Shown here: positions 1 to 64,000 of the stretch, in pieces | How positions within the stretch are numbered: position 1 is the first letter of the stretch | Layout: each line of letters opens with the position of its first letter | Assembly (NCBI GenBank): GCA_000961765.1 | Contig: LADT01000026.1 | Coordinates: forward strand, 88,541-152,540 | Direction of reading: 5' to 3' | Length of the DNA stretch: 64,000 nt | Source: Clostridiaceae bacterium BRH_c20a | GTDB taxonomy: Bacteria > Bacillota > Peptococcia > Peptococcales > BICA1-8 | Position numbers and translations under genes: made by a program | The notes under the pieces: model-generated | Databases searched by the model: none | Told to the model about the DNA's origin: nothing | What the model saw: only the letters and a program-made list of their open reading frames with translations

Positions 1-722
1 ATACTTATGGTGATTATATTTCAGGAGTTGATTCTTCTGATTCAGCTAGAACATGTTACCAGTTAGTTGATAATATACTAAAACCCAACGATATGAAAAT
101 TGCTGGTATTATAACTTTTTTACTTGCAGCTTTAATAGGTCTTTATCTAGTATATTTAAGGGGTTATGTAATTCTGATAATTGGTTTAATAGGAATAGCC
201 GGAGGTTATACTTATACCTTAGGTCCATCACCGTATAAATATAAAGGACTAGGCTCAATATTTGTCTTTATCCTTATGGGACCTTTAATGGTTATTGGAG
301 CTTACTATGTCCAAACAGGAGTTTTTAACTGGATAATAGCATGGATTTCCTTGCCTATAAGTTTTTTAGTCTCTGGTATTCTCCATGCTAATGATTTAAG
401 GGACATTAATTATGATAATAAAGCAGGAATTAAGACTTTAGCTTTAATTTTAGGATGGGATAAGAGCTTTTTTTTATACCATTTGCTGAATATAAGTGCT
501 TTTTTATCATTAATTATTTTAGTAGGGGTCAGGGTACTACCGATTACAGCAATTATTCCACTCTTACTACTCCCTAAAGCACTGAGTATACTCAAGAATA
601 CTCAATCATCATTTAATGGAAGTAAAGAATATTTGATAATGCTTGAAGCTAAAGCTGCTCAGTTCCACCTTCAGTTCGGAGTAATGTTTATTGGAGGACT
701 GCTGCTTGACTTTATTATTTAG
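1..722 (+). CDS. menA: UbiA-family polyprenyltransferase, MenA-like (5' end outside window)
   Basis: Frame 3 is open from base 3 (TYGDYISGVDSSDSAR...) into ORF 93..722. Polytopic membrane protein with an Asp-rich NDLRDINYDxxxGIKTL motif typical of UbiA/MenA enzymes. Confidence 0.7.
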   Translation, partial: TYGDYISGVDSSDSARTCYQLVDNILKPNDMKIAGIITFLLAALIGLYLVYLRGYVILIIGLIGIAGGYTYTLGPSPYKYKGLGSIFVFILMGPLMVIGAYYVQTGVFNWIIAWISLPISFLVSGILHANDLRDINYDNKAGIKTLALILGWDKSFFLYHLLNISAFLSLIILVGVRVLPITAIIPLLLLPKALSILKNTQSSFNGSKEYLIMLEAKAAQFHLQFGVMFIGGLLLDFII

Positions 723-732
723 GAGGGAAAGG

Positions 733-1359
733 ATGTATAACCCTAAAATAAAAACTTTTAGTATAGTGATTACAATAGTATTAGCAATTGTATTTTGGTA
801 TTTAACCTTTTCTGTTAAGTTACTCAACTTTTGGCTATCAATGAGTATAGCTGCCACAACATTAAGTATATTAGCAATTTACTGGGGTGGTAATCCTTTT
901 AATAGTAAAGACCTTAATATCCGAACAATAATAATTGGTGTAGGTTCTGCAATTATATTATATTTTATTTTTTTAGCAGGCAATTTCCTTTCTCAATTTT
1001 TGTTTAATTTTGCTAAACCTCAAGTTTCATCAATTTATACTATTCGGACACAAGCAGAAGCTATTTATATTACATTAGTATTATTATTTATAACAAGTCC
1101 TGGAGAAGAAATATTTTGGAGGAATTTTTTACAACGTTGGTCAATGAAAAACTTTGGAGGGTTTAAAGGCTGGATATTTGCATCCTTAGTTTATGCTGGA
1201 GTTCATATTTCTTCTGGTAACTTTATGCTCGTAATGGCGGCACTTATAGCAGGTCTTTTTTGGGGTTATATTTATTGGAAAGAGGAAAATATTTTAGCAG
1301 TTTCAATTTCCCATGCTTTATGGACTACAGGAATTTTTGTATTTTTTCCTGTCATGTAA
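733..1359 (+). CDS. CPBP-family intramembrane glutamic endopeptidase (CAAX protease-like)
   Basis: Part of ORF 691..1359. The ATG at 733 follows AGGAGGG. Multi-TM protein with an EEIFWRNF (EExxxR) motif and downstream His motifs (HISSGN, SHALW). Confidence 0.75.
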   Translation: MYNPKIKTFSIVITIVLAIVFWYLTFSVKLLNFWLSMSIAATTLSILAIYWGGNPFNSKDLNIRTIIIGVGSAIILYFIFLAGNFLSQFLFNFAKPQVSSIYTIRTQAEAIYITLVLLFITSPGEEIFWRNFLQRWSMKNFGGFKGWIFASLVYAGVHISSGNFMLVMAALIAGLFWGYIYWKEENILAVSISHALWTTGIFVFFPVM

Positions 1360-1368
1360 ATTTAATAT

Positions 1369-1408
1369 AAGAGATAAAGCCAGGAGGTGACTCCTGGCTT
1401 TATCTCTT
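1369..1408 (+). terminator. 18-bp-stem hairpin after the CPBP gene
   Basis: AAGAGATAAAGCCAGGAG-gtga-CTCCTGGCTTTATCTCTT. The T-run is weak. The same CCAGGAG-GNGA-CTCCTGG core recurs at 26265. Confidence 0.55.
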
Positions 1409-1484
1409 ATTGATAAAAAAATTTCTTATGTATTGCCCCCCAACAGGGTTTCTTTTTATCTCTACTTATCCGTGATTCACTTAT

Positions 1485-1521
1485 CCCTCCAATATATAAA
1501 TAAAATTTATATATTGGAGGG
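1485..1521. repeat. Perfect 17-bp-arm palindrome with a 3-nt spacer
   Basis: CCCTCCAATATATAAAT-aaa-ATTTATATATTGGAGGG, read directly from the sequence. Confidence 0.9.
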
Positions 1522-1559
1522 GATGCATTGGATAAATATAAATAAAAAAAAATTATACA

Positions 1560-1577
1560 TTGTAACTTAGGTTACAA
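1560..1577. promoter_or_regulatory. TGTAAC-N4-GTTACA palindrome, candidate Crp/Fnr-type operator upstream of ASST-like gene 1
   Basis: tTGTAACttagGTTACAa. A near-identical box (TGTAACtaaaGCTACA) sits upstream of the second ASST gene at 5794..5809. Confidence 0.4.
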
Positions 1578-1837
1578 TTAAATACCGAAACCGTAGACTA
1601 TAATCTTATTAAAGATAGAATAGTGATTGAAATAGATGGGCAAATAAATTATCCCAAAATACAATTAAAAGTGAAAAAAATATTTAGCACAAGCAATGAT
1701 GTGAAAAAAAGCACAAATATTAACGATGTTACTAAAATTAATTATATTAGGGAGGTGTTAGGTCAACTAGAAAATTTTCTAAACCCCTATTTTTAATTAA
1801 AGAAAACATCAACCATTTTTAAGGAGGAGATTTTAAT

Positions 1838-3322
1838 ATGGGTCATCCTACAATATATCCGACGGGTACTACAGTATATAATCCGGAAAAGGCTTCAAAC
1901 GGTTATACGATTTTCCAAGCAGCAGAGTACGGTGCAATGTTGATTGATATGAACGGTAAAGAAGTAAAGGTCTGGAAAGGGCTCCATGGCTTTCCAAATA
2001 AAATGCTTCCCGGCGGTTTTGTTATGGGTAGTAGAGGTCAAAGGGATACAAAATATGGTTATCAAGACAACGTTGATTTAATCCAAGTTGACTGGGAGGG
2101 TAATGTAGTCTGGGAATTTAACCAATATGAATATATCGAAGATCCTGGTAATGAGCCCCGCTGGATGGCTAGACAGCACCATGATTATCAAAGAGAGGGT
2201 AATCCTGTAGGTTACTATGTGCCTGGCATGGACCCCAAAACCGATGGTGGTAACACCTTAATTCTTGCTCATAAAAATGTATACAATAAGAAAATTTCCG
2301 ATAAAAATCTGATGGATGATGCCATCATTGAGGTTGATTGGGAAGGAAATATTGTTTGGGAATGGCTCTGTAACGAGCATTTTGATGAACTAGGTTTCTC
2401 AGAAGCTGAAAAAAATGTTCTTTTCCGTGATCCTAATATGCATGCTTGCGGTGGTGGTACTGGAGATTGGATGCATATCAATTCTATGTCCGCTTTAGGG
2501 CCAAACAAATGGTATGACCAAGGTGATGAAAGATTCCATCCTGATAATATCATCTGGGATGCTCGGGAATCCAACATTACAGCAATCATTAGTAAGGAAA
2601 CCGGAAAAATAGTGTGGAAACTAGGTCCGGACTTCACAACAACTAAAGAATTAAGAAAAATGGGTGTTATTATTGGTCAACACCATGCCCACATGATTCC
2701 CAAAGGATTACCAGGTGAAGGCAATATTCTTATCTATGATAACGGCGGCTGGGCAGGCTATGGCATTCCAAGTCAAACCTCGGTGTATGGTACTAAGGTA
2801 CAGAAGAGGGACTATTCAAGGGTTATTGAGATTGATCCAGTAACTTTAAAAATTGTATGGCAGCACACTCCGACAGAGGCTGGTTATCTAGAGCCCTTCC
2901 ATTCCCATCATTATTACAGTCCCTTTATCAGCAGTGCTCAAAGGATGCCCAATGGTAACACATTTATTGACGAGGGCTCCGGCGGCAGATTAATGGAGGT
3001 AACTCAAGACCATGAATTGGTATGGGAATATATTTCTCCTTATTGGGGCAAGCAATTTAAATTAAATATGATTTATCGTGCTTACCGTTTGCCTTATGAA
3101 TGGGTACCACAAGTAGAAAAACCAGAAGAAGTCGCTATCGAGCGAATTGATGTTAACAGCTTTAGAATGCCCGGAGCAGCACCACTGGGCTGTGATGATG
3201 TAGTAGAAGTCGAGGGAACCTTGGGCTATGGAGATGTAGATGGTTTCTGTGTTACCACAGATGAGGCACCGGCGGTAAAAGAGGATGACGATGATGAATA
3301 CGGTGGAGTAATAAGGATATAG
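1838..3322 (+). CDS. Arylsulfotransferase (ASST)-like beta-propeller protein with no signal peptide
   Basis: GGAGG RBS upstream. His-rich motifs (QHHDYQREGNP, WMHINS, GQHHAHMIP) resemble the ASST family. Acidic C-terminal tail. Confidence 0.65.
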   Translation: MGHPTIYPTGTTVYNPEKASNGYTIFQAAEYGAMLIDMNGKEVKVWKGLHGFPNKMLPGGFVMGSRGQRDTKYGYQDNVDLIQVDWEGNVVWEFNQYEYIEDPGNEPRWMARQHHDYQREGNPVGYYVPGMDPKTDGGNTLILAHKNVYNKKISDKNLMDDAIIEVDWEGNIVWEWLCNEHFDELGFSEAEKNVLFRDPNMHACGGGTGDWMHINSMSALGPNKWYDQGDERFHPDNIIWDARESNITAIISKETGKIVWKLGPDFTTTKELRKMGVIIGQHHAHMIPKGLPGEGNILIYDNGGWAGYGIPSQTSVYGTKVQKRDYSRVIEIDPVTLKIVWQHTPTEAGYLEPFHSHHYYSPFISSAQRMPNGNTFIDEGSGGRLMEVTQDHELVWEYISPYWGKQFKLNMIYRAYRLPYEWVPQVEKPEEVAIERIDVNSFRMPGAAPLGCDDVVEVEGTLGYGDVDGFCVTTDEAPAVKEDDDDEYGGVIRI

Positions 3323-3342
3323 AAAAATATAAGGGGGCAGCA

Positions 3343-4788
3343 TTGCCCCCCACGACCCAAATGAAAAACACAAAAATGAAAGAGGTGTTGAATGTGCAAC
3401 CAGTTATTAATACTAATCCCAAGGTAATGGATAAAAAGTATTTAATTTTTTGGGTTATTACAATTGCGTTACCCTTAGCAATAATGTTAATACCTGTTTC
3501 TGAAGTTTTCACAGCACAATTAAGATTATATTTAGCCATAACACTATGTGCGATCTTTATGTTTGCTTTTGAAGCTATCCCCAATCTAATCCCTGCCTTG
3601 CTTTTACCTTCTGCTTATTTGCTTACTAAACTTGCTCCAGCAGCAGCGGTTTTTGGACCTTGGTCAACATATATTCCGTGGATGTTTATGGGTGGTATAT
3701 TGTTAGCAAATTGTATAGAAACCACAGGTCTACTTAGAAGGATTGCTTATTGGAGTATCATAAAAACAGGTGGAACCTATAATGGCATTTTATATGGTAT
3801 CTTGCTTGCCGGAATTATTTTAAACCTGCTTATACCTGCTCAAGCTGTAATACCCTTAGCGGCTTTTACTTACGGAATTTGTATGGCTTTAAATTTGGGA
3901 AAATCCAAAGAGTCTGCCGGTATTATGTTGGCGGGTGCTTTTGCAGCCCTTTTACCTCTATTCTTTTTCTATAATCCTAACTTTGCAGTTGTTCTGGGTG
4001 CAGCATCAACTGTACATCCTGTAAAAATGACCTGGTTTACGTATTTTTTTCATAACCTTCCTAATATTCCCTGGGCTTTTCTTTGTATATTTATTACTTC
4101 TAAGGTTTTTAAGCCCAGTAAACCTTTTGATGTCAAAGACTTTATTGTTGAGGAACATAAAAGATTAGGCCCAATGTCTATCCTAGAAAAAAAGGCTATG
4201 TTTGTATGTCTGCTTTTAATTGCCTTTCTCATGACAGGTGGATTACACGGCATTGAAATCGGGTGGGGTTTTGTTATTGCAGCTGCTTTGATGTATATGC
4301 CGGGTATAAATGTGGGTACTGATCAAGATATTAAGAGAATAAATTTCCCGATATTATTCTTTGTTACTGCATGTATGGCTATTGGTTCTGTAGCTAATGT
4401 ACTAGGTTTTGGTAAGCTGTTAGCTCAAGCATTGCTGCCAATTATGTCTTCAAGCGGAACAACTGGTACAATTGGACTTGTTTGGCTATTATGTGTAGTC
4501 GCTAACTTCCTTATGACTCCCTTGGCAATTATGGCAGCCTTTAGTGCTCCTTTAGCTGAAGTTGCACTAGGTTTAGGAATAGACCCATTAGCCTTTTTCT
4601 ACACAATCTTCCATGCAGTAGACCAGATAATATTCCCCTACGAATACGTACTCTATTTGATATATTTCGCTTTTGGTTTAATTACTATCAAGGATTTTAT
4701 GAAAATTTTCAGTATAAAAATGGTAACAAGTATTATTCTTATTCTATTTGTCTTAATCCCATACTGGAAGTTAATAGGCTTACTCTAA
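3343..4788 (+). CDS. Polytopic anion/organic-acid permease (ArsB/NhaD/SLC13-like superfamily); start uncertain
   Basis: About 12 predicted TM segments throughout. Alternative starts lie at 3361, 3376 and 3427. Confidence 0.6.
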   Translation: MPPTTQMKNTKMKEVLNVQPVINTNPKVMDKKYLIFWVITIALPLAIMLIPVSEVFTAQLRLYLAITLCAIFMFAFEAIPNLIPALLLPSAYLLTKLAPAAAVFGPWSTYIPWMFMGGILLANCIETTGLLRRIAYWSIIKTGGTYNGILYGILLAGIILNLLIPAQAVIPLAAFTYGICMALNLGKSKESAGIMLAGAFAALLPLFFFYNPNFAVVLGAASTVHPVKMTWFTYFFHNLPNIPWAFLCIFITSKVFKPSKPFDVKDFIVEEHKRLGPMSILEKKAMFVCLLLIAFLMTGGLHGIEIGWGFVIAAALMYMPGINVGTDQDIKRINFPILFFVTACMAIGSVANVLGFGKLLAQALLPIMSSSGTTGTIGLVWLLCVVANFLMTPLAIMAAFSAPLAEVALGLGIDPLAFFYTIFHAVDQIIFPYEYVLYLIYFAFGLITIKDFMKIFSIKMVTSIILILFVLIPYWKLIGLL

Positions 4789-4934
4789 AACTTTCCTAAA
4801 AGGTAAAATTGGTACAATATGGGGAGCTTAATTGCTCCCCAATTAATGTTTAATTTGACGAAAAATAATAATTGCTAATTATAAATAAAATTTATATGAT
4901 TATATTATAAGTTAATAAATTAGAAGGTGAAAAT

Positions 4935-5657
4935 ATGGACGCCAAGACTAAAGAATTGGTAGAGCATATTACAACATCTATTATGTTTGATAAAAATACT
5001 TTAGATGGTGAAGGGATGTCACCCGCTATTTGGAATAAGTATCTTTGTTTGAGTAACGGAAAAAAGGTTAGAAAAAAAGGAGATTACCTATTAGAGATAG
5101 GTGAAAATATAAATGGAGTTTATTTTGTGAAAAAAGGGAGAATTGTTTCAAATATTTTAGGTAAAGAAGGTATCATTAAAACCGTTGGTATAGTAGATGA
5201 AAGCTGCTTATTTGGAGAACAATTTATTTTTCACCGGCAGCCAGCGTTGTTCGAAGCATTTGTATTAGAAGATGCTGAAGTTTACTTTTTTCCTAAAGAC
5301 ACTATTCTGGATATTATGCGTAAGGACTTTGAAATAAATATCTTTATTATGAAATCCCTGGCTATCAAGTCAAGAATGCTTTGTAGTCAAATTGAAGATG
5401 TGTGTATTCGTAATATTGCTCAAAATATTTGTAAGATTTTGTACTCTATTTGCTGTTATGAAGAAAAATCTGGAGAGATTATTGGCGATATTCTTATTCA
5501 GCTGTCCCACCAGGATTTAGCTAATATGCTGGGTTCCCATCGTGTAACAGTTACAAAAAACATAAACCTGCTTAAAAAACAGGGTATTTTGGATTATAAA
5601 TATGAGAGAATAATAATAAAAGATAGACATAAATTAAAAAAGATCGCCTTTGAATAA
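4935..5657 (+). CDS. Crp/Fnr-family transcriptional regulator
   Basis: N-terminal cNMP-binding-like beta-roll (GDYLLEIGENINGVYFVKKGRI) and a C-terminal HTH (SHQDLANMLGSHRVTVTKNINLLKKQG). Confidence 0.85.
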   Translation: MDAKTKELVEHITTSIMFDKNTLDGEGMSPAIWNKYLCLSNGKKVRKKGDYLLEIGENINGVYFVKKGRIVSNILGKEGIIKTVGIVDESCLFGEQFIFHRQPALFEAFVLEDAEVYFFPKDTILDIMRKDFEINIFIMKSLAIKSRMLCSQIEDVCIRNIAQNICKILYSICCYEEKSGEIIGDILIQLSHQDLANMLGSHRVTVTKNINLLKKQGILDYKYERIIIKDRHKLKKIAFE

Positions 5658-5668
5658 GGCATAAGGAC

Positions 5669-5714
5669 ATAGCGATAGTTAATCAGTAAAAAATTACTGA
5701 CTAACTATCGCTAT
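5669..5714 (+). terminator. Long hairpin after the crp-like gene
   Basis: ATAGCGATAGTTAATCAGTAA-aaaa-TTACTGACTAACTATCGCTAT. Confidence 0.65.
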
Positions 5715-5793
5715 TGTTATTCAACTCACTATTCTAATAAAAATTCTTTGTATCGTGGTCAGCGTTATATCATTCCTTATATTATTTTTGAAC

Positions 5794-5809
5794 TGTAACT
5801 AAAGCTACA
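5794..5809. promoter_or_regulatory. TGTAAC-N4-GCTACA box upstream of ASST gene 2
   Basis: One mismatch from the perfect palindrome at 1560..1577. Confidence 0.35.
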
Positions 5810-5981
5810 ATTGAAACCATACCTAATGCTTTATAATTAGAATAAGCGCTAAAAAATAAATGGTATAAAAATAAATAATGAAATAGTTGTAGATGAGATA
5901 CTTTTTTAAAAAAGCAGTGTTATTTAAGAAGATTTCAAAAATAATAAGTTTAACTAGGCATTATAATTAAAAAAATAAGGA

Positions 5982-7874
5982 GTGGAAATTTTGAGGAAAT
6001 ATTTAGAAACTCACAAACATTTAATTACTTTGCAAAATGAATCTGAAGATAAATTTTTAGCTGAGCTAAGGGCAGGAAACCATGCTTTAGAAAATCCACT
6101 TGTCATCAAAAATCCATATCTGATTAATCCACTGGCAGCAGTAATTTGTTTTAATACAGAGGAAGAAACTACGGTAGAAGTAACTATTAAAGGTAAAGCA
6201 GTCGAGGGTGATTTTAAACATAAGTTTGGTGCTACAAAAGAGCACGCATTACCAATTTACGGTTTATATGATGATTATGAGAATACTGTTGTTTTAACTC
6301 TTGGAAATGGAAAAACATCTGAAGTTAAAATTGAAATCGAGGAGTTAAACATTAATAAAGCATTATATTGTAACACTACATATGAATATTTTGGAAAAGA
6401 TATTATGACAATTTCAACTGCTACTCCTTTAGTTAATTCTTCTAAAACTTGTGGTTTTGATTATGCTGGTGACTTAAGATGGGTTTTGACTGAAAAGGCA
6501 AGTTGGGATATTAAAAAATTAGCTAATGGAAGGCTTTTAGTAACTTCTTATAGATCAATGCAAAAACCCTATTATACTGTTGGTCTTATGGAACTAGATT
6601 TCTGTGGCAAAATCTATGCTGAATATAGATTACCAGGTGGATATCACCATGATGCCATAGAATTAGAAAATGGTAACATATTAGCTGCCTCTGATGATGA
6701 TTTTGCTGAATCCGTTGAAGACTATGTTGTTGAAGTTGACAGAGCAACTGGTGAAGTTGTTAAATCGTGGAGTTTACTTAATATATTACCAAGAGAACTA
6801 GGTAAAGCCGGTGATTGGAATCACCATGATTGGTTTCATAATAACGCTGTTTGGTATGATAAAGCTACTAATTCAATTACAATGTCAGGAAGACATCAAG
6901 ATGCTGTAATTAACTTCGGATATGATACAGGTGAGTTAAATTGGATTATTGGTGACCCTGAAGGCTGGGGAGAAGAGTGGCAGAGATATTTTTTTAAAAA
7001 CGTAACAAAAGGTGATTTTGACTGGCAATATGAACAACATGCTGCAATGATTTTGCCAAATGGTGACGTATTCCTTTTCGATAATGGGACATATAGATCC
7101 AAAACTGAAGAGAATAGAGTACCACCAAATGAAAACTTCTCTAGAGGTGTTATCTATAGAATTAATACTGATAAAATGGAAATAGAACAGGTTTGGCAGT
7201 ATGGTAAAGAAAGAGGAGCAGAATTTTATTCACCATATATAAGTAATGTGGATTACTATGGTGAAGGTCACTATATGATACACTCAGGTGGCATTTCAAC
7301 ATTCAGAGGAAAGCATACAGATGAATTAGGTGCATTACAAGTAAACAAATATAAAGACCAACATATTCATCTAACTTTAGAATCGACTACTGTCGAATTA
7401 TTAAATGATGAAGTTAAATATGAATTGAATGTCAAAGGTGGTAACTACTACAGAGCAAGAAGACTTGCTTTATATGATGAATCCACTAGCTTTAAACTAG
7501 GTAAAGGTAAATTCTTAGGTGGATTTGGAGTAACCCCTGAATTTGGCATGAAGATCAAATTTAAGGATGCTGATGAAGAACTACCTGCAAAAAACAATGT
7601 TTCTTTAGTGCTAGAAGAAGATAGATTGGCACTTCGTGGGACATTTATCGAAGGTTCTCAAGTACTTCTTGAGATAAAAGGTAAAGATAAGTCTAAGTTC
7701 TATTCAATACCAACAGATGTTCATGACATCACAGCCGCTTGTGTCTCTTTTGAAGAACAAAAAGAAAATGATGTTCAATTTTATTTAAGTAGAGAAGAAT
7801 TATCTGGTGAGTTTGATATTTACTTAAATATTGATAACACAAGATATGATACTAAACTATCAGTAAAGTTATAA
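5982..7874 (+). CDS. Aryl-sulfate sulfotransferase (AssT)-family protein
   Basis: Motifs GGYHHDAIELENGN, NHHDWFHNNAV and YEQHAAMILPNGD are characteristic of ASST beta-propellers. No signal peptide. Confidence 0.75.
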   Translation: MEILRKYLETHKHLITLQNESEDKFLAELRAGNHALENPLVIKNPYLINPLAAVICFNTEEETTVEVTIKGKAVEGDFKHKFGATKEHALPIYGLYDDYENTVVLTLGNGKTSEVKIEIEELNINKALYCNTTYEYFGKDIMTISTATPLVNSSKTCGFDYAGDLRWVLTEKASWDIKKLANGRLLVTSYRSMQKPYYTVGLMELDFCGKIYAEYRLPGGYHHDAIELENGNILAASDDDFAESVEDYVVEVDRATGEVVKSWSLLNILPRELGKAGDWNHHDWFHNNAVWYDKATNSITMSGRHQDAVINFGYDTGELNWIIGDPEGWGEEWQRYFFKNVTKGDFDWQYEQHAAMILPNGDVFLFDNGTYRSKTEENRVPPNENFSRGVIYRINTDKMEIEQVWQYGKERGAEFYSPYISNVDYYGEGHYMIHSGGISTFRGKHTDELGALQVNKYKDQHIHLTLESTTVELLNDEVKYELNVKGGNYYRARRLALYDESTSFKLGKGKFLGGFGVTPEFGMKIKFKDADEELPAKNNVSLVLEEDRLALRGTFIEGSQVLLEIKGKDKSKFYSIPTDVHDITAACVSFEEQKENDVQFYLSREELSGEFDIYLNIDNTRYDTKLSVKL

Positions 7875-8010
7875 AATTAAGTTGGCTTTGCACGTACTAA
7901 TTTGAAAGGGTTTTTTCGTATTTATTGTTTACGGAAAAACCCTAAAAATTGTTGTAATATTGAATTGAGAATTGATAGTTGATTGTTAATAATATAGGGA
8001 GGGTTTTAGG

Positions 8011-8331
8011 ATGGCAATAAACAAAATTGATTCTAAAGCATTGGATGAAGCAATTTTTAATAATAATGAAGCTTCTGTAGTTATATTTTCAAGAGAAGGC
8101 TGTCATGTTTGCCAGGATGTTGTACCAAGGGTTGAAGAAGTCTCAAAAGAATATGACGGCAAATTATCTTTTTATTATGTTGATGTTGAAGAAGAAAAGG
8201 ATTTATTTAAAAAGTTTTCCCTTAAAGGGGTTCCACAACTGTTATTTTTTAAAGATCGAGAATTTCATGGAAAGCTAGCAGGAGATGTAGAAAAGGAAGA
8301 TATTATAGGGAAAATTGAAGATTTGATATAA
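8011..8331 (+). CDS. Thioredoxin-family protein (CHVC active site)
   Basis: 106 aa with a Trx fold pattern: REGCHVCQD ... GVPQLLFF. Confidence 0.8.
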   Translation: MAINKIDSKALDEAIFNNNEASVVIFSREGCHVCQDVVPRVEEVSKEYDGKLSFYYVDVEEEKDLFKKFSLKGVPQLLFFKDREFHGKLAGDVEKEDIIGKIEDLI

Positions 8332-8344
8332 GAGGTGCTTAAGT

Positions 8345-9556
8345 ATGAGTAATTACGATTTTATAATAATCGGAGGGGGACCAGCGGGGTTAACTGCTGC
8401 TATTTTCGGAGCCAGAGCTAGACTAAAAACTTTAGTTATCAATAAAGGGAGTATAGGTGGAATGGCTCATACGACACGGGAGATAGTAAACTATCCTGGA
8501 TATGGGCAAACAAGTGGTCCTCAATTAATGCTAGATTTCAAAAAACATGCTGAAAAATTTGGTGCCCAGTTTATTAAGGATGAAGTTGTAGAAGTAGATT
8601 TTTTGCAAGATGAAAAATTAATTAAAACGAAAAAAGGAAAAGAATTCACTGCAAAAGCTGTTATTTTGGGATGTGGTACTCAGCCACGACTTCTTAATAT
8701 TCCAGGTGAAATAAGGTTAAGAGGTAGTGGTGTTGCATATTGTGCTACCTGTGATGCAGAATTCTTTGAAGGTGAAGATGTAGTTGTAATCGGTAGTGGT
8801 GATCAAGCAATTGAAGAGGGTATGTATATTGCTAAATTTGCAAAGAAGGTTACTGTTATCGTTCTTCATGATGAAGGAATACTTGATTGCAACAAGATTA
8901 GTGCTGAAAAAGCCTTTAATAATGAAAAAATGAAGTTCATATGGAATTCAACAATTGAAGAAGTATTAGGCGATTCTAATGTTGAAGGTGTTAAAATTAA
9001 GAATATTAAGACAGGAGAAAGTACTAAGTTGGCCTGTCAAGGTGTATTCTTTTTTGTAGGAATGATCCCATCTACTAGTTTCCTGGAAAACAGTGGAATT
9101 GAGATGGATCAAAAAGGCTATATTCCAGTCGATAAGTCAATGGAGACTAACATTGAAGGTATTTATGCTGTGGGTGATAACAGAGTTAAATATTTAAGAC
9201 AAGTCGTATCAGCAGCAGGTGATGGTGCGACAGCAGCAGTTGCCGCTGAAAGGTATATCGAAGAGTTAAATGATTTTAAAAAGAATGTAGTTGAAAAGGA
9301 GAATGTTATACTACTATTTTTTAGTCCTATGATAGAAGAAAGCTTAGCTTTTAACACTGTTTTAGAAAAGGTTGTTAGTGAAAATGGATACAACTATAAA
9401 ATAGTTAGAGTGGATATTTCAAGAAAGAAAATGTTAGCTGAAAAATATGGTGTGGAAGAAACACCCTCCGCTATTGTTTTAAATAAAGGTGTAATTATAA
9501 AAGGACTAAATTGTGTTATAGATGAAGTAAAATTAAAATCTCAGTTGGAAATATAA
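8345..9556 (+). CDS. Thioredoxin-reductase-like FAD/NAD(P) oxidoreductase with a C-terminal Trx-fold extension
   Basis: GGGPAG dinucleotide motif, redox CATC (AYCATCDAEFF), GSGDQAIEEG NAD(P) motif, and GD motif AVGD. About 90 extra C-terminal residues lack a CxxC. Confidence 0.8.
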   Translation: MSNYDFIIIGGGPAGLTAAIFGARARLKTLVINKGSIGGMAHTTREIVNYPGYGQTSGPQLMLDFKKHAEKFGAQFIKDEVVEVDFLQDEKLIKTKKGKEFTAKAVILGCGTQPRLLNIPGEIRLRGSGVAYCATCDAEFFEGEDVVVIGSGDQAIEEGMYIAKFAKKVTVIVLHDEGILDCNKISAEKAFNNEKMKFIWNSTIEEVLGDSNVEGVKIKNIKTGESTKLACQGVFFFVGMIPSTSFLENSGIEMDQKGYIPVDKSMETNIEGIYAVGDNRVKYLRQVVSAAGDGATAAVAAERYIEELNDFKKNVVEKENVILLFFSPMIEESLAFNTVLEKVVSENGYNYKIVRVDISRKKMLAEKYGVEETPSAIVLNKGVIIKGLNCVIDEVKLKSQLEI

Positions 9557-9630
9557 TGGGGAAGTGAATAGTTTCTAACAAGTAAAGCTTTATATGTAAA
9601 AGTTATTATTGATGAAAGGGGGAAAGAAAG

Positions 9631-10470
9631 GTGCAGATCACAATTTATACTGCAACAGGTTGTACCCGTTGTAAAATTGTTAAGCGTTTTATGGAAGAGC
9701 GGGATATTACCTATGTTGAGAAAGATATGAAGGCAGAGGGTAAGGAAGAATTTCAGAGCTTTTATAAGGCAAATCGCAGTGCAATTTTTCGTGGATCTGA
9801 TGGGATAGAGTTTCCGATTATTACCGATGGAGAAAATATTTGTCAAGGCATTGGAGCCTCAATTGCTTATTTGCATTCCGGAAATAAATTAGATGGTTTC
9901 TTTACTGTGGGTATCCTCCACAAGGAGTGGGTTGATGGCATTCATGTTTCGGGTGGTAATCCTGAAAATGTTGAGGAATTTCTAGCAGTCCTACGGTATT
10001 TAAAAGGGAATAATATGAAACTGCAATTGGATACCAATGGGGGAAATAGCCTTATCCTTCGACAGGTTCTTAAGGAGAACTTAGCTGATATGTTTATAAT
10101 GAATATTCTCGGGCCTAAGCAACTATATTGCCAATTAGCGGGCGGAGATGTTGATATAGATGATATAAAAGCAAGCCTAGCCATTGTATCAAACTTTCCG
10201 AAGTTTAAAATTGAGACTGTTATAGCTCCGGTTACCAGAGAAGATGGCACCATTAGCTATTTAACACCTGAAGAAATTGGTGAAACAGCTAGACTGATTG
10301 AAGAAGGAACAGGTACTAAAAAGAACCCATATTTACTTAAGCTATTTAACCCCAAAGCGGCTGAAGAGCCAAAATTCAGGTCACTAGACCCTCTGCCTAA
10401 TAAACTTATTTTTACCTACAGGACAAAGGCTAGGTCGTATCAAGTTTTTACTGAAATTGATAATATTTAA
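9631..10470 (+). CDS. Glutaredoxin-like (CTRC) domain fused to a radical-SAM-activase-like domain lacking a CxxxCxxC triad
   Basis: The N-terminus ITIYTATGCTRCKIVKRFMEE is Grx/NrdH-like. The C-terminal GIHVSGGNPE...LQLDTNGGN resembles the NrdG/PflA-type fold, but no cluster-binding cysteines are seen. Confidence 0.5.
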   Translation: MQITIYTATGCTRCKIVKRFMEERDITYVEKDMKAEGKEEFQSFYKANRSAIFRGSDGIEFPIITDGENICQGIGASIAYLHSGNKLDGFFTVGILHKEWVDGIHVSGGNPENVEEFLAVLRYLKGNNMKLQLDTNGGNSLILRQVLKENLADMFIMNILGPKQLYCQLAGGDVDIDDIKASLAIVSNFPKFKIETVIAPVTREDGTISYLTPEEIGETARLIEEGTGTKKNPYLLKLFNPKAAEEPKFRSLDPLPNKLIFTYRTKARSYQVFTEIDNI

Positions 10471-10474
10471 CATA

Positions 10475-10511
10475 ATGAGAGGAGGGAAAAATTTATTTTT
10501 CCCTCCTCTCA
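10475..10511 (+). terminator. Rho-independent terminator
   Basis: ATGAGAGGAGGGAAAAAT-tta-TTTTTCCCTCCTCTCAT. Confidence 0.75.
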
Positions 10512-10575
10512 TTTATAGGGAATAAAAAATTTCGTAAGGTCAAAAATAAAAGGGTATGTAATATTTATAAATGGA

Positions 10576-11835
10576 GTGAAAAATTTGAAGGTCTTAACTC
10601 TAACCTGGGAATACCCTCCTCGGACTATAGGTGGGTTAGCAGTACACGTGGCGGGGCTTAGCCATGCAATGGCAAGAAAAGGTGTTGATGTAAATGTTGT
10701 AACTGTGGGAGAAAACCAAGAAAACAGCTATATAGAGCAGGGAGTTTCAGTCCATGCTATCCCCCCATATTTTTTACCTCCTAAAGATTTTATTTCGGAA
10801 ATTCAACATTTAAATTTTAGTTTATTGGAAAAGTCCATCAAATTAATAAATGAATGGGGAAAAGTAGATATTATCCATGCTCATGACTGGTTAGTTGCCT
10901 TTGCAGCTAGAACTTTAAAGCATATATATCAATTACCATTAATTTCTACTATTCATGCCACAGAATACGGGAGAAACAACGGATTGCATACTGATTTGCA
11001 ACGGTATATTAGTAGTGTAGAGTGGTGGTTAACGTATGAGTCTTGGAAAGTACTTGTCTGCAGTAAAGCCATGAAGAGTGAAGTAGCAAATATTTTCCAG
11101 ACACCACAGGATAAAATTGCAGTTATAAATAATGGGATAGATATAAAAAACATAAAGACTTCAAAAGAATCCCTAAGAACTAATTATGCTTCTTCAAATG
11201 AAAAAATTGTGCTTTTTGTTGGTCGTCTAGTACCTGAAAAAGGTGTACAGATTTTAATTGAAGCTTTGCCTAGAGTGCTAACATTTGAACCTAAAACTAA
11301 ACTTTTAATTGCCGGAAAAGGGCCATATGAAAATAGTCTAAAAGACCTGGTTAGAGCAAAAGGATTAGAAAGCAGGGTTAACTTTTTAGGCTTTGTTAAT
11401 GATAAAGAACGGGATGAATTATATCGATATGCAGATTGTATAGCTTTTCCCAGTTTATATGAGCCTTTCGGAATCGTAGCCTTGGAAGGAATGGTTGCGG
11501 GTAGCCCTGTGGTTGTTGCTGATGCGGGAGGATTAAGTGAAATAGTGCAGCACGGAGTAAATGGATTAAAATTTATTCCTGGAAATGCCTATTCTTTGTC
11601 AGAGCAAATAATACGTACTTTTTCCGATATTCCATTAGTAGCCAGGCTGGTTAAAAGGGCACTGGAGGATGTTACAAAAAAGTATTCATGGGATGGGATA
11701 GCTAACCAAACTCTCAATTTATATGAAGAAATTATAGATGAGAGCACCACTACCCAGTGGGTTCCCCCATGGTTTAAAAATAATCATATTTTTCCAGCTG
11801 AGTACTATCCAAAATTTGGGAGGTATGAGGTATGA
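10576..11835 (+). CDS. GT4-family glycosyltransferase (glycogen/alpha-glucan synthase-like)
   Basis: N-terminal GGLAVHV motif and a C-terminal EPFGIVALEGMVAGSPVV (E-x7-E type) motif. Confidence 0.8.
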   Translation: MKNLKVLTLTWEYPPRTIGGLAVHVAGLSHAMARKGVDVNVVTVGENQENSYIEQGVSVHAIPPYFLPPKDFISEIQHLNFSLLEKSIKLINEWGKVDIIHAHDWLVAFAARTLKHIYQLPLISTIHATEYGRNNGLHTDLQRYISSVEWWLTYESWKVLVCSKAMKSEVANIFQTPQDKIAVINNGIDIKNIKTSKESLRTNYASSNEKIVLFVGRLVPEKGVQILIEALPRVLTFEPKTKLLIAGKGPYENSLKDLVRAKGLESRVNFLGFVNDKERDELYRYADCIAFPSLYEPFGIVALEGMVAGSPVVVADAGGLSEIVQHGVNGLKFIPGNAYSLSEQIIRTFSDIPLVARLVKRALEDVTKKYSWDGIANQTLNLYEEIIDESTTTQWVPPWFKNNHIFPAEYYPKFGRYEV

Positions 11836-14243
11836 AAGCAATAATCATGGCAGGGGGAAAAGGTACTAGATTAAAGCCCCTTACCTGTGCAAAACCTAAA
11901 CCTATGGTATATTTAGCAAACAATCCAGTTATGACCCATACTATTGAATTATTAATAAAACATGGCATCACTGATATCGGAGTTACTATAGCCCATATGG
12001 CATCACATATTATGAATTATTATAGTGATGGCAAGGAATATGGAGTAAATTTAAAATATTTTATCGAGGAGACTCCTCTAGGTACTGCTGGTAGTATAAA
12101 AAATGCTCAAGATTTTTTAGATGACACTTTTTTAGTCATTAGCGGTGATGGTTTAACAGATATTGATATCTCAAAAGCGGTAGAATTTCATAAGCAAAGG
12201 AAGTCCCTGGTAACATTAATTCTTACATCTGTAGATAATCCTTTGGATTATGGTATCGTTGTTGCAAAAGAGACCGGTGAAATTATTAGGTTTTTAGAAA
12301 AACCTTCTTGGGGTGAGGTGTTCAGTGATCAAATAAATACAGGTATGTATATTCTAGAACCTGAGGTCTTAGATTATATACCGGCCAAAACCTTTTATGA
12401 TTTTAGTAAAAACCTTTTTCCATTATTGATGGATAAAGGGATTATATTAAATGGCTTTAAAGGGGAAGGTTATTGGTGTGATATCGGTAATTGTCAAGCC
12501 TATCTTCAAGCCCATGTAGATATTCTAATGGACAAAGTTTCAACATACCTTCCATACAAAGAGTATGCACCGAAGGTTTGGGTAGGGGAAAATACAGAAA
12601 TTCATCCCAGTGCTCAATTAAATGCCCCGTTAGTTGTAGGGAATAATTGTTATATTGGCCCTTATGCCTCTATAGGGTCCCATAGTTTTATTGGAGATAA
12701 CTGTGTAATTAATAACTATTCCTCTATAAAACGTTCAGTGTTATGGAATGGTGTGCGGATTGGAAAAGGGGCAGCTATTAGGGGGGCAGTTTTATGTTCT
12801 AATGTAAATATTAAAAATGATACATCAATCTATGAGGGTGCAATTATTGGTAATGAATGTACTTTAAATGAAAATTGTACTATAAAACCTGGTTCAAAAG
12901 TTTGGCCAAGCAAAACAATAGAGGAAGGAACTATACTAAAAGGCAATTTGGTTTGGGGGACTGGAATTTCCAAGAGTCCCTTCGGATACAATGGTATAAA
13001 TGGGCAATTGAATGTAGATTTATATATGGAACAAATTTTGCAAATAGGAAGTGCTTTTGGTTCCATTATTAACAGCTCGTTCGGGAATATAGGAATAGGT
13101 TCAGATGGTACCGCAATTTCTAAGACTATTAAACAGGTTTTAACCAGCGGAATACAAATAGTTGGCCAACAAGTGTATGACTTAGGTGAAATAACATTAC
13201 CTATTTGTAGATTTGCTGTAAATAAAGGTAATTTTGACGGTGGTGTTTATATCCAATTTTGTTCCGATAATGATTTTTTACATATTGCATTTTTAAATGA
13301 GCAGGGAGCAAATATTAGTAAGGGACTAGAGAAAAAAATTGAAAATACATTTAGTATTGATGATTTTCGATATGTATCTAATGAAAAAATAAAAAACGTA
13401 AGAGTATTGGAAAGTATTTATGATCTTTATTTTGCAAATTTAAGAAATCAAATAAAGGGAAAGCTTGATTTTCAAGTTATCTTAACAAGTCCTGCTAAAA
13501 GGCTCAGCCAAAATATAGCAAGTTTATTGGAGGACGCTGGGTGTAGGGTCAATGTCCTAAATGAGGAGCAATTTGCCACTTTTATTAAAGGAAACAAAAA
13601 AGTAGATATAGCAATGAAATTAGATAAACAGGCAGAAAAAATAGTGCTTTTTGATGATCAAAGAAAAGTAATAGATTCGAACCAATTAAAAGTGTTGATA
13701 GCCTATATTCTTTTTAATGATTATAAAGAATTGACTCTAGTAGCTTCAATTGATGAACCTGTAATATTAGAAGGATTAGCCCAAAGATATGGTGGTAATG
13801 TGCTTCGTTGCAAAACTGATTTGAGTAGTCGTATGGAAAATATGTTAAACCAAGGGGAAAGTGGTCATAAACAATTTTTTATGGAATTTGATGGGCTCTA
13901 TGCGGTTCTATATATTCTGGAATTCTTAAGTAGAAAAGAACTAAGCTTATCTAGAGTTATAAATAATTTGCCCCAGTTTTATGTAAATAGAGATATACTT
14001 AGCTGCCCTTGGGAGACTAAAGGTAAAATTATTCGCACACTATTGGAAAATTTTAATGAAGGTAGTATTGACAGTATTGAAGGTGCGAAGTTTAAGCATC
14101 CCAAAGGCGACATCTTAATTTTGCCCGACTTGGAAAAACCTTTAGTTAATATTATTACTGAAAGTAATTTAATGGAAACAGCCCAAGAAATTTCCCAAAG
14201 CTATAAAGAGAAAATTCAAAGATTAATTGCTCATAACAGCTGA
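11832..14243 (+). CDS. Sugar-1-phosphate nucleotidylyltransferase, left-handed beta-helix and phosphohexomutase-like fusion (803 aa)
   Basis: N-terminal MAGGKGTRLKPLT pyrophosphorylase motif, hexapeptide repeats in the middle, and a PGM/PMM-like C-terminal half. Its start overlaps the previous stop (ATGA). Confidence 0.75.
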   Translation: MKAIIMAGGKGTRLKPLTCAKPKPMVYLANNPVMTHTIELLIKHGITDIGVTIAHMASHIMNYYSDGKEYGVNLKYFIEETPLGTAGSIKNAQDFLDDTFLVISGDGLTDIDISKAVEFHKQRKSLVTLILTSVDNPLDYGIVVAKETGEIIRFLEKPSWGEVFSDQINTGMYILEPEVLDYIPAKTFYDFSKNLFPLLMDKGIILNGFKGEGYWCDIGNCQAYLQAHVDILMDKVSTYLPYKEYAPKVWVGENTEIHPSAQLNAPLVVGNNCYIGPYASIGSHSFIGDNCVINNYSSIKRSVLWNGVRIGKGAAIRGAVLCSNVNIKNDTSIYEGAIIGNECTLNENCTIKPGSKVWPSKTIEEGTILKGNLVWGTGISKSPFGYNGINGQLNVDLYMEQILQIGSAFGSIINSSFGNIGIGSDGTAISKTIKQVLTSGIQIVGQQVYDLGEITLPICRFAVNKGNFDGGVYIQFCSDNDFLHIAFLNEQGANISKGLEKKIENTFSIDDFRYVSNEKIKNVRVLESIYDLYFANLRNQIKGKLDFQVILTSPAKRLSQNIASLLEDAGCRVNVLNEEQFATFIKGNKKVDIAMKLDKQAEKIVLFDDQRKVIDSNQLKVLIAYILFNDYKELTLVASIDEPVILEGLAQRYGGNVLRCKTDLSSRMENMLNQGESGHKQFFMEFDGLYAVLYILEFLSRKELSLSRVINNLPQFYVNRDILSCPWETKGKIIRTLLENFNEGSIDSIEGAKFKHPKGDILILPDLEKPLVNIITESNLMETAQEISQSYKEKIQRLIAHNS

Positions 14244-14256
14244 TAATATTTTATAG

Positions 14257-14277
14257 GCAGGCAGAAAGCCTGCTTTT
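14257..14277 (+). terminator. Rho-independent terminator
   Basis: GCAGGC-agaaa-GCCTGC followed by TTTT. Confidence 0.7.
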
Positions 14278-14360
14278 AATTTTTAATAAGTTTCACTTAT
14301 TTTTTTTAAATTTTTTGTAAATACTAAATATGAATAAAAGATAAAGGAGGATTTAAAATT

Positions 14361-14699
14361 ATGTCGATTTGGGATGGACTTTTTAGTAGTACCATTAAAA
14401 CCAGTCCGTTAGCTGCAGAAGGAATAAGTATTGAACCGGATATTCCCAAAATTGGTGAAGAAGTAAGAATAAGTTATGATGGCCTATTGGCCGATAGTGG
14501 GGCGGAGCAGATTTACCTGCACATTGGAAATGAAAATAACTGGCATGATTTAGAGGATATACCGATGATAAAGAGTTCTAACCGTTGGGTTTGTGATTTT
14601 GTTCCGGAATTTAGTGAGGTAAATTTCTGTTTCCATGATAATGCAAATAATTGGGATAATAATAATGGTGCCAATTGGAGTTTAAGGATAGAAGAATAG
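14361..14699 (+). CDS. Small starch/glycogen-binding (CBM-like) protein
   Basis: 112 aa with a GGAGG RBS. The pattern NNWD..NNGANW is typical of starch-binding CBM modules. Confidence 0.5.
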   Translation: MSIWDGLFSSTIKTSPLAAEGISIEPDIPKIGEEVRISYDGLLADSGAEQIYLHIGNENNWHDLEDIPMIKSSNRWVCDFVPEFSEVNFCFHDNANNWDNNNGANWSLRIEE

Positions 14700-14701
14700 A
14701 A

Positions 14702-14729
14702 AAATCGCCCAACCGGGCGATTTTTTTTA
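14702..14729 (+). terminator. Rho-independent terminator
   Basis: AATCGCCC-aacc-GGGCGATT followed by T8. Confidence 0.85.
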
Positions 14730-14756
14730 GGGTAGGTTTTTTAATAAAATTTTTTT

Positions 14757-14799
14757 TGTAGCAATGTAGAACTGTAGCACCAAACTGCGAAGCAGTTTG
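14757..14799. repeat. TGTAGNAN octamer x3 followed by a CAAACTGC-GAA-GCAGTTTG hairpin
   Basis: tgtagcaa tgtagaac tgtagcac. The same octamer family recurs at 63639..63670. Confidence 0.8.
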
Positions 14800-14807
14800 T
14801 TTATTAT

Positions 14808-16583
14808 CTATGGATTAGGAAAATCATATTGGCTAAAACTTTCCGGAATGGCATAAAGTTGATTTTTAGAAGCATAAGCTTTATTGTAAAGGTGATGATA
14901 GTACTCCTTGGCCATCCTTTGAGATGTTAGTTTTTTAATACCCATTTTGATGCTTGATCTCATCATAGTTACCCAACGTTCTTGATCATTATAAAAAATA
15001 GGGATTACTTCATTTAATAATACTTCATAGAATGCTTCAAGATCATGTTGATTTTGATCTCCTGCATTTATATTTTTATTCCAAACTTTATCCAGCAGCC
15101 ACCCACTTTCTTGGTGTTTTACAGCTTCGCCTACCCAGCCATCTATAACACTTATACTTAAAACGCCATTTAATGCCGCCTTCATACCAGATGTTCCACT
15201 GGCTTCCATCGGTCTTAAGGGATTATTGAGCCAAACATCACAACCCTGAACCATGAGTTTTGCTATGTGCATATTATAATTTTCCAGAAACACTATATTG
15301 GGATATTTTTTACTAATGTTTACTATTTCTTGTATTATCCTTTTACCTTCATGGTCATTAGGATGAGCTTTCCCGGAATATACTAATTGGACTTGACCTC
15401 CTTCTAACAATTGGCCTAAAATATCCATCCTCTTAAATATCAGTTCACCACGTTTATAAGCAGCTGCTCTTCTGGCGAAACCTATTGTTAAAACATTGGG
15501 ATTAAGATTAAGATGATTTTTCTCATTTATATAAGCAATTAATTTGTACTTTGCTGCGATGTGTTCAACCCATAAATTGCTGCCTTTTTCAAAAGCATTT
15601 CTAATATTACTGTTTTGCCAGGTTCCCACATGTACTCCATTGGTTATTGCTGTGATTTGGGCAACTCCTGGAATGTGTTCCCACATTCTACGGGCAGTTT
15701 GGCCGTGGAGCTGAGAAACAGCATTTGCTCTATAGGAAAGACGGAGGGCAGCCACAGTCATATTAAAAGGATTACCTCCTAATAACTCCAATTGTTGCTC
15801 TGATAAGCCATTGTGTGCTTCCATAAACATCAATAACCCGAGATCATGGGTTTCATTACCTGCCTCAACGGGTGTATGGGTAGTAAACACTACTTCTTTT
15901 TTTGTCTTTTCCCAAGCCTCATCGAAGGATAGACCATCATTGTCCATTTTTTCTCTAATTAGTTCTAATCCAGCAAATACTGCATGACCTTCATTAAAGT
16001 GATAGACATCAATATCTAGATTTAATGCCCTGAGAGCCCTAATGCCGGCAATTCCAAGGATAATCTCCTGGGCAATCCTATCCTGATCTACGCCTCCATA
16101 AAGCTTTTGAGTTATCCAATCCTGTTCAGTGCTGCCTAAATCTGTATCTAAGAGATATAAAGTGACATTTTGATAAGCCTCTACCTTCCATACTCTACAG
16201 CTAACATCAATGCCTCTTACACGGCAGTTTACAGTAATATTGGTATCAATCAATTTTTCAAAGCTATGGCTAGGATATAGATCATAGGGGTAGCCGTCTT
16301 CACCGATGAGTTGAGTTGTATAATCTTTACGCCATAAAATCCCCACGCCAATGATGGGTAGATCTAGGTCTTTGGCTGCTTTTAGATAATCACCAGCCAG
16401 TATTCCCAAGCCACCGGAGAATATGGGCAAATTGTCATCTAAACCAAATTCCATACAAAAATAAGCTACATTAGGTAACCCTTTATTTTCCAAAGTAATC
16501 CCCCTAGTAATGTTTTCTATATTATTTGTTAGAAGCATATAAAGTATAATCAATTTCCGGAAAGATATTATTTTTTTCGCCAA
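14808..16583 (-). CDS. glgP: Alpha-glucan (glycogen/maltodextrin) phosphorylase, GT35
   Basis: YFCMEFG...GGLGILAGD N-terminus and EASGTSGMKAALNG pyridoxal-phosphate region. The true start is probably the internal Met at 16538, which removes most of the overlap with the upstream gene. Confidence 0.85.
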   Translation of the reverse strand: MAKKIISFRKLIILYMLLTNNIENITRGITLENKGLPNVAYFCMEFGLDDNLPIFSGGLGILAGDYLKAAKDLDLPIIGVGILWRKDYTTQLIGEDGYPYDLYPSHSFEKLIDTNITVNCRVRGIDVSCRVWKVEAYQNVTLYLLDTDLGSTEQDWITQKLYGGVDQDRIAQEIILGIAGIRALRALNLDIDVYHFNEGHAVFAGLELIREKMDNDGLSFDEAWEKTKKEVVFTTHTPVEAGNETHDLGLLMFMEAHNGLSEQQLELLGGNPFNMTVAALRLSYRANAVSQLHGQTARRMWEHIPGVAQITAITNGVHVGTWQNSNIRNAFEKGSNLWVEHIAAKYKLIAYINEKNHLNLNPNVLTIGFARRAAAYKRGELIFKRMDILGQLLEGGQVQLVYSGKAHPNDHEGKRIIQEIVNISKKYPNIVFLENYNMHIAKLMVQGCDVWLNNPLRPMEASGTSGMKAALNGVLSISVIDGWVGEAVKHQESGWLLDKVWNKNINAGDQNQHDLEAFYEVLLNEVIPIFYNDQERWVTMMRSSIKMGIKKLTSQRMAKEYYHHLYNKAYASKNQLYAIPESFSQYDFPNP

Positions 16584-18105
16584 TAACGTCTAACCATCTA
16601 GAATCAATTTGTTTATTTTTTAGATCTTGGTATATTTTAAGAAATCTGCCCAGATGATCTATGGTTCTCTTTTTTGCGTATTCCACCATTGTATTTGTTT
16701 TTATTATAAAAGCCCAGTCACTAGCCTGTGCTAAAAGCAGTTCACGAGCCGCCTGCTCTAAAGCCCTTCTTTCTAATCCAGTGGCATAGGGATAATCATT
16801 AGCTAATTCCTCCATGTACTTAGAGGCTTTATGTAAATGTCTATAGATCCAATCATTGCTACCATTAAGCCATACCTCAAAATATCCTTTATCTCCCCAG
16901 CTAGACATAGCAGGTTGGGCAATATGATTATCTGGGTAATAATTTAGGTATTGGCTTGGTAAAATAGTCCGTATTTTTTTTTGATCATAATAAATTTTCC
17001 TAAATAACATGTCCAACCAGACAGGTCCTTCGAACCACCAGTGACCAAATAATTCACCATCAAACGGTGCTACAATAAGTGGCTTTCTATCCATAAAAGA
17101 ATTTAAGTGCTCCATTTGCTTTTCTCTGTTGAAAATAAAGTTCCCCGCATGCTCCGCTGCTTTTTCTCTTGCGTCCCAAGGGTTATAGAGTTCTTTATAA
17201 TCGCTTTTACCAGTTATTTTATAATACTTGAATCCGGTATTTAATCTAATTCCGTCGGGATGAATAAACTTGGAAATATACTCCAAAGGAAGGTCGTAAC
17301 CTATATCCCGGTAATATTCCCGATAATTAAAATCCCCGGGATAACCTTCATCTTTACTCCATACTTGTTTTGATGATTCGGGATCACGGCCGAAAGCAAT
17401 GACTCCATTTGGGCATTGAATGGGTGCGTAGACACTGTGGTTATAGCTAGGCGGATTAGCATAGACAATGCCGTGGGTATCTAGGAAAAAATACCTTATA
17501 CCATATTTTTTTAATATCTCTTCCAGACCAGGGAGGTAAGCACATTCCGGCAACCACATCCCCTGAGGTGTGTAGTTAAAAAGTTTTTGAAAAACCTGTA
17601 TTGCTGTTGCAATTTGTACTTCAGCTGCCGCTTTTTCCATAAATGGGAGAAATCCATGGGTCGCTGCACAGGTTATTAATTCGATTTTACCCGTGCAATT
17701 TAGGTCTCTGAGTATATTAATAATATTGCCCTGACAACGATCTTGATAGAATTGGTGCATTTTAGATATTCTGTTTTTATACATTTCTACCAAACTGTTT
17801 TCTGCTAATCCTTGAGTACGTTTATTTTCTTTATCTCCCAATTCCAGCAGTTTTTCCATGTGTTTTTGAAATCGATTTTGTAAAAGCGGGTCATTAAGCA
17901 TGGTTAAGAGAGATGGAGAAAAGGATAAAGTGATTTTGTAGTCTACACCATCACTATGTAATTGTTCTAATGTCTGTAAAAGGGGTAAATATGTTTCTAA
18001 AATGGCTTCAAATAGCCAGCGTTCTTCTAAAAACTCAGCATGCTCAGGATGCCTGATAAAGGGTAAGTGATTATGCAAAACGAGAGCAAGAAACCCTTGT
18101 TCCAA
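16522..18105 (-). CDS. GH57-family alpha-glucan enzyme (branching-enzyme-like)
   Basis: N-terminal LVLHNHLPF, and a later GELFGHWWFEGP motif typical of GH57. Confidence 0.8.
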   Translation of the reverse strand: MEQGFLALVLHNHLPFIRHPEHAEFLEERWLFEAILETYLPLLQTLEQLHSDGVDYKITLSFSPSLLTMLNDPLLQNRFQKHMEKLLELGDKENKRTQGLAENSLVEMYKNRISKMHQFYQDRCQGNIINILRDLNCTGKIELITCAATHGFLPFMEKAAAEVQIATAIQVFQKLFNYTPQGMWLPECAYLPGLEEILKKYGIRYFFLDTHGIVYANPPSYNHSVYAPIQCPNGVIAFGRDPESSKQVWSKDEGYPGDFNYREYYRDIGYDLPLEYISKFIHPDGIRLNTGFKYYKITGKSDYKELYNPWDAREKAAEHAGNFIFNREKQMEHLNSFMDRKPLIVAPFDGELFGHWWFEGPVWLDMLFRKIYYDQKKIRTILPSQYLNYYPDNHIAQPAMSSWGDKGYFEVWLNGSNDWIYRHLHKASKYMEELANDYPYATGLERRALEQAARELLLAQASDWAFIIKTNTMVEYAKKRTIDHLGRFLKIYQDLKNKQIDSRWLDVIGEKNNIFPEIDYTLYASNK

Positions 18106-18142
18106 TAGAAATCAATCCTTTCTAACTATATACTGGACTCTT

Positions 18143-18607
18143 TTAGGAAGAAACCCCCGGTTGCCATTTATCAAGGGTTCTTTGGAGAGTATTGTCTAAA
18201 CTTTTTTTCGATAAAAAGTTTAACGATATATAACTATTTAAGCGATTAGAAACTGCTAAAGTAATAAATGTATTGTCAGCCAAAATTCTCCCTAATTCAC
18301 CAAATAGGGGAATACCCCAATTTCCCAGGGAGAAGTACCAGCTTTCGGTATGGTCATTAACTACTATTATTTCCTTATGATCAGGCCATGATAGGCGAAC
18401 AGCTAAGTTAGAACCCTTTAGATTATCTTCACCATATTCTGCAACAATTTCATTAACTTTTTTTTCCGTTACCTCCCAGTAAGCAAATATATTTTGAGGA
18501 TCTCGAATCATCAAAACAATAAATGTCTCTCCGTATTTATCGGGCAAACCGTAGTCAGGCTCCCAATGATCTTGCGTAAAAGTTGGACACTCTTGTAATT
18601 GAAACAT
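18143..18607 (-). CDS. DUF4912-like protein co-transcribed with GH57
   Basis: 154 aa. The LMIRDPQNIFAYWEV motif recalls DUF4912 proteins found beside GH57 genes. Confidence 0.55.
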   Translation of the reverse strand: MFQLQECPTFTQDHWEPDYGLPDKYGETFIVLMIRDPQNIFAYWEVTEKKVNEIVAEYGEDNLKGSNLAVRLSWPDHKEIIVVNDHTESWYFSLGNWGIPLFGELGRILADNTFITLAVSNRLNSYISLNFLSKKSLDNTLQRTLDKWQPGVSS

Positions 18608-18635
18608 TTTTCATACTCCTTTCAAAAAAAATATT

Positions 18636-18795
18636 TTGGACATTCCTCAACCAAAAGATGAATCCTCAAATGTAGTGTCCCCCATTCGTTGGGGACATTC
18701 CTCAACCAAAAAATGAATCCCCAAATGTGGTGTGTCCCATTCGTTGGGGACATTCCTCAACCAAAAATGAATCCCTAAATGAGGTGTGTCCCCCT
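18636..18795. repeat. Three tandem ~55-bp units of a GGGGAC-type palindromic (REP-like) element
   Basis: Units start at 18638, 18691 and 18747. Each reads GGGGACATTCCTCAACC...GTGTCCC. The third unit folds as GGGGACA/TGTCCCC plus CCTCA/TGAGG. Confidence 0.85.
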
Positions 18796-18912
18796 CCTTT
18801 GAATAAGCTTTTTCTTTTGTGACAAAATATTTTATAGACATTGATTATTTATTTCCAAAAAGCTTTTAAAAAATTATAAAAACTAAAAAAATACAAAAAG
18901 GTTAAAAGTTAG

Positions 18913-20892
18913 GTGGGAATATTTGTGTATACTGATTGGGTTTTTCATAATTCACATGATATCTCTTATCGAAGTCCTTTTGGAGCGGTTACTTGTAACC
19001 AAGAAGTTTTATTAAAAATTGAAATGCTGAAACCTGTGGACAAAGTTATTTTGCGGTTATGGAAAGATGGTGCAGAAGAACAAGTAGAGATGCGGCTAAT
19101 AGAGATTCAAGAAGGTAAAAGAATCTACGGGGAAAAAATTAAAGCACCATCGAAACCGCTGCAGCTATGGTATTTTTTTATTATATATCTAAAAGGGAAG
19201 AAATATTATTACGGTAATTTCACAAACTATGGAGGTATAGGGGTTACACAGGAATGGGAACCACTTTCTTATCAGATTACTGTCTATAAGGAAGGTGCCA
19301 ATACTCCCCAGTGGTTTAAAGAATCTGTAATGTATCAAATATTTGTCGATAGGTTTTTTAATGGTCATGAAGACCAAAAAATTATCAATAAAAAGGAAAA
19401 TAAGTATGATTATCACTATCCTGCCTGGGAGGAAAATGTAAAACCTTATCGTATATACCAAGAAAAAGGGGAAATTCAAGGCTTTGATATTTATGGTGGA
19501 AATTTATTGGGTATCATTAAAAAGCTTCCCTATTTAAAAGAACTGGGAATTAATATCCTTTATCTAAACCCAATTTTCGAAGCACCCAGTAACCATAAAT
19601 ATGATACAGCAGATTATAAAAACATTGATTCTATGTTTGGCGATAATGAAACCTTTAAAACCTTATGTCTAAAGGCACAAGAAATGGGTATAAGTATTAT
19701 TTTAGACGGTGTTTTTAGTCATACCGGCAGTGACAGTATTTATTTTAATAAGGAAGGTACTTATGATAGTCTCGGTGCCTTTCAATCCGAAGAGTCACCT
19801 TTTTTTCCTTGGTATTCCTTTCAAAAACATTGTGATGAATACCACTGCTGGTGGGGTATTGACACTTTACCAAATGTTAATGAAATGGATCCTGCTTATA
19901 GAAATTTCATTATCCATGATGAAAATAGTGTTATTAAATATTGGATGCAAATGGGTGCCAAAGGCTGGCGCTTAGATGTAGCTGATGAATTACCTGATGA
20001 GTTTATAAAGGAAATTCGAAGTGCTATGAAGGCTATAGATCCTGAGTCAATTTTAATTGGCGAGGTGTGGGAAGATGCTTCCCGTAAAGTTAGCTATCAC
20101 AAACTTAGAGAGTATTTCCTGGGCGAAGAATTAGATTCTGTAATGAATTATCCTTTTCGAGAGATAATGCTGGAATTTTTTAAGGGTCAGAGAAATGCTT
20201 TTGAAGCGAGTAGAGCTTTATTAAGCATTAGCGAAAATTACCCGACACATAATTTTTATGCCAATATGAACATAATAGGTAGTCATGATGTACCAAGAAT
20301 TTTTACAGTTTTAGGAGATACTCCCCACGAAGATGCTTTATCACGGGAGGAACAGGCCAATTTAAAGCTAACTCCCTCCCAGAGGAATTTAGCCAGTAAA
20401 AGATTAAAGTTATTTACTTTAATACAAATGACCTTTCCGGGGGTTCCATGTATATATTACGGAGATGAAGCCGGGATGGCAGGATATAAAGATCCCTTAA
20501 ACAGAGGGCCTTACCCCTGGGGTAAAGAAGATCAGGATATTTTAAGCTGGTATAAGAAAATAATCTCCATTAGAAATAAATATGATGTTTTAAAGACAGG
20601 GGAATGGTATCCTCTAAATATCAATAAGGATGTATTTGGTTATCTAAGAATAATTAAGGATAATAAAGATGTATTTTACCAGAAGAAAAATAATAATGTA
20701 TCTGTCCTTATAGTAAACCGATGTATTATTAAAGATATAGAAATTACTATAGATATGATTAAGCATGTATCAGAATGCAGACTATACAATGTGCTGGAAG
20801 AAAATAGCCACTTTGATGTAAAGGATGGATTCCTAAAACTAAAGCTCAATCCTTTGGAAGGAAAGTTATTACTAAAAAACACTATTTTATAA
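18913..20892 (+). CDS. GH13 alpha-amylase-family enzyme (neopullulanase/cyclomaltodextrinase-like)
   Basis: GH13 regions DGVFSHT, GWRLDVADE, GEVWED and GSHDVPR. The GTG at 18925 after GGTGGG is the more likely start. Confidence 0.85.
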   Translation: MGIFVYTDWVFHNSHDISYRSPFGAVTCNQEVLLKIEMLKPVDKVILRLWKDGAEEQVEMRLIEIQEGKRIYGEKIKAPSKPLQLWYFFIIYLKGKKYYYGNFTNYGGIGVTQEWEPLSYQITVYKEGANTPQWFKESVMYQIFVDRFFNGHEDQKIINKKENKYDYHYPAWEENVKPYRIYQEKGEIQGFDIYGGNLLGIIKKLPYLKELGINILYLNPIFEAPSNHKYDTADYKNIDSMFGDNETFKTLCLKAQEMGISIILDGVFSHTGSDSIYFNKEGTYDSLGAFQSEESPFFPWYSFQKHCDEYHCWWGIDTLPNVNEMDPAYRNFIIHDENSVIKYWMQMGAKGWRLDVADELPDEFIKEIRSAMKAIDPESILIGEVWEDASRKVSYHKLREYFLGEELDSVMNYPFREIMLEFFKGQRNAFEASRALLSISENYPTHNFYANMNIIGSHDVPRIFTVLGDTPHEDALSREEQANLKLTPSQRNLASKRLKLFTLIQMTFPGVPCIYYGDEAGMAGYKDPLNRGPYPWGKEDQDILSWYKKIISIRNKYDVLKTGEWYPLNINKDVFGYLRIIKDNKDVFYQKKNNNVSVLIVNRCIIKDIEITIDMIKHVSECRLYNVLEENSHFDVKDGFLKLKLNPLEGKLLLKNTIL

Positions 20893-20908
20893 ATTGTGAG
20901 GAATAAAA

Positions 20909-22405
20909 ATGAAACTAATAAAGGGCAGTGGGGTATTATTACATCCTACTTCATTCCCTAGTGAATATGGAATAGGGGATTTAGGTCAAGAAGCCTATAA
21001 ATTTGTGGACTTTTTATATAATAGCGGACAAAAATACTGGCAGGTATTACCTTTTAATCCTCCCGGGTTTGGAGAATCTCCTTACCAAGCTTTTTCGGCT
21101 TTTGCAGGAAACCCTCTATTAATTAGCCCGGATAAACTAAGACAAGAAGGGCTTTTAGAAAGCAATGATATGGAAAGGGTTACTCAATATAATGAAAATA
21201 TAGTAGAATTTGAAAAGGTAAGAAAATATAAAGATCAATTACTCAGGACTGCATTTAAGAAGTTCAATTCAGATAATTGTACTATGTATCAGGATTTTGA
21301 AAAAAATAATATTCTGTGGTTAGAAAACTATTCTCTATTTATGGCCTTGAAAAATTACTTTGGAGGTTCGAGTTGGAACCAGTGGAATAGATTAGCCGCG
21401 AAAAGAGATGAAGAAGCTTTAAGTCGGTATAGAAATTTACTGCAGGATGAAATTGAATATCAAAAGTTTTTACAATTTAAGTTTTTCACCCAATGGCTGG
21501 AATTAAAAGAGTATACTAATTTAAAAGGGATAAAAATAATTGGAGATATTCCAATTTTTGTGGCTTTGGATAGTGCTGATGTCTGGGCTAATCCCCATTT
21601 ATTCTGTTTGGATGAAGCCGGAAATCCGCTTAAAGTCGCAGGAGTCCCGCCCGATTACTTTAGTAAAACCGGTCAGCTTTGGGGTAATCCTCATTATGAC
21701 TGGGTTCGTATGGAAGAAGACGGGTATAAATGGTGGAGGCAAAGATTTATTACTATTTTGGGATTGGTGGATTTTGTTCGGTTAGATCATTTTAGAGGTT
21801 TTGAGGCTTACTGGGAAATTCCTTTTGGTGAGGAATCTGCAATAAATGGTAAGTGGGTAAAAGGGCCGGGGGAAAGCTTTTTTTCTACCCTGGAAAAAAA
21901 CCTGGGAAAAATGCCTATTATTGCTGAGGATTTGGGAATTATAACTTCAGAGGTGGTCCAATTAAAGAATAAATTTGGCTTCCCAGGGATGAAAATATTG
22001 CAATTTATTTTGGAAGATACCACCCAAGAGGTTATTTTACCCCTTAATTTTGATTATAATTCAGTAGTTTATACGGGGACCCATGATAATGATACAATAT
22101 TGGGTTGGTTTAATAACCACTATATGGAAAAAAATAAAATACAAAAAGTTTTTGAAAATAATTTGGGTATATTCCCCAATATGAGTGGGGATGAAGTTTG
22201 TTGGCGCTTTATTGAGATAGCCCTACAGTCCAGTTCAGCTTTAGCTTTAATACCCCTGCAGGATATACTTGGTCTAGATAGTTCAGCACGGATGAATTAC
22301 CCTGGCACCTTAGGCAACAATTGGAATTGGAGGTTTAAAAAAGGAGATTTAACTAAGGAGATAGAAACAAGACTATATCAACTAGTACAGGCTTATAGCA
22401 GGTAA
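20909..22405 (+). CDS. malQ: 4-alpha-glucanotransferase (amylomaltase, GH77)
   Basis: GVLLHPTS...GIGDLG N-terminus, with the DHFRGF and GTHDNDT motifs. Confidence 0.9.
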   Translation: MKLIKGSGVLLHPTSFPSEYGIGDLGQEAYKFVDFLYNSGQKYWQVLPFNPPGFGESPYQAFSAFAGNPLLISPDKLRQEGLLESNDMERVTQYNENIVEFEKVRKYKDQLLRTAFKKFNSDNCTMYQDFEKNNILWLENYSLFMALKNYFGGSSWNQWNRLAAKRDEEALSRYRNLLQDEIEYQKFLQFKFFTQWLELKEYTNLKGIKIIGDIPIFVALDSADVWANPHLFCLDEAGNPLKVAGVPPDYFSKTGQLWGNPHYDWVRMEEDGYKWWRQRFITILGLVDFVRLDHFRGFEAYWEIPFGEESAINGKWVKGPGESFFSTLEKNLGKMPIIAEDLGIITSEVVQLKNKFGFPGMKILQFILEDTTQEVILPLNFDYNSVVYTGTHDNDTILGWFNNHYMEKNKIQKVFENNLGIFPNMSGDEVCWRFIEIALQSSSALALIPLQDILGLDSSARMNYPGTLGNNWNWRFKKGDLTKEIETRLYQLVQAYSR

Positions 22406-22417
22406 ATGAGGTGTATC

Positions 22418-23392
22418 ATGAATGAAAATTATATTTTAGGCCTCGATATAGGAGGAACCTCGATTAAAGCAGGTATAGTTAACAAATGGGGAAATCTAAA
22501 GGGTTTTCAAACAATACCTACCAACTCAAGTCAAGGACCTGACCAGGTTCTTGCAACCATTAATACCTTAATTCAATACTATCAAGAGCAAGATTCAATA
22601 AGCGGTATTGGAATTGCTTTAGCTGGTTCTATTAATAATAAAGCTGGAGTCTGCATTTATAGCCCAAACCTAAATTGGAGAAATGTAGCCATAGGTAAAA
22701 TTATCGAAGATTCTACGGGGACAGAGGTAAGGTTAATTAATGATGCTAATGCTGCCTGCCTAGGGGAGTATTTTTTTGGAGCTGGAAGGAGTTATAATAA
22801 TATTATTTGTATAACAATAGGAACCGGAATCGGCTCCGGCGTTATTTTAGATAACAAGCTTTTTACCGGCAACTCAGGTTTGGCACCGGAGGTCGGTCAT
22901 ATGGTACTTATCAAGGATGGACCCCGGTGCTCCTGTGGAAGAAAAGGTTGTTGGGAAGCACTAGTATCTGCCTCTGCTATTATAAAAAGGGCGGCTGTGG
23001 AAATTAATACTGGTACATCCACAATGCTTAATGAATTAACAGGTGGGGAGAAGGATTCGCTTACTGTCCAATATATATTTAAAGCCTGGCAGGCAGGAGA
23101 CTCTCTGGCAGTTGACATTATGACGGAAGTAAAAGAGTATTTGGCTTTGGGTTTAGCCAATTTAGTTAACATTCTTAATCCAAAATGCATTGTCTTAGGT
23201 GGCGGAATCATTGACTTAGATAGTGAACTTACCGCTGGATTAGAGGATATGGTTAAAGAACTTTCTTTTCCTAGTTTTAAAGATACTGTTCTAATTAAAA
23301 AAGCCAAATTAGGTAATAAGGCAGGTTTAGTTGGTGGTGCTAGTCTTTTCTTAAAAGAAATAGAAACTTTGGGAGGTCAATATGTTAATTGA
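22418..23392 (+). CDS. glk: ROK-family glucokinase
   Basis: LGLDIGGTSIK ATP motif and the ROK Cys motif GHMVL...CSCGRKGCWE. The ATG at 22418 follows GAGGTG. Confidence 0.85.
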   Translation: MNENYILGLDIGGTSIKAGIVNKWGNLKGFQTIPTNSSQGPDQVLATINTLIQYYQEQDSISGIGIALAGSINNKAGVCIYSPNLNWRNVAIGKIIEDSTGTEVRLINDANAACLGEYFFGAGRSYNNIICITIGTGIGSGVILDNKLFTGNSGLAPEVGHMVLIKDGPRCSCGRKGCWEALVSASAIIKRAAVEINTGTSTMLNELTGGEKDSLTVQYIFKAWQAGDSLAVDIMTEVKEYLALGLANLVNILNPKCIVLGGGIIDLDSELTAGLEDMVKELSFPSFKDTVLIKKAKLGNKAGLVGGASLFLKEIETLGGQYVN

Positions 23393-24152
23393 TGTGTCGT
23401 TACAATCAGGGTTGCCTTTAAAAGTAAACACAAGTGAATTTATCTTGGAACTTGAGGAAGGAGTTATTTCCGAAAATGTAGATATTAGATCCAAAGCACA
23501 GATGAAGGAAGTGCTGTTAACTGATAGTGGGGACGAAAAGAGAAAATTATATTATATGTATCGAGATGTTCATCTGGTTAAGGATGAGGCTGAAATAAGG
23601 AAAAGAGGCTTGCGCTATGATATTACTATAATACCACCAGGTAAAATAGGTAAGGAATATATAAAAACAGCGGGGCACTACCATCCTATTAAACCAGGCA
23701 CTAATCTTACTTACCCCGAAATATATGAGGTTATAATGGGTAAAGCCCATTATTTATTACAAAGAAAAAAGGTTAATTCCGATGAAGTAGATAAAGTAAT
23801 TGTTATTGAGGCTCAAGCAGGGGATAAGATCTTTATTCCGCCTGGCTATGGACATATAACTATTAATCCGCTAAAAGAATTACTGGTAATGTCTAATTGG
23901 ATAGCCGAAGAATTTAAATCTGATTATGGACCGATAAGGAGCAAAAGGGGTGGGGCATTTTTTGAAATTGAAGAAGATAATGAAGTAAAGTGGATACCCA
24001 ATACTACTTATAATAGTAATTTGGTTTTAGAAGAAATTGATCTGAAAGATGACCAACAATTCAAGTTTGATTTTAAAAAGCCTTTATATGAAGCCCTTTA
24101 TGAAGATAAGGAGGTGCTAGAAATTTTAGTAAACCCTAAGGGAGATTATTAA
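23382..24152 (+). CDS. pgiA: Cupin-type glucose-6-phosphate isomerase (archaeal-type cPGI)
   Basis: TAGHYHP and PPGYGHITIN metal-binding cupin motifs. Confidence 0.7.
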   Translation: MLIDVSLQSGLPLKVNTSEFILELEEGVISENVDIRSKAQMKEVLLTDSGDEKRKLYYMYRDVHLVKDEAEIRKRGLRYDITIIPPGKIGKEYIKTAGHYHPIKPGTNLTYPEIYEVIMGKAHYLLQRKKVNSDEVDKVIVIEAQAGDKIFIPPGYGHITINPLKELLVMSNWIAEEFKSDYGPIRSKRGGAFFEIEEDNEVKWIPNTTYNSNLVLEEIDLKDDQQFKFDFKKPLYEALYEDKEVLEILVNPKGDY

Positions 24153-24173
24153 AGAAGGAAAAGGAGGAAAAAG

Positions 24174-25337
24174 ATGAATATCCATGAATATCAGGGAAAA
24201 GAGATACTGCGTAATTACAGTGTTTCTGTACCCAAAGGAATAGTTGCCTTTAGTGTTGAAGAAGCAGAAGAAGCTTCTAAAGAACTTGGTACAGCTGTAA
24301 CGGTAGTAAAAGCCCAAATTCATGCAGGAGGTCGCGGTAAAGCCGGAGGAGTAAAGGTGGCCCGAAACCTAGAGGAAGTACGTGCCTATGCCGGCGAAAT
24401 TCTTGGCAAATGCCTAGTAACCCATCAGACGGGCCCCGAAGGCAAGGTGGTAAAACGCTTACTTATTGAGGAAGGGTGTAATATAAAAAAAGAATATTAT
24501 ATCGGAATGGTTTTAGACCGGTCAACCTCCCGGGTGGTTATGATGGGCTCTGAGGAAGGCGGTACAGAAATTGAGGAAGTAGCGGAGCATACACCGGAAA
24601 AGATTTTTAAAGAAATAGTTGACCCAGTTGTCGGCTTACAAGGGTTTCAAGCTCGCCGTCTAGCTTTTAATATTAACATTCCCCCCGAACTAGTGGGTAA
24701 AGCAGTTAAATTTATGCTGGGCCTATACCGGGTTTTTGTAGAAAAGGATTGTTCTATTGCGGAGATTAACCCTCTAGTGGTTACCGCTGAAGGTGATGTA
24801 ATGGCCTTAGATGCCAAATTCAATTTTGATTCCAATGCTCTTTATCGTCACCAAGATATCTTAGCTTACCGGGACTTAGATGAAGAAGATCCCAAAGAGA
24901 TTGCAGCCTCCGAATATGACTTAAGCTATATTTCACTAGATGGTAACATAGGCTGTATGGTCAATGGTGCGGGGCTAGCTATGGCTACCATGGATATTAT
25001 TAAACATTACGGCGGTGACCCGGCAAACTTCCTTGATGTAGGAGGAGGAGCAACAGCCCAAAAGGTTACAGAAGCCTTTAAGATTATCCTCTCTGATCAG
25101 AATGTCAAAGGAATCTTTGTAAATATTTTTGGCGGAATTATGAAGTGTGATATTATTGCCGAAGGTATTATTGAAGCCACTAAGCAAGTAGGTTTAGAGC
25201 TCCCACTAGTTGTTCGTTTGGAAGGAACAAATGTAGAACTAGGCAAAAAAATGTTAAACAATTCAGGATTAAACATAGTAACCGCTAACTCCATGGCCGA
25301 TGGTGCGGAGAAAATTGTCTCATTATTAAATCTGTAA
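24174..25337 (+). CDS. sucC: Succinyl-CoA synthetase beta subunit
   Basis: [12 protein letters not shown]... with the ATP-grasp [15 protein letters not shown] motif. Confidence 0.95.
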
Positions 25338-25352
25338 AGGTGGTGACAAGAA

Positions 25353-26258
25353 ATGAGTATTTTAATAAATAAAGATACTAAGGTACTGGTTCAGGGTATT
25401 ACTGGTTCTGTTGGTCTCTTCCATACCCAGCAGATGTTGGAATATGGTACTAAAATTGTTGCCGGCGTAACCCCAGGAAAAGGCAGAACAACAATTGAGG
25501 GTGTACCGGTATTTAATACTGTAGTAGATGCAGTTAAAGCAACCGGAGCTAATGTCTCCATTATTTATGTACCACCGGCTTTTGCCGCAGATGCTATTAT
25601 GGAAGCGGTAGAAGGGGAACTAGACCTGGCTATTTGTATTACCGAAGGAATTCCTGTTCTGGACATGGTAAATGTCAGACGTTACATGGAAGGGAAGAAA
25701 ACCCGCTTGATTGGCCCCAACTGTCCGGGTGTCATTACCCCCGAAGAATGCAAAATAGGTATTATGCCCGGATATATACATCGTAAAGGGCATGTGGGAG
25801 TAGTATCCCGCTCAGGGACCCTAACCTATGAAGCAGTTCATCAGCTGACTAATGCAGGTATTGGTCAATCAACTGCAGTAGGTATAGGTGGGGACCCGGT
25901 TAATGGTACCAACTTTATCGATGTTTTAAAGCTTTTCAATGAAGATAAGGATACATATGCTGTCATTATGATTGGGGAAATTGGCGGTACTGCTGAAGAG
26001 GAAGCTGCACAATGGGTAAAAGCTAATATGACTAAGCCTGTTGTTGGCTTCATTGGTGGACAGACAGCACCTCCCGGAAAACGCATGGGACATGCAGGAG
26101 CTATTATCTCAGGGGGTAAAGGTACAGCCGCCGAAAAGATAAAAACTATGAATGAAAACGGTATCAAAGTAGCCGAAACACCTGCAGTTATGGGTGAAAC
26201 CCTGGTTTCTGTTTTAAAGGAGAAAGGTCTCCTAGAGAAATGTATAACCCATAAGTAA
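25353..26258 (+). CDS. sucD: Succinyl-CoA synthetase alpha subunit
   Basis: [16 protein letters not shown] and GHAGAII (phosphohistidine loop). Confidence 0.95.
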
Positions 26259-26264
26259 GATATT

Positions 26265-26292
26265 AAGCCAGGAGGGGACTCCTGGCTTTCTC
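26265..26292 (+). terminator. Hairpin after sucD
   Basis: AAGCCAGGAG-ggga-CTCCTGGCTT. Confidence 0.6.
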
Positions 26293-26320
26293 GTTGGCAT
26301 AAAGTTCAATTAAGAGTATG

Positions 26321-26809
26321 TTAGTTGGAAATTTTACTGGCTCCAATATTTACTTCATGTCCAGTACCAATGTGACAGATATAGCATTCTTGTTCGGTTT
26401 TGATATACTCTAAATGGTCGCTATTGTTATTAATCTTTATGACATTCGGATAATCTTTAAATTGTCCGATATGACAACCAAAACATCTTGCTTCACTAAT
26501 AAAAGAGGCATCAATAATAGGTTCTATATAATTCCCTGTTTTATCGGAGATATAATAATTTAGCCCTCTAGCTTTGGAATGTAATTTTCCTAGTGAACCA
26601 GTTGGTTCATGGCAATTCATACAATTTACTTCCTTATGGGGTGAAGTATTCCATGAAGCTACATATGGTTCAACATAATGACAGCCACTACAAAATTCAG
26701 GTGTAGAAGTATAGTAATAAACCCCCATAAAGGAGCCGTAGCCTATTAGATAAATAACTACTAAGGTAATTAAAAAAGAGAATATTATTTTAGCAACAGC
26801 CTTGAGCAT
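26321..26809 (-). CDS. NapC/NirT-family membrane-anchored tetraheme cytochrome c
   Basis: N-terminal TM helix and four CxxCH motifs (CSGCH, CMNCH, CFGCH, CYICH). Confidence 0.8.
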   Translation of the reverse strand: MLKAVAKIIFSFLITLVVIYLIGYGSFMGVYYYTSTPEFCSGCHYVEPYVASWNTSPHKEVNCMNCHEPTGSLGKLHSKARGLNYYISDKTGNYIEPIIDASFISEARCFGCHIGQFKDYPNVIKINNNSDHLEYIKTEQECYICHIGTGHEVNIGASKISN

Positions 26810-27144
26810 AGTAAATACACATCCTATTGCAATGAAATACTATAAGATAGTATTTCATATAAGGACTATTCTAAACCTTAAAAGCACATATTTATTTAAT
26901 AGTAGAAAAGTCCAACCAAGAGGTTAACATCTATTAAGGTTATCAGTAAATATTTTTATTCCTCTAGTTCCGTTAAAATTGTTGTTCCTGTTGACACGTT
27001 TGATATTTTTATTTCCTCCTTCTTGAATCAAATGGTCTTTCATTACTAATTTATTCATAAAAAATGATATTTGTTAATTTCTGAATAATTATTTCCTATT
27101 AGGGCAACTTGATAACGTTAAGCTAGGCAGAGAGAGGTTATTCT

Positions 27145-27888
27145 GTGTATTATTTATTTGAATTTAGCGAAATAATACAGGCTTTTAGTCATTCATTTGC
27201 TGTTTTTGTTTTACTATTAATTCTTACCAGAATTATTGGTAAAAAATTTTTAGGTCAAATGACTTTTTTTGATTTTGTCACAGGTATTACTATTGGCACC
27301 ATAGGGGGTGCTTATGTAACTACTGAAGTCAATGGAGCTAATGTCTTATTTGGCCCAATTTTCTTAACCATTTTTGTATTTCTAACTGGAGTACTAACCT
27401 TCAAGAGTATACCGGCAAGAAAAATTATTGAAGGAGAGCCCTTAGTAGTAATTCAAAACGGTAAGATATTTGAAAACAATATGAGAAAAATTAGATATAA
27501 TTCAGATGATCTATTAATGCAGCTTCGAGAAAAGGGTGTATTTGACCTAACAGAGGTAGAATTTGCTATTTTGGAACCCCATGGTCAATTAAGTGTTCTA
27601 AAGAAAAGCCAATATTTAACCCTAACACCAAAGGATATGAATTTTAGTACTAATTATAAGGGCGTTTCTTCAGAAATTATTAGAGATGGAAAGATTGTTG
27701 CCCAAAACCTAGAACAGAATAAATTAACCCACGAATGGCTTTTTAACCAGTTAACTGCCCAAGGGGTAAGTAAGGTAGAAGATGTTTACTTAGCCACCCT
27801 TTCTACGGATGGTGTCCTATATATCGACCTGCTTAAAGACAATTTGGGTTATGTACAGAAAATTGAAGATGATAAATCATTTATATAA
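27145..27888 (+). CDS. DUF421 (YetF-like) membrane protein
   Basis: Three N-terminal TM helices, then the soluble domain GEPLVVIQNGKI...LR typical of DUF421. Confidence 0.65.
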   Translation: MYYLFEFSEIIQAFSHSFAVFVLLLILTRIIGKKFLGQMTFFDFVTGITIGTIGGAYVTTEVNGANVLFGPIFLTIFVFLTGVLTFKSIPARKIIEGEPLVVIQNGKIFENNMRKIRYNSDDLLMQLREKGVFDLTEVEFAILEPHGQLSVLKKSQYLTLTPKDMNFSTNYKGVSSEIIRDGKIVAQNLEQNKLTHEWLFNQLTAQGVSKVEDVYLATLSTDGVLYIDLLKDNLGYVQKIEDDKSFI

Positions 27889-27995
27889 TTAGTTATTTTA
27901 GAACTAAGATAGATATTAGGTTAATAAATAAATGTGTCAAAAAACAAAAAAAGCACATAGAATATAAAAAGACTAATTGAGGGAGGCAATATTCT

Positions 27996-28217
27996 ATGTA
28001 CCGACAATTGAATATGAATCAGATGAATCATAACATGCCCATGGAGATGATGTATAATCCTAATATGCCCATGATGGGTATGGGTCACAATATGATGATG
28101 GATCCGATGATGATGCATATGATGCATATGAACATGGTCTTACAGGATATTCAAAACACCGTCCACATGAACCATCATGCTTTAATGCAAATTAAGAGAA
28201 ACTTAGGAATCGAATAA
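27996..28217 (+). CDS. Small Met/His/Asn-rich protein (23 Met, 7 His in 73 aa)
   Basis: GAGGGAGG RBS 9 nt upstream and a strong terminator downstream. The antisense His-rich ORF is a complement artefact. Confidence 0.6.
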   Translation: MYRQLNMNQMNHNMPMEMMYNPNMPMMGMGHNMMMDPMMMHMMHMNMVLQDIQNTVHMNHHALMQIKRNLGIE

Positions 28218-28232
28218 AAATTATTAATGAGG

Positions 28233-28285
28233 AAAAGGCTAGCCCAACAACCGCTAAAGTTTGTTGGGGCTAGCCTTTTTCTTTT
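28233..28285 (+). terminator. Rho-independent terminator
   Basis: AAAAGGCTAGCCCAACAA-N10-TTGTTGGGGCTAGCCTTTT followed by a T-run. Confidence 0.85.
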
Positions 28286-28449
28286 TCGTTTTCGGGGACG
28301 GTTCTTGACTTGCCCAGAAATATTAGTAGATTGGACTTGTTATATTCTCCTTTTATTTTCCTAAGAAATATAAATCATTCGGTCTTCCTTGTACAAATAA
28401 TAAATTCCTTAAGAAAACAATTCATAGTGAAGGGGTTTTTATATAGGGT

Positions 28450-29172
28450 TTACTTACTATCCTTAAAATCAGATAACAAATTTTTTTCTGCAATTATTAT
28501 TACCAAGAGGGTCCATGCTGGAATATATGAAAACCAAATAATATTTTTAAGCCATGGAACAAAAGAATTGGAAAAGGCAGGATTGAAAATTGCATGAGCT
28601 ACTCCTATATCGCAGATAAACATTAGGAAACCGGATAGTGCTATAAGGTGAGAGGTTCTTGGGTTGAAATATCCTCTAAAAATGGTACATATAGATGTCC
28701 AAGTCATGTAACATAAGACAAAGCCAAACATAAATGCTCCATAAAACATTAAGCCGTTGGTGTGAGGATAAAGAAATATAAAGTGTGGTAGAAAAATACC
28801 TAGCACCGGGATGATTGCAAGAGATTCACCCCAGCCTAACTTAAAGTTTTTCTGATAAGTTACAATAAGTATGAGGTAAGCAATAAGAAATCCTCCAATA
28901 CCGAAAGGGACTACCCTTCTACTTAATTCAGGAATAGTACTACAAAAAACTAGAAAAAAATCAGAAAACATAGCGAAGAAAATAGCAAGAGTCATAAAAT
29001 TTTGTTCAGTATAATTTTTCTTAACCTTGAACGCGACGATAAATAGTGAGATTATTATGGTATATTTGATATAATTAATCATATTTACCCCAGGATAAAG
29101 GTTATCAAGGATTAAAATACATATAGTTATCGGAAGATAAATTGTAAGTAAAGCTCTTTGGACATTATTCAT
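28450..29172 (-). CDS. YhhN-family (lysoplasmalogenase-like) membrane protein
   Basis: Eight-TM hydrophobic profile and size; the call is by general resemblance only. Confidence 0.55.
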   Translation of the reverse strand: MNNVQRALLTIYLPITICILILDNLYPGVNMINYIKYTIIISLFIVAFKVKKNYTEQNFMTLAIFFAMFSDFFLVFCSTIPELSRRVVPFGIGGFLIAYLILIVTYQKNFKLGWGESLAIIPVLGIFLPHFIFLYPHTNGLMFYGAFMFGFVLCYMTWTSICTIFRGYFNPRTSHLIALSGFLMFICDIGVAHAIFNPAFSNSFVPWLKNIIWFSYIPAWTLLVIIIAEKNLLSDFKDSK

Positions 29173-29280
29173 TCAAATCTCCCCATTTAAGGCAATACTG
29201 ATTTATATATTTATATGGTTCTCTCAATAATATGAGTACTAAAAAGACAAAAAAGATAGATCAATTAGGTGGTGTAAATT

Positions 29281-30081
29281 ATGCTTGGTGCCATAATTGG
29301 TGATATTATCGGTTCAGTATATGAATGGGATAATATAAAAACCAAGGATTTTGAGATCTTTAATAGAAAATCATTTTTTACGGATGATTCAGTGATGACT
29401 TGTGCTGTTGCCCAAGGTTTGATTAATTCTGATCTTAATGTGGAAGAAGACACCAAGGACCAAATTATTAAGCAGATGCTGGAAATAGGCAAAGAGTATC
29501 CAGACTGTGGATATGGGGGTATGTTTATACAGTGGCTCTTTGGTCATGAGCAAGCACCGTATAATAGCTTTGGAAATGGGTCAGCCATGAGAGTATCACC
29601 AGTGGCATGGATGTCCGATGATATGCAAATTGTTTTGAGGCTTGCTAAAAACAGTGCTGAAGTAACCCATAATCATCCCGAAGGGATCAAAGGTGCCCAA
29701 GCAGTTGCTGCTGCAATATTTATGGCTAGGCAGAAAAAAAGTATTGATGAAATTAAAGAGTATATTCAAAAGAATTATTATATATTGGATTTTACCTTAG
29801 ATGATATCAGGGATACATACGAGTTTGATGTAACTTGTGCAGGAACAGTTCCTCAAGCTATTGTGGCATTTATAGAAGCGGGAAGCTTTGAGGATGCAAT
29901 AAGAAATGCTATTTCAATTGGTGGAGATAGTGACACATTAGCGGCAATTACCGGAAGCATTGCTGAGGCTTATTATGGAATCCCTGAGGAATTCCAGGAA
30001 ATGGCACTTGCAAAATTAGATGACCGCTTAAGAAAGATTGTAATAGATTTTGAAAAGCGTTGCTATACCACTTCAGTTTAA
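29281..30081 (+). CDS. ADP-ribosylglycohydrolase-family protein
   Basis: N-terminal GAIIGDIIGS, FTDDS, and C-terminal GGDSDTLAAITGSIAEAYYG motifs. Confidence 0.85.
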   Translation: MLGAIIGDIIGSVYEWDNIKTKDFEIFNRKSFFTDDSVMTCAVAQGLINSDLNVEEDTKDQIIKQMLEIGKEYPDCGYGGMFIQWLFGHEQAPYNSFGNGSAMRVSPVAWMSDDMQIVLRLAKNSAEVTHNHPEGIKGAQAVAAAIFMARQKKSIDEIKEYIQKNYYILDFTLDDIRDTYEFDVTCAGTVPQAIVAFIEAGSFEDAIRNAISIGGDSDTLAAITGSIAEAYYGIPEEFQEMALAKLDDRLRKIVIDFEKRCYTTSV

Positions 30082-30143
30082 ACTGCAATATCTAGAAAAG
30101 CTGGCTAATTAAAATAGAGGAAAACTAGTTCTTTGAAGGTGGA

Positions 30144-30782
30144 ATGCAAAAGATGATTGATGAATATAGGACATTATACCAGCCGGGAAAATCCGAAATA
30201 TCTATTGAAAAGTCACGATTCATTGGCTATTCCGCTCCAATTTCTTCGGAAGAAGAAGCTATCCAATTTATTGATAAAATAAAAGCCAAACATAAAGATG
30301 CTACTCATAATACATCTGCTTATGTTTTTGGTTTGCAAAATGAAATACAGAGATATAATGATGATGGAGAACCATCCGGTACCGCAGGTATACCGATTTT
30401 AGAAGTAATAAAAAAAGAGAATTTAAGGAACATAGTGATCGTTGTTACTAGATTCTTTGGTGGAATCAAGTTAGGAGCCGGTGGTTTAATCAGAGCTTAT
30501 ACTAAGGGTGCTAAGATTGCAGTAGATGCAGGTCAAGTGATAAGTAAACGGCTTCATAATATTATACAAGTAGATATAGATTATACTTTATTGGGAAAAG
30601 TACAAAATGAAATTCTACAAAATAACTATTTAACTAAAGAAATCAAATATGACCAATCGGTACATTTATTCATTTATGTACCTATAAATAAGCAAGGAAT
30701 ATTTAAAAAACAACTTACTGAATGGACCAATGCAAAGTGCGAAATCACAAAAGGCGGCACTGATTATTTAACAGTAAAATAA
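30144..30782 (+). CDS. yigZ: YigZ/IMPACT-family protein
   Basis: KSRFIGY...HNTSAY...DDGEPSGTAG...VTRFFGGIKLG motifs. Confidence 0.8.
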   Translation: MQKMIDEYRTLYQPGKSEISIEKSRFIGYSAPISSEEEAIQFIDKIKAKHKDATHNTSAYVFGLQNEIQRYNDDGEPSGTAGIPILEVIKKENLRNIVIVVTRFFGGIKLGAGGLIRAYTKGAKIAVDAGQVISKRLHNIIQVDIDYTLLGKVQNEILQNNYLTKEIKYDQSVHLFIYVPINKQGIFKKQLTEWTNAKCEITKGGTDYLTVK

Positions 30783-30831
30783 AAGTTTTTTTGAACTAAC
30801 TAATTTTAAAATAATATCTTATGGAGGTTAT

Positions 30832-31410
30832 ATGAGCCACTTCTTTGCGTTTCTTTCTAGAATGAAGTTAATTCAGCGGTGGGGTTTAATGAGGAATACC
30901 CATCCAGAGAATATCCAGGAGCATAGTTTGCAAGTTGCAATGATAGCCCATTCCCTTGCAATAATAAAAAACATGTTTTTTGAAGGAAAACTTAACCCTG
31001 AAAGGGTAATGGCTTTGGGTGTTTATCATGAAGTCTCAGAAGTAATAACCGGTGATTTAGCAACACCGATAAAATATTTTAATCCAGAAATAAAAAAGGC
31101 ATTTGGTGAAATTGAGGAAGTAGCAAAAAAACGTCTCTTCAAAATGTTGCCAGAACAACTAAAAAATGAATACAAGAGATATTTGTTTATTAATAAAGAA
31201 GATGAAGATAACTGGAAAGTTGTGAAGGCTGCGGACAAAATATCAGCCTATTTAAAATGTGTAGAAGAGATACGAGTCGGTAATGAAGAATTTAGAAGTG
31301 CAGAAAAAGCATTAAAAGCAGATATAGATAAATTCGCTCTGCCAGAAGTGGACTATTTTATGAAGGAATTTGTTCCAAGTTTCTCCTTAACTTTAGATGA
31401 ATTAGATTGA
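30832..31410 (+). CDS. yfbR: HD-domain 5'-deoxynucleotidase (YfbR-like)
   Basis: RW...ENIQEHSLQVA...YHEVSEVITGD motifs. Confidence 0.8.
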   Translation: MSHFFAFLSRMKLIQRWGLMRNTHPENIQEHSLQVAMIAHSLAIIKNMFFEGKLNPERVMALGVYHEVSEVITGDLATPIKYFNPEIKKAFGEIEEVAKKRLFKMLPEQLKNEYKRYLFINKEDEDNWKVVKAADKISAYLKCVEEIRVGNEEFRSAEKALKADIDKFALPEVDYFMKEFVPSFSLTLDELD

Positions 31411-31428
31411 TTAGGGATATGGAGTTAT

Positions 31429-31554
31429 ATGGAAGATTTCGTCGTTTATCAGGCTCTTTATGAGGAAAAGGGTATATGGGTGCGTCCCGCCGTTATGTTT
31501 TTGGAACAAGTAAATGTAGCTGGACAGTTAGTTAATAGGTTTGAAGAATGTTGA
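31429..31554 (+). pseudogene. C-terminal half of a DUF1653-like protein (41 codons)
   Basis: MEDFVVYQALYEEKGIWVRPAVMFLEQV...RFEE matches the conserved second half of DUF1653. The N-terminal half is absent. Confidence 0.4.
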
Positions 31555-31582
31555 AATTATCTAATTTAAAAGGAGAATATTT

Positions 31583-32221
31583 ATGAGAGTTGCATTGATA
31601 CATGCTACTACCACAGCAGTACAGCCTATTGAAAAGGCATTTTTAGAGATGGCGCCTGAGGTAGAATTGCTTCATTTCATGGATACTGGATTGTTACCAA
31701 TGATACAAAGTAGTGGTGGCCTAACTCCTGAAATTATTAATAGATTTTCCAGGCTATTAAATTTAGCTGCTGACTCAAATATTAAATGTATTCAGTTGAC
31801 TTGCTCGGCGTTTAATGAAGTGACAGATATTTTACAACCTTTATATAATGTTAAGTTATTTCGCTCTGACGAGGCTATGCTGGATGGAGCTCTTATTTAT
31901 AATAAAATTGGCTTAGTCTCTACTGTGAAAGAGACGCCTATTGCATTAACAAGCTATTTAAAAAGGAAGAAGCCTGATATTGAAGTAGAGGCCTTAGTGA
32001 ATACGGACGCCATTAAACTTTTATTTAAAGGTGAAGTTGATAGGCATGATCAGATGGTAAAAGAGATGATAGGTGGCCTTGAAAATAGGGTCGAAGCTAT
32101 AATTTTGTCCCAATATAGTATGGCACATATAAAAGATATCCAGTGTAAGGTTCCAATACTTACAGGACCAAAGGCTTCAGCACAAAGGTGTTTAGAATAT
32201 ATGTTAAATATGATAAAGTAA
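31583..32221 (+). CDS. Asp/Glu/hydantoin-racemase-like protein
   Basis: 212 aa with a GGAG RBS. The call rests on general resemblance only (two-domain alpha/beta pattern, conserved Cys in LTCSAF). Confidence 0.4.
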   Translation: MRVALIHATTTAVQPIEKAFLEMAPEVELLHFMDTGLLPMIQSSGGLTPEIINRFSRLLNLAADSNIKCIQLTCSAFNEVTDILQPLYNVKLFRSDEAMLDGALIYNKIGLVSTVKETPIALTSYLKRKKPDIEVEALVNTDAIKLLFKGEVDRHDQMVKEMIGGLENRVEAIILSQYSMAHIKDIQCKVPILTGPKASAQRCLEYMLNMIK

Positions 32222-32242
32222 TGGGTTTAGAGGGAGGATTAT

Positions 32243-32704
32243 ATGAGAAGAAAAGAAAAACAGGTTTCAGACATAAACATCTTACACAATGTAATTGATA
32301 ATACCAAAGTGTGTAGAATAGGGCTAGTTAATGACAATCTACCATACGTTATTCCTCTGAGTTTTGGCTTTGATGGTGATTATATTTATTTTCATTCAGC
32401 CACAAGTGGGGAAAAGGTAGAAATACTAAAGAAAAATAACAATGTTTGTATAGAGTTTGAACAAGATATAAGTATAATTGAACATGAAAAACCGTGTAGA
32501 TGGGGTGCCCATTATTTAACAGTTGTTGTCCATGGAACAGCAGATATAATTATTGATCCTGTGGAAAAGAGTTATGGATTGAATCAAATATTTTCCCATT
32601 ATAAAGTCGACGCACAAAAGTATTTGTTTTCTGCTGAAGAATTAAAATCTGTTTTGGTGTATAAAGTAACACCTAAAGAAATTATTGGCAAAGTTCAGGC
32701 ATAA
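32243..32704 (+). CDS. Pyridoxamine-5'-phosphate-oxidase-family FMN-binding protein (NimA-like)
   Basis: 153 aa with the pattern VCRIGL...PYVIPLSF...IYFHSA. Confidence 0.65.
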   Translation: MRRKEKQVSDINILHNVIDNTKVCRIGLVNDNLPYVIPLSFGFDGDYIYFHSATSGEKVEILKKNNNVCIEFEQDISIIEHEKPCRWGAHYLTVVVHGTADIIIDPVEKSYGLNQIFSHYKVDAQKYLFSAEELKSVLVYKVTPKEIIGKVQA

Positions 32705-32794
32705 AAATTTAAGAAAGAGGGTAAAAACAAATTTATCTAGTCTTGTTACCATAATTTCACTCCGAATATCAATATATTTAGGGGGATACCTTTA

Positions 32795-34888
32795 TTATGC
32801 CTTTCTTAGTGGTAAAGACAAATAAAATGTGGTTTTATCTCCAGGTTTACTTGTTACCCAAACCCGACCATTGTGATATTCAACTATTTCTTTGGTAATG
32901 GATAGACCCAATCCGCTACCTTCACTAGAAGTTCTTGATTTAGAACCGGTAAAAAAGCGATTAAATACATGAGGAAGGTCTTCTGTGGCAATTCCTAACC
33001 CGTTATCTGTAAATTTTATTATAATCTCATTGTTATCCATATTATTTAAATAATTTTCCAAGGTAATTGTGCCTCCTTTAGGCGTATGTTTAATGGCATT
33101 ATAGATGATGTTGGCAAAAGCCCTATCAATCAGGTCAATATCCACCTCCACAGAGAGGCAATTGGGAGAGTTGGGACCCTTATTTGCTGAAATGAGTTTA
33201 AAATTTATTCCAGCCATCTGTACATCAAGAAGATATTTCTCATAAACATTCTGCATCAACATTTCTACCGACATTACTTGAACGTCTAAGTTCGTTTTTC
33301 TAGATTCTAGTTGAGTTAAGTCGAAAAGGTCTTGGGTTAAATGGTTCAGACCATTTATTCTTTCTCTAATTCTCTTTAGATATCTTTCTAGTTGTACCGG
33401 ATCCTCAACTAATCCGTCTAAAATAGCGTTAACGTATCCTAAAATGGAGGTCATTGGGCTGCGTAAGTCATGTGATATGTTAGTTAGTAAGTCAGTACGT
33501 GATTTCTCCATCTTTGATAAGTCCTGGTTTGCCTTCTCCAATTTTTTATTAGAGTTTTCCAAGGCAATGGTTCTCACCAAAACTTTTTTTTCCAGACTTT
33601 CATTTAATTGCTGAAGGCTTACAGTCATCTCTTCGATTCTTGAAAAAGCTCTGGTAAACTTCCTAGATAAAATAATAGACTGTGAAAATACAAAGATTAA
33701 GAACCCCCAAGAAGAAACGCTGATTGTAGCAACGCTTTCACTAAAATAAATTAGCGAACTTTCATAAAGAATATCATTTATTATAGTGCTAACAAAAAAA
33801 ACGACAGCTAAACCTATAGCAATTGCTCCTTCTTTCTTTCTTAAGCATGCTAAGACCAAGGTATAAAGTAAATATATTATAATAATAATTATGTAAATTT
33901 GGTAGATAACGTTATATTGACCATAAACTTTGACAGGGTTGAGTAATACTAGAGCACTAAAGATAATGGCAGAAACTATAGCCATCTGAATTACTTTGAT
34001 TGAAATTTCTCTAGATAGAATAGATTTCAAATATAAAATAAACACAGGGGTACCTAAATAAAAAGTTAGGTATTCTACCTTAAGTGCCGTTTCCCAATTC
34101 AAATTAGGGAATAACTGAAAAATAAACATTTTCCCTACAAAAAGGGCTCTGAGGCCGATCATAGTGGAAAAAGTTCCAAAATAAAGATTAGACCTTTCTT
34201 TTCTTCTATAAAAATAGAATATCAAGTGGTAAATTCCTACTACAAAAAGGCTACCAAAAACAAAAAAATCAAAAGCAAAATGCCAATTTTCTATAACTTT
34301 GATTTGATTTTCCGTTCCTAAATTAAAATTTTCAAGTATTCCTCCATGGAGGTGGTGGAAGTTTGATATTTGAATGATCAATTCTAAATTCCCTTGACCA
34401 GAATTAAAAAAGACAAGATTTGGTCGGAATTGAGGAATGGATTTATCAGCCCTTTTACCCACTACACCGTTAGTAGCTAACAACTCATTATTTACCCACA
34501 GCCTATAAGCCGTCGAAATTTTCGGGATCTCAAGACCCAGCGATTCATTTCGCTGGTTAGTGGTTATTAGTAATCTATAGGTTGCAAAGCCGTCTCCTAT
34601 TAGTTTAGAGTCCATAGTATATTTATTCCACGCATCAGGTACCTTAATAAATTCTGGTTTTAGAGAGTTATTGTCAGAAAAGCCTTCTGGGTTAACAAGC
34701 TGTTTCCAATAAAATTCCCAAGTGCCTGCTAGGTTAACTATCCCGTCTTTTTCCAAATCCCATAATGAAAGATCAAGTTTGCCTTGGTTTGCAACCGGCA
34801 TTTTTTTTTGATTTGCTTGCGTACAACCTGTTATTAAAATTAATATGAAAATTATTAGAAAATATTGTAGTGTTTTATTTGCTCTCAT
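32795..34888 (-). CDS. Sensor histidine kinase with 7TMR-DISM extracellular and 7-TM domains; lipoprotein-type signal
   Basis: Lipobox LITGC, an extracellular beta-rich domain, 7 TM helices, HisKA SHDLRSPMTSI, and HATPase DNGLGI/GSGLGLSI. Confidence 0.85.
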   Translation of the reverse strand: MRANKTLQYFLIIFILILITGCTQANQKKMPVANQGKLDLSLWDLEKDGIVNLAGTWEFYWKQLVNPEGFSDNNSLKPEFIKVPDAWNKYTMDSKLIGDGFATYRLLITTNQRNESLGLEIPKISTAYRLWVNNELLATNGVVGKRADKSIPQFRPNLVFFNSGQGNLELIIQISNFHHLHGGILENFNLGTENQIKVIENWHFAFDFFVFGSLFVVGIYHLIFYFYRRKERSNLYFGTFSTMIGLRALFVGKMFIFQLFPNLNWETALKVEYLTFYLGTPVFILYLKSILSREISIKVIQMAIVSAIIFSALVLLNPVKVYGQYNVIYQIYIIIIIIYLLYTLVLACLRKKEGAIAIGLAVVFFVSTIINDILYESSLIYFSESVATISVSSWGFLIFVFSQSIILSRKFTRAFSRIEEMTVSLQQLNESLEKKVLVRTIALENSNKKLEKANQDLSKMEKSRTDLLTNISHDLRSPMTSILGYVNAILDGLVEDPVQLERYLKRIRERINGLNHLTQDLFDLTQLESRKTNLDVQVMSVEMLMQNVYEKYLLDVQMAGINFKLISANKGPNSPNCLSVEVDIDLIDRAFANIIYNAIKHTPKGGTITLENYLNNMDNNEIIIKFTDNGLGIATEDLPHVFNRFFTGSKSRTSSEGSGLGLSITKEIVEYHNGRVWVTSKPGDKTTFYLSLPLRKA

Positions 34889-35293
34889 GATAAATTACCT
34901 TCCAAAAGTATTAATTTTTATTAAACCGTTCTTTCCCTATTACCTTTCTTGGCCTCCGTAACAATTATAAAAATAGCAAAAGGGCTATAGTATCAAATTT
35001 CTACATTATTCTATATTATCCTACACAATTAGAAAATAATTTTGTGGGATATTATTACATAAAGAAAAGGAAAAACGAATTAAATTATTTTTATGAATTT
35101 TGATATTTAGAATAGAGATAAAGAATGAGACAAATTTAGAATATTATGAAATAATATGCAAATATATGTGGAAAAATGTTTAAAACATGGTATATTATAT
35201 TTATATTTTATGTATATTTCATTTTAATAAATGCAAAAAACTTGATAGAATTTGTAAGCTGAATTTATGTCAAAACAAATAAAGGTGGGAAAT

Positions 35294-38200
35294 ATGGAAC
35301 TACCAGAAATTATCAAGTTAGATAAAAGCAAATGCCAACACTGTTTAGCTTGTTTACTTGTATGTCCGGTAAAACTATGTAATGTTGTGGAACCTGATGG
35401 AATCTCGGTAAATCCGGAACTTTGTATTGGCTGTGGCGAATGCATTCGAGCCTGCAGAGAAAAGGGCCATAATGCCCGGTCAGGGATTGATGATTTTCCC
35501 GATTTTTTGCAAGATATTCAATCGGGTGTCCCGATAGGAGTGCTTGTTGCCCCCGCTGCGGCAGTGAATTACAACGGATTGTTTCCAAAGATGATTACTG
35601 CTTTAAGAAATGCGGGAGTTAAGTATGTGTTTGATGTTAGTTTTGGAGCGGAAATTGCTACCTACCAATATTTAAAACTGGTTCAATCCGGAGCTCAAAA
35701 ACCTATAATTGCTCAGCCTTGTCCTGCTGTTGTCAGCTTTATAGAAATTTATCATTCAGATTTAATCCCTTACCTTGCTCCTACACATTCACCTCTTTTG
35801 GCTGCTGCCAAATGGGTTAAAAGTCAATCAATGTACAAGGATCTTAAGCTTGCTTTTCTAGGTCCGTGCTTTGCAAAGCGTAGGGAAGTACACGATCCGA
35901 ATACTGGGGGAATGGTATCATATAATATTACTTATCAATCTTTGGATAAATATTTTCAAGAACGGGGCATTTCATTAGAGTCACTAGAACCATCAGGCTT
36001 TGATTCGCCTGAAGCGGAGCGCGCGGTGGTCTTCTCGCAACCGGGAGGATTAACTGAAACCTTTCGCCGTTTTGGTTTCCCGTTTAAAAAGGTTGACATT
36101 CCTAGGATTGAGGGACCCCATGAGATTTATATAAAATACTTGCCTGAACTTAAAAATAACATAAGAGATGGTAAGGTTCCAATTTTGGTTGACATTCTTA
36201 ATTGTCAATACGGATGCAACATCGGCCCAGCTGTTACCCATAATCATACCCATTTTGAAATTGACATGATTATGGATAAACGCAGAGAAGAACAGGTTAA
36301 AAAGCACAATACATCTGATGAAGCAAATCCAAGTTTGTTTGAAGAATACTTTAAATGGATAGATGATGAAAATATTGAATTTTCCAGAGATTATTCAGAT
36401 AAATCATCAAATAGATATTTGCGTGAACCTTCTGAAGAAGATGAGGAACTAACTTGGCAACGTATGCATAAGCTTACCCGGGAAGAACGGGAGATTAATT
36501 GTGCTTCATGTGGCTATGGCAATTGCCGGAGCATGATGACAGCAATAGTAAATCAACTCAATCATATCGAGAGCTGCAAATATTACCTGTTCAAAGAAAA
36601 TGAAATCAATCTGGAAAAGGTGGAGGCTCAGGCAAAAGAGCTCCAAAAATCCAGAGATGAAATAGCTGATTGGAATAGGGTGCTGGAAAAAACAGTGGCC
36701 CAAAGGACTTTGGCCATAACGAATTTATTAAATAATGCCGGCCAGGGTTTCCTAACTTTTGGGGAAAACATGCGGGTTGACAATGAATACAGCTCTGAGT
36801 GTAGAAGGATATTTGCCCAGGATATCGGTGGCCTTATATTTTCCGAATTAATTTTTCCACAGAGCAAACAAGATATAAACTTTCTTAATTCCCTTATTGA
36901 AGAAATTTTTAAACAAGATGATGATGATGTAGTGGCAGAACTTTACCTGCCGTTATTGCCTGAAAAAATCGATATTGGCAACAAGCAAATTGAGATAAAC
37001 TATAAAATTATTAACAATACCAATTTAGAATCCAAAAAATGCATGGTGATTTTAACAGATGTTACTGACAAGCGGCTATTAGAGAATCAAATGAAGAATG
37101 AAAAAAATGCTTTAAAAATGGTCGTGAAGGTCGTAGTAAGTTATAACGAGTTTATTCAAATATTAAAAGACTACCAGAATTTTTGCGACACACTATTGTA
37201 TGAGATTATTAACAGTGAGAAGTCCTTAGAAAATAAAGTTGTGGAAATTTTTAGGTATATCCATACATTTAAAGGAAACTTCAGCCAGTTTTATATGACT
37301 GGTATTACACAATCACTGCATGACTTCGAGAGTGAAATTTCAACCTTTAGTAATCAGCTTGAACTGGGTTGGGGTAAGGATGAATTAATTCGATTTATAG
37401 AGCGATTCAATATAAACTCCTGGTTGGAGGAAGATGTAAATCGGTTAGAAGAGGTTTTAGGTACTGAATTCTTTTCAAGCGAGGATATGCTAACAATTAG
37501 CAAGGTAAAGCTTATAGAATTGGAGAAAAAAGTAAAGTCTATTCTACCGCCTGCTGAATGTAAAATTTTTGTTGCAGAGCTTAGAAATTTGCGGTATAGA
37601 CCTTTTAATTCACTCCTTGAATCTTATCAAGATTATGTAATGGAGTTAGCCCAGCGGTATCATAAACAAATTTATCCTGTTGAATTTAAGGCAGAAAGAA
37701 TTTTGGTTGACCCAGATCGGTTTAACGATTTTGCTAGAAGCTTAGTACATATTTTTCGTAATGCTGTGGATCATGGTATAGAAACAGCGTACCAAAGGAT
37801 AGAGAGCGGAAAAGAAGAATATGGCAGTATTAAATGTAATATTTGCAGAGTGGACAATAAAGTTATTTTAACTATCATAGATGATGGCAGAGGAATTGAT
37901 TGCAATATACTAAGGAGTAAAATAATTGAAAAAGGCTTTTTAAACCGGGAGGAAACAATTGGTATTTCCGAAGATGAAGTTGTTAATTTCATATTTAAAG
38001 ATTCCTTTTCTACAAAGGATGAGATAACGGACTTATCGGGGCGAGGTGTTGGCCTTGGTGCCGTGAAAAATGAATTGCAAAAGCTTGGGGGATCGGTTGC
38101 AGTAAAAAGTTTTCCTGGTCAGGGTACGGAATTTAGGTTTACTATTCCCATAGAAGGCGAACAATTTTGGGGACTAGCTATCTCGGAATTAATTAACCCG

Positions 38201-38659
38201 CTTATTGACACAACTTGTAATTATCTCAATAACCACATAGGCTTAGAAATAAAATCTACCGAATGTTTTGATGTTAGTAAACCGGAAAAGGTGGTACTTT
38301 ATAAGTTTACTGCGTTTATAACAATAAAAGGTACCATAGAGGGGCTATTTCTTATTAGCATGGAAGAACAAGTTCTGAAAATGGTAGTAAGGAACTTCGT
38401 CCTGGGCAACTTGACAGAAGATGAGGAAGCAGAATATATGGAAGACGTTCTGGCAGAATGTACAAACACAATTTTGGGGAACTCTCTCAAACTATTTCCT
38501 GGTCTTACAGAAATGATTGTTATCGATTCTCCTGTCTCCATTTTTTCTAAAAATGCCTTGGTGAAATATCAGGAATCAATGATTTCAACCTGTAATATTC
38601 AAACCCATGTTGGAAAACTCTGTCTTAGTTTGGTAGTTCCACGAAAAATAGAAGAATAA
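35294..38659 (+). CDS. [FeFe]-hydrogenase-like sensory domain fused to PAS, HPt, a CheA-type HATPase and a CheX/CheC-like domain
   Basis: Two CxxCxxCxxxC ferredoxin motifs. H-cluster-type motifs IAQPCPAV, LGPCFAKRRE and ILNCQYGCNIGP. Cx2Cx4Cx16C at nt 36500..36577. HPt IHTFKGN. N-box HIFRNAVDHGIE, with DDGRGID and GRGVGLG. C-terminal LAECTNTILGNS. AAGGTGGG RBS before the ATG at 35294 (the ORF is open from 35267). Confidence 0.8.
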   Translation: MELPEIIKLDKSKCQHCLACLLVCPVKLCNVVEPDGISVNPELCIGCGECIRACREKGHNARSGIDDFPDFLQDIQSGVPIGVLVAPAAAVNYNGLFPKMITALRNAGVKYVFDVSFGAEIATYQYLKLVQSGAQKPIIAQPCPAVVSFIEIYHSDLIPYLAPTHSPLLAAAKWVKSQSMYKDLKLAFLGPCFAKRREVHDPNTGGMVSYNITYQSLDKYFQERGISLESLEPSGFDSPEAERAVVFSQPGGLTETFRRFGFPFKKVDIPRIEGPHEIYIKYLPELKNNIRDGKVPILVDILNCQYGCNIGPAVTHNHTHFEIDMIMDKRREEQVKKHNTSDEANPSLFEEYFKWIDDENIEFSRDYSDKSSNRYLREPSEEDEELTWQRMHKLTREEREINCASCGYGNCRSMMTAIVNQLNHIESCKYYLFKENEINLEKVEAQAKELQKSRDEIADWNRVLEKTVAQRTLAITNLLNNAGQGFLTFGENMRVDNEYSSECRRIFAQDIGGLIFSELIFPQSKQDINFLNSLIEEIFKQDDDDVVAELYLPLLPEKIDIGNKQIEINYKIINNTNLESKKCMVILTDVTDKRLLENQMKNEKNALKMVVKVVVSYNEFIQILKDYQNFCDTLLYEIINSEKSLENKVVEIFRYIHTFKGNFSQFYMTGITQSLHDFESEISTFSNQLELGWGKDELIRFIERFNINSWLEEDVNRLEEVLGTEFFSSEDMLTISKVKLIELEKKVKSILPPAECKIFVAELRNLRYRPFNSLLESYQDYVMELAQRYHKQIYPVEFKAERILVDPDRFNDFARSLVHIFRNAVDHGIETAYQRIESGKEEYGSIKCNICRVDNKVILTIIDDGRGIDCNILRSKIIEKGFLNREETIGISEDEVVNFIFKDSFSTKDEITDLSGRGVGLGAVKNELQKLGGSVAVKSFPGQGTEFRFTIPIEGEQFWGLAISELINPLIDTTCNYLNNHIGLEIKSTECFDVSKPEKVVLYKFTAFITIKGTIEGLFLISMEEQVLKMVVRNFVLGNLTEDEEAEYMEDVLAECTNTILGNSLKLFPGLTEMIVIDSPVSIFSKNALVKYQESMISTCNIQTHVGKLCLSLVVPRKIEE

Positions 38660-38688
38660 TCACTAGTTAGTATTTTTGGAGGTGTAAA

Positions 38689-39441
38689 ATGGCTCGTATT
38701 TTAGTTGTTGATGATTCGGCCGTAATGAGACTTAACATATTGCACACATTAACTCAAGCAGGTCACGAAATAGTAGCCCAAGCTTCGGACGGAAGACAAG
38801 CCTACAATCTATATAAAACACATTCCCCCGATATTGTTACGATGGATATTACAATGCCAAAAGTCAATGGAATTGAAGCTGTCAATGAGATAATAACAAA
38901 GTTTCCTGAGGCAAAAATAATCATGGTTAGTGCATTGGATCAAAAACATATGGTACTAGAGGCTCTTAAATGTGGAGCTAAGCATTATATTATTAAGCCT
39001 ATTAACCCTGAAAAACTTGTGGCTGTAATTAATAAGGTTTTGGGGATTGAACCCCAAACTACAGATACTATCAAAAGTGAAACGGTAAAGGAAATGGAAC
39101 CTATAAAAGCACAAGTTGAAGAAGAACCCGCAAATCCGTTTATCATTAAAAACATAAATTCAGTATTTAATATTGAAATTACAAAATCGTTTTCAATAGA
39201 TAATGCTGGGTCTCTTCTACAGGCCACCCAGGGTCTTCTTTATGTCCAACCCTTAAATGTGGTGATTGACTTTGGAATAATTGAGGTTTTTTCAATAGAC
39301 TTATTAAATAAAATTGCAGAAATAACTAACCTTATCCTGGGTGCAAACGGTAAAGTAACTTTAACTTCGCAAAACAAGAAATTTATCAATTTTGTTAAAG
39401 AAAAGCATATTAGTGGATTATCCAAATTATTTATTGAGTAA
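38689..39441 (+). CDS. Response regulator: CheY-like receiver plus a STAS-like C-terminal domain
   Basis: ILVVDDS...VTMDITMPKVNG...VSAL...KP receiver motifs. The C-terminal ~100 aa resemble an anti-sigma-antagonist/STAS fold (tentative). Confidence 0.8.
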   Translation: MARILVVDDSAVMRLNILHTLTQAGHEIVAQASDGRQAYNLYKTHSPDIVTMDITMPKVNGIEAVNEIITKFPEAKIIMVSALDQKHMVLEALKCGAKHYIIKPINPEKLVAVINKVLGIEPQTTDTIKSETVKEMEPIKAQVEEEPANPFIIKNINSVFNIEITKSFSIDNAGSLLQATQGLLYVQPLNVVIDFGIIEVFSIDLLNKIAEITNLILGANGKVTLTSQNKKFINFVKEKHISGLSKLFIE

Positions 39442-39524
39442 TTTCATGTATCCTTACCGTTAATTTAGTATGTTTTAGCAGTATTATTTACTATCTCCAT
39501 TGGAGGTAGTTTTTCTTTGGGGGG

Positions 39525-40469
39525 ATGTCTGGGGACGGTCCTTTGACACAACATAATGAAAATATGATAGAATAGCTCTAGGGGGTGATCTAATGGCAAG
39601 GACGAGTAGACAAATAAGTCAGACTGGTTTTTACCATGTAATGATGCGGGGGAATGAGAAAAGGGAAATTTTTAAAGATGACAGGGACCGGGAGAAGCTA
39701 TTAGGTATCATTAGGGAAAAGAAAAAAGAAGTAGTTTTTGACCTATATGGATATTGCTTAATGAATAACCATGTTCATTTATTAATTAGGACAGAAAATA
39801 TTGCAGGTGTAATGAAAAGAATTAATACCAGTTATGCTTGCTTTTTTAATAAGAAATATAATCGAGTAGGCCATTTATTTCAGGACAGGTTTAAGAGTGA
39901 GACTATTGATGATGAAAAACATCTTATGGCAGTTGTAAGATATATACATAATAATCCTTATCAGGCGGGTATGGTAAGTGATATCTTAGAATATCCATGG
40001 AGCAGTTATATTGATTATGTAAGTAAAAGGGATAATAAGAATAATGACCTGGTAGATACCTGGGAAATACTCTCTTTATTTTCCCAGGAGAAAAACAAAG
40101 CTATTGAATATTTCAAGGAATTTTCCAACAAGGAGAATGACGATCAATTTATAGATATAAAGGAAGATGATTCTGACGTGTTTAGTTTTCAGGAGACGGA
40201 TAACTCTTTGGTGGTGGAAAAATACTTAAAGGACAATAACCTATCAATTACTGATTTAAAGACTGATTGTAATAGGCATTATCTGCAGGAAGTCATATTA
40301 AACCTACGAAAAAAAACTCAGCTGTCAATTCGAGGAATAGCCAATCTTTTGGGATTTAACAGAGGAATTGTGCAAAGAATGGTATCACAAAAACCTGTTG
40401 CCCCAGAGGATGAGGGGCAAGAAAAATGAGTATTCATGTCAAGCGTGTCAAAGGACCGTCCCTAGACAC
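39525..40469 (+). mobile_element. RAYT/IS200-like (Y1 transposase) unit bounded by 25-bp inverted GGGACGGTCCTTTGACAC ends
   Basis: Left end 39525..39549 is aTGTCTgGGGACGGTCCTTTGACAC. Right end 40445..40469 is GTGTCAAAGGACCGTCCCtAGACAc. There are 2 mismatches. Confidence 0.75.
39593..40429 (+). CDS. REP-associated tyrosine transposase (IS200-like Y1 HUH) with a C-terminal HTH
   Basis: HUH motif NHVHLLI and YIHNNP tyrosine motif. The C-terminal LSIRGIANLLGFNRGIVQRMV is HTH-like. Confidence 0.85.
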   Translation: MARTSRQISQTGFYHVMMRGNEKREIFKDDRDREKLLGIIREKKKEVVFDLYGYCLMNNHVHLLIRTENIAGVMKRINTSYACFFNKKYNRVGHLFQDRFKSETIDDEKHLMAVVRYIHNNPYQAGMVSDILEYPWSSYIDYVSKRDNKNNDLVDTWEILSLFSQEKNKAIEYFKEFSNKENDDQFIDIKEDDSDVFSFQETDNSLVVEKYLKDNNLSITDLKTDCNRHYLQEVILNLRKKTQLSIRGIANLLGFNRGIVQRMVSQKPVAPEDEGQEK

Positions 40470-41372
40470 GCGTTGGTCAACCGCCGGGATACTCTTGTTA
40501 AAGATGGTATTCGGCTGAAAAACGGTTTGCATGAGCAGGTTTCTGTTGCTTACCCAAGCTACCATAGATTTTTTTGTGATATTGACCGGAAGACAGCGCT
40601 GTATTTTTGGAAACACTATCCGTCACCCATCTATCTGCGGAATAAACCCATTGATGAACTATTTGAAGAATTTAAAGCGATTGCGTCCAATACAACGAAA
40701 AGTAAGATTGAATTGATATTTGAATGTGTCCATAATGATGGTGATACGATACGGGAATATCAGGAATCAAGGGATTTTATCACCAAAAGCCTTGCACGTT
40801 GTCTTGAACAGCAAAAGGAAGAAATAGCCCTGGTCGATTGTGAAATCGAAAGGATGCTGAGCTATTTTGACTATAAACTAACAACAATACCGGGCGTAAA
40901 TATTGCCACAGCAAGCAAGCTGATTGCCGAAATCGGTGACATACGCCGCTTTCCAAGTGCTGATAAACTGGCTCGTTATGCAGGAATTGCACCAATAAAG
41001 TTTAGTTCCGGCGGCAAAGGCAAGGAGGAAAGCTCAAAACAAGGTAACCGTGAGTTGCACGGATTATTCTATTTTCTGGCGGTATCCATGGTCACGGTTC
41101 CAAAGACAGGAAAGCCGAATCAGCCTATATTTTACGCCTATTATCAGCGTAAAATCAGCGAAGGCAAAACGAAATCACAGGCGTTGGTCTGTATTATGCG
41201 CCGATTAGTAAACATTGTTTACGGCATGATGAAGAACAAGACGGAGTATCGTCCCTTTGTAGTTGAGGATCATGTTGTAGAAGAACAGTAATGATTGTTT
41301 TAGCACAGCGTTGAAATTATACCATAATTTTTGAAATTAAATACGGATTCCCAACCTTAATCTGAGATATAG
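40470..41372 (+). pseudogene. IS110-family recombinase, 3' two-thirds only (copy A), plus its short right end
   Basis: Starts abruptly after the RAYT right end. Has ...IPGVNIATASKLIAEIGDIRRFPSADKLARYAGIAPIKFSSGGKG...GNRELH (Tnp_20-type Ser domain) with the stop at 41291. ORF 40368..41291 is a chimera with the RAYT 3' end. Confidence 0.8.
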
Positions 41373-41711
41373 ATTCTTCCACCTGAGGGCGCGGGTGAGG
41401 CTAGTAACGCTTTCAAATATGACTTGCTTAAGAAAGACCTTAAGTACACTGAAAAGTATGGCTTGGAGGCAAGAAAAGAGTTACCTGACGGAAGAATCCG
41501 CTATTATGGAGAAATTCAACCAGCATCAAAACCAGGGGAAATGGTTGGTAGAAGGATTGTACAGGAGCTTAATCCTGCCAATGGAAATGTGAGAGCATGG
41601 AACGAAACTCTAGATGGTGCGGGTAGAATAAGGCAGGTTAGACCGCAACTAGGTCCTAATAAAACGCATTATACATTTGACCAATTCGGAAATTATACAG
41701 GGAAGTGGTGA
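41373..41711 (+). CDS. Orphan polymorphic-toxin C-terminal domain (family not recognised)
   Basis: The frame is open from 41373 directly after the IS110 right end. There is no credible own start (the ORF track uses TTG at 41424). Followed 4 nt later by a small acidic ORF, matching toxin/immunity geometry. Confidence 0.45.
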   Translation: MLPPEGAGEASNAFKYDLLKKDLKYTEKYGLEARKELPDGRIRYYGEIQPASKPGEMVGRRIVQELNPANGNVRAWNETLDGAGRIRQVRPQLGPNKTHYTFDQFGNYTGKW

Positions 41712-41715
41712 TAAC

Positions 41716-41994
41716 ATGCAGAGCCCCACAATTGAAGAGCTCATTATGAAGCTACAGCAGGTATTAGAAGGGGGACTTAGTCGAGAAGAGGTTTCAGATT
41801 GGGCTATGAAAGCCTCGGAAGTATATGAACGTGAGAGTTCGCTGAGTCAGCATGAGATTTCCCTTTGGAAATGTCTTGACGTTGTTGGTGGTATTGACTT
41901 AAAAGACTCACCATCGGAGTACCTTCACAATGAGCAAGATATTAAAGGGTGGATAACCAAGTTTAAGCAAATGAAGGATTCAAACCAATCCTAA
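41716..41994 (+). CDS. Putative cognate immunity protein
   Basis: ATG at 41716, 4 nt after the toxin stop and preceded by GGAAGTGGTG. 92-aa acidic helical protein. Confidence 0.5.
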   Translation: MQSPTIEELIMKLQQVLEGGLSREEVSDWAMKASEVYERESSLSQHEISLWKCLDVVGGIDLKDSPSEYLHNEQDIKGWITKFKQMKDSNQS

Positions 41995-42036
41995 GTAATC
42001 ATGCTGAAGGGAGTAAATAGGGGTCAGCAACGCCCC

Positions 42037-42569
42037 CTATATGTTCCTTGACAAATGCGGATCCTGCAGTTTATAAACTCCAGTTACGACTCCATCGGCG
42101 AAATCTCGACCCTGAGAGAAACCGTTCCCCGACCCGCATTGCGGGGCGGTGTGAGCCGGAGCGGGGGTGCTTTGCAACCCCGCTCCTTTAACCTGCATCA
42201 TTTTCGACCCCATGGTTCACCCTGTGATTGAGGGGATGAAGCCACATTTTGGGGCTGCATTTTGAAGGGAAAGGTTTTTTCGCAGAAGTCGCCAAATCCG
42301 GTTTCATTTTTTCCGAAGGGACAAACACCTTATGGAGGCAGCTAAAACGCAACACAGGGGCACACGGTGGCTCACGGCGTTAAGTATTTGAACGCCGGAT
42401 AACGAGTATATTTATGACTGCTGGTAGCGAACGTATAAATCGGCTTGTACCCCATGGTTCATGGTGGACCATAGATTTACAGGAAATTCTGTTCTATGAT
42501 AAAATTTGTGCCAGAGGGGGTTTAAGGGGGTAAGAAATTATCCCGGAAAAATCCCTCATTTTCTTTTTC
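42037..42569 (+). ncRNA. Candidate large structured RNA in the 5' leader of IS110 copy B
   Basis: ORF-free and GC-rich, with hairpins at 42129..42149, 42158..42186, 42220..42234 and 42375..42397 that covary with copy C. A GC stem plus T-run lies at 42514..42569. The ends are not defined. Confidence 0.45.
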
Positions 42570-42787
42570 TGCATATGACAGTTTTGATACAAACGCAGAA
42601 ATGACTTGCAATACTTTTCAGACAGAGTTAACATCACACAACAATAGTGAAAATAACCTGTTTGAAACTGTAAGTCTTGCGGTAGATAGGCTGTCGCGCC
42701 CTTGCGGGTCTGAAAAGACTAACGCTATCATCTGAGGTTGCCGGTACTTGGGCTTTATGTGGATAGCAGGACAAAAGAAGGGATGAT

Positions 42788-43051
42788 ATGCAGAGAAGAG
42801 AAAATTACCTCTATGTCGGTATGGACTTGCATAAGGACACCCATACCGCTGTTCTGGTAAATTGTTGGAATGAGAAATTAGACGTGATTGTTATTGAAAA
42901 CAAGCCCAGCGAGTTTAATAAGCTGGCAAAACGAGTAAACAGGATGGCTGTAAAGCTGGGACTATCCCCAATTTACGGTTTGGAAAACGCCTACGGCTAC
43001 GGCAGAAGCCTTGCTGTCTGGCTGATTGAAAAAGGGTACATAGAAAAGTAA
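42788..43051 (+). pseudogene. IS110-family recombinase, N-terminal DEDD domain only (copy B)
   Basis: YVGMDLHKDTHTAV...GLENAYGYGRSLAVWL. The reading frame ends where a 120-bp repeat begins (43048). Confidence 0.8.
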
Positions 43052-43167
43052 ATCTTGGGGTCAGGCTCACTATTAAACATAACATTAAAATTGAAGTACT
43101 AAAAAGCACCTATAAAACCTATGACGGTTATCTAAAGAGATAGCCGTCTTTTTTTAGAAGAAGCAAT
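43048..43167 (+). repeat. 120-bp direct repeat, copy 1 (identical to 45658..45777)
   Basis: Base-for-base identical by inspection. Contains the terminator-like hairpin GACGGTTATCT-aaag-AGATAGCCGTC followed by T7. Confidence 0.95.
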
Positions 43168-43490
43168 GTGTCTAGGGACGGTCCTTTGACACAGCGAAAT
43201 AGAAATATGATTGAATACTCTGGGAAGCTATTAGATATCAGAAGGGAAAAGAAAAAGGAAGAAGTTTTTGACATATATGCATATTGCTTAATAGATTAAC
43301 CATGTTCATTTATTAATAAAGGATTATAAGAAGAATAACATGGTAGATACCTTGTTAAAGAAAGATTGTAATAGGTATTATCTGCAGGAAGGCATAGTAA
43401 ATCTAAGAATAAAAACTCGACTGTCAATTCGAGAAATAGCTGATTATTTGGAATTGAACAGAGGGGTTGTGCAAAGAGTGGTGTCACAAC
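43168..43490 (+). pseudogene. Degraded second copy of the RAYT unit (left end retained, internal deletions, no right end)
   Basis: GTGTCTAGGGACGGTCCTTTGACAC at 43168..43192. Collinear remnants (…HVHLLI…, …DCNRYYLQE…LSIREIADYL…) have lost the start codon and central region. Confidence 0.75.
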
Positions 43491-43674
43491 TATCTTCCTC
43501 AATCAAAACAGGGCTTCCGGGTAAGCAGAAACTTACCCCCGGAGGAAATGGCAAAGGGCAAGAAAAATCTAACGCTAAAGGCGGCGGCAAACCTGCCAAA
43601 ATCTTTGCCATTGACCCGATAGCAAGTGTATTTGACAAAGATAGACCGGTGATGATATTCACTAAAGGTGATAA

Positions 43675-44475
43675 AGGCGGCGGAAACTCCAATGGTGGAG
43701 GGAATTCCGGTGGAAATTAAAGCTTCCACTATTAGAAGAAACAATTGAACTGCCGGCTTATCTTACGGAACCCACCCGGTACGTAAGCTACACCTATGAT
43801 GAATCAGGCAACCGTACTGGTAGGACTACCGATCAGGGAGAAGTCAGCTATACCTATGATAATGGCAACCGCCTCATCAAAGCAGGTGAAACAGCATACT
43901 ATTATGATGATAACGGCAATCTGGAATTCAAAGAAACAGCAGACGGAGGAACAGAATACCGATATGATGCCGCCAATCGACTGACAGCAGTATACTTTGC
44001 CGATGGAACAGATTTAAAATACCATATAGGAGAAGATAAGGTGCTAGCCCGGAAGATGTTTGGCTATCACGGACAAAAAGAACAAGGCAAACCGACCCTG
44101 CAGACCAGAGGCGGGTTGATGTACTACTCCTTTGATGCTTTGGGCAATGTAACAGATCTCACAGACAGGACAGGGGAGATAACAGCCCAGTAGTTCCGGT
44201 TTGACGCATTTGGGGGCATGTATGCCGGAACCTTGGGCCCCTATAATCATATGGGCTTGACCGGCAAGGATTATGATGCCGAGAGCGGTTTCATAGACTT
44301 CGGTTTCCGCTGGTATGATCCCCAGGCAGGCAGGTTCACTCAGCCCGACACCTATAAAGGGAACATTTTTAATCCCCTGACCCAGCATCCCTATGCCTAT
44401 GTAGGCAATAACCCAGTGTTATGTTTTTTAGGAGGTAAGAACAAAAACATGGTGAACAGCAACAAATCGGTATAG
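43675..44475 (+). pseudogene. Rhs/YD-repeat core fragment with an in-frame TAG (44191) and a truncated 3' end
   Basis: YTYDESGNRTG...YTYDNGNRL...YYYDDNGNL...RYDAANRL...DALGNVTDLTD...YDAESGFIDFGFRWYDPQAGRF...YVGNNPV, all in one frame. Confidence 0.75.
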
Positions 44476-44555
44476 AAAGGCCACGTCCAATAAAATCCGG
44501 GAACGTGGCCTTTTTAATGTCTATAAAGATTGGTCGGTTTGTTTAGGCTGTAAAA

Positions 44556-44954
44556 CTATCTCTCAACTTCTTCATCTTCTTCATCTGCCAAAATATTGAC
44601 TTCCTCGACTTCGCGATATAAAATTTCATCAATTTGATTTAAAAGCTCAGGTAAACTTTTTGTAATCGTTCCCCAAAGCACCGCAAAATCAATGTTTTCA
44701 TAGTCATGAACAATTTTATTTCTCATGCCTTTGATACTTTTCCAAGGAATATAAGAATATTCTTCCTGAGTGCTTAAACCTATATCCTTTGCCAGTTCAC
44801 CGATTTGGGAAATGGTAAAAGCACAAGCAGAAATTGTTTTTTTATCATTCATAAACTGTTCAAAGGAAAGTCCATATGTATACTGAGCTACATCGTTGAT
44901 GTATCCGCTTATTTTTTGCAGGATAATCCTATCCTTACCTATCATATAAGACAA
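44556..44954 (-). CDS. hepT: HEPN-domain (DUF86/HepT-like) toxin
   Basis: Rx4H motif GMRNKIVHDY. Overlaps the upstream MNT gene by 20 nt. Confidence 0.85.
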   Translation of the reverse strand: MSYMIGKDRIILQKISGYINDVAQYTYGLSFEQFMNDKKTISACAFTISQIGELAKDIGLSTQEEYSYIPWKSIKGMRNKIVHDYENIDFAVLWGTITKSLPELLNQIDEILYREVEEVNILADEEDEEVER

Positions 44955-45243
44955 TACCCTCCCGTTCTACTGCGGAGCAAATGGTCGCATTCCTGCTCAA
45001 TTCGGATATTTCAAACAAATCTACACGTTTGTTAAGTTGTGTTGTAATATCCTCTAGCACACCATAGAAAGCCATATTTAAAAGCTCACCCTTGCTGTCA
45101 ATAACAATATCAATATCGCTTTGATCTGTTGCGTTACCTTTTGCATAAGACCCAAACAATATGGCGCGATATACAGGGGCGGCCTCAAAAACGGGACGGA
45201 GCTTTGATCTTATTTCATTGATTTGATATATTTTTTGCTCCAT
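44935..45243 (-). CDS. mntA: MNT-type nucleotidyltransferase antitoxin (MntA-like)
   Basis: GSYAKGNATDQSDIDIV (GSx10DxD) motif. The start at 45243 follows GGTGAG; the ORF is open to 45261. Confidence 0.85.
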   Translation of the reverse strand: MEQKIYQINEIRSKLRPVFEAAPVYRAILFGSYAKGNATDQSDIDIVIDSKGELLNMAFYGVLEDITTQLNKRVDLFEISELSRNATICSAVEREGIVLYDR

Positions 45244-45262
45244 ATTCTCACCACTTTGCATT

Positions 45263-45292
45263 ATTCTATATATATAATATCATATATAGAAT
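45263..45292. promoter_or_regulatory. 11-bp-arm palindrome upstream of the MNT/HEPN operon (candidate operator)
   Basis: ATTCTATATAT-N8-ATATATAGAAT. Confidence 0.45.
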
Positions 45293-45657
45293 AATTATTC
45301 ATCGAAAAAAATCGCAACTTCTTCGAATAACTTGCTTTCTTGCAGTGCTTTTACAATTAATTGTCTTGCAATTGATATTTTATCATCTTTTATTATACCA
45401 TTTGCAAAAAGAAAAATACAAAGGGGAGCGCAGGGACGCCGTCAATGTCATCAACTTTAAATGTAAATTATTTACAGACATAGCTTTCTATTTAATGCAT
45501 TCTTTGTTCTTACTAGGAATTTCCTTCTTGGAAATTGCCGCTGCTTTCTTATTGGAATGCAACATTTAGCTACTTGCTCCATTATGTCTTTAAAAAACAG
45601 TGGGGACGGTACTTTTTGTTTGAGAGTTTAATGAAATACTAGTAATGTCGAGTACGC

Positions 45658-45777
45658 GTAAATCTTGGGGTCAGGCTCACTATTAAACATAACATTAAAA
45701 TTGAAGTACTAAAAAGCACCTATAAAACCTATGACGGTTATCTAAAGAGATAGCCGTCTTTTTTTAGAAGAAGCAAT
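45658..45777 (+). repeat. 120-bp direct repeat, copy 2
   Basis: Identical to 43048..43167. Confidence 0.95.
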
Positions 45778-45778
45778 A

Positions 45779-47320
45779 GGGAGGGATGAACTGTATGATA
45801 AAGCCGGAAGAATGGCCAACGTCATAGCCGATGGGCAGACAACTACCTATACCTATTATGACAACGGCAGCAAACATCAGGTTATTTATCCAATTGGGGC
45901 AACCGAAGAATACACCTATTATGATAACGGCATGCTCCAGACCTTGGTCAACAAAAAAGCTGACCAGGCAATAATTGATGCATATACCTATACGTATGAT
46001 GAATCCCATAACCTGACTGCCAAAGAAGATGCCAGGGGGGTTACCACTTATACCTATGACGACCTAAACCGCCTGGAGACGGTGACCGAACCCAGCAGTA
46101 AAATTACCTCATATACCTATGACGGTGCAGGAAACAGGCTGACACAGGTAGAAGACTACCAGGAGAACAGCATTGTCACCAACTACACATATAATGAGCA
46201 GAACCGGCTTCTAAGACAGGTTAGCCAGTTGAATGGAGAAATCATTCAGAACGAAGTTAGCGAATATACCTATGATGAACTGAACCGGATGATAACTGCC
46301 CTAACCCCCAACGGGACCAATATCACCAACAGCTACAACGGCGATGGTCAGCGGGTAAGCAAACAGGTCAACAGCGACATGACCCAATATGTCTATATAG
46401 GCGACAAAGTAGTCTTGGAATTGGACAGTTCTGGGAACCAAGCTGCCCGCAACGTCCTGGGAACCGGCATGATCTCCCGGACAGTAGACGGCACCACCCT
46501 TTACTACATGTACAACGGACACGGAGATGTAACAGCCCTGATAGATTCCACAGGGGTCATCCAGGCCACATACTATTACGATGCCTTTGGCAACATCCTG
46601 GAATCCACTGGGGAAGCAAACAATCCCTATACATATGCAGGTTACCAGTATGACAAAGAGACAGAATATTACTACCTAAATGCCCGATATTATGATGCAC
46701 TGACAGCCCGCTTTATTACCGAAGATACCTATAGGGGAGACCCCAGAGATCCGTTGACCTTGAATCTCTATACCTATGGCATAAACAACCCAATTAGATA
46801 TATCGATCCAACGGGTCACTATATAGACGAAAGCAAATTAGGTAAAATAGCAAGTGATCCATATTATTCAAGTGTAAAACTAACCTATTCACCAGGAAAA
46901 GGCGATAAACTGACAATAACCACAGCAGATGGATTTACCTTTTCCGTGACAGATAACCGTCGTGGTATATATATAGACCCGACAAATATAGTACATGATA
47001 TTTCAGGTCATGGTAATGTAAAGAGCAGCAGTGATATTAAATCAACGGCTACCAGTACAGTTCAGCCTAGTGCAGCTAGCCCATATGTTCCACCGGTTAC
47101 TAATACTACGAAGTCTAATCCAAGTACAACTATTAAACCCATTACTGTTACACCAAAAGTAGTCGCACCAATAGCAGATACCCGTACAGCTAATGAGATA
47201 AGCAAATCTGTGACAACGGATAACCTTAATAAGTATGGTGCGGTGGGATATGTCCAGGAGATGGGTAATGGTGACCCAACCATGTGGTCTGTTGCGCAGA
47301 ACTTTGGTGGTGGTCTATAA
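45779..47320 (+). CDS. Rhs/YD-repeat protein, C-terminal core plus Ser/Thr/Pro-rich linker (5'-truncated; ends at an in-frame TAA)
   Basis: YD repeats begin right after the 120-bp repeat (…DELYDKAGRMANV…). The core-end motif is NNPIRYIDPTGH. The stop at 47318..47320 is in the same frame as the downstream toxin ORF. Confidence 0.8.
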   Translation, partial: GRDELYDKAGRMANVIADGQTTTYTYYDNGSKHQVIYPIGATEEYTYYDNGMLQTLVNKKADQAIIDAYTYTYDESHNLTAKEDARGVTTYTYDDLNRLETVTEPSSKITSYTYDGAGNRLTQVEDYQENSIVTNYTYNEQNRLLRQVSQLNGEIIQNEVSEYTYDELNRMITALTPNGTNITNSYNGDGQRVSKQVNSDMTQYVYIGDKVVLELDSSGNQAARNVLGTGMISRTVDGTTLYYMYNGHGDVTALIDSTGVIQATYYYDAFGNILESTGEANNPYTYAGYQYDKETEYYYLNARYYDALTARFITEDTYRGDPRDPLTLNLYTYGINNPIRYIDPTGHYIDESKLGKIASDPYYSSVKLTYSPGKGDKLTITTADGFTFSVTDNRRGIYIDPTNIVHDISGHGNVKSSSDIKSTATSTVQPSAASPYVPPVTNTTKSNPSTTIKPITVTPKVVAPIADTRTANEISKSVTTDNLNKYGAVGYVQEMGNGDPTMWSVAQNFGGGL

Positions 47321-47407
47321 AAGAGTGGAAAGGATGCTGTAACTGGAATTGTAAACATAGTCACCACAAATCCAGTAGAGACAGCTAAGAACATCAGTAA
47401 CGCAATT

Positions 47408-47938
47408 TTGAATTATAAAGATACCGGAAAGGCAATTTGGTATGAAGTTTCTAATGCTTTTTATGAGGATGTAATCAATGGAGATGCGGATTCAACAGCA
47501 TTTTTTACAGGGAGAGCAGTTGGTGAAATCGTTCTCGTTGTTGTAGGAACAAAGGGTGTCGAGAAAGCAGTAAAAGTTGTTAAAGGTGCTAATGCCGTTA
47601 AGGTGAGTAATGTTACCCAGGGCGCGGGTAAAGGTTTTGATAAATTTAATGCTCTTAAAAAGAACCTCGGGCCTGCCGGGGAAGGAAAAGCGTGGCATCA
47701 TGTTGTCGAACAGAGTCAAATCCAGAAATCAGGGTTTAGCCCGCAACAAATTCATAATACCAATAATGTAGTTGCTGTTGACTCAGCGACTCATGCGAAG
47801 ATAAGCGGGTATTATAACAGTATTGATGCAAGTTTATCAGACACTATGAGAGTTCGGGATTGGCTTGCAGGACAAGGTTTTGAAACGCAATATCAATTTG
47901 GAATGGATGTCTTAAAGAGATTCGGGGTGACGAAATGA
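47408..47938 (+). CDS. Toxin module: pre-toxin (TG-like) region plus an HNH/EndoVII-fold nuclease of AHH/WHH type
   Basis: The frame is open from 47321, same frame as the Rhs core. KAWHHVVEQ...NNVVAVDSATHAKISGYY fits the AHH/WHH nuclease pattern. Confidence 0.6.
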   Translation: MNYKDTGKAIWYEVSNAFYEDVINGDADSTAFFTGRAVGEIVLVVVGTKGVEKAVKVVKGANAVKVSNVTQGAGKGFDKFNALKKNLGPAGEGKAWHHVVEQSQIQKSGFSPQQIHNTNNVVAVDSATHAKISGYYNSIDASLSDTMRVRDWLAGQGFETQYQFGMDVLKRFGVTK

Positions 47939-48303
47939 AGAAAAATATATCACCACAATCATTAATTGAGCAATATATTAATGCTGGAATAATAATGACA
48001 GAAGCGTTGCCAAACGGTGATTATAAGACAAATAATCGAGAAGCAAAAAAGCTAAAAAAAATAAAAACTGACTTTTTAGAAAATAATTTGGATTTAGCGA
48101 AGCAAGTTTTCGCTGAAGTCATGAAGTCAGAAAATGACAAAGCACGCTCCATAGCGGCAGCGGATGCTCTAAGGCTAAACATACTGATTGAACAAGCTAT
48201 TGATGTTTTGGAAGATGTTGCTAAACGTGCAGATATTATCGGATTCGGAGCGGAAACATCGCTGAAGATTTGGCGTGGAGAGTATCCGGGAAAGACACTT
48301 TAA
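47935..48303 (+). CDS. Immunity protein (DUF2019-like helical repeat)
   Basis: ATGA start/stop overlap with the toxin. A 122-aa helical protein resembling DUF2019-type immunity proteins. Confidence 0.6.
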   Translation: MKKNISPQSLIEQYINAGIIMTEALPNGDYKTNNREAKKLKKIKTDFLENNLDLAKQVFAEVMKSENDKARSIAAADALRLNILIEQAIDVLEDVAKRADIIGFGAETSLKIWRGEYPGKTL

Positions 48304-48384
48304 TGAGAGGTGTACCTTTGCAGACACCCTATAACTTACGATATAACGCTGTATTTTAATAATAACAGCCACCTGCAAGGTGAA

Positions 48385-48900
48385 CCTTGACAAATTAACA
48401 GCCACCCTTTGACAAACGAAGGTTGCTTGTTGAAAGCCATAAGCGGTCGGCATTGCCGGCCGCTGTGAACCGGCAGGTGCGCCCAAAGGTGCACCCGCCT
48501 TTAACCTGCATCATTTTCGACCCCATGGTTCACCCTGTAAACAGGGATGATTAAGGGCAATTTGCTACCGAATAATTCATGCGATGATTTCCGGCACAAA
48601 GCCGTCAAATTCGGCCTCTTTTCCGATGGATGGGCAAACACCTTATGATGGCTATAAAAATTGAACACAGCGGCACACGGTGGCTCACGGCATTAAACAT
48701 TTGTGTGCCGGATAACGAGGGCATATATGAAATGCACAGCTTTTGCAGACTGCCAGTAATGAACATATAAATCGGCTTGTACCCCATGGCTCATGGTGAA
48801 CCATGGATTTACAGGAAATCTGTTCTATGGTAAAATTTGTGCCAGAGGGGGGTTTAAGGGGGTAAGAAATTATCCCGGAAAAATCCCTCGTTTTCTTTTT
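48385..48900 (+). ncRNA. Second, diverged copy of the structured leader (IS110 copy C)
   Basis: Hairpins at 48443..48463, 48472..48499, 48533..48546 and 48688..48710. Conserved blocks at 48500..48538 and 48672..48691. Stem plus T-run at 48845..48900. Confidence 0.4.
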
Positions 48901-49038
48901 CTGCATATGACAGTTTTGATACAAGCGCAGAAATAACTTGCAATACTTTTCAGACAGAGTTAACATCACACAACAATAGTGAAAATAACCTGTTTGAAAC
49001 TGTGAGTCTTGTGGTAGATAGGCTAGAGAAGGGATGAT

Positions 49039-49094
49039 ATGCAGAGAAGAGAAAACTACCTCTATGTCGGTATGGACTTGCATAAAGACACCCA
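49039..49094 (+). pseudogene. IS110-family recombinase stub (first ~18 codons, copy C)
   Basis: MQRRENYLYVGMDLHKDT, then homology stops. A hairpin carrying GGGGACGGTTCT follows at 49097..49125. Confidence 0.75.
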
Positions 49095-49293
49095 AAGGAA
49101 GCGAGGGGACGGTTCTGCCGCTTCCGCGCTTCTTTATTTTTGATAAAAATCTTGCAATATATTTGATAACGTAATTTCAGACTAACCATACCACTTTCTT
49201 TATGTATATAGATTAAAGGTCAATATTTTTATTCTTTTTAAGTTACTTCTCACATATATCTTTTACTGCAAAGAAAATTGAGGAGGGATAAGT

Positions 49294-50397
49294 GTGAGTG
49301 GTAAGTTAAGGGAGTTTTACCCGGGAGGTAATACTTCATATGGTTTTTATTCTTTCTACGACTTCATAATTGATAAGGATGCAACCCGTATCTTTTGTAT
49401 CAAAGGGGGACCTGGGGTAGGCAAGTCAACCTTTATGAAGGCTATCGGCCAGGTTATGCTGGAAAAAGGCTTTGATGTTGAACTTCATAACTGCTCTTCC
49501 GATAATAACTCTATTGATGGTCTAGTTATCCCCGCATTAAAGATTGCTTTGATTGATGGTACAGCACCCCACATAGTTGACCCTAAAAATCCTGGTGCTG
49601 TAGATGAGATTATCCATCTGGGGGATTATTGGAATGAAGAGGGAATACGGGCAAATAAGTCAGAGGTACTTTCCTCAAATGCCAGAGTCGGCCGACTTTT
49701 TAAGATTGCTTATAGCAGTCTTAAGGAAGCTAAAGTTGTCCATGATGAATGGGAAAGCTACATTACAGAGAGCATGGATTTTGCCCCAGTTAACAAGATT
49801 ACCCGCTATGTTGCCAACGAAGTTTTTGCTGATGTAGAACCTGACTTTAGCCGAGTTGCCAAGGCCAGGCACTTATTTGGGAGTGCTATAACACCCAAGG
49901 GCGCTACTAATAAACTGGATAGTATTTTATTAGAAGTTGAAGATGTATACATTCTTCGAGGGGAGCCAGGAACAGGCAAGTCTAGCTTTATTGGAAAAAT
50001 GTTAGAACGAGCTCAGGAAATGGGGATTGATACGGAAATATATCATTGCCCTTTAGATCCTGAGAAATTTGATTTTTTAGTTATTCCCAAGCTGAAAGTT
50101 GCATTTATAAATGGAACTGACCCCTTAAAGGTAAATTTAAGTAAGTTTACGACAACAGAAATTGATTTTGACCAGTTTCTAGATCCCGATAAACTAGATA
50201 CCTATGAAAAAGAAATTGATTCCTGCAAAGAACGTTTCTGGGATGCATACCACCGAGGGATTGAATATATCAGTCAAGCTAAAAAGGTACATGATGAGAT
50301 GGAGGAATACTATATTCCTAATATGAATTTTGCAGCCATTAATGCCAAAAGAGACGAAATATTAAAGAGGATTTTAAAATATGCGAAAGAATTTTAG
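49294..50397 (+). CDS. Double P-loop NTPase of unknown function
   Basis: Two Walker A motifs (GGPGVGKST, GEPGTGKSS) in a 367-aa protein. Confidence 0.6.
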   Translation: MSGKLREFYPGGNTSYGFYSFYDFIIDKDATRIFCIKGGPGVGKSTFMKAIGQVMLEKGFDVELHNCSSDNNSIDGLVIPALKIALIDGTAPHIVDPKNPGAVDEIIHLGDYWNEEGIRANKSEVLSSNARVGRLFKIAYSSLKEAKVVHDEWESYITESMDFAPVNKITRYVANEVFADVEPDFSRVAKARHLFGSAITPKGATNKLDSILLEVEDVYILRGEPGTGKSSFIGKMLERAQEMGIDTEIYHCPLDPEKFDFLVIPKLKVAFINGTDPLKVNLSKFTTTEIDFDQFLDPDKLDTYEKEIDSCKERFWDAYHRGIEYISQAKKVHDEMEEYYIPNMNFAAINAKRDEILKRILKYAKEF

Positions 50398-50462
50398 AGG
50401 CACCCAGGTGCCTTCTTTTTAAACTAAAAATAAATGCGGACGCCCAATGGGCGCCCCTACGA

Positions 50463-52331
50463 TTATCCTGCTTGATTTAGAAATTGACTGTTATATAGAT
50501 CAGCATAAAAATCATCTTTTGCAAGAAGTTCATCATGGTTGCCTTTTTCAATAATTCTCCCATTGTTCATTACAAGTATTAAATCTGCATTTCGTATTGT
50601 AGATAGTCTATGGGCAATTACAAAGCTTGTTCTACCCTTCATAAGCTCGGTCATGGCTTTCTGAATATAGAATTCTGTTCTTGTATCTACACTGCTTGTA
50701 GCCTCATCAAGAATAAGGACAGCAGGGTCAGCGAGTATGGCTCTGGCAATTGTAATAAGCTGCTTTTGCCCCTGGGAGATATTAGAAGCTTCTTCATTTA
50801 GTATTGTATTATAGCCCTCTGGAAGGGTTCTAATAAAGTAGTCAGCATTAGCAGCTTTTGCTGCCCAAAAAACATCTTCGTCAGTAGCACCTTCCCGACC
50901 ATAGGCAATATTATCTCTGATTGTACCATTAAATAACCAGGCATCTTGAAGTACCATGCCAAAAATCCTTCGCAAATCTTTGCGTTTTAAATCTTTAATA
51001 TTGACGCCATCTACTGAAATAATTCCTTCATCGGTTTCATAAAAGCGCATCAATAGATTGACAAGAGTAGTTTTACCGGCACCAGTTGGGCCTACAATGG
51101 CCACTGTCTGACCTTCTTGCACATCGATATTTAAATCCTCGATAAGTGGTACATCTTTTTTGTAGCTAAATTTGACATTTTGGAATTTAACTTCACCCTT
51201 TGGAGTTTGAATTAATTTAGCAGCTTTACTATCTGGTATTTCTTCATCCTCATCTAATAGCTCAAATACCCGCTCGGCAGAAGCTGCAGTCGACTGCAAA
51301 AGGTTAGCTATATTAGCAGTTTGAGTTATCGGGTGAGTAAACTGTCTTGAGTATTGTATAAAGGCCTGTACATCACCTATTGCTAGGGTCTGCTTAGTTA
51401 CAAAGATTCCGCCTATAACGCTAACAAGTACATAGCCAATATTATTGATAAATTCCATTACAGGCATGATAATACCCGATATAAACTGTGCTCTCCGACT
51501 TGAATCGTAGAGTTTTTCGTTAATACTATTAAACTTGTCTATAGTTTTTTCTTCGTGCCCGAAAGCCTTAACAATTTTATGACCGGTATACATTTCTTCT
51601 ACATGACCATTTAGCTCACCTAAAGCTTTCTGCTGAGTTGCAAAGTATTTTTGAGAGCGGGTTGCGATAGCTTTGGTTACAAAAACATAAAGGGGTAAGG
51701 TCGCGACAAGAATAAGGGTCATAAATGGACTAATCGAAAGCATCATGACTATAATACCTATCAAAGTAATTATTGAAGTTATTAGTTGAGTCATGCTCTG
51801 CTGTAAGGTTGTTGCAATATTATCAACGTCATTTGTAATACGGCTTAGAATATCACCATGGGTCCGTGAATCAAAGTATTTAAGAGGGAGCCGGTAAAGC
51901 TTATCATTTATATCATTTCTTAAATCATAAACAGTTTTTTGAGCTACGCCAGCCATTACAAACTGCTGAATATAACTAAAGAAGGCACTGATTAGATAGA
52001 GTACTACTAATATTAATATTATCTGCAGAATATAATCAAAATCTATTTGTACCCCGGGGACACCTTTTAGTCGAAGCATGACGCCCTCGAATATCTTTGT
52101 GATAGCTTTACCCATAATCTTAGGGCTGACAATACTGAACATCGTACTAAGAACAGACAGTAGAAGCACTGTAATAAGTTTAATTAGATGTGGTTTCAGA
52201 TATCCTAGGAGTCTTCTTAAGGTACCTTTAAAGTCTTTTGCCTTTTCGACAGGCATTCCCATATGGGGACCTGCCATAGGACCCCGATTTTGCCCTTTGT
52301 TTGTATACTTATCATTGCGTTCTTCACTCAT
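50463..52331 (-). CDS. ABC exporter, fused permease/ATPase (heterodimer partner B)
   Basis: Six TM helices plus an NBD: GPTGAGKTT, LSQGQKQLITIARA, ILDEATS. Confidence 0.9.
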   Translation of the reverse strand: MSEERNDKYTNKGQNRGPMAGPHMGMPVEKAKDFKGTLRRLLGYLKPHLIKLITVLLLSVLSTMFSIVSPKIMGKAITKIFEGVMLRLKGVPGVQIDFDYILQIILILVVLYLISAFFSYIQQFVMAGVAQKTVYDLRNDINDKLYRLPLKYFDSRTHGDILSRITNDVDNIATTLQQSMTQLITSIITLIGIIVMMLSISPFMTLILVATLPLYVFVTKAIATRSQKYFATQQKALGELNGHVEEMYTGHKIVKAFGHEEKTIDKFNSINEKLYDSSRRAQFISGIIMPVMEFINNIGYVLVSVIGGIFVTKQTLAIGDVQAFIQYSRQFTHPITQTANIANLLQSTAASAERVFELLDEDEEIPDSKAAKLIQTPKGEVKFQNVKFSYKKDVPLIEDLNIDVQEGQTVAIVGPTGAGKTTLVNLLMRFYETDEGIISVDGVNIKDLKRKDLRRIFGMVLQDAWLFNGTIRDNIAYGREGATDEDVFWAAKAANADYFIRTLPEGYNTILNEEASNISQGQKQLITIARAILADPAVLILDEATSSVDTRTEFYIQKAMTELMKGRTSFVIAHRLSTIRNADLILVMNNGRIIEKGNHDELLAKDDFYADLYNSQFLNQAG

Positions 52332-54055
52332 GCTAATTCCTCCTCAGACAGTTGTGAAGACACAATCTCACGATAAACCTCACAAGTATTTAAAAGGTCT
52401 TTGTGTTTTCCAATTCCAACAATTTCCCCCTGGTCTAGGACTATAATTTGATCTGCATCCATAATAGTACTAATCCTTTGGGCGACTATCAGTACAGTGG
52501 AATTCTTTGTTTCCTCTTTCAGCATTTGACGAAGCTTCGCATCGGTTTTGAAGTCAAGGGCTGAAAAACTGTCATCAAAGATATAAATATCTGGTTTTCT
52601 GACCAGCGCACGGGCGATAGCCAGACGCTGTTTTTGTCCGCCAGATAAATTATTGCCTCCTTGTGCTATAACTGACGCAAAGCCGTCTGGCATTTTGGAA
52701 ATAAATTCGATTGCCTGGGCAGTTTTAGCAGCATGCAAAACTTCATTATCACTAGCATCATCTTTGCCAAAGCGGATATTTTCACTAATAGTACCGGTGA
52801 AGAGAACTGATTTTTGAGGTACCAGGCCGATTTTTGCTCTAAGGCTTTTTTGAGGAATTTCATGAACATTTACACCTTCAATTAATATTTTTCCACTACT
52901 AATATCATAGAAACGAGGAATAAGGCTGATGAGTGTCGATTTCCCCGAGCCTGTTCCACCAATAATTGCGGTCATCTCACCTGGTCTGGCGCTGAAGGAA
53001 ATATTGCTAAGCGCAGGTTTTTCTGCTCCGTGGTAACTAAAGGTAACTTTTTTAAACTCAATAAAACCTCTTTGGGTGGTGGGGTTTTTAGGTTGCTGTG
53101 AATCGTTAATTTCTGGAATAGTATCGAGAACTTCATTAATTCTTACTGCCGAAGCAGAAGCACGGGGAACCATGACAAACATCATGGAAACCATTATTAA
53201 AGAGAACATAATTAGCATAATATATTGGATAAAGGCCATCATGTCTCCTACCTGCATACTCCCATCATCTATACGAATGCCACCAAACCAGATAATGGCT
53301 ATTGTTGCAAAATTCATTATCAGCATCATTATTGGCATTACGGCAGCCATAATCTGGTTGATTTTTATAGCGGTATTGGTAAGGTCAGTATTGGCTTCAT
53401 CAAAACGGCGCTGCTCATGGTTAATGCGGTTAAATGCACGGATTACTCTGATGCCGGTAAGGCCTTCCCGGGAGACAAGATTTAACTTATCTAGCTTTAT
53501 TTGTATGGCTTTAAATAGCGGCATACCTTTTTTAGCAATGTAAATAATCACGATAGAAATTATGGGGATAACAATAACAATAATAAGTGAAAGTTTCAGG
53601 TCTTTTGATACAGCCATAATAATACCGCCGATGCCCATCATCGGTGCACTTATCATGATACGCAGGATTAGCATTAATACCCGCTCAACTTGGGTAATAT
53701 CATTGGTTGATCTAGTTATCAGAGAAGCAGTACCAATTTTATCGAACTCGTGAAGTGTAAAGCTTTCTACTCTTGAAAAAACCTGTTCTCTAACATTTTT
53801 GCCAAATCCAGAGCCAATTTTTGCTGATAAGAAACTAGCTGCAATTGTAGAAATAACCCCACCCGCAGCTATAATAAGCATGAAAAATCCAATTCTTAGA
53901 ATATAATTGGTATCACCCTGAACGATACCAATATCAACAATCTTAGCCATTAAGGTAGGAAGGTACAACTGAGAAAGGGACTGGAGAAACACAAGGATAA
54001 AAACAAGAATTATTGCGCCGGTATATATTTTGAGAAACCTTGATAGCTTAGCCAA
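52328..54055 (-). CDS. ABC exporter, fused permease/ATPase (heterodimer partner A)
   Basis: GGTGSGKST, LSGGQKQRLAIARA, IFDDSFS. There is a 4-nt overlap with the downstream partner. Confidence 0.9.
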   Translation of the reverse strand: MAKLSRFLKIYTGAIILVFILVFLQSLSQLYLPTLMAKIVDIGIVQGDTNYILRIGFFMLIIAAGGVISTIAASFLSAKIGSGFGKNVREQVFSRVESFTLHEFDKIGTASLITRSTNDITQVERVLMLILRIMISAPMMGIGGIIMAVSKDLKLSLIIVIVIPIISIVIIYIAKKGMPLFKAIQIKLDKLNLVSREGLTGIRVIRAFNRINHEQRRFDEANTDLTNTAIKINQIMAAVMPIMMLIMNFATIAIIWFGGIRIDDGSMQVGDMMAFIQYIMLIMFSLIMVSMMFVMVPRASASAVRINEVLDTIPEINDSQQPKNPTTQRGFIEFKKVTFSYHGAEKPALSNISFSARPGEMTAIIGGTGSGKSTLISLIPRFYDISSGKILIEGVNVHEIPQKSLRAKIGLVPQKSVLFTGTISENIRFGKDDASDNEVLHAAKTAQAIEFISKMPDGFASVIAQGGNNLSGGQKQRLAIARALVRKPDIYIFDDSFSALDFKTDAKLRQMLKEETKNSTVLIVAQRISTIMDADQIIVLDQGEIVGIGKHKDLLNTCEVYREIVSSQLSEEELA

Positions 54056-54287
54056 ATGGCATCATCCTTAATATATTATTATGATAGTCAATAAAACAGC
54101 TAATATTTAGCATACCAAAACGGTACTAGTTTACGCTTTTCTTTAGAGAATGACAACACAACTACATAATAAAATATTTAGAAAAAAGTTTCTATTAAAA
54201 TTAAGTTATTTTATAGAATTGACAACAAAAGGAGTGAAAGGAAAATCCCCTTCACTCTTTTAAAATAGAAGTATATAATTTGTTCTT

Positions 54288-54629
54288 TTAGCTCAGGGAA
54301 TTCCTACCCCGTTCGTTTGTCCTTATTCGAATTGCATCAACAACGTCAAAGACGAAAATTTTGCCATCACCTACTTGACCGGTTTTAGCTGCTTCACTAA
54401 TGACTTCCAAAACATCTTCCAGTAATTCTTTTTTGATAACTATTTCTAGTTTGATTTTTGGCAAAAGGTTAATACTCATTTCTTGACCACGGTAAACTCC
54501 TGTATGGCCCTTTTGTAAACCACAGCCAATTACCTGGGTTATTGTTAAACCGCTAATTCCGAACTTATCTAAAGCATTCTTAACGTCTTCTAGCATATTA
54601 GGGCGAATTACAGCTTCAATTTTTTTCAT
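54288..54629 (-). CDS. glnB: PII nitrogen regulatory protein
   Basis: MKKIEAVIRP... with T-loop GHTGVYRGQE. Confidence 0.9.
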   Translation of the reverse strand: MKKIEAVIRPNMLEDVKNALDKFGISGLTITQVIGCGLQKGHTGVYRGQEMSINLLPKIKLEIVIKKELLEDVLEVISEAAKTGQVGDGKIFVFDVVDAIRIRTNERGRNSLS

Positions 54630-54631
54630 TC

Positions 54632-56014
54632 TCAGACCTCCCTTAATTGGGTAGAAACCATCCCGGGATAGGGCAGGTTATCATTAAATATGGCTGAGTC
54701 GTTATTTAATAAGAATTCGCCATAAGCTGACATGCCGTGTTCACCTATATCCAAGCCTTCAATTTCTTCTTTGGTAGTGACCCTTAAGCCTATTAGAACA
54801 TCTATTATTGTAACTGCAGCAGAGGTTATTGCTATTGTCCAAATAAATACTGCACCTACACCTGTAGCCTGGGTAACTAAAAGTGATAATCCTCCCCCGT
54901 AAACAAGGCCGCCATCTACAGCAAAGAAGCCAATTAATATTGTTCCTAAAGCACCACAAACGCCATGAACAGATATTGCACCAACAGGGTCATCTATTTT
55001 TACTACATTATCAAAGAACGCAACCGCCATAATAAGAACAACTCCTGCTATAGCACCAATAGCTATTGCACCGAGAGGTGATACAACTAAGGCGCCGGCA
55101 GTTATGGCTACAAGACCTGCTAGTGCACCGTTTAAGGTTAAGGTGATATCAGGCTTTCCATATTTTACCCACGAGTAAGCCATAGAACTTATTGTACCAC
55201 TGGCAGCAGCTAAAATTGTGGTAGAGGAAATTAAGGTAATATCGTAATACGCGTTACCTGAGAGGGTGCTACCAGGGTTAAAGCCAAACCAGCCAAACCA
55301 AAGAATTAAAACACCTAATGCACCTAGAGGGATACTGTGGCCTGGGATGGCATTTACTTTTCCGTCTTTGTCATATTTACCAACCCGGCTTCCTAAAAGA
55401 TAGGCAGCCACTAAAGCGGACCAGCCACCAACACTATGAACCACTGTAGAGCCTGCTAAATCTATAAAGCCCCGTTGGGCTAACCAACCGCCACCCCAAA
55501 TCCAGTGACCAACAATAGGATAAGTAATACTAGTAATTACAAAAGCTAAAATTAAGTATGCTGCAAATTTTATGCGTTCTGCTACTGCTCCTGATACTAT
55601 TGTTGCTGCGGTAGCGGCAAATACTGCCTGGAAAAACCAAAAGCCTAAGGTGGGGATGCCAAAGTCCAATTCGCCAAAACCCTTTACCAGGAAGCCGCTA
55701 GTACCCACAAGACCTGCTGCATCTGTCCCAAACATAAGGGCGAAACCAATAAGATAGAAGGTAATTACACCGATAGCTATAGTCAGCATGTTTTTCATTA
55801 AAATATTTACGGAATTTTTTGAGCGGGTAAAGCCAATTTCAACTAGGGAAAAGCCAGCATGCATAAAGAAAACCAGGAAACCAGCAATCATAATCCAAAT
55901 TGTGTCGATGGCAATGGTGACCTCTTCAAAAGTTTCTGCTGCAAATGCAGGAACTGCAAATGCTAATAATAAGACCAATAGGCTTAGAGATAAAAATAGT
56001 TTTTTCATTTTCAA
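54632..56014 (-). CDS. amtB: Ammonium transporter
   Basis: Signal peptide plus 11 TM helices, with the Amt motifs FAATAATIVSGAVAER and VHSVGGW. Confidence 0.9.
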   Translation of the reverse strand: MKMKKLFLSLSLLVLLLAFAVPAFAAETFEEVTIAIDTIWIMIAGFLVFFMHAGFSLVEIGFTRSKNSVNILMKNMLTIAIGVITFYLIGFALMFGTDAAGLVGTSGFLVKGFGELDFGIPTLGFWFFQAVFAATAATIVSGAVAERIKFAAYLILAFVITSITYPIVGHWIWGGGWLAQRGFIDLAGSTVVHSVGGWSALVAAYLLGSRVGKYDKDGKVNAIPGHSIPLGALGVLILWFGWFGFNPGSTLSGNAYYDITLISSTTILAAASGTISSMAYSWVKYGKPDITLTLNGALAGLVAITAGALVVSPLGAIAIGAIAGVVLIMAVAFFDNVVKIDDPVGAISVHGVCGALGTILIGFFAVDGGLVYGGGLSLLVTQATGVGAVFIWTIAITSAAVTIIDVLIGLRVTTKEEIEGLDIGEHGMSAYGEFLLNNDSAIFNDNLPYPGMVSTQLREV

Positions 56015-56040
56015 ACACTCCTTTGATTAATTTTTTTAAG

Positions 56041-56096
56041 AGATATAAATAAAAATGCCCATAATCCTATTCCTAGAGGAACAGAACTATGGACAT
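56041..56096 (-). terminator. Intrinsic terminator in the amtB leader (possible ANTAR-controlled attenuator)
   Basis: The minus-strand RNA reads ATGTCCATAG...TTCC-TCTA-GGAA...TTATGGGCAT followed by TTTTTATTTAT. Confidence 0.6.
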
Positions 56097-56119
56097 CATT
56101 GCCCAAAAACTATGCTATT

Positions 56120-56716
56120 TTAAAGTTCGTAATCATAAATTACTTTCTGAGCGATTGTTCTAAGAGGAGTACCCGTCTCCATACTTTTCATCTGCAGGTA
56201 ATGATGAGCATCAGGTTCAGTCATTCCCTTTCTTTTAATCAAAAGCTCTTTAGCTTGAGTAATTTTTTTCTTTTCAACAAGGGTCGCGTTAAGTTTAATT
56301 ATTCTCTGTTCTAATTCAGATATTTTTTTATAACTGGCTATAGTCGTTGTCAGGGCAATTCTAAACTGATCTTCGGTAAAAGGTGTTGTTAAGTAGGTGG
56401 AAGCATAAGCTTCCTTAGTAATAATATCTTCTATCGCTTGTCGGTAAATAAGCTGAGATACTATAAAGATTATCGGTGAAATTTTCTCGCGGGTTATTAT
56501 TTTACTAATCTGTATGCCATTAGGTCCGTGAGAACCAGGTTCAAAAATAATTAATTTGGGTGATTGCAGTCTAGCCAATCTTAATAGGTTATCAGCATCC
56601 TTTGCTTCTTGGACTAAGGTGGAGCCCATATGATTTAAGTAGCTTTTTATCTGTTGGGTTAATTCTTTGCAGTGAATTCCTAATACTACTGATGTTCCCA
56701 TTGGCCACAAGCCCAC
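56120..56716 (-). CDS. ANTAR-domain RNA-binding antiterminator with a degenerate (pseudo-)receiver domain
   Basis: C-terminal ANTAR: KKITQAKELLIKRKGMTEPDAHHYLQMKSMETGTPLRTIAQKVI. The receiver-like N-terminus lacks the DD pair and has Glu (IIFEP) at the phospho-acceptor position. Confidence 0.8.
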   Translation of the reverse strand: MGLWPMGTSVVLGIHCKELTQQIKSYLNHMGSTLVQEAKDADNLLRLARLQSPKLIIFEPGSHGPNGIQISKIITREKISPIIFIVSQLIYRQAIEDIITKEAYASTYLTTPFTEDQFRIALTTTIASYKKISELEQRIIKLNATLVEKKKITQAKELLIKRKGMTEPDAHHYLQMKSMETGTPLRTIAQKVIYDYEL

Positions 56717-56969
56717 CTTCTAAAGAAAAATAAAACATCCCAGAAAAAGGTAGAAGTACCTTTTTCTGGGACGTCTTTGTCCGTATGATAATTATTGTGC
56801 GCCATTGCACTTAATTTATTATAATTTTAAGCCAGCTTCAACGATGTGTCAACTAGGATAGAGAATGTATACAAAATAATTAAAGTTTAAAAATAGGCCG
56901 AAGGTATAATAATTTTCTTATAAAAAGTTAAGACTAATAATAATTATAAACTAAAAAAGGGGAATATTT

Positions 56970-57098
56970 ATGGACCATAAAAACAAATTAGATCAAGTCC
57001 CGCTAGGTAACGTATCTGAACAGGAACTCCAACAGATTAAAGAGTTGGAACAAAAGCTAGAAGATAAATTTTATCTAATTGCCTTTAATAGAAAATAA
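56970..57098 (+). CDS. Hypothetical 42-aa protein
   Basis: AAGGGG RBS, ATG at 56970, and a strong terminator immediately downstream. No family recognised. Confidence 0.35.
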   Translation: MDHKNKLDQVPLGNVSEQELQQIKELEQKLEDKFYLIAFNRK

Positions 57099-57104
57099 TT
57101 ATTT

Positions 57105-57126
57105 AGCCCTTCGGGGCTTTTTTTTA
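57105..57126 (+). terminator. Rho-independent terminator
   Basis: AGCCC-ttcg-GGGCT followed by T9. Confidence 0.85.
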
Positions 57127-57182
57127 TTCATATTATTGCTAGCTGGTCCATATATATAAATAAGCATGGAGAAAATTTTGCT

Positions 57183-57935
57183 GTGGCAAGCCTTATAGAT
57201 AGAGGAGGAGATTTACTAATGCCTGAACTTTGGAAACCGCAGTCGCGAAAAACTTTGGGTAACAATACCCGTTACTATAAGGGGAGAGCAAAAAGGGATT
57301 TTAGTTTATTAAGAAATAGGTTATTTATGCAGACTATGTCGGTGATGGTAATTTTTTTATTTATTTGGGTGGTATTTCAGTTTAATGGGCCATTATTTGT
57401 TGGAATGCAGGACGCTGTTAGGACATGGTTCACTAAGGATACCGATGTTACTCCTGTTGTTAATGTAATTAAAAAAATTGGTATTTATGGGGATTCCTTT
57501 GAAAGAGCAGGTTATGAGGTCATAGCTCCTAATGTAGCAACTGCAGTTCTTGAACCTATGACAATACCGGTATCGGGTACAGTGACCAAACCTTATGGTT
57601 GGACTATGGTTGAGGGACAGTCTGCTTTTCATGATGGAATTGAAATCGAGGCTCCCTTGGGTACAACTATTAAAGCAGCATACGATGGGACAGTTTTAGA
57701 GATTAAAAATCAGGAAGAAACTAGGATGATCTCTATTTCTCACAAGGATGGTTTAGTTACAACATATAGCTATTGCAGTGAGGTCTTAGTTAAGGTTGAC
57801 CAGCAGGTTACACAGGGGCAGGTTATTGCAAAAGTAGGAAGTAGACCAGGCGAAAAACAAGGCAAGTTGTACTTTGAGGTTAATAAACTAGGGGAGCCCA
57901 TTAATCCAATGGATCTTTTGTCTACCTCTCTCTGA
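57183..57935 (+). CDS. Membrane-anchored M23/LytM-domain protein with degenerate active site (SpoIVFA/EnvC-like)
   Basis: One TM helix. The LytM fold reads FHDGIEIEAP...ISHKDG...LYFEV, and the HxH of canonical PHLHFEV is lost. Confidence 0.7.
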   Translation: MASLIDRGGDLLMPELWKPQSRKTLGNNTRYYKGRAKRDFSLLRNRLFMQTMSVMVIFLFIWVVFQFNGPLFVGMQDAVRTWFTKDTDVTPVVNVIKKIGIYGDSFERAGYEVIAPNVATAVLEPMTIPVSGTVTKPYGWTMVEGQSAFHDGIEIEAPLGTTIKAAYDGTVLEIKNQEETRMISISHKDGLVTTYSYCSEVLVKVDQQVTQGQVIAKVGSRPGEKQGKLYFEVNKLGEPINPMDLLSTSL

Positions 57936-58063
57936 AATCAAGGTTAAGGTTAAGGCTGAGGTTGAGGAAAAACTAAGAAAAGAAGATTTCACTTCGTTAG
58001 ATTAAGATTCCGCTTCGCTAGATTTAGATATCTTGTCTGATATTAAAGCTCTGATTGTGTTAT

Positions 58064-58141
58064 GTCATCCTGAGGGAGGTACGACTGAAGGATCTTAAGA
58101 TTTTTCACTACGTAAGATCCTTCGCTATCGCTCAGGATGAC
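58064..58141. repeat. Nested 78-nt palindromic element (GTCATCCTGAG...CTCAGGATGAC)
   Basis: Outer arms are GTCATCCTGAG/CTCAGGATGAC. Inner arms are GAAGGATCTTA/TAAGATCCTTC. Confidence 0.9.
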
Positions 58142-58457
58142 AGGGATGCTTTTGTTTATAGTGGTGTGGTCAATAGGTGATAATTGTGAAGGCTTTAGCC
58201 TGTGTCAATCTACAGGTTGGAAATCGCCGTGTGGTGCACGATGACAGTGTTAATATGATTTTATGCTTAACAAGAAGTACTTTTGTTAAGCATATTTTTA
58301 TATAATGTTATTTCTCAACCTTAACCTAACGAAACGAAGTGAAGTGAAGCCTTAACCTAGCAAACCAGCTTAGCTGGTTTGCTCCCGTTTGCCTTTTTTT
58401 TTATTTCAGAGTACTATATTTGTATACCATAATTTAACTTTGGAAAGGAAATTATAG

Positions 58458-60347
58458 ATGCGCCAGTTAATTGAAAATAAAATTTTGCCAAAAGTAGAGA
58501 AGCCTTTACGATATTTGGGTGATGAATGGAATGTAGAAAAGAAAGATTGGGATAGTGTTCGTCTCAAAACTGCTTTTGCCTTCCCGGATATATATGAGAT
58601 TGGTATGTCCCACTTGGGGCTTAGAATTATTTATCATCTTGTTAATGACAGAAAAGACTTTTTAATGGAAAGAGTTTTTGCACCGTGGACTGATATGGAG
58701 GAGGAACTTAAAAAAAATAACCTACCCTTATTCAGCATTGAGTCCTATAAGCCTTTAAATGAGTTTGATGTAGTGGCCTTTACTCTCCAATATGAAATGA
58801 GCTTTTCTAATATTTTAAATATGCTTGACCTAGGCAGGGTTCCTGTCAGGAGTTCGGAAAGGGGTAATAGTGACCCTCTAGTTATAGCAGGAGGGCCTTG
58901 TGCTTATAACCCTGAACCCTTAGCTGATTTTATTGATGCTTTTGTAATCGGGGAAGGGGAAGAAGTAACTCTCGAGGTTTTTGAAGTTATTGCCCGGCAT
59001 AAAGAGGCAAGAAATGGGCAGATGCAAAGAGAGCAACTTTTAGAGGAACTTATTGGTATAGCAGGTGTATACATACCTAAATTTTATCATGTCAATTACC
59101 TTCCTGATGGAAAAGTGAAGGAAATACAGCAGTTAAATGAAAATGCACCTAAATTCATTGCTAAAAGATATATGAAAAATTTGGATACTGCCTTCTACCC
59201 CACTAAGCCAATAGTTCCCTACCTGGAGGTTATTCATGATAGAGCCATGCTGGAGGTATTGAGGGGATGTACCAGGGGCTGTCGTTTTTGCCAGGCTGGA
59301 ATGCTCTATCGTCCTGTAAGGGAACGGCATCCTGAAGTATTAAAGGAACAGGCGGAAAAACTCATCAGAAACACAGGGTATAATGAGATTTCCCTAACAT
59401 CTTTGAGTTCAAGTGATTATACCTGTATCGAACCGGTAATAAAAGAACTTTTAGATAAATATAGTGAAGAAGGTATAGGAATTTCCTTACCTTCTTTAAG
59501 GGTAGACTCTTTTTCTATGGATCTGGCCAATCAGATGCAACGGGTAAGAAAAAGCAGCTTGACCTTTGCCCCTGAGGCGGGAACCCAGAGGCTTCGAGAT
59601 GTTATTAATAAAGGTGTGACAGAGGAAAATCTGATGCAGGTCAGTGAGGCTGCATTTCGGGAAGGCTGGCATAAGATAAAGCTTTATTTTATGCTGGGAT
59701 TGCCTACTGAGACAAATGAGGATCTGGATGGGATTGCCGACTTAGCCTATAAGGTGCTTGTTATAGGAGATAGGGTTCGGAGAGAGCAAGGTATGAAGGG
59801 ACCTCAACCCCAGATAACTATTAGTGTAGCCGGCTTTGTACCGAAAGCCCATACACCTTTTCAATGGGTATCCCAAACCAGACTAGCTGAGTTAAAGGAA
59901 AAGCAGCAGTATCTGAGAAGTAAAATTAAAAATAAGAGAGTCACCTATAACTATCATGATGCCCAGCTGAGCTTTATTGAAGCTATTTTTGCCAAAGGTG
60001 ATAGGAAGCTTGGAAAGGCTCTATATACTGCTTGGCAAAAGGGCTGTAAATTTGATGGCTGGAGCCAGCATTTCAAATATGAGACCTGGCTGGAAACTAT
60101 CAAAGAAGTAGGCTTAGACCCCGAGTGGTATGCTTATCGAGAGCTGGATTATAATGATATTCTTCCTTGGGATCATATTAATATAGGAGTAAAAAAGCAA
60201 TATTTAATTCAAGAACACGAGAAGGCTATGGAAATAGCGGTGACGGAGGACTGCCGTTTTAATGACTGTACTGTTTGTGGTATCTGCCAAGATTTTGATG
60301 TAGCTTTGGATTTAAAAGGAGGCAAACCCGGTGAACTTAAGAGTTAA
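58458..60347 (+). CDS. B12-binding-domain radical SAM protein (TIGR03960-like)
   Basis: CTRGCRFCQAG cluster motif in a 629-aa protein, with conserved pairing to the following DUF2344 gene. Confidence 0.85.
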   Translation: MRQLIENKILPKVEKPLRYLGDEWNVEKKDWDSVRLKTAFAFPDIYEIGMSHLGLRIIYHLVNDRKDFLMERVFAPWTDMEEELKKNNLPLFSIESYKPLNEFDVVAFTLQYEMSFSNILNMLDLGRVPVRSSERGNSDPLVIAGGPCAYNPEPLADFIDAFVIGEGEEVTLEVFEVIARHKEARNGQMQREQLLEELIGIAGVYIPKFYHVNYLPDGKVKEIQQLNENAPKFIAKRYMKNLDTAFYPTKPIVPYLEVIHDRAMLEVLRGCTRGCRFCQAGMLYRPVRERHPEVLKEQAEKLIRNTGYNEISLTSLSSSDYTCIEPVIKELLDKYSEEGIGISLPSLRVDSFSMDLANQMQRVRKSSLTFAPEAGTQRLRDVINKGVTEENLMQVSEAAFREGWHKIKLYFMLGLPTETNEDLDGIADLAYKVLVIGDRVRREQGMKGPQPQITISVAGFVPKAHTPFQWVSQTRLAELKEKQQYLRSKIKNKRVTYNYHDAQLSFIEAIFAKGDRKLGKALYTAWQKGCKFDGWSQHFKYETWLETIKEVGLDPEWYAYRELDYNDILPWDHINIGVKKQYLIQEHEKAMEIAVTEDCRFNDCTVCGICQDFDVALDLKGGKPGELKS

Positions 60348-61029
60348 ATATGGTAAAACCGACCAGGGGAAATTTATTTCCCATCTGGATTTAATTCGAG
60401 CCTGGGAGCGGACTTTTCGCAGAGCAAGAACTCCTATTTCTTATAGTCAGGGTTTTAATCCCCATCCCAAGGTATCCTTTGGGTCAGCTCTAGCAGTAGG
60501 GTTAACAAGCACCGGAGAATACATGGATATTGTTTTAAAAAGTAATTTTCCAATACAGGAAATTAAAGGAGAATTGGCGAAATACTTACCTGCTGGGTTA
60601 ATTGTATATGATATAAAGGAAATAGACCCTAAAGCAACCCCTTTGATGGCAGTTATTAATAGGGCTAAGTATTTAGTGGGGATTAATCTTTTTCAGGATG
60701 TAAATCAACAAGAATTGGACAATATTCTTAACGATCTATTACAGCAAGAGAAAATAATTATACTGCGTAATACTAAGAAGGGCTTGCGGGAAAGGGATAT
60801 TCGTGCGGGTATTTTTGAGTTAGAAGCAAAAGTGATAGATAAAAATAAGGTTGAGCTGGTAATGGTTGTAGAAACTGGCAGTGGAGGTAATGTGCGCCCC
60901 GAGGAGGTTGTAGAAGCCCTTAAGGAAAAAGGATTATCTATAGAGTCTGAAACAATAAATATTCATCGAGAAGGTCTATATATCAGTAGTGATACTGGCT
61001 TAAATACCCCCCTCAGTGTCACAGTTTAA
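60331..61029 (+). CDS. DUF2344 (TIGR03936-like) radical-SAM-associated protein
   Basis: RVKYGKTDQGKFISHLDLIRAWERTFRRA N-terminus. Overlaps the radical SAM gene. Confidence 0.75.
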   Translation: MNLRVKYGKTDQGKFISHLDLIRAWERTFRRARTPISYSQGFNPHPKVSFGSALAVGLTSTGEYMDIVLKSNFPIQEIKGELAKYLPAGLIVYDIKEIDPKATPLMAVINRAKYLVGINLFQDVNQQELDNILNDLLQQEKIIILRNTKKGLRERDIRAGIFELEAKVIDKNKVELVMVVETGSGGNVRPEEVVEALKEKGLSIESETINIHREGLYISSDTGLNTPLSVTV

Positions 61030-61041
61030 GGAGAGGAGTTT

Positions 61042-62709
61042 ATGAACAAAGAGATTATTGTACAGTCTAATGAGGATGAAACTCAAGTTGTCGTTTTAGA
61101 AGATGAACAATTGGTGGAGATATACATTGAACGAAGTGTAAGTGATCGTTTAGTGGGGAGCATATATAAGGGTAAGGTTGAAAATGTATTACCTGGAATG
61201 CAGGCTGCTTTTGTCGATATCGGCATGGAAAAGAATGCCTTCTTATATGTTGAAGATGCTATCATAAGCGGTTCTTATCATGATAATGGTGCCAAACTTA
61301 ATATCAGGGATATCCTAAAGGAGGGGCAGGAAGTTTTAGTTCAGGTTGTCAAAGAGCCTGTGGGAAATAAAGGTCCGAGGGTAACTAGACAATTGACATT
61401 ACCTGGCCGCTTTCTGGTTTTTATGCCTAGTCTTGACTATGTAGGAATCTCCAGGCGCATATGTGAGGAAGGGGAACGGGAGAGGCTCAAGAATATTGTG
61501 GAAAAAATCAAGAGTAAGGATATAGGAGCTATTATTCGTACAGTAGCTGAGGGTGCGTCTGAGGAGGAAATAGCTGAGGATTTAGAAATTCTCCAAAAAA
61601 CCTGGCAGAAAATTAAGCATAAAGACAAGATATCGGGGGCGCCCATTCTTATTCATAAAGATTTGGAGCTGGTGAAAAGAATTTTGCGGGATGTGGTTAC
61701 TGATGATGTCCGCAGGATAACTGTAAACTCCCAGTTTACTTATGAACAGATTATGGAGCTTGCCGGCAACAAATCCCTAAAGTATAAAGTTAATCTTGTT
61801 GAAGAACAGGATTTATTTACTAAACACAACATCCGTCAGGAAATGGCCAGGGCTTTAAAGAGAAAAGTTTGGTTAAAAAGTGGGGGATATATCGTAATTG
61901 ACCAAACTGAAGCCTTGGCAAGTATAGATGTGAATACTGGTAAATATGTTGGTAGTGTAGATTTAGCAGATACAGTTCTAAAAATAAACTTAGAAGCAAC
62001 AGTGGAAATAGCTCGCCAACTGCGTCTTAGAAATATAGGCGGAATAATTATTATTGATTTCATCGATATGGAAAATGAAGAGCATCGTAAAGAGGTATTA
62101 ATGAAACTAGAGGAACAACTTCATAAGGATAAGACTAAGGCTCATATTTTAGGCATAACCTCCTTAGGGCTAGTTGAAATGACTCGCAAAAAGATGCGGC
62201 ACTCTTTGAGCACCTCATTGGAAAAAATTTGCCCTTGCTGTGAAGGTAAAGGGAGGATTTTTTCGGAAAATACCATTGCCATTAAAGTTAAGGAAGAACT
62301 AAGAGAATTAGCCAGTCGAACAATGGGTGAGACGATTTTAGTAAATGCCAATCCAGATGTAACAGCTCTTCTAATTGGACCGGGAGGAACATTGTTAAAG
62401 CAGTTAGAAAATAGACTAAAAAAGGAAGTCATAGTTCGCGGGAGAAAAAATCTAGCTCTTCATGATTATGATATTCAAGTTGTTTATGGGACCCATGAAT
62501 TAAAGAACAATGTTATTCCCGTTGAAGAAACCCAGCTGGTTAAGGTGAGGATTGAAGAACCCCACAGTCAGAGACCCAGTGATGGAATTGGCCGGATCGA
62601 GGGCTATATTATTGATATCGAAAATGGAGGCAGGTTGGTTGGCAAAGAGGTTCTTGTGGAGATAGTAAAGCTATATAGAACAAATGCTAAGGCAGTGATT
62701 GTACAGTAA
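61042..62709 (+). CDS. rng: Rne/Rng-family ribonuclease (RNase G/E-like)
   Basis: S1 domain GSIYKGKVENVLPGMQAAFVDIG. The catalytic region has IDVNTGKYVG and IIIIDFIDM, with a CPCCEGKG zinc link. Confidence 0.85.
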   Translation: MNKEIIVQSNEDETQVVVLEDEQLVEIYIERSVSDRLVGSIYKGKVENVLPGMQAAFVDIGMEKNAFLYVEDAIISGSYHDNGAKLNIRDILKEGQEVLVQVVKEPVGNKGPRVTRQLTLPGRFLVFMPSLDYVGISRRICEEGERERLKNIVEKIKSKDIGAIIRTVAEGASEEEIAEDLEILQKTWQKIKHKDKISGAPILIHKDLELVKRILRDVVTDDVRRITVNSQFTYEQIMELAGNKSLKYKVNLVEEQDLFTKHNIRQEMARALKRKVWLKSGGYIVIDQTEALASIDVNTGKYVGSVDLADTVLKINLEATVEIARQLRLRNIGGIIIIDFIDMENEEHRKEVLMKLEEQLHKDKTKAHILGITSLGLVEMTRKKMRHSLSTSLEKICPCCEGKGRIFSENTIAIKVKEELRELASRTMGETILVNANPDVTALLIGPGGTLLKQLENRLKKEVIVRGRKNLALHDYDIQVVYGTHELKNNVIPVEETQLVKVRIEEPHSQRPSDGIGRIEGYIIDIENGGRLVGKEVLVEIVKLYRTNAKAVIVQ

Positions 62710-62731
62710 CAAGCAAAAATTGGAGGAAAGT

Positions 62732-63439
62732 ATGGGTATTTTTGCATTGGGTGATCCCCACTTATCATTTAATGAAAAAGGTGAAGTATATAAACCTATG
62801 GGTATTTTCGGGGAAAACTGGTTGAATCATGATAGAAAAATAAAAGAAAACTGGGAAGCTTTAGTTTTACCAAAAGATATAGTACTAGTACCGGGGGATT
62901 TATCTTGGGCACTCAAACTAGAGGAAGCCAAATATGACCTGGAGTTTTTGGGAAAATTGCCAGGTAAAAAAATAATAGTTAAGGGTAATCATGATCTATG
63001 GTGGCAGGGAATTGGTAAGGTCAGAAAGCTTCTGCCGGAGGGTATGGAAGCTATACAAAATGATAATATACTACTAGCAAATAAGATAGCAATCTGTGGA
63101 ACTAGGGGCTGGACTTGTCCGGGTGAAAAAAGTTTTACAGCTGATGACTATAAAATTTATGAGCGGGAATTAGGGCGACTTCGTCGATCACTAGCTAGCA
63201 TAAATGACGATGTTAAAGATATAATAGTAATGTTGCATTATCCTCCCACTAATGGAAAACATGAAAAGAGTGGATTTATTGAATTATTACTTGAATATAA
63301 GGTGCAAACCTGTGTTTATGCCCACCTTCACAGTGATTCTATTAAAGGAGCTTTGCCTGATGAAAAATGGGGGATAAAATTTTATCTTGTAAGCGCAGAT
63401 GCGGTGGGATTTACACCCAAGAAGATAGTGGATTTATAA
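62732..63439 (+). CDS. Calcineurin-like metallophosphoesterase
   Basis: GDPHL, GDLSW, GNHDLWW and the later HYPP motifs. The ATG at 62732 follows GGAGGA (the ORF is open from 62699). Confidence 0.75.
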   Translation: MGIFALGDPHLSFNEKGEVYKPMGIFGENWLNHDRKIKENWEALVLPKDIVLVPGDLSWALKLEEAKYDLEFLGKLPGKKIIVKGNHDLWWQGIGKVRKLLPEGMEAIQNDNILLANKIAICGTRGWTCPGEKSFTADDYKIYERELGRLRRSLASINDDVKDIIVMLHYPPTNGKHEKSGFIELLLEYKVQTCVYAHLHSDSIKGALPDEKWGIKFYLVSADAVGFTPKKIVDL

Positions 63440-63638
63440 AATGCGTGCCCAGTACTCAGTGACCAGTGTCCAGATAGACATTTTATTGGGATAGAATTAT
63501 GGGCTTGACATTTGCTTAATAGTATTCTATTGCGTCTGACAATACTTTTGGGTACATATTATGCGTCTGACACAATCATTGCATGTCATTATGACTGTCA
63601 TTGCGAGCGTATGCGAAGCAATCTCTACGTCTTTTTTC

Positions 63639-63670
63639 TGTAGCACTGTAGCATTGTAGCACTGTAGCAT
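63639..63670. repeat. TGTAGCAY octamer x4
   Basis: tgtagcac tgtagcat tgtagcac tgtagcat. Confidence 0.9.
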
Positions 63671-63674
63671 TGTT

Positions 63675-63725
63675 GGGGACATTCCTCTGACAGCAAAGTA
63701 TTACCTATTAGAGAGGTGTGTCCCC
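63675..63725. repeat. GGGGAC-type REP-like hairpin (single copy)
   Basis: GGGGACATTCCTCT-N..-AGAGAGGTGTGTCCCC. Same family as the 18636..18795 array. Confidence 0.8.
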
Positions 63726-63762
63726 TGTCCAGCACAAACGGCGCAGCCGTTTTCTAAGGTAT

Positions 63763-63791
63763 TGACTTGCATATAGGAATATAGTATACTT
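63763..63791 (+). promoter_or_regulatory. Sigma-A-type promoter for rplU
   Basis: TTGACT, a 17-nt spacer, then TATACT. Confidence 0.65.
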
Positions 63792-63794
63792 TTT

Positions 63795-63900
63795 TATTGT
63801 AGGCAGTAGACTCAAGTTTACTGTTGAAACCGCACAGGTTGGGTCTTAAAGCGAAACTTGCTACCTAGACTTGGCGAGTATGAGACAGGGAGGTGTAACA
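63795..63900 (+). promoter_or_regulatory. rplU 5' leader (position of the Firmicute L21 ribosomal-protein leader)
   Basis: About 105 nt of untranslated leader between the promoter and rplU. Its structure was not verified. Confidence 0.4.
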
Positions 63901-64000
63901 ATGTACGCAATAATCGAAACAGGCGGTAAACAGTATAAGGTTCAAGAAGGCGATACTTTAAAAGTAGAACTTTTAGATGTTGAAGCTGGTCAACCTGTTG
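63901..64000 (+). CDS. rplU: Ribosomal protein L21 (3' end outside window)
   Basis: [23 protein letters not shown]... Confidence 0.95.

What the first reader, a model, noticed from the sequence alone, without database searches (positions are those of the whole stretch)
35294..39441. Putative H2-sensing phosphorelay: [FeFe]-hydrogenase-like sensor fused to PAS-HPt-CheA-type kinase-CheX, paired with a REC-STAS-like regulator
SEEN, in one 1121-aa protein:
- Two CxxCxxCxxxC ferredoxin motifs.
- An H-cluster-type domain with the cysteine-bearing motifs IAQPCPAV, LGPCFAKRRE and ILNCQYGCNIGP.
- An exact Cx2Cx4Cx16C motif (nt 36500-36577).
- A coiled coil and a PAS-like segment.
- An HPt His (IHTFKGN).
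- A CheA-type ATP-binding domain (HIFRNAVDHGIE, DDGRGID, GRGVGLG).
- A C-terminal CheX/CheC-like domain.

The next gene encodes a CheY-like receiver with a ~100-aa STAS-like tail rather than a DNA-binding domain.

ESTABLISHED: group C (sensory, HydS-type) [FeFe]-hydrogenases carry the extra Cx2Cx4Cx16C cluster motif and are fused or linked to signalling domains. A histidine-kinase-linked subgroup has been defined bioinformatically. Very few have been characterised, and none with this output to my knowledge.

INFERENCE:
- The first Cys of the catalytic TSCCP motif is absent (QPCP), which fits sensing rather than turnover.
- The built-in CheX-like phosphatase and STAS output suggest a self-resetting H2/redox signal feeding a partner-switching (anti-sigma-type) pathway.
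Basis: partly seen in the sequence, partly recalled or inferred. Interest (0 to 1): 0.7.

Follow-up and report, generated by a model that had tools for sequence, protein, structure and literature searches.

The report
Hydrogenase-like sensor on CheA-type kinase
A two-gene operon encodes a probable hydrogen (or redox) sensor built from an [FeFe]-hydrogenase domain fused to a chemotaxis-type (CheA-like) kinase with its own CheX phosphatase, paired with a CheY-like regulator ending in a STAS domain; it is a new output variant of a predicted but still uncharacterised sensor class.

Summary
The gene at 35294-38659 encodes two ferredoxin clusters, an H-domain with all four H-cluster cysteines, the Cx2Cx4Cx16C motif exactly at 36500-36577, a CheA-P1-type HPt (H666-T-x-K-G), a CheA-type ATP-binding domain and a CheX domain with an invariant D-x3-E-x2-N site. 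The next gene (38689-39441) encodes a CheY-like receiver plus a tail that models confidently as a STAS fold. Only the "PAS-like" label failed every sequence test.

About 47 full-length homologs occur in Thermincola, Phosphitispora, Desulfosporosinus and related Bacillota. The REC-STAS gene follows in 15 of 16 distinct loci. In the sixteenth, hydG-hydE-hydF sit directly upstream and the regulator is REC-GGDEF.

The sensor half belongs to the group C clade, shared with HisKA- and MCP-fused relatives. The kinase-CheX half is a widespread cassette found behind many other sensor domains, and I found no description of it in the literature.

The output is probably not classical anti-sigma partner switching. 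The STAS lacks a conserved phosphorylatable serine, no anti-sigma gene lies in the window, and related loci repeatedly carry c-di-GMP enzymes.

Verdict: a real, coherent signalling module and a new variant of a known kind. H2 sensing is inferred, not shown.

The parts
34889..35293 (+). AT-rich upstream intergenic region with weak sigma-70-like promoter matches and an RBS (AAAGGTGGG, 35283-35291). It is shared divergently with a 7TMR-DISM histidine kinase gene on the minus strand.
   Evidence: Promoter matches are no more frequent than in shuffled sequence. No Rfam element was found.
35294..38659 (+). Sensor kinase gene (1121 aa from the ATG preceded by an RBS; the ORF opens at 35267). Residue numbers below follow the 1130-aa ORF.
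35333..35455 (+). Two ferredoxin-type CxxCxxCxxxC motifs (C23-C33, C53-C63), the N-terminal accessory [4Fe-4S] clusters.
   Evidence: Pfam Fer4 and Fer4_10. All 8 Cys are invariant in 30 homologs. Coordinates.
35543..36229 (+). H-domain (Fe_hyd_lg_C, residues 93-321). Ligands C152, C201, C313 and C317 are kept. The CpI C299, M353 and M497 equivalents are Pro, Gly and Leu.
   Evidence: E 3.7e-36. Alignment to solved hydrogenases. Invariance.
36500..36577 (+). Cx2Cx4Cx16C motif (C412, C415, C420, C437), the C-terminal [4Fe-4S] site typical of putative sensory [FeFe]-hydrogenases.
   Evidence: (PF04060). PMC13104023 for its occurrence in groups C and D.
36584..36724 (+). Conserved linker or signalling helix (residues 440-486), shared with HisKA-type hydrogenase-kinases.
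   Evidence: hhalign probability 97.5 to P0060 residues 431-476. Helical or coiled-coil character was not tested.
36725..37102 (+). Unassigned conserved domain (residues 487-612, NLLNNAGQGF...EYSxEC...ILTDVT). It is part of the transmitter cassette.
   Evidence: Highly conserved across the cassette family. No Pfam or PDB similarity.
37148..37486 (+). HPt domain of CheA P1 type (about residues 628-740). The phospho-accepting His666 is at nt 37262-37264 in FRYIHTFKGN.
   Evidence: CheA P1 structures 1tqg, 2ld6, 3kyi; 29/30 hit Pfam Hpt; H666, T667, K669, G670 invariant.
37487..38155 (+). Partial P3-like hairpin plus CheA P4-type ATP-binding domain (residues 741-963), with N, G1 and G2 boxes.
   Evidence: T. 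maritima CheA 4xiv/1b3q, E 4.5e-34.
38306..38641 (+). CheX domain (residues 1014-1125) with the catalytic-type motif D1060-x3-E1064-x2-N1067 (nt 38444-38467). It occupies the place of CheA's P5.
   Evidence: E 1.9e-11, above cut-off. 30/30 members hit CheX. Motif invariance. Weak alignment to CheC-domain structure 3iic.
38689..39441 (+). Response regulator gene (250 aa) with its own GGAGGTG RBS, 29 nt after the kinase stop codon.
38698..39030 (+). CheY-like receiver domain with D8, D9, D53 (nt 38845-38847), S81 and K103 intact.
   Evidence: E 4.3e-29. for invariance. (50% identity and TM 0.96 to T. maritima CheY).
39136..39423 (+). STAS-fold output domain (residues 150-245) after a disordered acidic linker (120-149). 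It has no conserved phosphorylatable Ser.
   Evidence: Tail-only model pLDDT 91.9. Fold search returns RsbS, RsbV, SpoIIAA, TM1081 and SLC26 STAS. 13/39 family members hit Pfam STAS. Profile against PDB.
39490..39520 (+). Terminator-like hairpin (9 bp stem) followed by a T-run, which ends the two-gene operon.

Best explanation
This is a self-contained two-gene signalling operon.

The first protein is a cytoplasmic sensor kinase. Its input is a non-catalytic, group-C-type [FeFe]-hydrogenase module: two ferredoxin clusters, an H-cluster site, and a C-terminal [4Fe-4S] site.

Proposed mechanism:
1. H2 binding or oxidation at the H-cluster (or, less specifically, the redox state of its clusters) changes the conformation of the C-terminal cluster region (inferred).
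2. That change passes through a conserved linker helix into a CheA-derived transmitter: an unassigned conserved domain, a P1-type HPt, a short P3-like hairpin and a P4 ATP-binding domain (inferred).
3. The P4 domain phosphorylates His666 of the HPt, which passes the phosphoryl group to Asp53 of the adjacent CheY-like regulator (inferred).
4. CheA-type kinases have no phosphatase activity of their own. The C-terminal CheX domain, which sits where CheA carries its CheW-like P5, dephosphorylates the regulator. This makes the protein a bifunctional kinase/phosphatase with fast reset (inferred).
5. Phosphorylation of the receiver changes what the regulator's STAS domain can bind, so the output is protein-protein rather than DNA binding (inferred).
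6. The most likely partner class is c-di-GMP-turnover enzymes (GGDEF or HD-GYP proteins). This is the least certain step.

Shown by sequence: the domain content, intact catalytic and ligand residues, the operon structure, and conservation of the gene pair. Everything about signal, phosphotransfer and output is inferred.
For: Sensor:
- Fe_hyd_lg_C at E 3.7e-36, PF04060 and Fer4 hits.
- All four H-cluster Cys plus K358 and E361 equivalents align to solved enzymes. C299, M353 and M497 are replaced by P, G and L. These are the same three positions altered in the characterised sensor TmHydS (PMC10055695).
- These residues and the 12 accessory-cluster Cys are invariant in 30 homologs.
- hydG-hydE-hydF sit immediately upstream of the 70%-identical ortholog in L006. 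This argues that the family receives a real [2Fe] subcluster.
- Sensor halves cluster with HisKA-REC-fused and MCP-fused relatives, which are the HydDB C1 and C2 concepts (PMC5037454).

Transmitter:
- HPt is of CheA P1 type.
- P4 matches CheA at E 4.5e-34 and 4.8e-47.
- CheX is above the Pfam cut-off, with D-x3-E-x2-N invariant.
- The cassette recurs behind PAS, 7TMR-DISM, dCache, GAF, CHASE2 and other inputs, so it is a transmitter rather than part of the sensor.

Partner:
- REC-STAS lies directly downstream in 15 of 16 distinct loci. It is also paired with non-hydrogenase cassette kinases in Wukongibacter and Paenibacillus.
- The receiver is CheY-like with an intact active site.
- The STAS fold is confirmed.

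Output hint:
- An orthologous REC is fused to GGDEF in L006.
- Orthologous GAF-GGDEF lies immediately upstream in 7 loci and a GGDEF downstream in 2.
- HD-GYP genes lie nearby in L001, L007, L008 and L025.

Operon:
- Ribosome-binding sites, a 29-nt gap between the genes, and a terminator-like hairpin.
Against: - No experiment exists on any member of this family. H2 responsiveness of group C proteins is itself only proposed (PMC5037454).
- In the group D model TamHydS, the C-terminal cluster is not reduced by H2 (PMC13104023). The redox-relay step is therefore doubtful, and I leave the coupling mechanism open.
- This 64-kb window has no hydEFG (tblastn), and no GGDEF, HD-GYP, anti-sigma or hydrogenase gene was found by tblastn with relatives' genes or by Pfam scans of the larger ORFs. 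Neither maturation nor the output partner can be shown for this genome.
- The region after the regulator is a mobile-element island, so the native context may be lost.
- No canonical P3 dimerisation domain is detected: 1 of 30 members gives a weak hit.
- The conserved domain at 487-612 is unexplained.
- GGDEF genes are abundant in these taxa, and I did not measure a background rate for adjacency.
Confidence: 0.6

Rival explanations
1. The output is the one the reader proposed. The phosphorylated REC-STAS protein acts as an anti-anti-sigma factor in a partner-switching cascade, binding an RsbW/SpoIIAB-type anti-sigma kinase and so releasing an alternative sigma factor.
For: - The STAS fold's best structural matches are RsbS, RsbV, SpoIIAA and other anti-sigma antagonists.
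- In the closest named relatives (L001, L008, L009) a block lies 3-10 kb downstream that encodes an HD-GYP-HATPase_c_2 protein, a SpoIIE-type phosphatase, FapA and a single-domain STAS.
- L006 has a HAMP-HATPase_c_2 gene about 7 kb upstream.
Against: - The position of the phosphorylatable Ser of SpoIIAA and TM1081 is Ile here and variable across the family.
- No HATPase_c_2, PP2C or sigma gene was found in the window.
- The RsbW-like domain in relatives is fused to an HD-GYP phosphodiesterase rather than standing next to a sigma factor. That again points to c-di-GMP.
- Most loci (L002, L004, L007, L011-L023) have no such block next to the pair.
Confidence: 0.2
2. The hydrogenase-like domain does not sense H2. 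It carries only Fe-S clusters (no [2Fe] subcluster), or it uses its clusters to report ferredoxin or cellular redox state, O2 or CO.
For: - The proton-relay Cys is absent.
- The window has no maturases.
- H-cluster motifs were reported as hard to find in group C1 proteins from Hydrogenedentota (PMC11406978).
- One family member (P0045) has lost the K358 equivalent.
Against: - All four ligating Cys, K358, E361 and the APA and SP motifs are kept and invariant in nearly all members.
- hydGEF are directly adjacent in L006.
- TmHydS, which has analogous substitutions, binds a functional H-cluster (PMC10055695).
Confidence: 0.15
3. It is the kinase of a chemotaxis-type pathway (H2 taxis). The CheY-like regulator acts on the flagellar motor or on a canonical CheA, as the STAS protein CheS does in Sinorhizobium.
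For: - The kinase core is CheA-type, it carries CheX, and the receiver is 50% identical to T. maritima CheY.
- An MCP-CheW-MCP-CheR-CheD-CheB cluster lies directly upstream in L008, with CheB also detected in L009 and a remnant in L001.
- The same sensor is fused to MCP signalling domains in Heliobacteria, Clostridia and spirochaetes.
- CheS is a STAS protein that binds CheA (PMC12654446).
Against: - There is no P5/CheW-like domain and no P2, so it cannot join receptor arrays.
- It has its own sensor, unlike CheA (PMC10542144).
- No che genes were found in this window or in most loci.
- The regulator carries a 130-aa extension, and in one lineage this is replaced by GGDEF.
Confidence: 0.1
4. 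It is a working (catalytic) hydrogenase that happens to carry signalling domains.
For: TmHydS retains low H2-turnover activity despite similar substitutions (PMC10055695).
Against: - Loss of the C299 proton relay and changes at M353 and M497.
- Fusion to a complete kinase, phosphatase and HPt transmitter.
- No electron-transfer partner genes were found nearby.
Confidence: 0.03

Closest known systems
Group C (M2f) putative sensory [FeFe]-hydrogenases: TmHydS of Thermotoga maritima and HydDB subgroup C1 'histidine kinase-linked (putative)'
   Same: - N-terminal ferredoxin clusters and an H-domain with all four ligating Cys.
- Substitutions at the C299, M353 and M497 positions.
- The C-terminal Cx2Cx4Cx16C cluster.
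- Covalent or operonic link to signalling domains.
   Different: - TmHydS has a recognisable PAS domain and no kinase. Here no PAS is detectable.
- C299 is replaced by Pro here, not Ala as in TmHydS.
- Classical C1 relatives such as Desulfosporosinus orientis P0060 use HisKA-HATPase-REC. This protein uses a CheA-type HPt/P4 core plus CheX.
CheA chemotaxis kinase (class II histidine kinase), including the Leptospira CheA-CheC/CheX fusions noted in PMC10542144
   Same: - A P1-type HPt with the H-T-x-K-G motif.
- A P4 ATP-binding domain 40-50% similar to T. maritima CheA.
- A CheY-like substrate.
- A fused CheX, as in the Leptospira F1 CheAs, which gives predicted dual kinase/phosphatase function.
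   Different: - No P2, only a partial P3 and no P5/CheW-like domain.
- It carries its own sensor, whereas CheA by definition relies on chemoreceptors.
- It contains an extra conserved domain of unknown fold between the linker and the HPt.
STAS-domain signalling proteins: SpoIIAA, RsbV and RsbS anti-sigma antagonists; the Moorella stressosome (structural hits 3ztb and 3zxn); the chemotaxis protein CheS
   Same: - The STAS fold.
- Action through protein-protein binding.
- Precedents exist for STAS in c-di-GMP control (title of PDB entry 3ztb) and for STAS binding a CheA (PMC12654446).
   Different: - Here STAS is fused behind a receiver domain. It would be controlled by Asp phosphorylation of REC, not by Ser phosphorylation of STAS.
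- The Ser site is not conserved.
[NiFe] group 2b H2 sensor HoxBC with the HoxJ kinase and HoxA regulator (regulatory hydrogenase of Cupriavidus/Ralstonia); comparison from HydDB Table 1 and my own knowledge
   Same: The logic is the same: a low-activity hydrogenase reports H2 to a histidine kinase and a response regulator (PMC5037454).
   Different: - Unrelated metal site and fold.
- Sensor and kinase are separate proteins there, fused here.
- The regulator there is a DNA-binding activator, whereas here it is REC-STAS.

Membership tests
[FeFe]-hydrogenase group C (sensory, HydS-type / HydDB C1) | H-domain homologous to the [FeFe]-hydrogenase large subunit | tested here: met
   Pfam Fe_hyd_lg_C E 3.7e-36, 125 bits against a cut-off of 22. 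PDB [FeFe]-hydrogenases at E 1e-18.
[FeFe]-hydrogenase group C (sensory, HydS-type / HydDB C1) | Four cysteines ligating the H-cluster (CpI C300, C355, C499, C503) | tested here: met
   C152, C201, C313 and C317 align to them and are invariant in 30 homologs.
[FeFe]-hydrogenase group C (sensory, HydS-type / HydDB C1) | Non-canonical second-sphere residues at CpI C299, M353 and M497 | tested here: met
   Pro, Gly and Leu at these positions. The same positions are altered in TmHydS (PMC10055695).
[FeFe]-hydrogenase group C (sensory, HydS-type / HydDB C1) | C-terminal Cx2Cx4Cx16C [4Fe-4S] motif | tested here: met
   Residues 412-437, nt 36500-36577. PF04060 in 30/30 members.
[FeFe]-hydrogenase group C (sensory, HydS-type / HydDB C1) | PAS domain after the C-terminal cluster (said of group C in PMC13104023) | tested here: not met
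   No PAS by Pfam, hhalign or PDB profile. The fold was not modelled, so a cryptic PAS-like fold is not excluded.
[FeFe]-hydrogenase group C (sensory, HydS-type / HydDB C1) | Fusion or operonic link to a histidine kinase (C1) | tested here: met
   HATPase_c and HPt lie in the same polypeptide. The sensor clade is shared with HisKA-REC fusions.
[FeFe]-hydrogenase group C (sensory, HydS-type / HydDB C1) | Placement in group C by the HydDB classifier or a tree with reference groups A-D | not testable with these tools
   Only a neighbour-joining tree with MCP- and HisKA-fused relatives was possible. No reference sequences for groups A, B or D were available.
[FeFe]-hydrogenase group C (sensory, HydS-type / HydDB C1) | HydE, HydF and HydG maturases in the genome | tested here: inconclusive
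   None in the 64-kb window. hydG-hydE-hydF are directly adjacent to the ortholog in L006.
[FeFe]-hydrogenase group C (sensory, HydS-type / HydDB C1) | Binds a [2Fe] subcluster and responds to H2 | not testable with these tools
   Needs maturation with FTIR/EPR and kinase assays.
CheA (class II chemotaxis histidine kinase) | P1 HPt domain with a phospho-accepting His | tested here: met
   H666-T-x-K-G is invariant. Profile hits to CheA P1 structures. 29/30 members hit Pfam Hpt.
CheA (class II chemotaxis histidine kinase) | P3 dimerisation domain (H-kinase_dim) | tested here: inconclusive
   The alignment to T. maritima P3-P4 starts partway into P3. Only 1 of 30 members gives a weak H-kinase_dim hit.
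CheA (class II chemotaxis histidine kinase) | P4 ATP-binding domain of CheA type | tested here: met
   E 4.5e-34 to 4xiv/1b3q. NCBIfam CheA 4.8e-47. N, G1 and G2 boxes invariant.
CheA (class II chemotaxis histidine kinase) | P5 CheW-like domain coupling to receptors, and no sensor domain of its own | tested here: not met
   No CheW hit in 30 members. The alignment to 1b3q stops before P5. The protein has its own N-terminal sensor. It is therefore CheA-derived, not a CheA.
CheC/CheX/FliY CheY-P phosphatases | CheX domain with the D/S-x3-E-x2-N active-site motif | tested here: met
   Pfam CheX at 44 bits against a cut-off of 27, found in 30/30 members. D1060, E1064 and N1067 are invariant. Activity was not tested.
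STAS / anti-sigma-factor antagonist | STAS fold | tested here: met
   Tail-only AlphaFold model pLDDT 91.9. The top ~30 Foldseek hits are all STAS, with TM up to 0.77. 13/39 relatives hit PF01740. The window protein itself has no Pfam STAS hit.
STAS / anti-sigma-factor antagonist | Conserved phosphorylatable Ser at the start of helix 2 | tested here: not met
   The aligned position is Ile here and variable in the family.
STAS / anti-sigma-factor antagonist | Cognate anti-sigma kinase, PP2C phosphatase or sigma factor encoded nearby | tested here: not met
   None found in the window by Pfam scans of the larger ORFs and tblastn with relatives' genes. They are present 3-10 kb away only in the Phosphitispora-like clade.
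Response regulator receiver (CheY-like) | Receiver fold with the acidic pocket, phospho-Asp, and conserved Ser/Thr and Lys | tested here: met
   Response_reg E 4.3e-29. D8, D9, D53, S81 and K103 are invariant. TM 0.96 to T. maritima CheY.

The most novel reading that the evidence does not exclude
The kinase-CheX cassette together with its REC-STAS partner defines a large, undescribed class of receptor-independent, CheA-derived bifunctional sensor kinases. They combine kinase activity with an in-cis CheX phosphatase and act through a STAS protein-protein switch, often on c-di-GMP enzymes. In this member the input is H2, so environmental H2 would set c-di-GMP-controlled lifestyle (biofilm, aggregation, syntrophy) in subsurface Bacillota.
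Probability: 0.3. Interest if true: 0.75.

Novelty: new variant of a known kind. Interest (0 to 1): 0.6.

Why it matters
Whether group C and D [FeFe]-hydrogenases really sense H2, and how they signal, is an open question. Only a few have been studied. The latest work on TamHydS refutes the favoured redox-relay idea and names identifying interaction partners as the missing step (PMC13104023).

In this family the partner is not missing. Sensor, kinase, phosphatase and a cognate regulator sit in two adjacent genes. H2-dependent autophosphorylation and phosphotransfer can therefore be measured directly with purified proteins.

Separately, the transmitter half shows that the CheA kinase core has been reused as an ordinary sensor-kinase module. 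A fused CheX restores the phosphatase activity that CheA lacks. There are more than 150 clusters at 50% identity behind many different sensors, and I found no description of this class in the literature.

The recurring GGDEF and HD-GYP neighbours suggest a link between H2 and c-di-GMP. If that link is real, it would be relevant to syntrophic and subsurface communities.

Tried and rejected
- PAS domain. Five tests were all negative: Pfam on 30 full-length members, Pfam on the isolated 478-625 segment of 10 members at E<=10, hhalign against the PAS-bearing relative P0089, and PDB profile searches with 12 and 31 sequences. Both structure-prediction jobs went to the regulator, so the fold of this segment was not modelled.
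- Whole-regulator fold search. It returned only receiver-domain hits, so a tail-only model was needed.
- Maturases, GGDEF and the partner-switching block in the window. tblastn with the L006 HydG, HydE and HydF, the L002 GAF-GGDEF and the L001 downstream genes found nothing except a STAND NTPase homolog at 49300-50391.
- Riboswitch or other RNA in the 400-nt leader. There is no Rfam hit anywhere in the window and no tRNA.
- Promoter scan. The matches are no more frequent than in shuffled sequence.
- CheX against solved structures by sequence. Only a marginal hit to a CheC-domain protein, so the call rests on Pfam and motif invariance.
- Literature. I found no paper combining a CheA or CheX architecture with an [FeFe]-hydrogenase, and none using the phrase 'CheX domain' together with histidine kinase. 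The library lacks most subscription journals.
- Considered and rejected: a Nar1-like protein (the ligating Cys are all present), a canonical CheA (no P5, and it has its own sensor), and a multi-step phosphorelay (only one His and one Asp site in the pair).
- The third homologous-protein search was left unused. Looking for HydF in relatives would not settle the question for this genome.

Full report
**What is there.**
Window 35267-38659 (+) is one open reading frame of 1130 codons, followed after 29 nt by a 250-codon ORF at 38689-39441. AAAGGTGGG lies just upstream of that ATG, and all homologs align from residue 10. The second gene has its own GGAGGTG site. A 9-bp hairpin with a T-run follows at 39490-39520. 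The unit is therefore a compact two-gene operon. Residue numbers below follow the 1130-aa ORF.

**Checking the observation: the kinase.**
Pfam finds these domains:

| Domain | Residues | E-value |
|---|---|---|
| Fer4 (two motifs) | 23-33, 53-63 | best hit 5.9e-07 (47-63) |
| Fe_hyd_lg_C | 93-321 | 3.7e-36 |
| PF04060 'FeS' | 410-439 | 5.2e-05 |
| Hpt | 655-691 | 0.046 (weak) |
| HATPase_c | 824-963 | 2.4e-16 |
| CheX | 1014-1103 | 1.9e-11 |

- NCBIfam matches CheA over the ATP-binding region at 4.8e-47.
- The Cx2Cx4Cx16C motif lies exactly at nt 36500-36577.
- Alignment to solved [FeFe]-hydrogenases pairs IAQPCPAV with TSCCP, LGPCFAKRRE with MPCxxKxxE, and DILNCQYGCNIG with ExMxCxxGC.
- All four H-cluster ligands are therefore kept. 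The CpI C299, M353 and M497 positions are Pro, Gly and Leu. These are the three positions reported as altered in the characterised sensor TmHydS (PMC10055695).
- The weak HPt hit is real. 29 of 30 family members hit Pfam Hpt. A family profile finds CheA P1 structures, including R. sphaeroides CheA3 P1 with a near-identical FRAVHTFKGN.
- The ATP-binding domain matches T. maritima CheA P3-P4 at E 4.5e-34. The alignment starts partway into P3 and ends before P5.
- In an alignment of 30 full-length homologs (52-77% identity), every functional residue is invariant:
  - the 8 ferredoxin Cys
  - C152, C201, C313 and C317
  - C412, C415, C420 and C437
  - H666, T667, K669 and G670
  - the N, G1 and G2 boxes
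  - D1060-x3-E1064-x2-N1067 of CheX

**Checking the observation: the PAS-like label.**
The one item I could not confirm is the 'PAS-like segment' (about 487-612).
- No PAS model hits any of 30 members.
- None hits the isolated segment at E<=10.
- hhalign to a PAS-bearing relative is negative.
- Profiles of 12 and 31 sequences find nothing in the PDB.
- The segment is nevertheless the most conserved part of the transmitter (NLLNNAGQGF, EYSxEC, ILTDVT).

**The regulator.**
- The receiver is CheY-like: 50% identity and TM 0.96 to T. maritima CheY. D8, D9, D53, S81 and K103 are invariant.
- The window protein's tail has no Pfam hit, but 13 of 39 relatives hit STAS, best E 2.2e-5.
- A tail profile's best PDB matches are TM1081, SpoIIAA and TM1442.
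- A tail-only AlphaFold model (pLDDT 91.9) returns almost only STAS structures: RsbS, RsbV, SpoIIAA, TM1081 and SLC26 STAS, with TM up to 0.77.
- The Ser that anti-sigma kinases phosphorylate in SpoIIAA-type proteins aligns to Ile here and is variable in the family.

**Relatives and context.**
- About 47 full-length homologs share the architecture. In species-representative genomes they occur only in Thermincola, Phosphitispora, Desulfosporosinus, Gracilibacter and unnamed Bacillota MAGs.
- Among 16 distinct loci, REC-STAS lies immediately downstream in 15.
- In the sixteenth (L006, a Thermincola MAG, 70% identical kinase), hydG, hydE and hydF lie directly upstream and the regulator is an orthologous REC fused to GGDEF.
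- An orthologous GAF-GGDEF gene lies immediately upstream in 7 loci, and a GGDEF gene just downstream in 2.
- HD-GYP genes are nearby in several loci.
- The Phosphitispora-like clade also has an MCP-CheW-CheR-CheD-CheB cluster upstream. Downstream, at 3-10 kb, it has an HD-GYP-HATPase_c_2, SpoIIE, FapA and STAS block.
- None of these was found in the window. Its downstream side is an island of IS200-like and IS110 transposase genes, RHS fragments and a HepT/MNT toxin-antitoxin pair, with raised G+C.

**Modularity.**
- A neighbour-joining tree of sensor halves puts CheA-CheX-type and HisKA-HATPase-REC-type proteins in one intermingled clade, sister to heliobacterial and then clostridial MCP fusions. 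All have the same Pro, Gly/Ser and Leu triad.
- Homology to the HisKA type continues through the linker helix at 440-486 and then stops.
- Conversely, the segment 440-1130 is a cassette. A search of 1.84 billion representative proteins finds more than 150 clusters that match its full length at E<1e-108, always at the C-terminus. The N-terminal inputs include PAS, 7TMR-DISM, HAMP, dCache, GAF, CHASE2, REC and periplasmic-binding domains.
- REC-STAS regulators follow such cassette kinases, with no hydrogenase domain, in Wukongibacter and Paenibacillus.
- The operon therefore joins a known sensor module to a widespread transmitter-and-regulator pair for which I found no description.

**How it most likely works.**
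Shown: the domain content, intact sites, operon structure and conservation of the pair. Inferred:
1. H2, or cluster redox state, alters the sensor.
2. The conserved linker and the unassigned domain gate the CheA-type core.
3. P4 phosphorylates H666, which phosphorylates D53 of the regulator.
4. The CheX domain supplies the phosphatase activity that CheA-type kinases lack. The protein thereby becomes bifunctional, like the DHp-based paralogs.
5. Phosphorylated REC changes what the STAS domain binds.

[quoted passage not shown] For the output I favour c-di-GMP enzymes over anti-sigma partner switching, for three reasons: the REC-GGDEF replacement, the conserved GAF-GGDEF operon partner, and the missing phospho-Ser. 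This is the weakest step, and nothing in the window tests it.

**Comparison with what is known.**
- The survey of CheA architectures notes CheA-CheC/CheX fusions only in Leptospira F1 CheAs, and it treats four core domains as invariable (PMC10542144). This protein lacks P5 and P2 and has its own sensor, so it is CheA-derived rather than a CheA.
- I found no paper on this architecture.
- NCBI names the Phosphitispora ortholog only '[Fe-Fe] hydrogenase large subunit C-terminal domain-containing protein'.

**Verdict.**
This is a real and coherent feature. The term 'phosphorelay' and the anti-sigma output are not supported. It is a new variant of a known kind. Interest is moderate to high because the fusion makes the open question of H2 sensing by group C enzymes directly testable, and because it exposes a large uncharacterised class of CheA-derived sensor kinases.

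Noticed in passing
window 39593-43720: Directly after the operon lie an IS200-like Y1 transposase gene (39593-40429), an IS110-family transposase C-terminal part (40368-41291), an IS110 N-terminal fragment (42788-43051), and a second partial copy of the Y1 gene's C-terminal tail (43340-43720). G+C rises to 0.41, against 0.33-0.36 around it. The native downstream context seen in relatives is absent here.
   Followed up: partly
window 44556-45261 (-): A HepT-like (HEPN ribonuclease) and MNT nucleotidyltransferase toxin-antitoxin pair with overlapping genes.
   Followed up: partly
window 41424-41994, 44218-44475, 45812-47320: An RHS-repeat protein (45812-47320), plus short ORFs that read like RHS or polymorphic-toxin tips and immunity genes. 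Pfam hits only the RHS repeats.
   Followed up: partly
window 49294-50397; L001 8350-9489: A STAND/AAA NTPase 53% identical to the gene that sits just upstream of the sensor kinase in Phosphitispora. Together with the REC-ANTAR regulator (56120-56716, -), this suggests a rearrangement or inversion around the mobile-element island relative to that genome.
   Followed up: partly
window 32795-34888 (-): A divergently transcribed 7TMR-DISM/HisKA/HATPase_c sensor kinase with no adjacent response regulator. 7TMR-DISM is also one of the inputs found on the kinase-CheX cassette elsewhere.
   Followed up: no
window 11832-14243 (+): An 803-aa fusion of a sugar-nucleotidyltransferase, a hexapeptide-repeat domain and a phosphoglucomutase/phosphomannomutase domain. 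It lies inside a glycogen/alpha-glucan cluster (GT4/GT5 synthase, phosphorylase, GH57 branching enzyme, alpha-amylase, 4-alpha-glucanotransferase, ROK kinase; 10.5-23.4 kb).
   Followed up: no
window 1838-7874: Two arylsulfotransferase (ASST) genes flank a Na+/sulfate-type symporter gene.
   Followed up: no
L007 12659-19227: One metagenomic locus holds both hydrogenase-kinase types. The CheA-CheX type and its REC-STAS are followed by a CheX-like gene, a REC, a GGDEF, a GAF-HD-GYP, and a second, classical Fe_hyd-FeS-HisKA-HATPase-REC sensor with its own REC.
   Followed up: partly
P0045 and P0097 (homologs): Two relatives have lost H-cluster residues: P0045 has the K358 equivalent as Ala and the C299 equivalent as Gln, and P0097 has the C355 equivalent as Ser. 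Some members may therefore no longer bind the cofactor.
   Followed up: no
L017 8001-13071 and L011 8001-13026: In two genomes the tblastn match to the kinase spans about 5 kb instead of 3.4 kb. This suggests an insertion, a split gene, or a second adjacent paralog.
   Followed up: no

What the first reader, a model, noticed from the sequence alone, without database searches (positions are those of the whole stretch)
39525..49125. A ~9.6-kb GC-richer accessory mosaic in which all three IS110 copies are broken next to GGGGACGGT-type sequences
SEEN: between the response-regulator gene (ends 39441) and the P-loop ATPase gene (starts 49294) lies a patchwork of elements. It contains a RAYT unit, an IS110 3' fragment, an orphan toxin/immunity pair, IS110 leader plus N-terminus, a RAYT remnant, an Rhs fragment, HEPN/MNT, the Rhs C-terminus with its toxin and immunity gene, and a second IS110 leader plus stub.

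The three IS110 pieces cannot be one disrupted copy, because the C-terminal part (40470-41291) lies upstream of the N-terminal part (42788-43051). Each break is adjacent to the same sequence family:
- Copy A starts exactly at the RAYT right end (40445-40469).
- Copy B ends 120 bp before the RAYT-remnant left end (43168-43192).
- Copy C ends 3 nt before a hairpin carrying GGGGACGGTTCT (49097-49125).

The island is also bounded by this motif on both sides (39531 and 49105).

INFERENCE: the HUH/Y1 transposase system, which acts on single-stranded hairpins, or recombination between its REP-like sites, has repeatedly truncated the IS110 elements. This could be a case of one mobile-element family disrupting another.
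Basis: partly seen in the sequence, partly recalled or inferred. Interest (0 to 1): 0.6.

Follow-up and report, generated by a model that had tools for sequence, protein, structure and literature searches.

The report
Decayed toxin-cassette array of IS110 elements
The island is the wreck of an array in which an RNA-guided IS110-type element appears to carry toxin-tip and immunity gene cassettes into a large Rhs toxin gene. A second small mobile element (RAYT) later broke it up, and the link between RAYT ends and IS110 breaks is real but looks like ordinary decay.

Summary

Two of the three IS110 breaks lie 8-12 nt from a GGGACGGT site. The third abuts an unexplained 119-bp exact repeat, not the palindrome. 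An unrelated metagenome locus (L093) shows a fourth, independent IS110 break fused to the same palindrome end.

The pieces are not a random mosaic. In 86 instances from about 70 loci of many Firmicutes, this IS110 subfamily ends in an in-frame PPEG[A/S/T]G. A hypervariable toxin tip follows, then an immunity gene, a hairpin, a ~770-nt leader and the next IS110.

Each leader carries an 8-mer that co-varies as the reverse complement of that end. The same site, and identical cassettes, occur in full-length toxins, with homology breaking exactly at the site.

I read the island as a dead, probably bridge-RNA-guided array of IS110-borne toxin cassettes at an Rhs locus. A multicopy RAYT/IS200-like element invaded it.

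Active, repeated truncation of IS110 by the RAYT system is not shown. Nested insertion followed by deletion explains the data at least as well.

The parts
39525..39549 (+). Left 25-nt imperfect palindrome (REP-like) of the RAYT unit; contains GGGGACGGT at 39531
   Evidence: (I2)
39593..40429 (+). RAYT / IS200-like Y1 (HUH) transposase gene, 278 aa, apparently intact
   Evidence: Pfam Y1_Tnp 66.8 bits. NCBIfam REP_Tyr_transpos 76.9 bits, just under the cut-off of 80.
40445..40469 (-). Right palindrome of the RAYT unit. Its outer end is fused to IS110 piece A.
   Evidence: (I1, I2)
40470..41291 (+). IS110 piece A: transposase aa ~141-410 (C-terminal Transposase_20 part)
41292..41395 (+). 3' end of IS110-A. 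It ends in GAGGGCGCGGG (41385-41395), which encodes an in-frame PPEGAG.
41396..41711 (+). Cassette a: orphan toxin tip, read in frame from PPEGAG (110 aa including the motif)
   Evidence: No Pfam hit; assigned by position.
41677..41994 (+). Cassette a: putative immunity gene
   Evidence: No family hit; assigned by position.
42017..42787 (+). Leader B. It holds a hairpin (42019-42038), a TTGACA promoter-like box (42046-42056), a 41-nt invariant block (42185-42225), and a bridge-RNA-like loop with guide CGCGCCCT (42695-42702).
42788..43048 (+). IS110 piece B: transposase aa 1-87 (DEDD domain start)
43049..43167 (.). 119-bp sequence of unknown origin, ending in a terminator-like hairpin. It is an exact copy of 45659-45777.
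   Evidence: D3. No match in any other locus.
43168..43489 (+). RAYT remnant: left palindrome (43168-43192) plus internally deleted gene pieces. The right end is missing and the remnant is fused to Rhs sequence.
   Evidence: (D2, D8, D12, D13, D19)
43490..44475 (+). Rhs fragment 1. It is 88-95% identical to an internal part of the intact 2036-aa Rhs of strain L002. It reaches the core end (PYAYVGNNPV) and is then truncated.
44556..45261 (-). HepT/MntA (HEPN/MNT) toxin-antitoxin pair
   Evidence: Precomputed Pfam PF01934 and PF01909. NCBIfam hits below cut-off.
45602..45610 (+). Solo GGGGACGGT. Its context GGGGACGGTACTTT matches the right half of the palindrome at 13 of 14 positions.
45659..45777 (.). 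Second copy of the 119-bp repeat, joined on its right to Rhs fragment 2
   Evidence: D3
45778..47938 (+). Rhs fragment 2. It has YD repeats, the RHS core end, an in-frame stop at 47318-47320, a linker and toxin tip c. It contains the attachment-type site CAGGGCGCGGG at 47618-47628 (protein QGAGK).
47935..48303 (+). Cassette c: putative immunity gene
   Evidence: assigned by position
48361..49038 (+). Leader C. It is 74-100% identical to leader B in blocks and lacks the 83 nt that carry the guide loop.
49039..49094 (+). IS110 piece C: the first 18-19 codons only. The same junction is present in strain L002.
   Evidence: (D7)
49097..49125 (+). Hairpin carrying GAGGGGACGGTTCT (49103-49116) at the right edge of the island. 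It is ambiguous between palindrome-like and IS110-site-like, and is probably native.

Best explanation
The island is a dead array of IS110-borne toxin cassettes at an Rhs locus.

**The repeating unit.** Each unit runs in this order:
- toxin C-terminal tip
- immunity gene
- hairpin
- promoter and a ~770-nt leader encoding a bridge-RNA-like guide
- IS110 recombinase
- a ~105-nt end that finishes with GAGGGnnCGGG (read PPEG[A/S/T]G)

**Inferred mechanism.** The recombinase, guided by its leader RNA, recombines this end with the same 11-nt site that encodes xEGxG just before the toxin tip of a full-length polymorphic toxin. A new tip is thereby fused in frame, and the old tip and its immunity gene are pushed downstream as an orphan. 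Repetition builds arrays.

**State in the window.** Three successive units survive only as fragments A, B and C, and no full-length Rhs remains.

**The breaks.** A multicopy IS200-like RAYT element bounded by 25-nt palindromes landed in this junk at least twice. Break A (and the break in L093) is the outer junction of such a unit after deletion or recombination removed the other side. Breaks B and C are separate deletions. The motif at C is a resident chromosomal sequence.

**Shown versus inferred.**
- Shown: the architecture, the guide/site co-variation, and the exact homology breakpoints.
- Inferred: that the IS110 enzyme performs the exchange, the direction of cargo, and the order of the decay events.
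For: **Architecture**
- 86 distinct IS110 ends are followed in frame by hypervariable 80-190-aa ORFs. Some are Toxin-deaminase, Tox-GHH, AHH or HNH domains.
- Tandem arrays with 0.6-3 kb between units occur in many genera.
- The left limit of conservation is a hairpin plus a TTGACAAAT box directly after the immunity gene. The right limit is ...GAGGGnGCGGG.

**Site in full-length toxins**
- First-in-array toxins carry xEG[AST]G 100-170 aa from their C-terminus.

**Exact breakpoints**
- Two toxins of one genome (L062, L071) share 624 nt at 97.8% identity up to the site and nothing after it.
- Cassettes that follow the site in full-length toxins (L065, L069, L071, L086, L022) recur at 92-98% identity in other genomes. 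There they start within 1-5 nt of an IS110 end.

**RNA guide**
- The 8-mer CGnnCCCT lies 70-90 nt upstream of the recombinase start. It is the reverse complement of the element's own end AGGGnnCG, and the variable dinucleotide co-varies in 29 of 41 cases.
- It also matches the non-IS site upstream of its own cassette in about 20 loci.
- It sits on the 5' side of an internal loop in a fold with 14 compensatory pairs.
- NCBIfam names the protein family 'IS110 family RNA-guided transposase'.

**In the window**
- The guide at 42695 matches both 41385-41395 and 47618-47628.

**Decay**
- Junction sequences are and the strain L002 comparison.
- RAYT remnants are common in related contigs.
- L093 mixes RAYT, IS1182-like and IS110 fragments.
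Against: - No intact unit exists in the window, so the model rests on other genomes.
- I found no guide matching the variable start of the cargo, which is the expected right-donor half. Donor recognition would have to work from a half-site.
- 12 of 41 guide/end pairs differ by one base.
- Rfam has no model that matches the leader.
- Window cassettes a and c have no recognised toxin or immunity domain.
- For the decay part: the missing halves of the IS110 copies are nowhere in the data, the origin of the 119-bp repeat is unknown, and the C motif cannot be assigned.
- Two independent IS110 breaks about 50 nt apart (A and L093), both fused to the same palindrome end, are more coincidence than a purely neutral model predicts.
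Confidence: 0.55

Rival explanations
1. The RAYT Y1/HUH transposase, or recombination between its palindromes, actively and repeatedly cuts IS110 elements. One transposon family thereby inactivates another. Each break would be an enzyme-made junction at the foot of a hairpin.
For: - Break A is exactly at the palindrome end.
- L093 shows an independent IS110 break fused to the same end in the same geometry.
- N-terminal stubs are followed by the + orientation motif and C-terminal pieces are preceded by the - orientation motif. That is the geometry expected for junctions with the outer ends of a palindrome-bounded unit.
- Adjacency is unlikely by chance.
- The RAYT gene looks intact.
Against: - Break B is against a 119-bp unrelated repeat.
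- Junction C predates or is independent of RAYT (L002), and its motif is probably native.
- The four break positions differ (after codons 18-19 and 87, and before codons ~141 and ~158), with no shared sequence at the lost side.
- Other island breakpoints lack the motif.
- Only one of the metagenome stretches carrying the palindrome has an IS110 next to it.
Confidence: 0.25
2. The IS110 recombinase itself made some of the junctions. It would have acted on GGGGACGG-containing sequences as half-matching pseudo-sites, because one natural variant of its attachment site is GAGGGGACGGG.
For: - The attachment-site variant GAGGGGACGGG is common in other genomes.
- It matches the C-site at 11 of 12 positions and 45602 at 9 of 11.
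- Half-match recombination and partial excision by IS110 elements are reported (bioRxiv 10.64898/2026.08.14.744561).
- In L093 the palindrome is split right after GGGGACGG.
Against: - The only guide present in the window (CGCGCCCT) matches GGGCGCG, not GGGGACG.
- Palindromes at A and B are intact, not split at the putative core.
- The breaks are inside the recombinase gene, not at element ends.
- The C-site lacks the conserved TTCCACCT that precedes true ends.
Confidence: 0.1
3. The adjacency is coincidence or an assembly artefact at repeats.
For: - The motif definition is post hoc and short (8-9 nt).
- L012 shows that assemblers can jump between RAYT copies.
Against: - The same 11-kb arrangement is found at 99.99-100% identity in contigs from several samples and two assembly pipelines.
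- The simulation gives P = 0.0008.
- L093 is an independent case.
Confidence: 0.05

Closest known systems
IS110-family bridge-RNA elements (IS621 type; Durrant et al. 2024, PMC11208160)
   Same: - The recombinase has the same two-domain build (PF01548 + PF02371; NCBIfam 'RNA-guided transposase').
- A non-coding RNA is encoded upstream of the gene.
- An internal-loop guide is complementary to the element end.
- There are no inverted repeats, and the attachment site is specific.
   Different: - The leader is ~770 nt, against roughly 180 nt for described bridge RNAs (own knowledge).
- Only one guide was identified.
- The attachment site is a coding motif inside toxin genes, and the same left half-site bounds both ends of the unit.
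- The unit carries cargo upstream of the RNA gene.
Cargo-carrying and tandemly expanded IS110 loci (Hu et al. 2026 preprint, 10.64898/2026.08.14.744561)
   Same: - Tandem IS110 modules.
- Cargo.
- Boundaries that match only one donor half-site.
   Different: - That work reports plasmid-derived and resistance cargo. The words toxin and Rhs do not occur in it.
- Here the cargo is a defined toxin-tip/immunity cassette, fused in frame at a fixed site.
Rhs / polymorphic-toxin orphan arrays and C-terminal displacement (PMC3150448, PMC3967940; Zhang et al. 2012, PMC3482391)
   Same: - A full-length toxin is followed by orphan tip/immunity modules.
- Tips are exchanged at a conserved boundary.
   Different: - In the classical cases, exchange is ascribed to homologous recombination through retained core sequence.
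- Here each orphan is preceded by an IS110 and only an 11-nt shared site.
- PMC3482391 does not mention such recombinases.
RAYT/REP systems (Nunvar et al. 2010, PMC2817692; Bertels et al. 2017, PMC5581495)
   Same: A Y1 transposase gene is flanked by inverted imperfect palindromes.
   Different: - RAYTs are typically single-copy with more than 100 REPs per genome (abstracts).
- Here there are at least 2 gene copies or remnants in 10 kb and many remnants in related contigs. Only 3 full palindromes occur in 64 kb, all attached to the gene.
- It behaves like a decaying IS200-type insertion sequence.
IS110-family elements that insert into REP sequences (ISPpu9, PMC8450116; ISPpu10, 10.64898/2026.03.19.712850)
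   Same: IS110-family elements and REP-type palindromes are physically associated.
   Different: - There, intact IS copies sit inside REPs, which are their targets.
- Here, palindrome ends abut internal breaks of the IS110 gene, and the IS110 target is a toxin-gene site.

Membership tests
IS110 family (RNA-guided recombinase elements) | Recombinase with an N-terminal DEDD/RuvC-like domain and a C-terminal Tnp domain | tested here: met
   - Piece A: PF02371, 75 bits.
- Piece B: PF01548, E 2e-4, below cut-off because it is truncated.
- Both are 94-98% identical to intact P0001, which has both domains and scores 204.9 bits on NF033542 (cut-off 140).
IS110 family (RNA-guided recombinase elements) | Upstream non-coding RNA with loop guides complementary to donor and target DNA | tested here: inconclusive
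   - One guide (CGnnCCCT) co-varies with the element end and matches toxin-gene sites.
- The structure is supported by 14 compensatory pairs.
- No second (right-half) guide was found.
- There is no Rfam match.
IS110 family (RNA-guided recombinase elements) | Circular double-stranded intermediate and site-specific insertion | not testable with these tools
   Only indirect evidence: homology breakpoints fall exactly at the site.
RAYT/REP (domesticated REP-associated tyrosine transposase) | Y1 HUH transposase fold with HUH and catalytic Tyr | tested here: met
   - Pfam Y1_Tnp 66.8 bits (cut-off 23).
- HVH and RYIHNNP motifs are present.
- NCBIfam REP_Tyr_transpos scores 76.9 against a cut-off of 80.
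RAYT/REP (domesticated REP-associated tyrosine transposase) | Gene flanked by inverted REP palindromes | tested here: met
   Arms at 39526-39549 and 40445-40468 are 96% complementary. The hairpin z-score reaches -3.8.
RAYT/REP (domesticated REP-associated tyrosine transposase) | Single gene copy with a large dispersed REP/REPIN population | tested here: not met
   - There are two gene copies or remnants in the island and a further copy in L012.
- Many remnants occur in contigs of sample Ga0209643.
- Only 3 full palindromes occur in 64 kb, all attached to the gene.
- The whole genome was not available.
IS200/IS605-type insertion sequence | Multicopy Y1 element with structured ends, subject to decay | tested here: met
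   Copies at 80-94% identity and internally deleted remnants.
IS200/IS605-type insertion sequence | Insertion 3' of a fixed tetra- or pentanucleotide next to the left end | tested here: inconclusive
   Left flanks of about 15 copies are G-rich but show no fixed motif.
Rhs polymorphic toxin locus with orphan modules | YD-repeat shell and RHS-associated core ending in DPxG | tested here: met
   - RHS_repeat 64 bits.
- TIGR03696 67.6 bits.
- The sequence ...NPIRYIDPTGH is present.
- An intact 2036-aa gene exists in strain L002.
Rhs polymorphic toxin locus with orphan modules | C-terminal toxin domain with a cognate immunity gene | tested here: inconclusive
   - Window tips and immunity ORFs have no family hits.
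- Cassettes at the equivalent position in other loci carry deaminase, GHH, AHH and HNH toxin domains.
HepT/MntA type VII toxin-antitoxin | HEPN RNase plus MNT nucleotidyltransferase pair | tested here: met
   - Precomputed Pfam PF01934 and PF01909/PF18765.
- NCBIfam hits of 38.6 and 47.9 bits are below the cut-off of 60.

The most novel reading that the evidence does not exclude
A widespread Firmicute subfamily of IS110 bridge-RNA recombinases is a dedicated vehicle for polymorphic-toxin tip/immunity cassettes.
- Guided by its leader RNA, it recombines at the 11-nt GAGGGnnCGGG (xEGxG) site of Rhs, PT-TG and other toxins.
- This fuses a new toxin tip in frame and displaces the old one.
- The result is RNA-guided, integron-like C-terminal displacement, which would explain how orphan arrays arise.

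Secondarily, the palindrome ends of a multicopy RAYT element may be real hot spots at which these elements get inactivated.
Probability: 0.55. Interest if true: 0.85.

Novelty: new variant of a known kind. Interest (0 to 1): 0.68.

Why it matters
**The cassette system.** How polymorphic toxins swap their killing domains, and how orphan toxin/immunity arrays form, has mostly been ascribed to homologous recombination. Here the exchange point is an 11-nt site that matches a co-varying guide in the leader RNA of an adjacent IS110 recombinase.
- That makes a site-specific, RNA-guided exchange mechanism directly testable in cultivable hosts such as Lacrimispora xylanisolvens and Tepidibacillus marianensis.
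- It would also be a natural case of a bridge-type recombinase making in-frame gene fusions, with a much longer RNA than those described.

RAYT ends at IS110 breaks matter less. They may show a hot spot, but at present they look like nested-transposon decay in dispensable DNA.

Tried and rejected
- **Rfam.** Searches at gathering and permissive thresholds found nothing for the leaders. The only hit was a sub-threshold porB match inside the toxin gene, taken as chance.
- **One IS110 copy split by one RAYT insertion.** Rejected: 53 codons are missing between pieces B and A, and a 119-bp filler intervenes.
- **Empty site.** I looked for the response-regulator gene directly followed by the P-loop gene and did not find it.
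  - The closest island-free relatives have other genes upstream of the P-loop gene.
  - Strain L002 has an intact Rhs and a different left flank.
- **Guide for the variable cargo start.** Neither mutual information nor longest-common-substring tests gave a signal above shuffled pairings.
- **Origin of the 119-bp repeat.** No match in any of the other fetched loci.
- **Apparent RAYT sequence variants in L009, L011 and L013.** These are runs of N.
- **Classical IS boundaries (hairpin to end) inserted between an immunity gene and the next tip.** Rejected: it needs pre-existing headless tips, and it does not explain the in-frame PPEGxG or the identical site in full-length toxins.
- **IS110 acting on the palindromes.** Considered a minor rival only, because the window's guide does not match them.

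Full report
**Source and reality of the arrangement**

The window comes from a low-GC Firmicute found in Mont Terri rock-porewater metagenomes. Exact copies of the flanking response-regulator and P-loop proteins occur on dozens of contigs. The 11-kb stretch from 38.0 to 49.4 kb is found at 99.99-100% identity in contigs from several samples and two assembly pipelines. The mosaic is therefore not an assembly artefact.

One strain (L002) differs. It has an intact DUF6531 + 2036-aa Rhs gene, a 111-aa immunity gene and a hybrid leader. From 48756 onward, including IS110 stub C and its junction, it carries the same sequence as the window.

**Checking the observation**

- The RAYT gene has a Y1_Tnp domain and sits between two 25-nt imperfect palindromes. 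A third palindrome starts a remnant at 43168.
- Against intact 410-418-aa homologues (94% identity), the pieces cover these parts. Piece A is aa ~141-410 plus a ~105-nt 3' end. Piece B is a 770-nt leader plus aa 1-87. Piece C is a leader plus 56 nt of the gene.
- A and B do not abut, because 53 codons are missing. B and C overlap.

The break sequences show the following.
- A starts directly at the palindrome end.
- B is joined to a 119-bp sequence that recurs exactly at 45659-45777, upstream of the second Rhs fragment (D3). The palindrome lies beyond it.
- C stops 3 nt before a hairpin whose loop holds GAGGGGACGGTTCT.

GGGGACGGT is strongly over-represented (4 against 0.06 expected). Five of the six GGGACGGT sites are in the island. 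Island GC is 0.411 against 0.359 for the rest. A simulation gives P = 0.0008 for two of three breaks lying within 12 nt of a site. This figure is post hoc.

**An independent case**

I scanned public metagenomes for the palindrome core and obtained 87 stretches. Some lie next to RAYT genes of 37-94% identity or their remnants.

One of them, L093, carries a 94%-identical but frameshifted RAYT unit, then an IS1182-like fragment. A half-palindrome CCGTCCCCAGACAT follows, fused directly to a different IS110 fragment of 72% nt identity. On comparison with piece A, that fragment starts about 17 codons downstream of A's break, near codon 158.

The association between palindrome outer ends and IS110 breaks therefore recurs. 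The geometry is consistent throughout: N-terminal stubs are followed by the + orientation, and C-terminal pieces are preceded by the - orientation. This is what the two outer junctions of a palindrome-bounded unit look like.

The ~770-nt 'leader' is conserved upstream of this IS110 subfamily in Tepidibacillus, Lacrimispora, Paenibacillaceae, Clostridium and others. A 41-nt block is nearly invariant across genera.
- Conservation begins at a hairpin (ATAGGGGTCAnnAATGACCCCTAT) and a TTGACAAAT box directly after a small upstream gene.
- It ends at ...TTCCACCTGAGGGnnCGGG.
- That end reads PPEG[A/S/T]G in frame with a hypervariable ORF in 86 distinct instances.
- Several of those ORFs are Toxin-deaminase, Tox-GHH, AHH or HNH toxin domains.
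- Units recur in tandem with 0.6-3 kb between them.

The first toxin of each array is full length (Rhs or other). It carries xEG[AST]G, encoded by the same GAGGGnnCGGG, 100-170 aa from its C-terminus.

Homology breakpoints fall exactly there.
- Two toxins of one genome share 624 nt at 97.8% identity up to the site and nothing beyond it.
- Five cassettes that follow the site in full-length toxins recur at 92-98% identity in other genomes. There they start within 1-5 nt of an IS110 end.

**An RNA guide**

Each leader has the 8-mer CGnnCCCT 70-90 nt upstream of the recombinase start.
- It is the reverse complement of the element's own end AGGGnnCG. The variable dinucleotide co-varies, with 29 of 41 exact matches and the rest one base off.
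- The same guide matches the non-IS site in the toxin gene upstream of its cassette in about 20 loci.
- In an alignment of 22 diverse leaders, the guide lies on the 5' side of an internal loop. An outer stem and an inner hairpin close the loop, and 14 base pairs show compensatory changes.

This is the layout of a bridge-RNA binding loop (own knowledge of Durrant et al. 2024). NCBIfam calls the protein family 'IS110 family RNA-guided transposase'.

In the window, guide 42695-42702 matches both the end of piece A (41385-41395) and the QGAGK site of Rhs fragment 2 (47618-47628). Leader C and L002 have lost the 83 nt that carry the loop.

**Proposed mechanism**

The mobile unit is tip-immunity-hairpin-leader-recombinase-end. 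The same left half-site bounds it on both sides.

Recombination between the unit's end and the site in a toxin gene would insert a new tip in frame and push the old tip downstream behind PPEGxG. The reverse reaction would excise a unit and switch the toxin to the next tip.

The architecture, the co-variation and the exact breakpoints are shown. That the IS110 enzyme catalyses the exchange, and that the cargo lies upstream rather than downstream of the recombinase, is inferred.

The alternative is classical boundaries, running from the hairpin to the end. That model requires headless tips to exist beforehand, and it leaves the in-frame motif unexplained.

I found no guide for the variable cargo start. 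Donor recognition would therefore rest on a half-site. A 2026 preprint reports such half-site use for expanded IS110 loci.

**Reading the island**

From left to right the island contains:
1. the RAYT unit;
2. unit A, with its front deleted;
3. cassette a with leader B and recombinase B, with its back deleted;
4. the 119-bp repeat;
5. the RAYT remnant, fused at 43490 to an internal part of an Rhs gene;
6. HepT/MntA;
7. the 119-bp repeat again;
8. an N-terminally truncated Rhs with an in-frame stop, its site, tip c and its immunity gene;
9. leader C and an 18-codon stub.

No functional toxin or recombinase remains.

**How the breaks arose**

The RAYT element here is multicopy and decaying. That differs from the typical single-copy RAYT with hundreds of REPs (abstracts).

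The simplest account of break A and of L093 has two steps. First, such units landed in dispensable IS110 DNA. Second, deletion or recombination between RAYT copies removed one side.

This account does not explain why two independent breaks lie only ~50 nt apart in the gene.

Break B is not a palindrome junction.

Break C is shared with L002, which has no RAYT in the 10 kb read. An island-free relative with a 95%-identical P-loop protein carries GGGATGGTTCTTGACTTGC 172 nt upstream of the gene. The window motif sits 188 nt upstream, and the same 19-mer type occurs at 28295. The C motif is therefore probably resident DNA.

The C motif also matches the GAGGGGACGGG variant of the IS110 site at 11 of 12 positions. 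A role for the IS110 enzyme at pseudo-sites cannot be excluded, but the window's own guide does not fit it.

**Comparison with known systems and novelty**

These parts are known:
- IS110 bridge RNAs;
- cargo-bearing tandem IS110 loci;
- Rhs orphan arrays;
- RAYT/REP systems;
- IS110 relatives that insert into REPs.

I found no paper linking them as described here.
- No text in the library holds both 'bridge RNA' and 'polymorphic toxin'.
- The cargo preprint does not mention toxins.
- A 2025 preprint only notes that IS110 transposases are among the mobile elements found near PT-TG toxins.
- The 2012 survey of polymorphic toxins does not mention such recombinases.

I rate the system a new variant of known kinds.

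Noticed in passing
window 43048-43167 and 45658-45777: A 120-bp repeat that is 100% identical between its two copies and ends in a terminator-like hairpin. One copy is joined to IS110 break B and a RAYT palindrome. The other lies between the MntA upstream region and Rhs fragment 2. It matches nothing in the other fetched loci, and its origin and role in the rearrangement are unexplained.
   Followed up: partly
window 42185-42225 and 48498-48538; many loci (e.g. L037 3279-3319): A 41-nt block (CCTTTAACCTGCATCATTTTCGACCCCATGGTTCACCCTGT) in the distal leader. It is identical in both window leaders and 97-100% conserved across genera. It contains CGACCCC, which is complementary to GGGGTCG/A in the unit's hairpin and in one attachment-site variant. 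It may be a second functional RNA element.
   Followed up: partly
window 28295-28313; L179 9829-9847: The sequence GGGA[C/T]GGTTCTTGACTTGC occurs after a terminator at 28.3 kb in the window. It also occurs 172 nt upstream of the orthologous P-loop gene in an island-free relative. It looks like a dispersed half-palindrome or a promoter-associated motif.
   Followed up: partly
L012 14640-15008: In one sample, the contig continues from the RAYT remnant into another RAYT copy. That copy keeps its own C-terminus and a right palindrome GTGTCAAAGGACGGTCCCTTGACAC. It is either a strain variant or an assembly jump between RAYT copies. It implies a further RAYT copy in the population.
   Followed up: partly
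loci L092-L178 (metagenome scan): The 18-mer GGGACGGTCCTTTGACAC is exactly conserved in 87 stretches from very different environments. Some lie next to RAYT genes only 37-45% identical to the window's, and many have no RAYT nearby. The DNA motif is unusually conserved relative to the protein.
   Followed up: no
L017 3228-5651: In the Thermincola MAG that holds the closest intact IS110 (P0001), an IS21-type element (IstB plus transposase) is inserted in the middle of the leader. This is another example of nested transposons in these arrays.
   Followed up: no
window 47318-47320: An in-frame TAA splits Rhs fragment 2 from its linker and toxin tip. The frame continues for another 206 codons, so the gene is a pseudogene unless the stop is read through.
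   Followed up: no
window 35267-39441: Upstream of the island lies a 1130-aa sensor kinase. It has Fe-S and [FeFe]-hydrogenase-like large-subunit domains plus HATPase and CheX domains. A 250-aa response regulator follows it. This is an unusual hydrogenase-like sensory pair.
   Followed up: no
window 47749-47809: A sub-threshold Rfam match to porB sRNA (31.8 bits against a cut-off of 35.1) lies inside the toxin-tip coding sequence. It is probably chance.
   Followed up: no

Follow-up and report, generated by a model that had tools for sequence, protein, structure and literature searches.

A decayed IS110-type unit with an oriT-like region and a predicted bridge-type guide RNA, probably a bridge-RNA element variant that swaps toxin cassettes

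A leader without open reading frames precedes an IS110-type recombinase start in a stretch of 64,000 nucleotides from Clostridiaceae bacterium BRH_c20a (contig LADT01000026.1), which was analysed as a whole and is referred to as the window. We regard this leader (41995-42787) as likely to be the non-coding control region of a decayed composite IS110-type mobile unit of ~2.2 kb plus cargo. It appears to consist of two halves of different nature, a division that we hold with reasonable, though far from complete, confidence: an oriT-like half (~42077-42400) and a half that would encode a bridge-type guide RNA (~42512-42787). The unit is probably a variant of the bridge-RNA IS110 elements, an RNA-guided and mobilizable swapper of toxin cassettes.

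Anatomy of the leader and its two copies

The features that delimit the leader and its second copy are as follows.

42017-42787, + strand: first copy of the leader, ending at the recombinase ATG (42788)
42017..42040, + strand: boundary hairpin ATAGGGGTCAGCAACGCCCCCTAT, at which the conserved backbone sets in sharply, scored as terminator-like
42048..42077, + strand: promoter-like P1 (TTGACA, 18 nt, TATAAA), read from the sequence, with the -35 kept in relatives
42450..42474, + strand: palindrome CCATGGTTCA-TGG-TGGACCATAG, a predicted helix that abuts the -35 of P2
42476..42505, + strand: promoter-like P2 (TTTACA, 18 nt, TAAAAT, with an upstream TG), 10/12 matches in a promoter scan and kept in relatives
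48386..49093, + strand: copy B, a dead remnant recognized by alignments, with P2 kept

A sequence-only reading of this DNA had described the leader as free of ORFs, GC-richer than its surroundings and present twice. The first of these statements held, as 41995-42787 contains no ORF of at least 60 aa (the longest have 58, 58 and 55 aa). A 58-aa ORF at 42055-42231 was considered as a small protein and rejected; it is lost in copy B and in the relatives because of indels. The higher GC content applies to the 5' half (0.55-0.56 at 42000-42299 vs ~0.40 around it) and not to the 3' half. The diverged second copy was found at 48386-49038, with the recombinase gene cut after ~18 codons. The two copies share, as had been proposed, the 39-nt block (41 nt at 100%, 42185-42225 = 48498-48538), a 20-nt block starting at 42359 and 48672, and a 3' part with an identity of 89-97%. 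The segment of ~85 nt that is present in one copy only belongs to the 42-kb copy and is kept in all relatives, so that the 48-kb copy carries a deletion. Copy B lacks both the guide loop, which was deleted, and the boundary hairpin, and keeps only the first codons of its recombinase gene (49039-49093). Both units in the window are truncated, inactive remnants.

Homology of the backbone starts at the hairpin at 42017 in the 25 copies that were mapped, each with different left flanks, which places the element boundary (42017) upstream of all the hairpins of the leader. This bears on the suggestion that the upstream covarying part is an independent repeat or structured RNA family that was hit by the IS. 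The hairpin module does also occur without a recombinase (see below), but the conserved element starts upstream of it, with the same hairpin and unrelated left flanks, in 25/25 mapped copies. Moreover, the order of the module and its distance to the recombinase gene are constant in >60 units, and the guide loop matches site J rather than the module. We consider an IS-targeted family very improbable.

The -10 element of P1 did not pass the rule of the promoter scan. Comparison with Rfam gave no match anywhere in the window at the gathering threshold and nothing in the leaders at E up to 10 (41500-49500); no covariance-model match was obtained there for ROOL, GOLLD, HEARO, OLE, the group II intron or other Rfam families. 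The middle of the leader has been lost in three relatives by deletion between two copies of CCCCATGGTTCA.

The recombinase and the neighbouring unit

The leader is followed by a recombinase fragment and preceded by the remains of another unit.

42788..43047, + strand: N-terminal fragment of the recombinase of copy A, 87 codons, Pfam DEDD_Tnp_IS110, broken at 43048
40368..41291, + strand: upstream unit, C-terminal fragment of its IS110-family recombinase (Pfam Transposase_20, E = 5e-21)
41292..41384, + strand: right-end spacer of the upstream unit, short type, ending ...TTCCACCTG, assigned by homology to relatives
41385..41396, + strand: site J, GAGGGCGCGGGT, encoding E-G-A-G; recombination is proposed to take place here, with AG (- strand CT) as core
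41397..41994, + strand: variable cassette, by its translations a toxin C-terminal-domain ORF in frame with J (to 41711), then an immunity-like ORF (41716-41994)
47618..47629, + strand: variant site J', CAGGGCGCGGGT, codons Q-G-A-G, in an RHS-family gene upstream of copy B, at the toxin-domain start

The claim that the leader ends at an IS110-type recombinase start was borne out: the 87-aa fragment that begins with the ATG at 42788 matches DEDD_Tnp_IS110 (Pfam, E = 2e-4) and is 76-98% identical to the N-termini of relatives. The recombinase ORF is open, with at least 380 codons, in 79/104 of the relatives' copies, and the leader directly adjoins the recombinase ATG in >100 units. A full-length relative of the recombinase matches the IS621 transposase structure 8wt6 (E = 7e-9, C-terminal domain only), and a related lineage gave Pfam matches to both IS110-family recombinase domains. 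Judged by these matches, the recombinase belongs to the IS110 family as a distant member.

The fragment at 40368..41291 aligns with the 3' ends of the relatives' recombinase genes; the 5' part of this gene was lost beside an IS200-like element. The right-end spacer is 73-93% identical in the loci L001, L002, L008, L010, L012, L013, L015, L017 and L018, and the matches stop within a few bases past J, except for the match in L017. The right boundary of the unit thus lies just after J.

The guide-RNA half and its match to site J

The 3' half of the leader contains the predicted guide RNA, in which the following elements were recognized.

42512..42787, + strand: bridge-type RNA domain (RNAalifold on 44 sequences)
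42695..42702, + strand: 5' guide CGCGCCCU (CGNNCCCU), complementary to + strand AGGGCGCG, J positions 2-9
42704..42725, + strand: distal hairpin of the guide loop (GCGGGUCUGAAAAGACUAACGC), with changes on both sides in 6/7 pairs and 99.3% of the cells paired
42727..42737, + strand: 3' guide AUCAUCUGAGG (CAUCUGAGG), same sense as + strand CA(C/T)CTGAGG, i.e. the right end plus J positions 1-4

The predicted fold combines a G-rich, U-run-bearing hairpin (42514-42569) with an arm that contains variable segments (42598-42680) and with nested helices (42657-42661/42766-42770, 42681-42684/42745-42748 and 42689-42691/42740-42742). The fraction of paired cells was 98.9% (n = 44 sequences) compared with 89.8% in shuffles (0/500), and changes on both sides occurred at 11 pairs (RNAalifold, 44 sequences). 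The stem and T-run at 42514-42569, which had been taken as a possible end of a transcript, are indeed conserved. A simple terminator is nevertheless doubtful, because the stem directly follows P2 and the U-run (42561-42568) is predicted to pair with the ribosome-binding region of the recombinase (42776-42783).

The sequence-only reading had proposed a bridge-type guide in the leader, with the upstream covarying part as its scaffold. A guide appears to be encoded, but in another place: it is the loop at 42695-42737, which belongs to the ~85-nt segment missing from the 48-kb copy, and not the upstream hairpins, where no guide-type covariation with the flanking DNA was found. The alleles CGCCC, CCCCC, AACCC and TCCCC of the 5' guide track the J alleles CG, GG, TT and GA in ~100 units. 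The 5' guide is perfectly complementary (8/8) to the upstream J in 40/62 units (shuffled mean 14.6, max 25) and to the downstream J in 49/71 units (shuffled mean 16.2, max 27; 2000 shuffles); the upstream J is the better fit in 8 units, the downstream J in 10. Mutual information between guide and J is highest at the predicted columns, with a complementarity of 0.82-0.87. The 3' guide has the same sense as the + strand and would therefore pair with the - strand. It matches the terminus of the right-end spacer, with agreement to the unit's own right end at 10/10 positions in 61/71 units and at 9/10 in the rest (wobble pairs allowed); in L009 a variant 3' guide (UACCUGAGG) goes with a variant right end (ACACCTGAGG). 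The two guides thus pair with opposite strands of a sequence of 14-15 bp, CAYCTG-AG-GGNNCG, and share AGG; on the other strand this reads CCT and includes the CT core of IS621. The guides of the IS621 bridge RNA likewise address opposite strands and overlap on a CT-containing core (PMC11208160).

Complementarity of the 5' guide to the sense strand of J would also be expected if the loop were an antisense regulator of the toxin mRNA at the EGAG codons and not a guide for DNA recombination. The 3' guide, however, has the sense of the mRNA and can pair only with the opposite DNA strand, the two-strand logic overlapping on a CT-containing core is the signature of a bridge RNA (PMC11208160), and the loop is linked to a recombinase gene. 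An antisense role is, on these grounds, exceedingly unlikely.

The loops had been expected to match both a junction and a target. One loop matches J, and no second guide loop was assigned. Mutual information and complementarity scans of the 3' and 5' domains against both J sites gave no second guide, and no consistent partner was obtained for k-mers of the variable arm (V1, V2, W) against both J sites +/-40 nt or for a second xxCCCU motif covarying with J. A target guide showed no consistent match to the left flanks of the main genes or to the unit's own leader and right end. A candidate loop around hairpin H4, with the predicted target ACGGTGG-CT-CGTTATCC, had no consistent partner and was rejected. 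A second arm at the position of the IS621 target loop varies between units, and no matching DNA was found for it.

Site J in toxin genes and cassette arrays

Site J is found after every unit and, in addition, inside toxin genes with no recombinase upstream. Its right half and core (TG-AG-GGNNCGGG, codons E-G-A/T/S-G) occur in many polymorphic toxin genes, exactly at the start of the variable toxin domain; codon 3 has a fixed G at its wobble position and encodes A, T or S. The agreement of main-gene sites with the guide-matched site is confined to its right half and the TG. Genes of this kind, with J and no recombinase upstream, are of the RHS, MuF-like, Phage_GPD/VgrG-like, DUF4280 and other types, and their J stands directly before deaminase, DUF6883 or weak DUF4258-like (below the Pfam cutoff) toxin domains. 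In L009, the J that follows a unit directly precedes an EndoU domain. Cassettes equivalent to that of the window carry EndoU nuclease, deaminase, DUF4258 (weak, below the Pfam cutoff) or DUF6883 domains elsewhere; the window cassette (41397..41994) itself gave no Pfam match. The variant J' is translated as ...NVTQGAGKGFDKF..., with RHS repeats upstream. No match to the PT-TG pre-toxin domain (PF14449) was obtained at EGAG in nine J-containing proteins.

Homology between genomes follows the same boundary. A toxin cassette common to L010 (after a main gene) and L004 (after a unit) becomes homologous exactly at J, 33 inter-genome homology blocks begin 0-3 bases upstream of the first base of J, and one block extends from J to J (L040:741-3920 = L050:7320-10498, 90.5% identical). 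Tandem arrays of units, 2.2-5.3 kb apart and separated by toxin/immunity cassettes, were found in 22 loci, with copies within one genome only 75-83% identical. Because shared cassettes go with either neighbouring backbone, a unit can be parsed as cargo-left or cargo-right; pairwise identities of cassettes vs backbones are ambiguous on the cargo side, and so is the fit of the guide to the two J sites (8 vs 10 units). Homologous recombination between backbones is conceivable as a route of cassette exchange.

A simple IS model, in which the element extends from the hairpin to J and was inserted between cassettes, was rejected because the left flanks are variable and have no half-site. A broader version would see an ordinary bridge-RNA IS that was inserted repeatedly in a conserved sequence of toxin loci, the cassettes not being cargo and the arrays and shuffling arising by homologous recombination between 2.2-kb backbones. 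The sharing of cassettes with either backbone and the identity breakpoints inside backbones are in keeping with this, as are the age and divergence of the backbones within one genome, and both the targeting of repeats and the formation of expanded or tandem loci have been described for IS110 elements (PMC11208160; bioRxiv 10.64898/2026.08.14.744561). Yet the left flanks of the backbones have no half-site and are not conserved, whereas the site for both guides is intact at every right end, which fits a unit with J on both sides. Furthermore, the 12-nt J is too short for homologous recombination although homology blocks start exactly there, and it is kept at synonymous positions in unrelated delivery genes. 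We judge the ordinary IS to be improbable, and continue with the composite unit.

The oriT-like half and its link to MobL relaxases

The 5' half of the leader is made up of the following features.

42077..42400, + strand: oriT-like module (H1/H2 covariation; >300-nt homology to MobL-side regions)
within 42077..42400, + strand: CGACYCC direct repeats, part of the module
42129-42149, + strand: hairpin H1, loop ATT (covariation)
42158-42186, + strand: hairpin H2 (covariation)
42187-42225, + strand: 39-nt block with AACCTGCAT and CGACCCCATGGTTCA, invariant, directly following H2
42220-42234, + strand: H3
42359-42378, + strand: 20-nt block
42375-42397, + strand: H4

Compensatory changes in the stems of H1 and H2, noticed earlier between the two copies, were confirmed with 87 homologues: 94.6% of the cells were paired compared with 74.8% after shuffling (0/500), and slid controls reached at most 58.5%. 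Copy B carries the other H1/H2 allele (48443-48463 and 48476-48495), with its block at 48500-48538 and its palindrome at 48782-48806. The hairpin alleles of H1/H2 were not associated with the guide allele. The G-T pairs had been held to be tolerable only as G-U in an RNA of the + strand; the wobbles are on that strand, but hairpins in the single-stranded DNA of a transferred strand fit equally well.

The 39-nt block together with H1 and H2 was found in 74 metagenome or viral loci, of which 18 have a MobL relaxase gene nearby on the opposite strand. A tally of linkage over the 74 loci gave 17 linked to a relaxase, 20 to a recombinase and none (0/74) to both. The relaxase start lies 618-637 nt from the block in 14 loci and farther away in 4 more, with a small ORF between block and relaxase gene where ORFs were examined. 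Homology of the module to the non-coding region on the MobL side spans >300 nt in contigs without a recombinase. The palindrome at P2, in which the CCATGGTTCA of the 39-nt block recurs, occurs only in recombinase-bearing loci and is absent from the MobL loci. No relaxase was found in the window or in 75 genome loci, and no homologue of the module in PLSDB plasmids. In combining direct repeats, inverted repeats and an invariant block, the module has the classic layout of an oriT. The homology of the upstream module to a region fixed beside MobL genes points to an oriT, and from synteny and architecture ~42077-42400 is best read as an orphan oriT.

Part of these observations would also be accommodated if the whole leader of ~770 nt were one large structured RNA. 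The upstream hairpins would then be a scaffold or regulatory leader, for instance the missing target-binding part, rather than an oriT at the DNA level, and the MobL-linked homologues would be the same RNA serving conjugation genes. The P1-like promoter lies upstream, the covariation of the helices is strong, the + strand showing U-G wobbles, the domain is closed by a predicted long-range helix (GTGAGC 42151-42156 with GCTCAC 42371-42376), pairing of the block through its CCAUGGUUCA with the palindrome at P2 is conceivable, and a second guide loop was not found elsewhere. In contrast, guide-type covariation with flanking DNA is lacking in the upstream domain, the module occurs without a recombinase at a fixed distance from opposite-strand relaxase genes and has the repeats and invariant block of an oriT, three relatives manage without the middle of the leader and no Rfam family matches. 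A single large RNA is in our view unlikely, less so than the ordinary IS discussed above; an RNA role for the oriT-like module is conceivable, because P1 would transcribe across it.

Proposed mechanism and significance

Taken as a whole, an oriT-like half and a guide-RNA half of a composite IS110-type unit provide the best explanation of the leader, and we think it a fairly probable one. In the mechanism that we infer, which takes in transcription, recombination at J, the direction in which cassettes move and, at the module, nicking or mobilization, a sigma-70-type promoter (42476-42505) would drive a bridge-type RNA of ~280 nt, and the complex of recombinase and RNA would recombine J sites. 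Recombination between two J sites would excise or insert a circle consisting of toxin domain, immunity gene, leader and recombinase. A new toxic end would thereby be fused in frame to the resident delivery gene, and the old one displaced downstream into an orphan array. The module would be a homologue of the origin of transfer that conjugative elements of clostridia carry beside MobL genes. The unit itself encodes no relaxase; a resident conjugative element could nick its excised circle and transfer it in trans. The compensatory changes would preserve the hairpins in the transferred strand, here the + strand with its T-G wobbles. No circle junction, transcript or pair of empty and filled sites was observed.

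More tentatively, the units may represent a family of self-contained toxin-swapping cassettes in Bacillota, each with a toxin C-terminal domain, an immunity gene, an orphan oriT for hitch-hiking by conjugation and an IS110-type recombinase, whose single-loop bridge RNA would address a 12-15-bp EGAG site of unrelated delivery genes (RHS, MuF, VgrG-like, DUF4280 and others). If so, any such unit could re-arm any such gene in frame, and the family would amount to an integron-like system that is guided by RNA and specialized in interbacterial weapons.

The usual explanation for the exchange of polymorphic-toxin ends is homologous recombination at conserved junction motifs. In the present case the motif, EGAG, is itself the guide-matched sequence and is common to unrelated delivery systems, so that dedicated RNA-guided swapping becomes directly testable. 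For the bridge recombinases, the units suggest a natural system that apparently works with one guide loop on an att-like site, with a strand logic mirrored relative to IS621, a natural target in frame within a coding sequence, and cargo. The tie between an IS110-type unit and an orphan oriT suggests a route by which small units could pass between distant Clostridia. For annotation, covarying GC-rich hairpins beside a transposase are not necessarily RNA.

Comparison with known systems

The units resemble IS621 and its IS110 bridge RNA (Durrant et al. 2024, PMC11208160; 8wt6) in the recombinase with DEDD and Tnp domains, in the RNA (here predicted) encoded in the non-coding region 5' of the recombinase gene, in the internal loop, which pairs through each of its sides with a different DNA strand around a CT-containing core, and in the covariation of guide and site across orthologues and the covarying distal hairpin. 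They differ from it in several respects. One guide loop is assigned here rather than two; relative to the gene the strands are used in mirror image, the 3' side matching the tnp-sense strand at the right end; the site is common to element end and target, i.e. att-like; the leader has ~770 nt compared with ~180-250 nt; the kinship of the recombinases is remote, with a match confined to the C-terminal domain (E = 7e-9); and the copies are diverged and arrayed instead of near-identical and dispersed. The units are accordingly different from classical IS110 elements, which are compact (~1.2-1.6 kb), consist of a recombinase and non-coding ends, and occur as near-identical dispersed copies.

Expanded IS110 loci with cargo (bioRxiv 10.64898/2026.08.14.744561; 10.64898/2026.08.31.748434) share with the present units the cargo and tandem modules, boundaries that match a single donor half, and insertion beside resident copies. 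Their cargo is mostly plasmid-derived DNA and resistance genes, unlike that found here, and the text of bioRxiv 10.64898/2026.08.14.744561 makes no mention of toxin cassettes or an in-frame coding target.

The oriT-like module is comparable to the MobL oriT of pLS20 (PMC5313138), which is likewise non-coding, is separated from the relaxase gene by a few hundred bp with small accessory genes, and has GC-rich inverted repeats, direct repeats and a palindrome; the likeness to the pLS20 oriT lies in architecture and not in any established similarity of sequence. Elements with only an oriT are a known class (iOriT, bioRxiv 10.64898/2026.01.13.699239), and as in these hitchers the same sequence is copied here in elements without a relaxase. 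Unlike pLS20 and iOriT, the carrier is an IS110-type unit, and we found no description of such a carrier.

With the displacement of Rhs/CdiA C-termini, the units have in common a conserved junction motif before a variable toxin domain (VENN or DPXGL there, EGAG here). Downstream orphan cassettes and arrays beside recombinases are likewise seen in Rhs/CdiA orphan arrays, integrons and recombinase-associated immunity arrays. Exchange in these systems is ascribed to homologous recombination or to tyrosine recombinases with attC-like sites. In contrast to Rhs/CdiA and integrons, each cassette here has its own, putatively RNA-guided DEDD recombinase, and the junction motif is the guide-matched site.

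The leader as part of a conserved recombinase unit

The sequence-only reading had described 41995–42787 as an ORF-free leader of an IS110-family recombinase, present twice. An ORF scan showed no ORF of 60 aa or more in this region; its 3′ end is the ATG of an 87-codon IS110-family recombinase fragment, and the second copy (48386–49038) reaches the same recombinase start codon. Alignment of the copies (copy A, from 42017, and copy B, from 48386; both + strand) confirmed identical blocks of 39–41 nt and 20 nt, a near-identical 3′ part and an indel of ~85 nt. The GC-richness claimed for the whole leader holds for its 5′ half (0.56 versus ~0.40 around). Rfam gave no match in the leaders. The recombinase of copy A is broken and stops at 43047, that of copy B is broken after ~18 codons, and a third unit is represented by a recombinase C-terminal fragment upstream of copy A (40368–41291). 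In the window, the units are dead remnants only.

An IS200-like (Y1_Tnp) element is found directly before this C-terminal fragment (39526–40429 region), and a partial second copy, 80–90% identical, directly after the N-terminal fragment of copy A (43169–43489). A perfect 120-nt repeat (43048–43167 = 45658–45777), which includes a terminator-like hairpin, lies on either side of RHS pseudogene fragments. The toxin locus is rearranged around the IS200-like elements and the 120-nt repeat. Directly 3′ of the copy B remnant, 49294–50397 codes for a 367-aa protein with two P-loop NTPase motifs, for which Pfam gave AAA_30 and many weak AAA-type matches. An Rfam match to porB RNA at 47749–47809 is weak, at 31.8 bits below the gathering score (35.1); it falls within the toxin ORF that precedes copy B and is probably due to chance. 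At 18638–18801 a 55-nt unit (GGACATTCCTCAACCAAAAGATGAATCC...) occurs three times in tandem, with 62–100% identity.

A search with the N-terminal recombinase fragment against one genome per species yielded 75 loci in Bacillota, including Thermincola, Desulfosporosinus, Pelotomaculum, Tepidibacillus and Lacrimispora. The entire leader is 77–84% conserved in close relatives. The homology in 25 copies starts at one base, at the hairpin ATAGGGGTCAGCAATGACCCCTAT (window 42017), with unrelated left flanks; the left end thus lies upstream of the covarying hairpins, and the leader is, as had been supposed, part of the conserved unit and not a flank. On the right, the homology stops just past the 12-nt sequence GAGGGNNCGGGK, a proposed recombination site here called J. 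The shared left start and the right end at J delimit a backbone of ~2.2 kb, composed of the hairpin, the ~770-nt leader, a recombinase of ~420 aa, a short spacer and J.

A guide loop that matches J

Alignment of the 340 nt 5′ of the ATG from 92 units revealed the conserved order GGCUGU-CG[NN]CCCU-U-(covarying hairpin)-U-AUCAUCUGAGG-UUGCCGG. The corresponding features of copy A are as follows.

Features of the guide domain in copy A (+ strand)
42476–42505: promoter-like site P2 (TTTACA, 18 nt, TG-n-TAAAAT), 5′ of the guide domain
42695–42702: 5′ side of the guide loop, CGCGCCCU
42704–42725: hairpin of the guide loop
42727–42737: 3′ side of the guide loop, AUCAUCUGAGG

The 5′ guide is complementary to + strand AGGGCGCG (J positions 2–9), and the 3′ guide is the same as + strand CA(C/T)CTGAGG (spacer end and J positions 1–4) and is therefore able to pair with the opposite strand only. 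The two pairings share AGG (CCT on the opposite strand); the bridge RNA of IS621 has the same two-strand, overlapping-core guide logic (PMC11208160). The guide alleles CGCCC, CCCCC, AACCC and TCCCC accompany the J alleles CG, GG, TT and GA, and the 3′ guide variant UACCUGAGG accompanies ACACCTGAGG. In an unbiased scan, only the guide columns joined high mutual information and a complementarity of 0.77–0.87. Of 62 units, 40 have a 5′ guide perfectly complementary over 8 nt to the upstream J, and 49 of 71 have one perfectly complementary to the downstream J (means of 2000 shuffles, 14.6 and 16.2; maxima, 25 and 27). In 61 of 71 units the 3′ guide agrees with the unit's own right end at all 10 positions, wobble pairs allowed. 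The loop caps a set of nested helices with covariation support (98.9% of cells paired versus 89.8% in shuffled controls, 0/500), the structure being drawn from the same alignment. Copy B has no guide, because the loop sits in the ~85-nt segment missing from it. The proposal of a guide RNA in the leader is thus supported for a bridge-type loop (42695–42737) and not for the covarying upstream hairpins: no position of the upstream domain showed guide-like covariation with the flanking DNA.

The IS621 RNA has two loops (PMC11208160), whereas here a single loop is linked to DNA. At the position of the IS621 target loop, the arm 42598–42680 has a covarying flanking stem and differs among units; it gave no consistent match in either J region, in its own unit or in the left flanks of main genes (toxin genes without a recombinase upstream). 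At the main-gene sites, the match is limited to the right half plus TG, which recalls the half-match recombination described for IS110 elements in recent preprints. The cargo of a unit may be the cassette to its left or the one to its right: the better fit of the guide is to the upstream J in 8 units and to the downstream J in 10, and shared cassettes were found beside either neighbouring backbone. Our preferred parse places J at both ends of a unit (cassette, leader, recombinase, spacer), because every right end retains an intact site for both guides and the left edge of the backbone has no half-site.

J in toxin genes and arrays

J is present within full-length main genes, always where the delivery part gives way to the toxic end. 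The loci (L numbers denote homologous loci from other genomes, metagenomes and viral collections) are listed below.

Main genes containing J
RHS proteins: L010, L046, L029, L003, L005, L013
MuF-like protein: L021
Phage_GPD/VgrG-like protein: L054 (deaminase domain begins 16 residues past J)
DUF4280 protein: L053

Several long proteins without Pfam matches also contain J. The bases left of J vary among main genes. Codon 3 of J always ends in G, whichever amino acid it specifies (A, T or S), which suggests a constraint acting on the DNA. One toxin cassette is found behind the main RHS gene in L010 and behind a unit in L004, with homology from exactly J. Over all loci compared, 33 homology blocks start 0–3 bases ahead of J's first base, and one block runs from J to J (L040:741–3920 versus L050:7320–10498, 90.5% identical). 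PT-TG was not detected at J with Pfam; the nearest remark found in the literature is that IS110 and other mobile elements are enriched near some PT-TG toxins.

Two or more units were present in 22 loci, spaced 2.2–5.3 kb. The Tepidibacillus locus L009 has three successive units (at 5194, 8041 and 11132), with gaps of 0.6–0.8 kb that each code for a pair of small proteins. Copies in the same genome are merely 75–83% identical, a divergence unlike that of a recently transposing IS. The sequence 3′ of J is variable and in every case continues the reading frame of the J codons E-G-A-G; the toxin domains recognised after units are an EndoU nuclease and DUF4258 (a weak, sub-threshold Pfam match). 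The window has the same pattern twice: J at 41385 is followed by ORFs to 41994 and then copy A, and the variant J CAGGGCGCGGGT (47618), within an RHS-family gene, by a toxin end, a small ORF and then copy B.

In Tepidibacillus and some relatives (L004, L005, L006, L009, L011, L014), the spacer of ~190 nt between the recombinase stop and J codes for a signal peptide plus linker (MRKKLPVLLLALIILLQAF...SEGAG) that is joined in frame to each orphan toxin domain of such loci. The window-type spacer has stop codons.

The upstream hairpins as a candidate oriT

The upstream hairpin half of the leader differs in nature from the guide half. The covariation noted for H1 (42129–42149, invariant loop ATT) and H2 (42158–42186) was borne out strongly across 87 copies, with 94.6% of cells paired versus 74.8% in shuffled controls (0/500) and at most 58.5% in slid controls. 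The hairpins have at least two alleles, independent of the guide allele. An exact-pattern scan for the 39-nt block gave 72 metagenome and 2 viral-collection loci, all with H1, H2 and the block, and only part of them with a recombinase: 17 of the 74 are relaxase-linked, 20 recombinase-linked and none both. A MobL-family relaxase gene (PF18555, E = 4e-36) lies nearby on the opposite strand in 18 loci, starting 618–637 nt from the block in 14 of them. Where ORFs were listed, a small ORF starts ~90–165 nt from the block, between block and relaxase; ParM-like, M23-peptidase-like and Fic-like genes surround the MobL loci. The window leader and the MobL-linked regions share >300 nt of homology, spanning CGACYCC repeats, H1, H2, the block and the 20-nt block.

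The oriT of pLS20, the reference for MobL relaxases, lies 865 bp from the relaxase gene with two small genes between, and has GC-rich inverted repeats, direct repeats and a palindrome (PMC5313138). The template strand here is the + strand, on which the hairpins tolerate T-G wobbles. Elements with only an oriT that use a helper relaxase are a recognised class, identified by similarity to relaxase-adjacent intergenic regions (bioRxiv 10.64898/2026.01.13.699239); 42077–42400 was found by the same route, through its likeness to a relaxase-adjacent non-coding region. The promoter-like site P1 lies upstream of 42077–42400, which may thus have a role as RNA. The homology next to MobL genes, the pLS20-like anatomy and the known oriT-only class lead us to read it as a putative orphan oriT. 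The sequence CCATGGTTCA within the block recurs as a palindrome abutting the −35 of P2, only in recombinase-bearing units; a role as operator for a relaxosome protein would be speculative.

In three leaders (L028:1734, L060:1631 and L067, unit at 9062) the 39-nt block is joined directly to the P2 palindrome; ~360 nt between its two direct copies of CCCCATGGTTCA are deleted and the guide loop is kept. A Thermincola relative (L001:3088–5629) has a 2.5-kb insertion with reverse-oriented ORFs between the oriT-like module and P2. ORFs ~620 nt past the block in L098 resemble, by eye, a group II intron reverse transcriptase. The module also lies beside DUF6076 proteins, with neither relaxase nor recombinase nearby (L122, L129, L133); these may be further oriT-only elements. 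A second IS110 lineage (L086, L088, L117, L137, L139, L142, L107, L078), 33–41% identical in the N-terminal region, has 416 aa and both Pfam domains, and the H1-H2-block module ~700 nt upstream of its start.

Proposed mechanism and relation to known systems

The most likely mechanism, as inferred from sequence comparison, is as follows. The recombinase, programmed by the P2 RNA, would synapse two J sites and exchange strands at the AG/CT core. Recombination of J with J within an array would release a circle carrying a toxin end, immunity gene, oriT-like module, guide RNA gene and recombinase gene; recombination of the circle with the J of a delivery gene would join the incoming toxin end in frame and displace the old end downstream. 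Through the orphan oriT, the circle could travel with a MobL-type conjugative element, which would fit the spread of 75–95%-identical units over distant genera.

Bridge RNAs (PMC11208160) and MobL oriTs (PMC5313138) have been described, as have, in two preprints, cargo-bearing and tandem IS110 loci with half-matches (bioRxiv 10.64898/2026.08.14.744561; 10.64898/2026.08.31.748434). The literature that could be searched gave no example of an IS110-type guide tied to a polymorphic-toxin junction motif and accompanied by toxin/immunity cargo plus an oriT.
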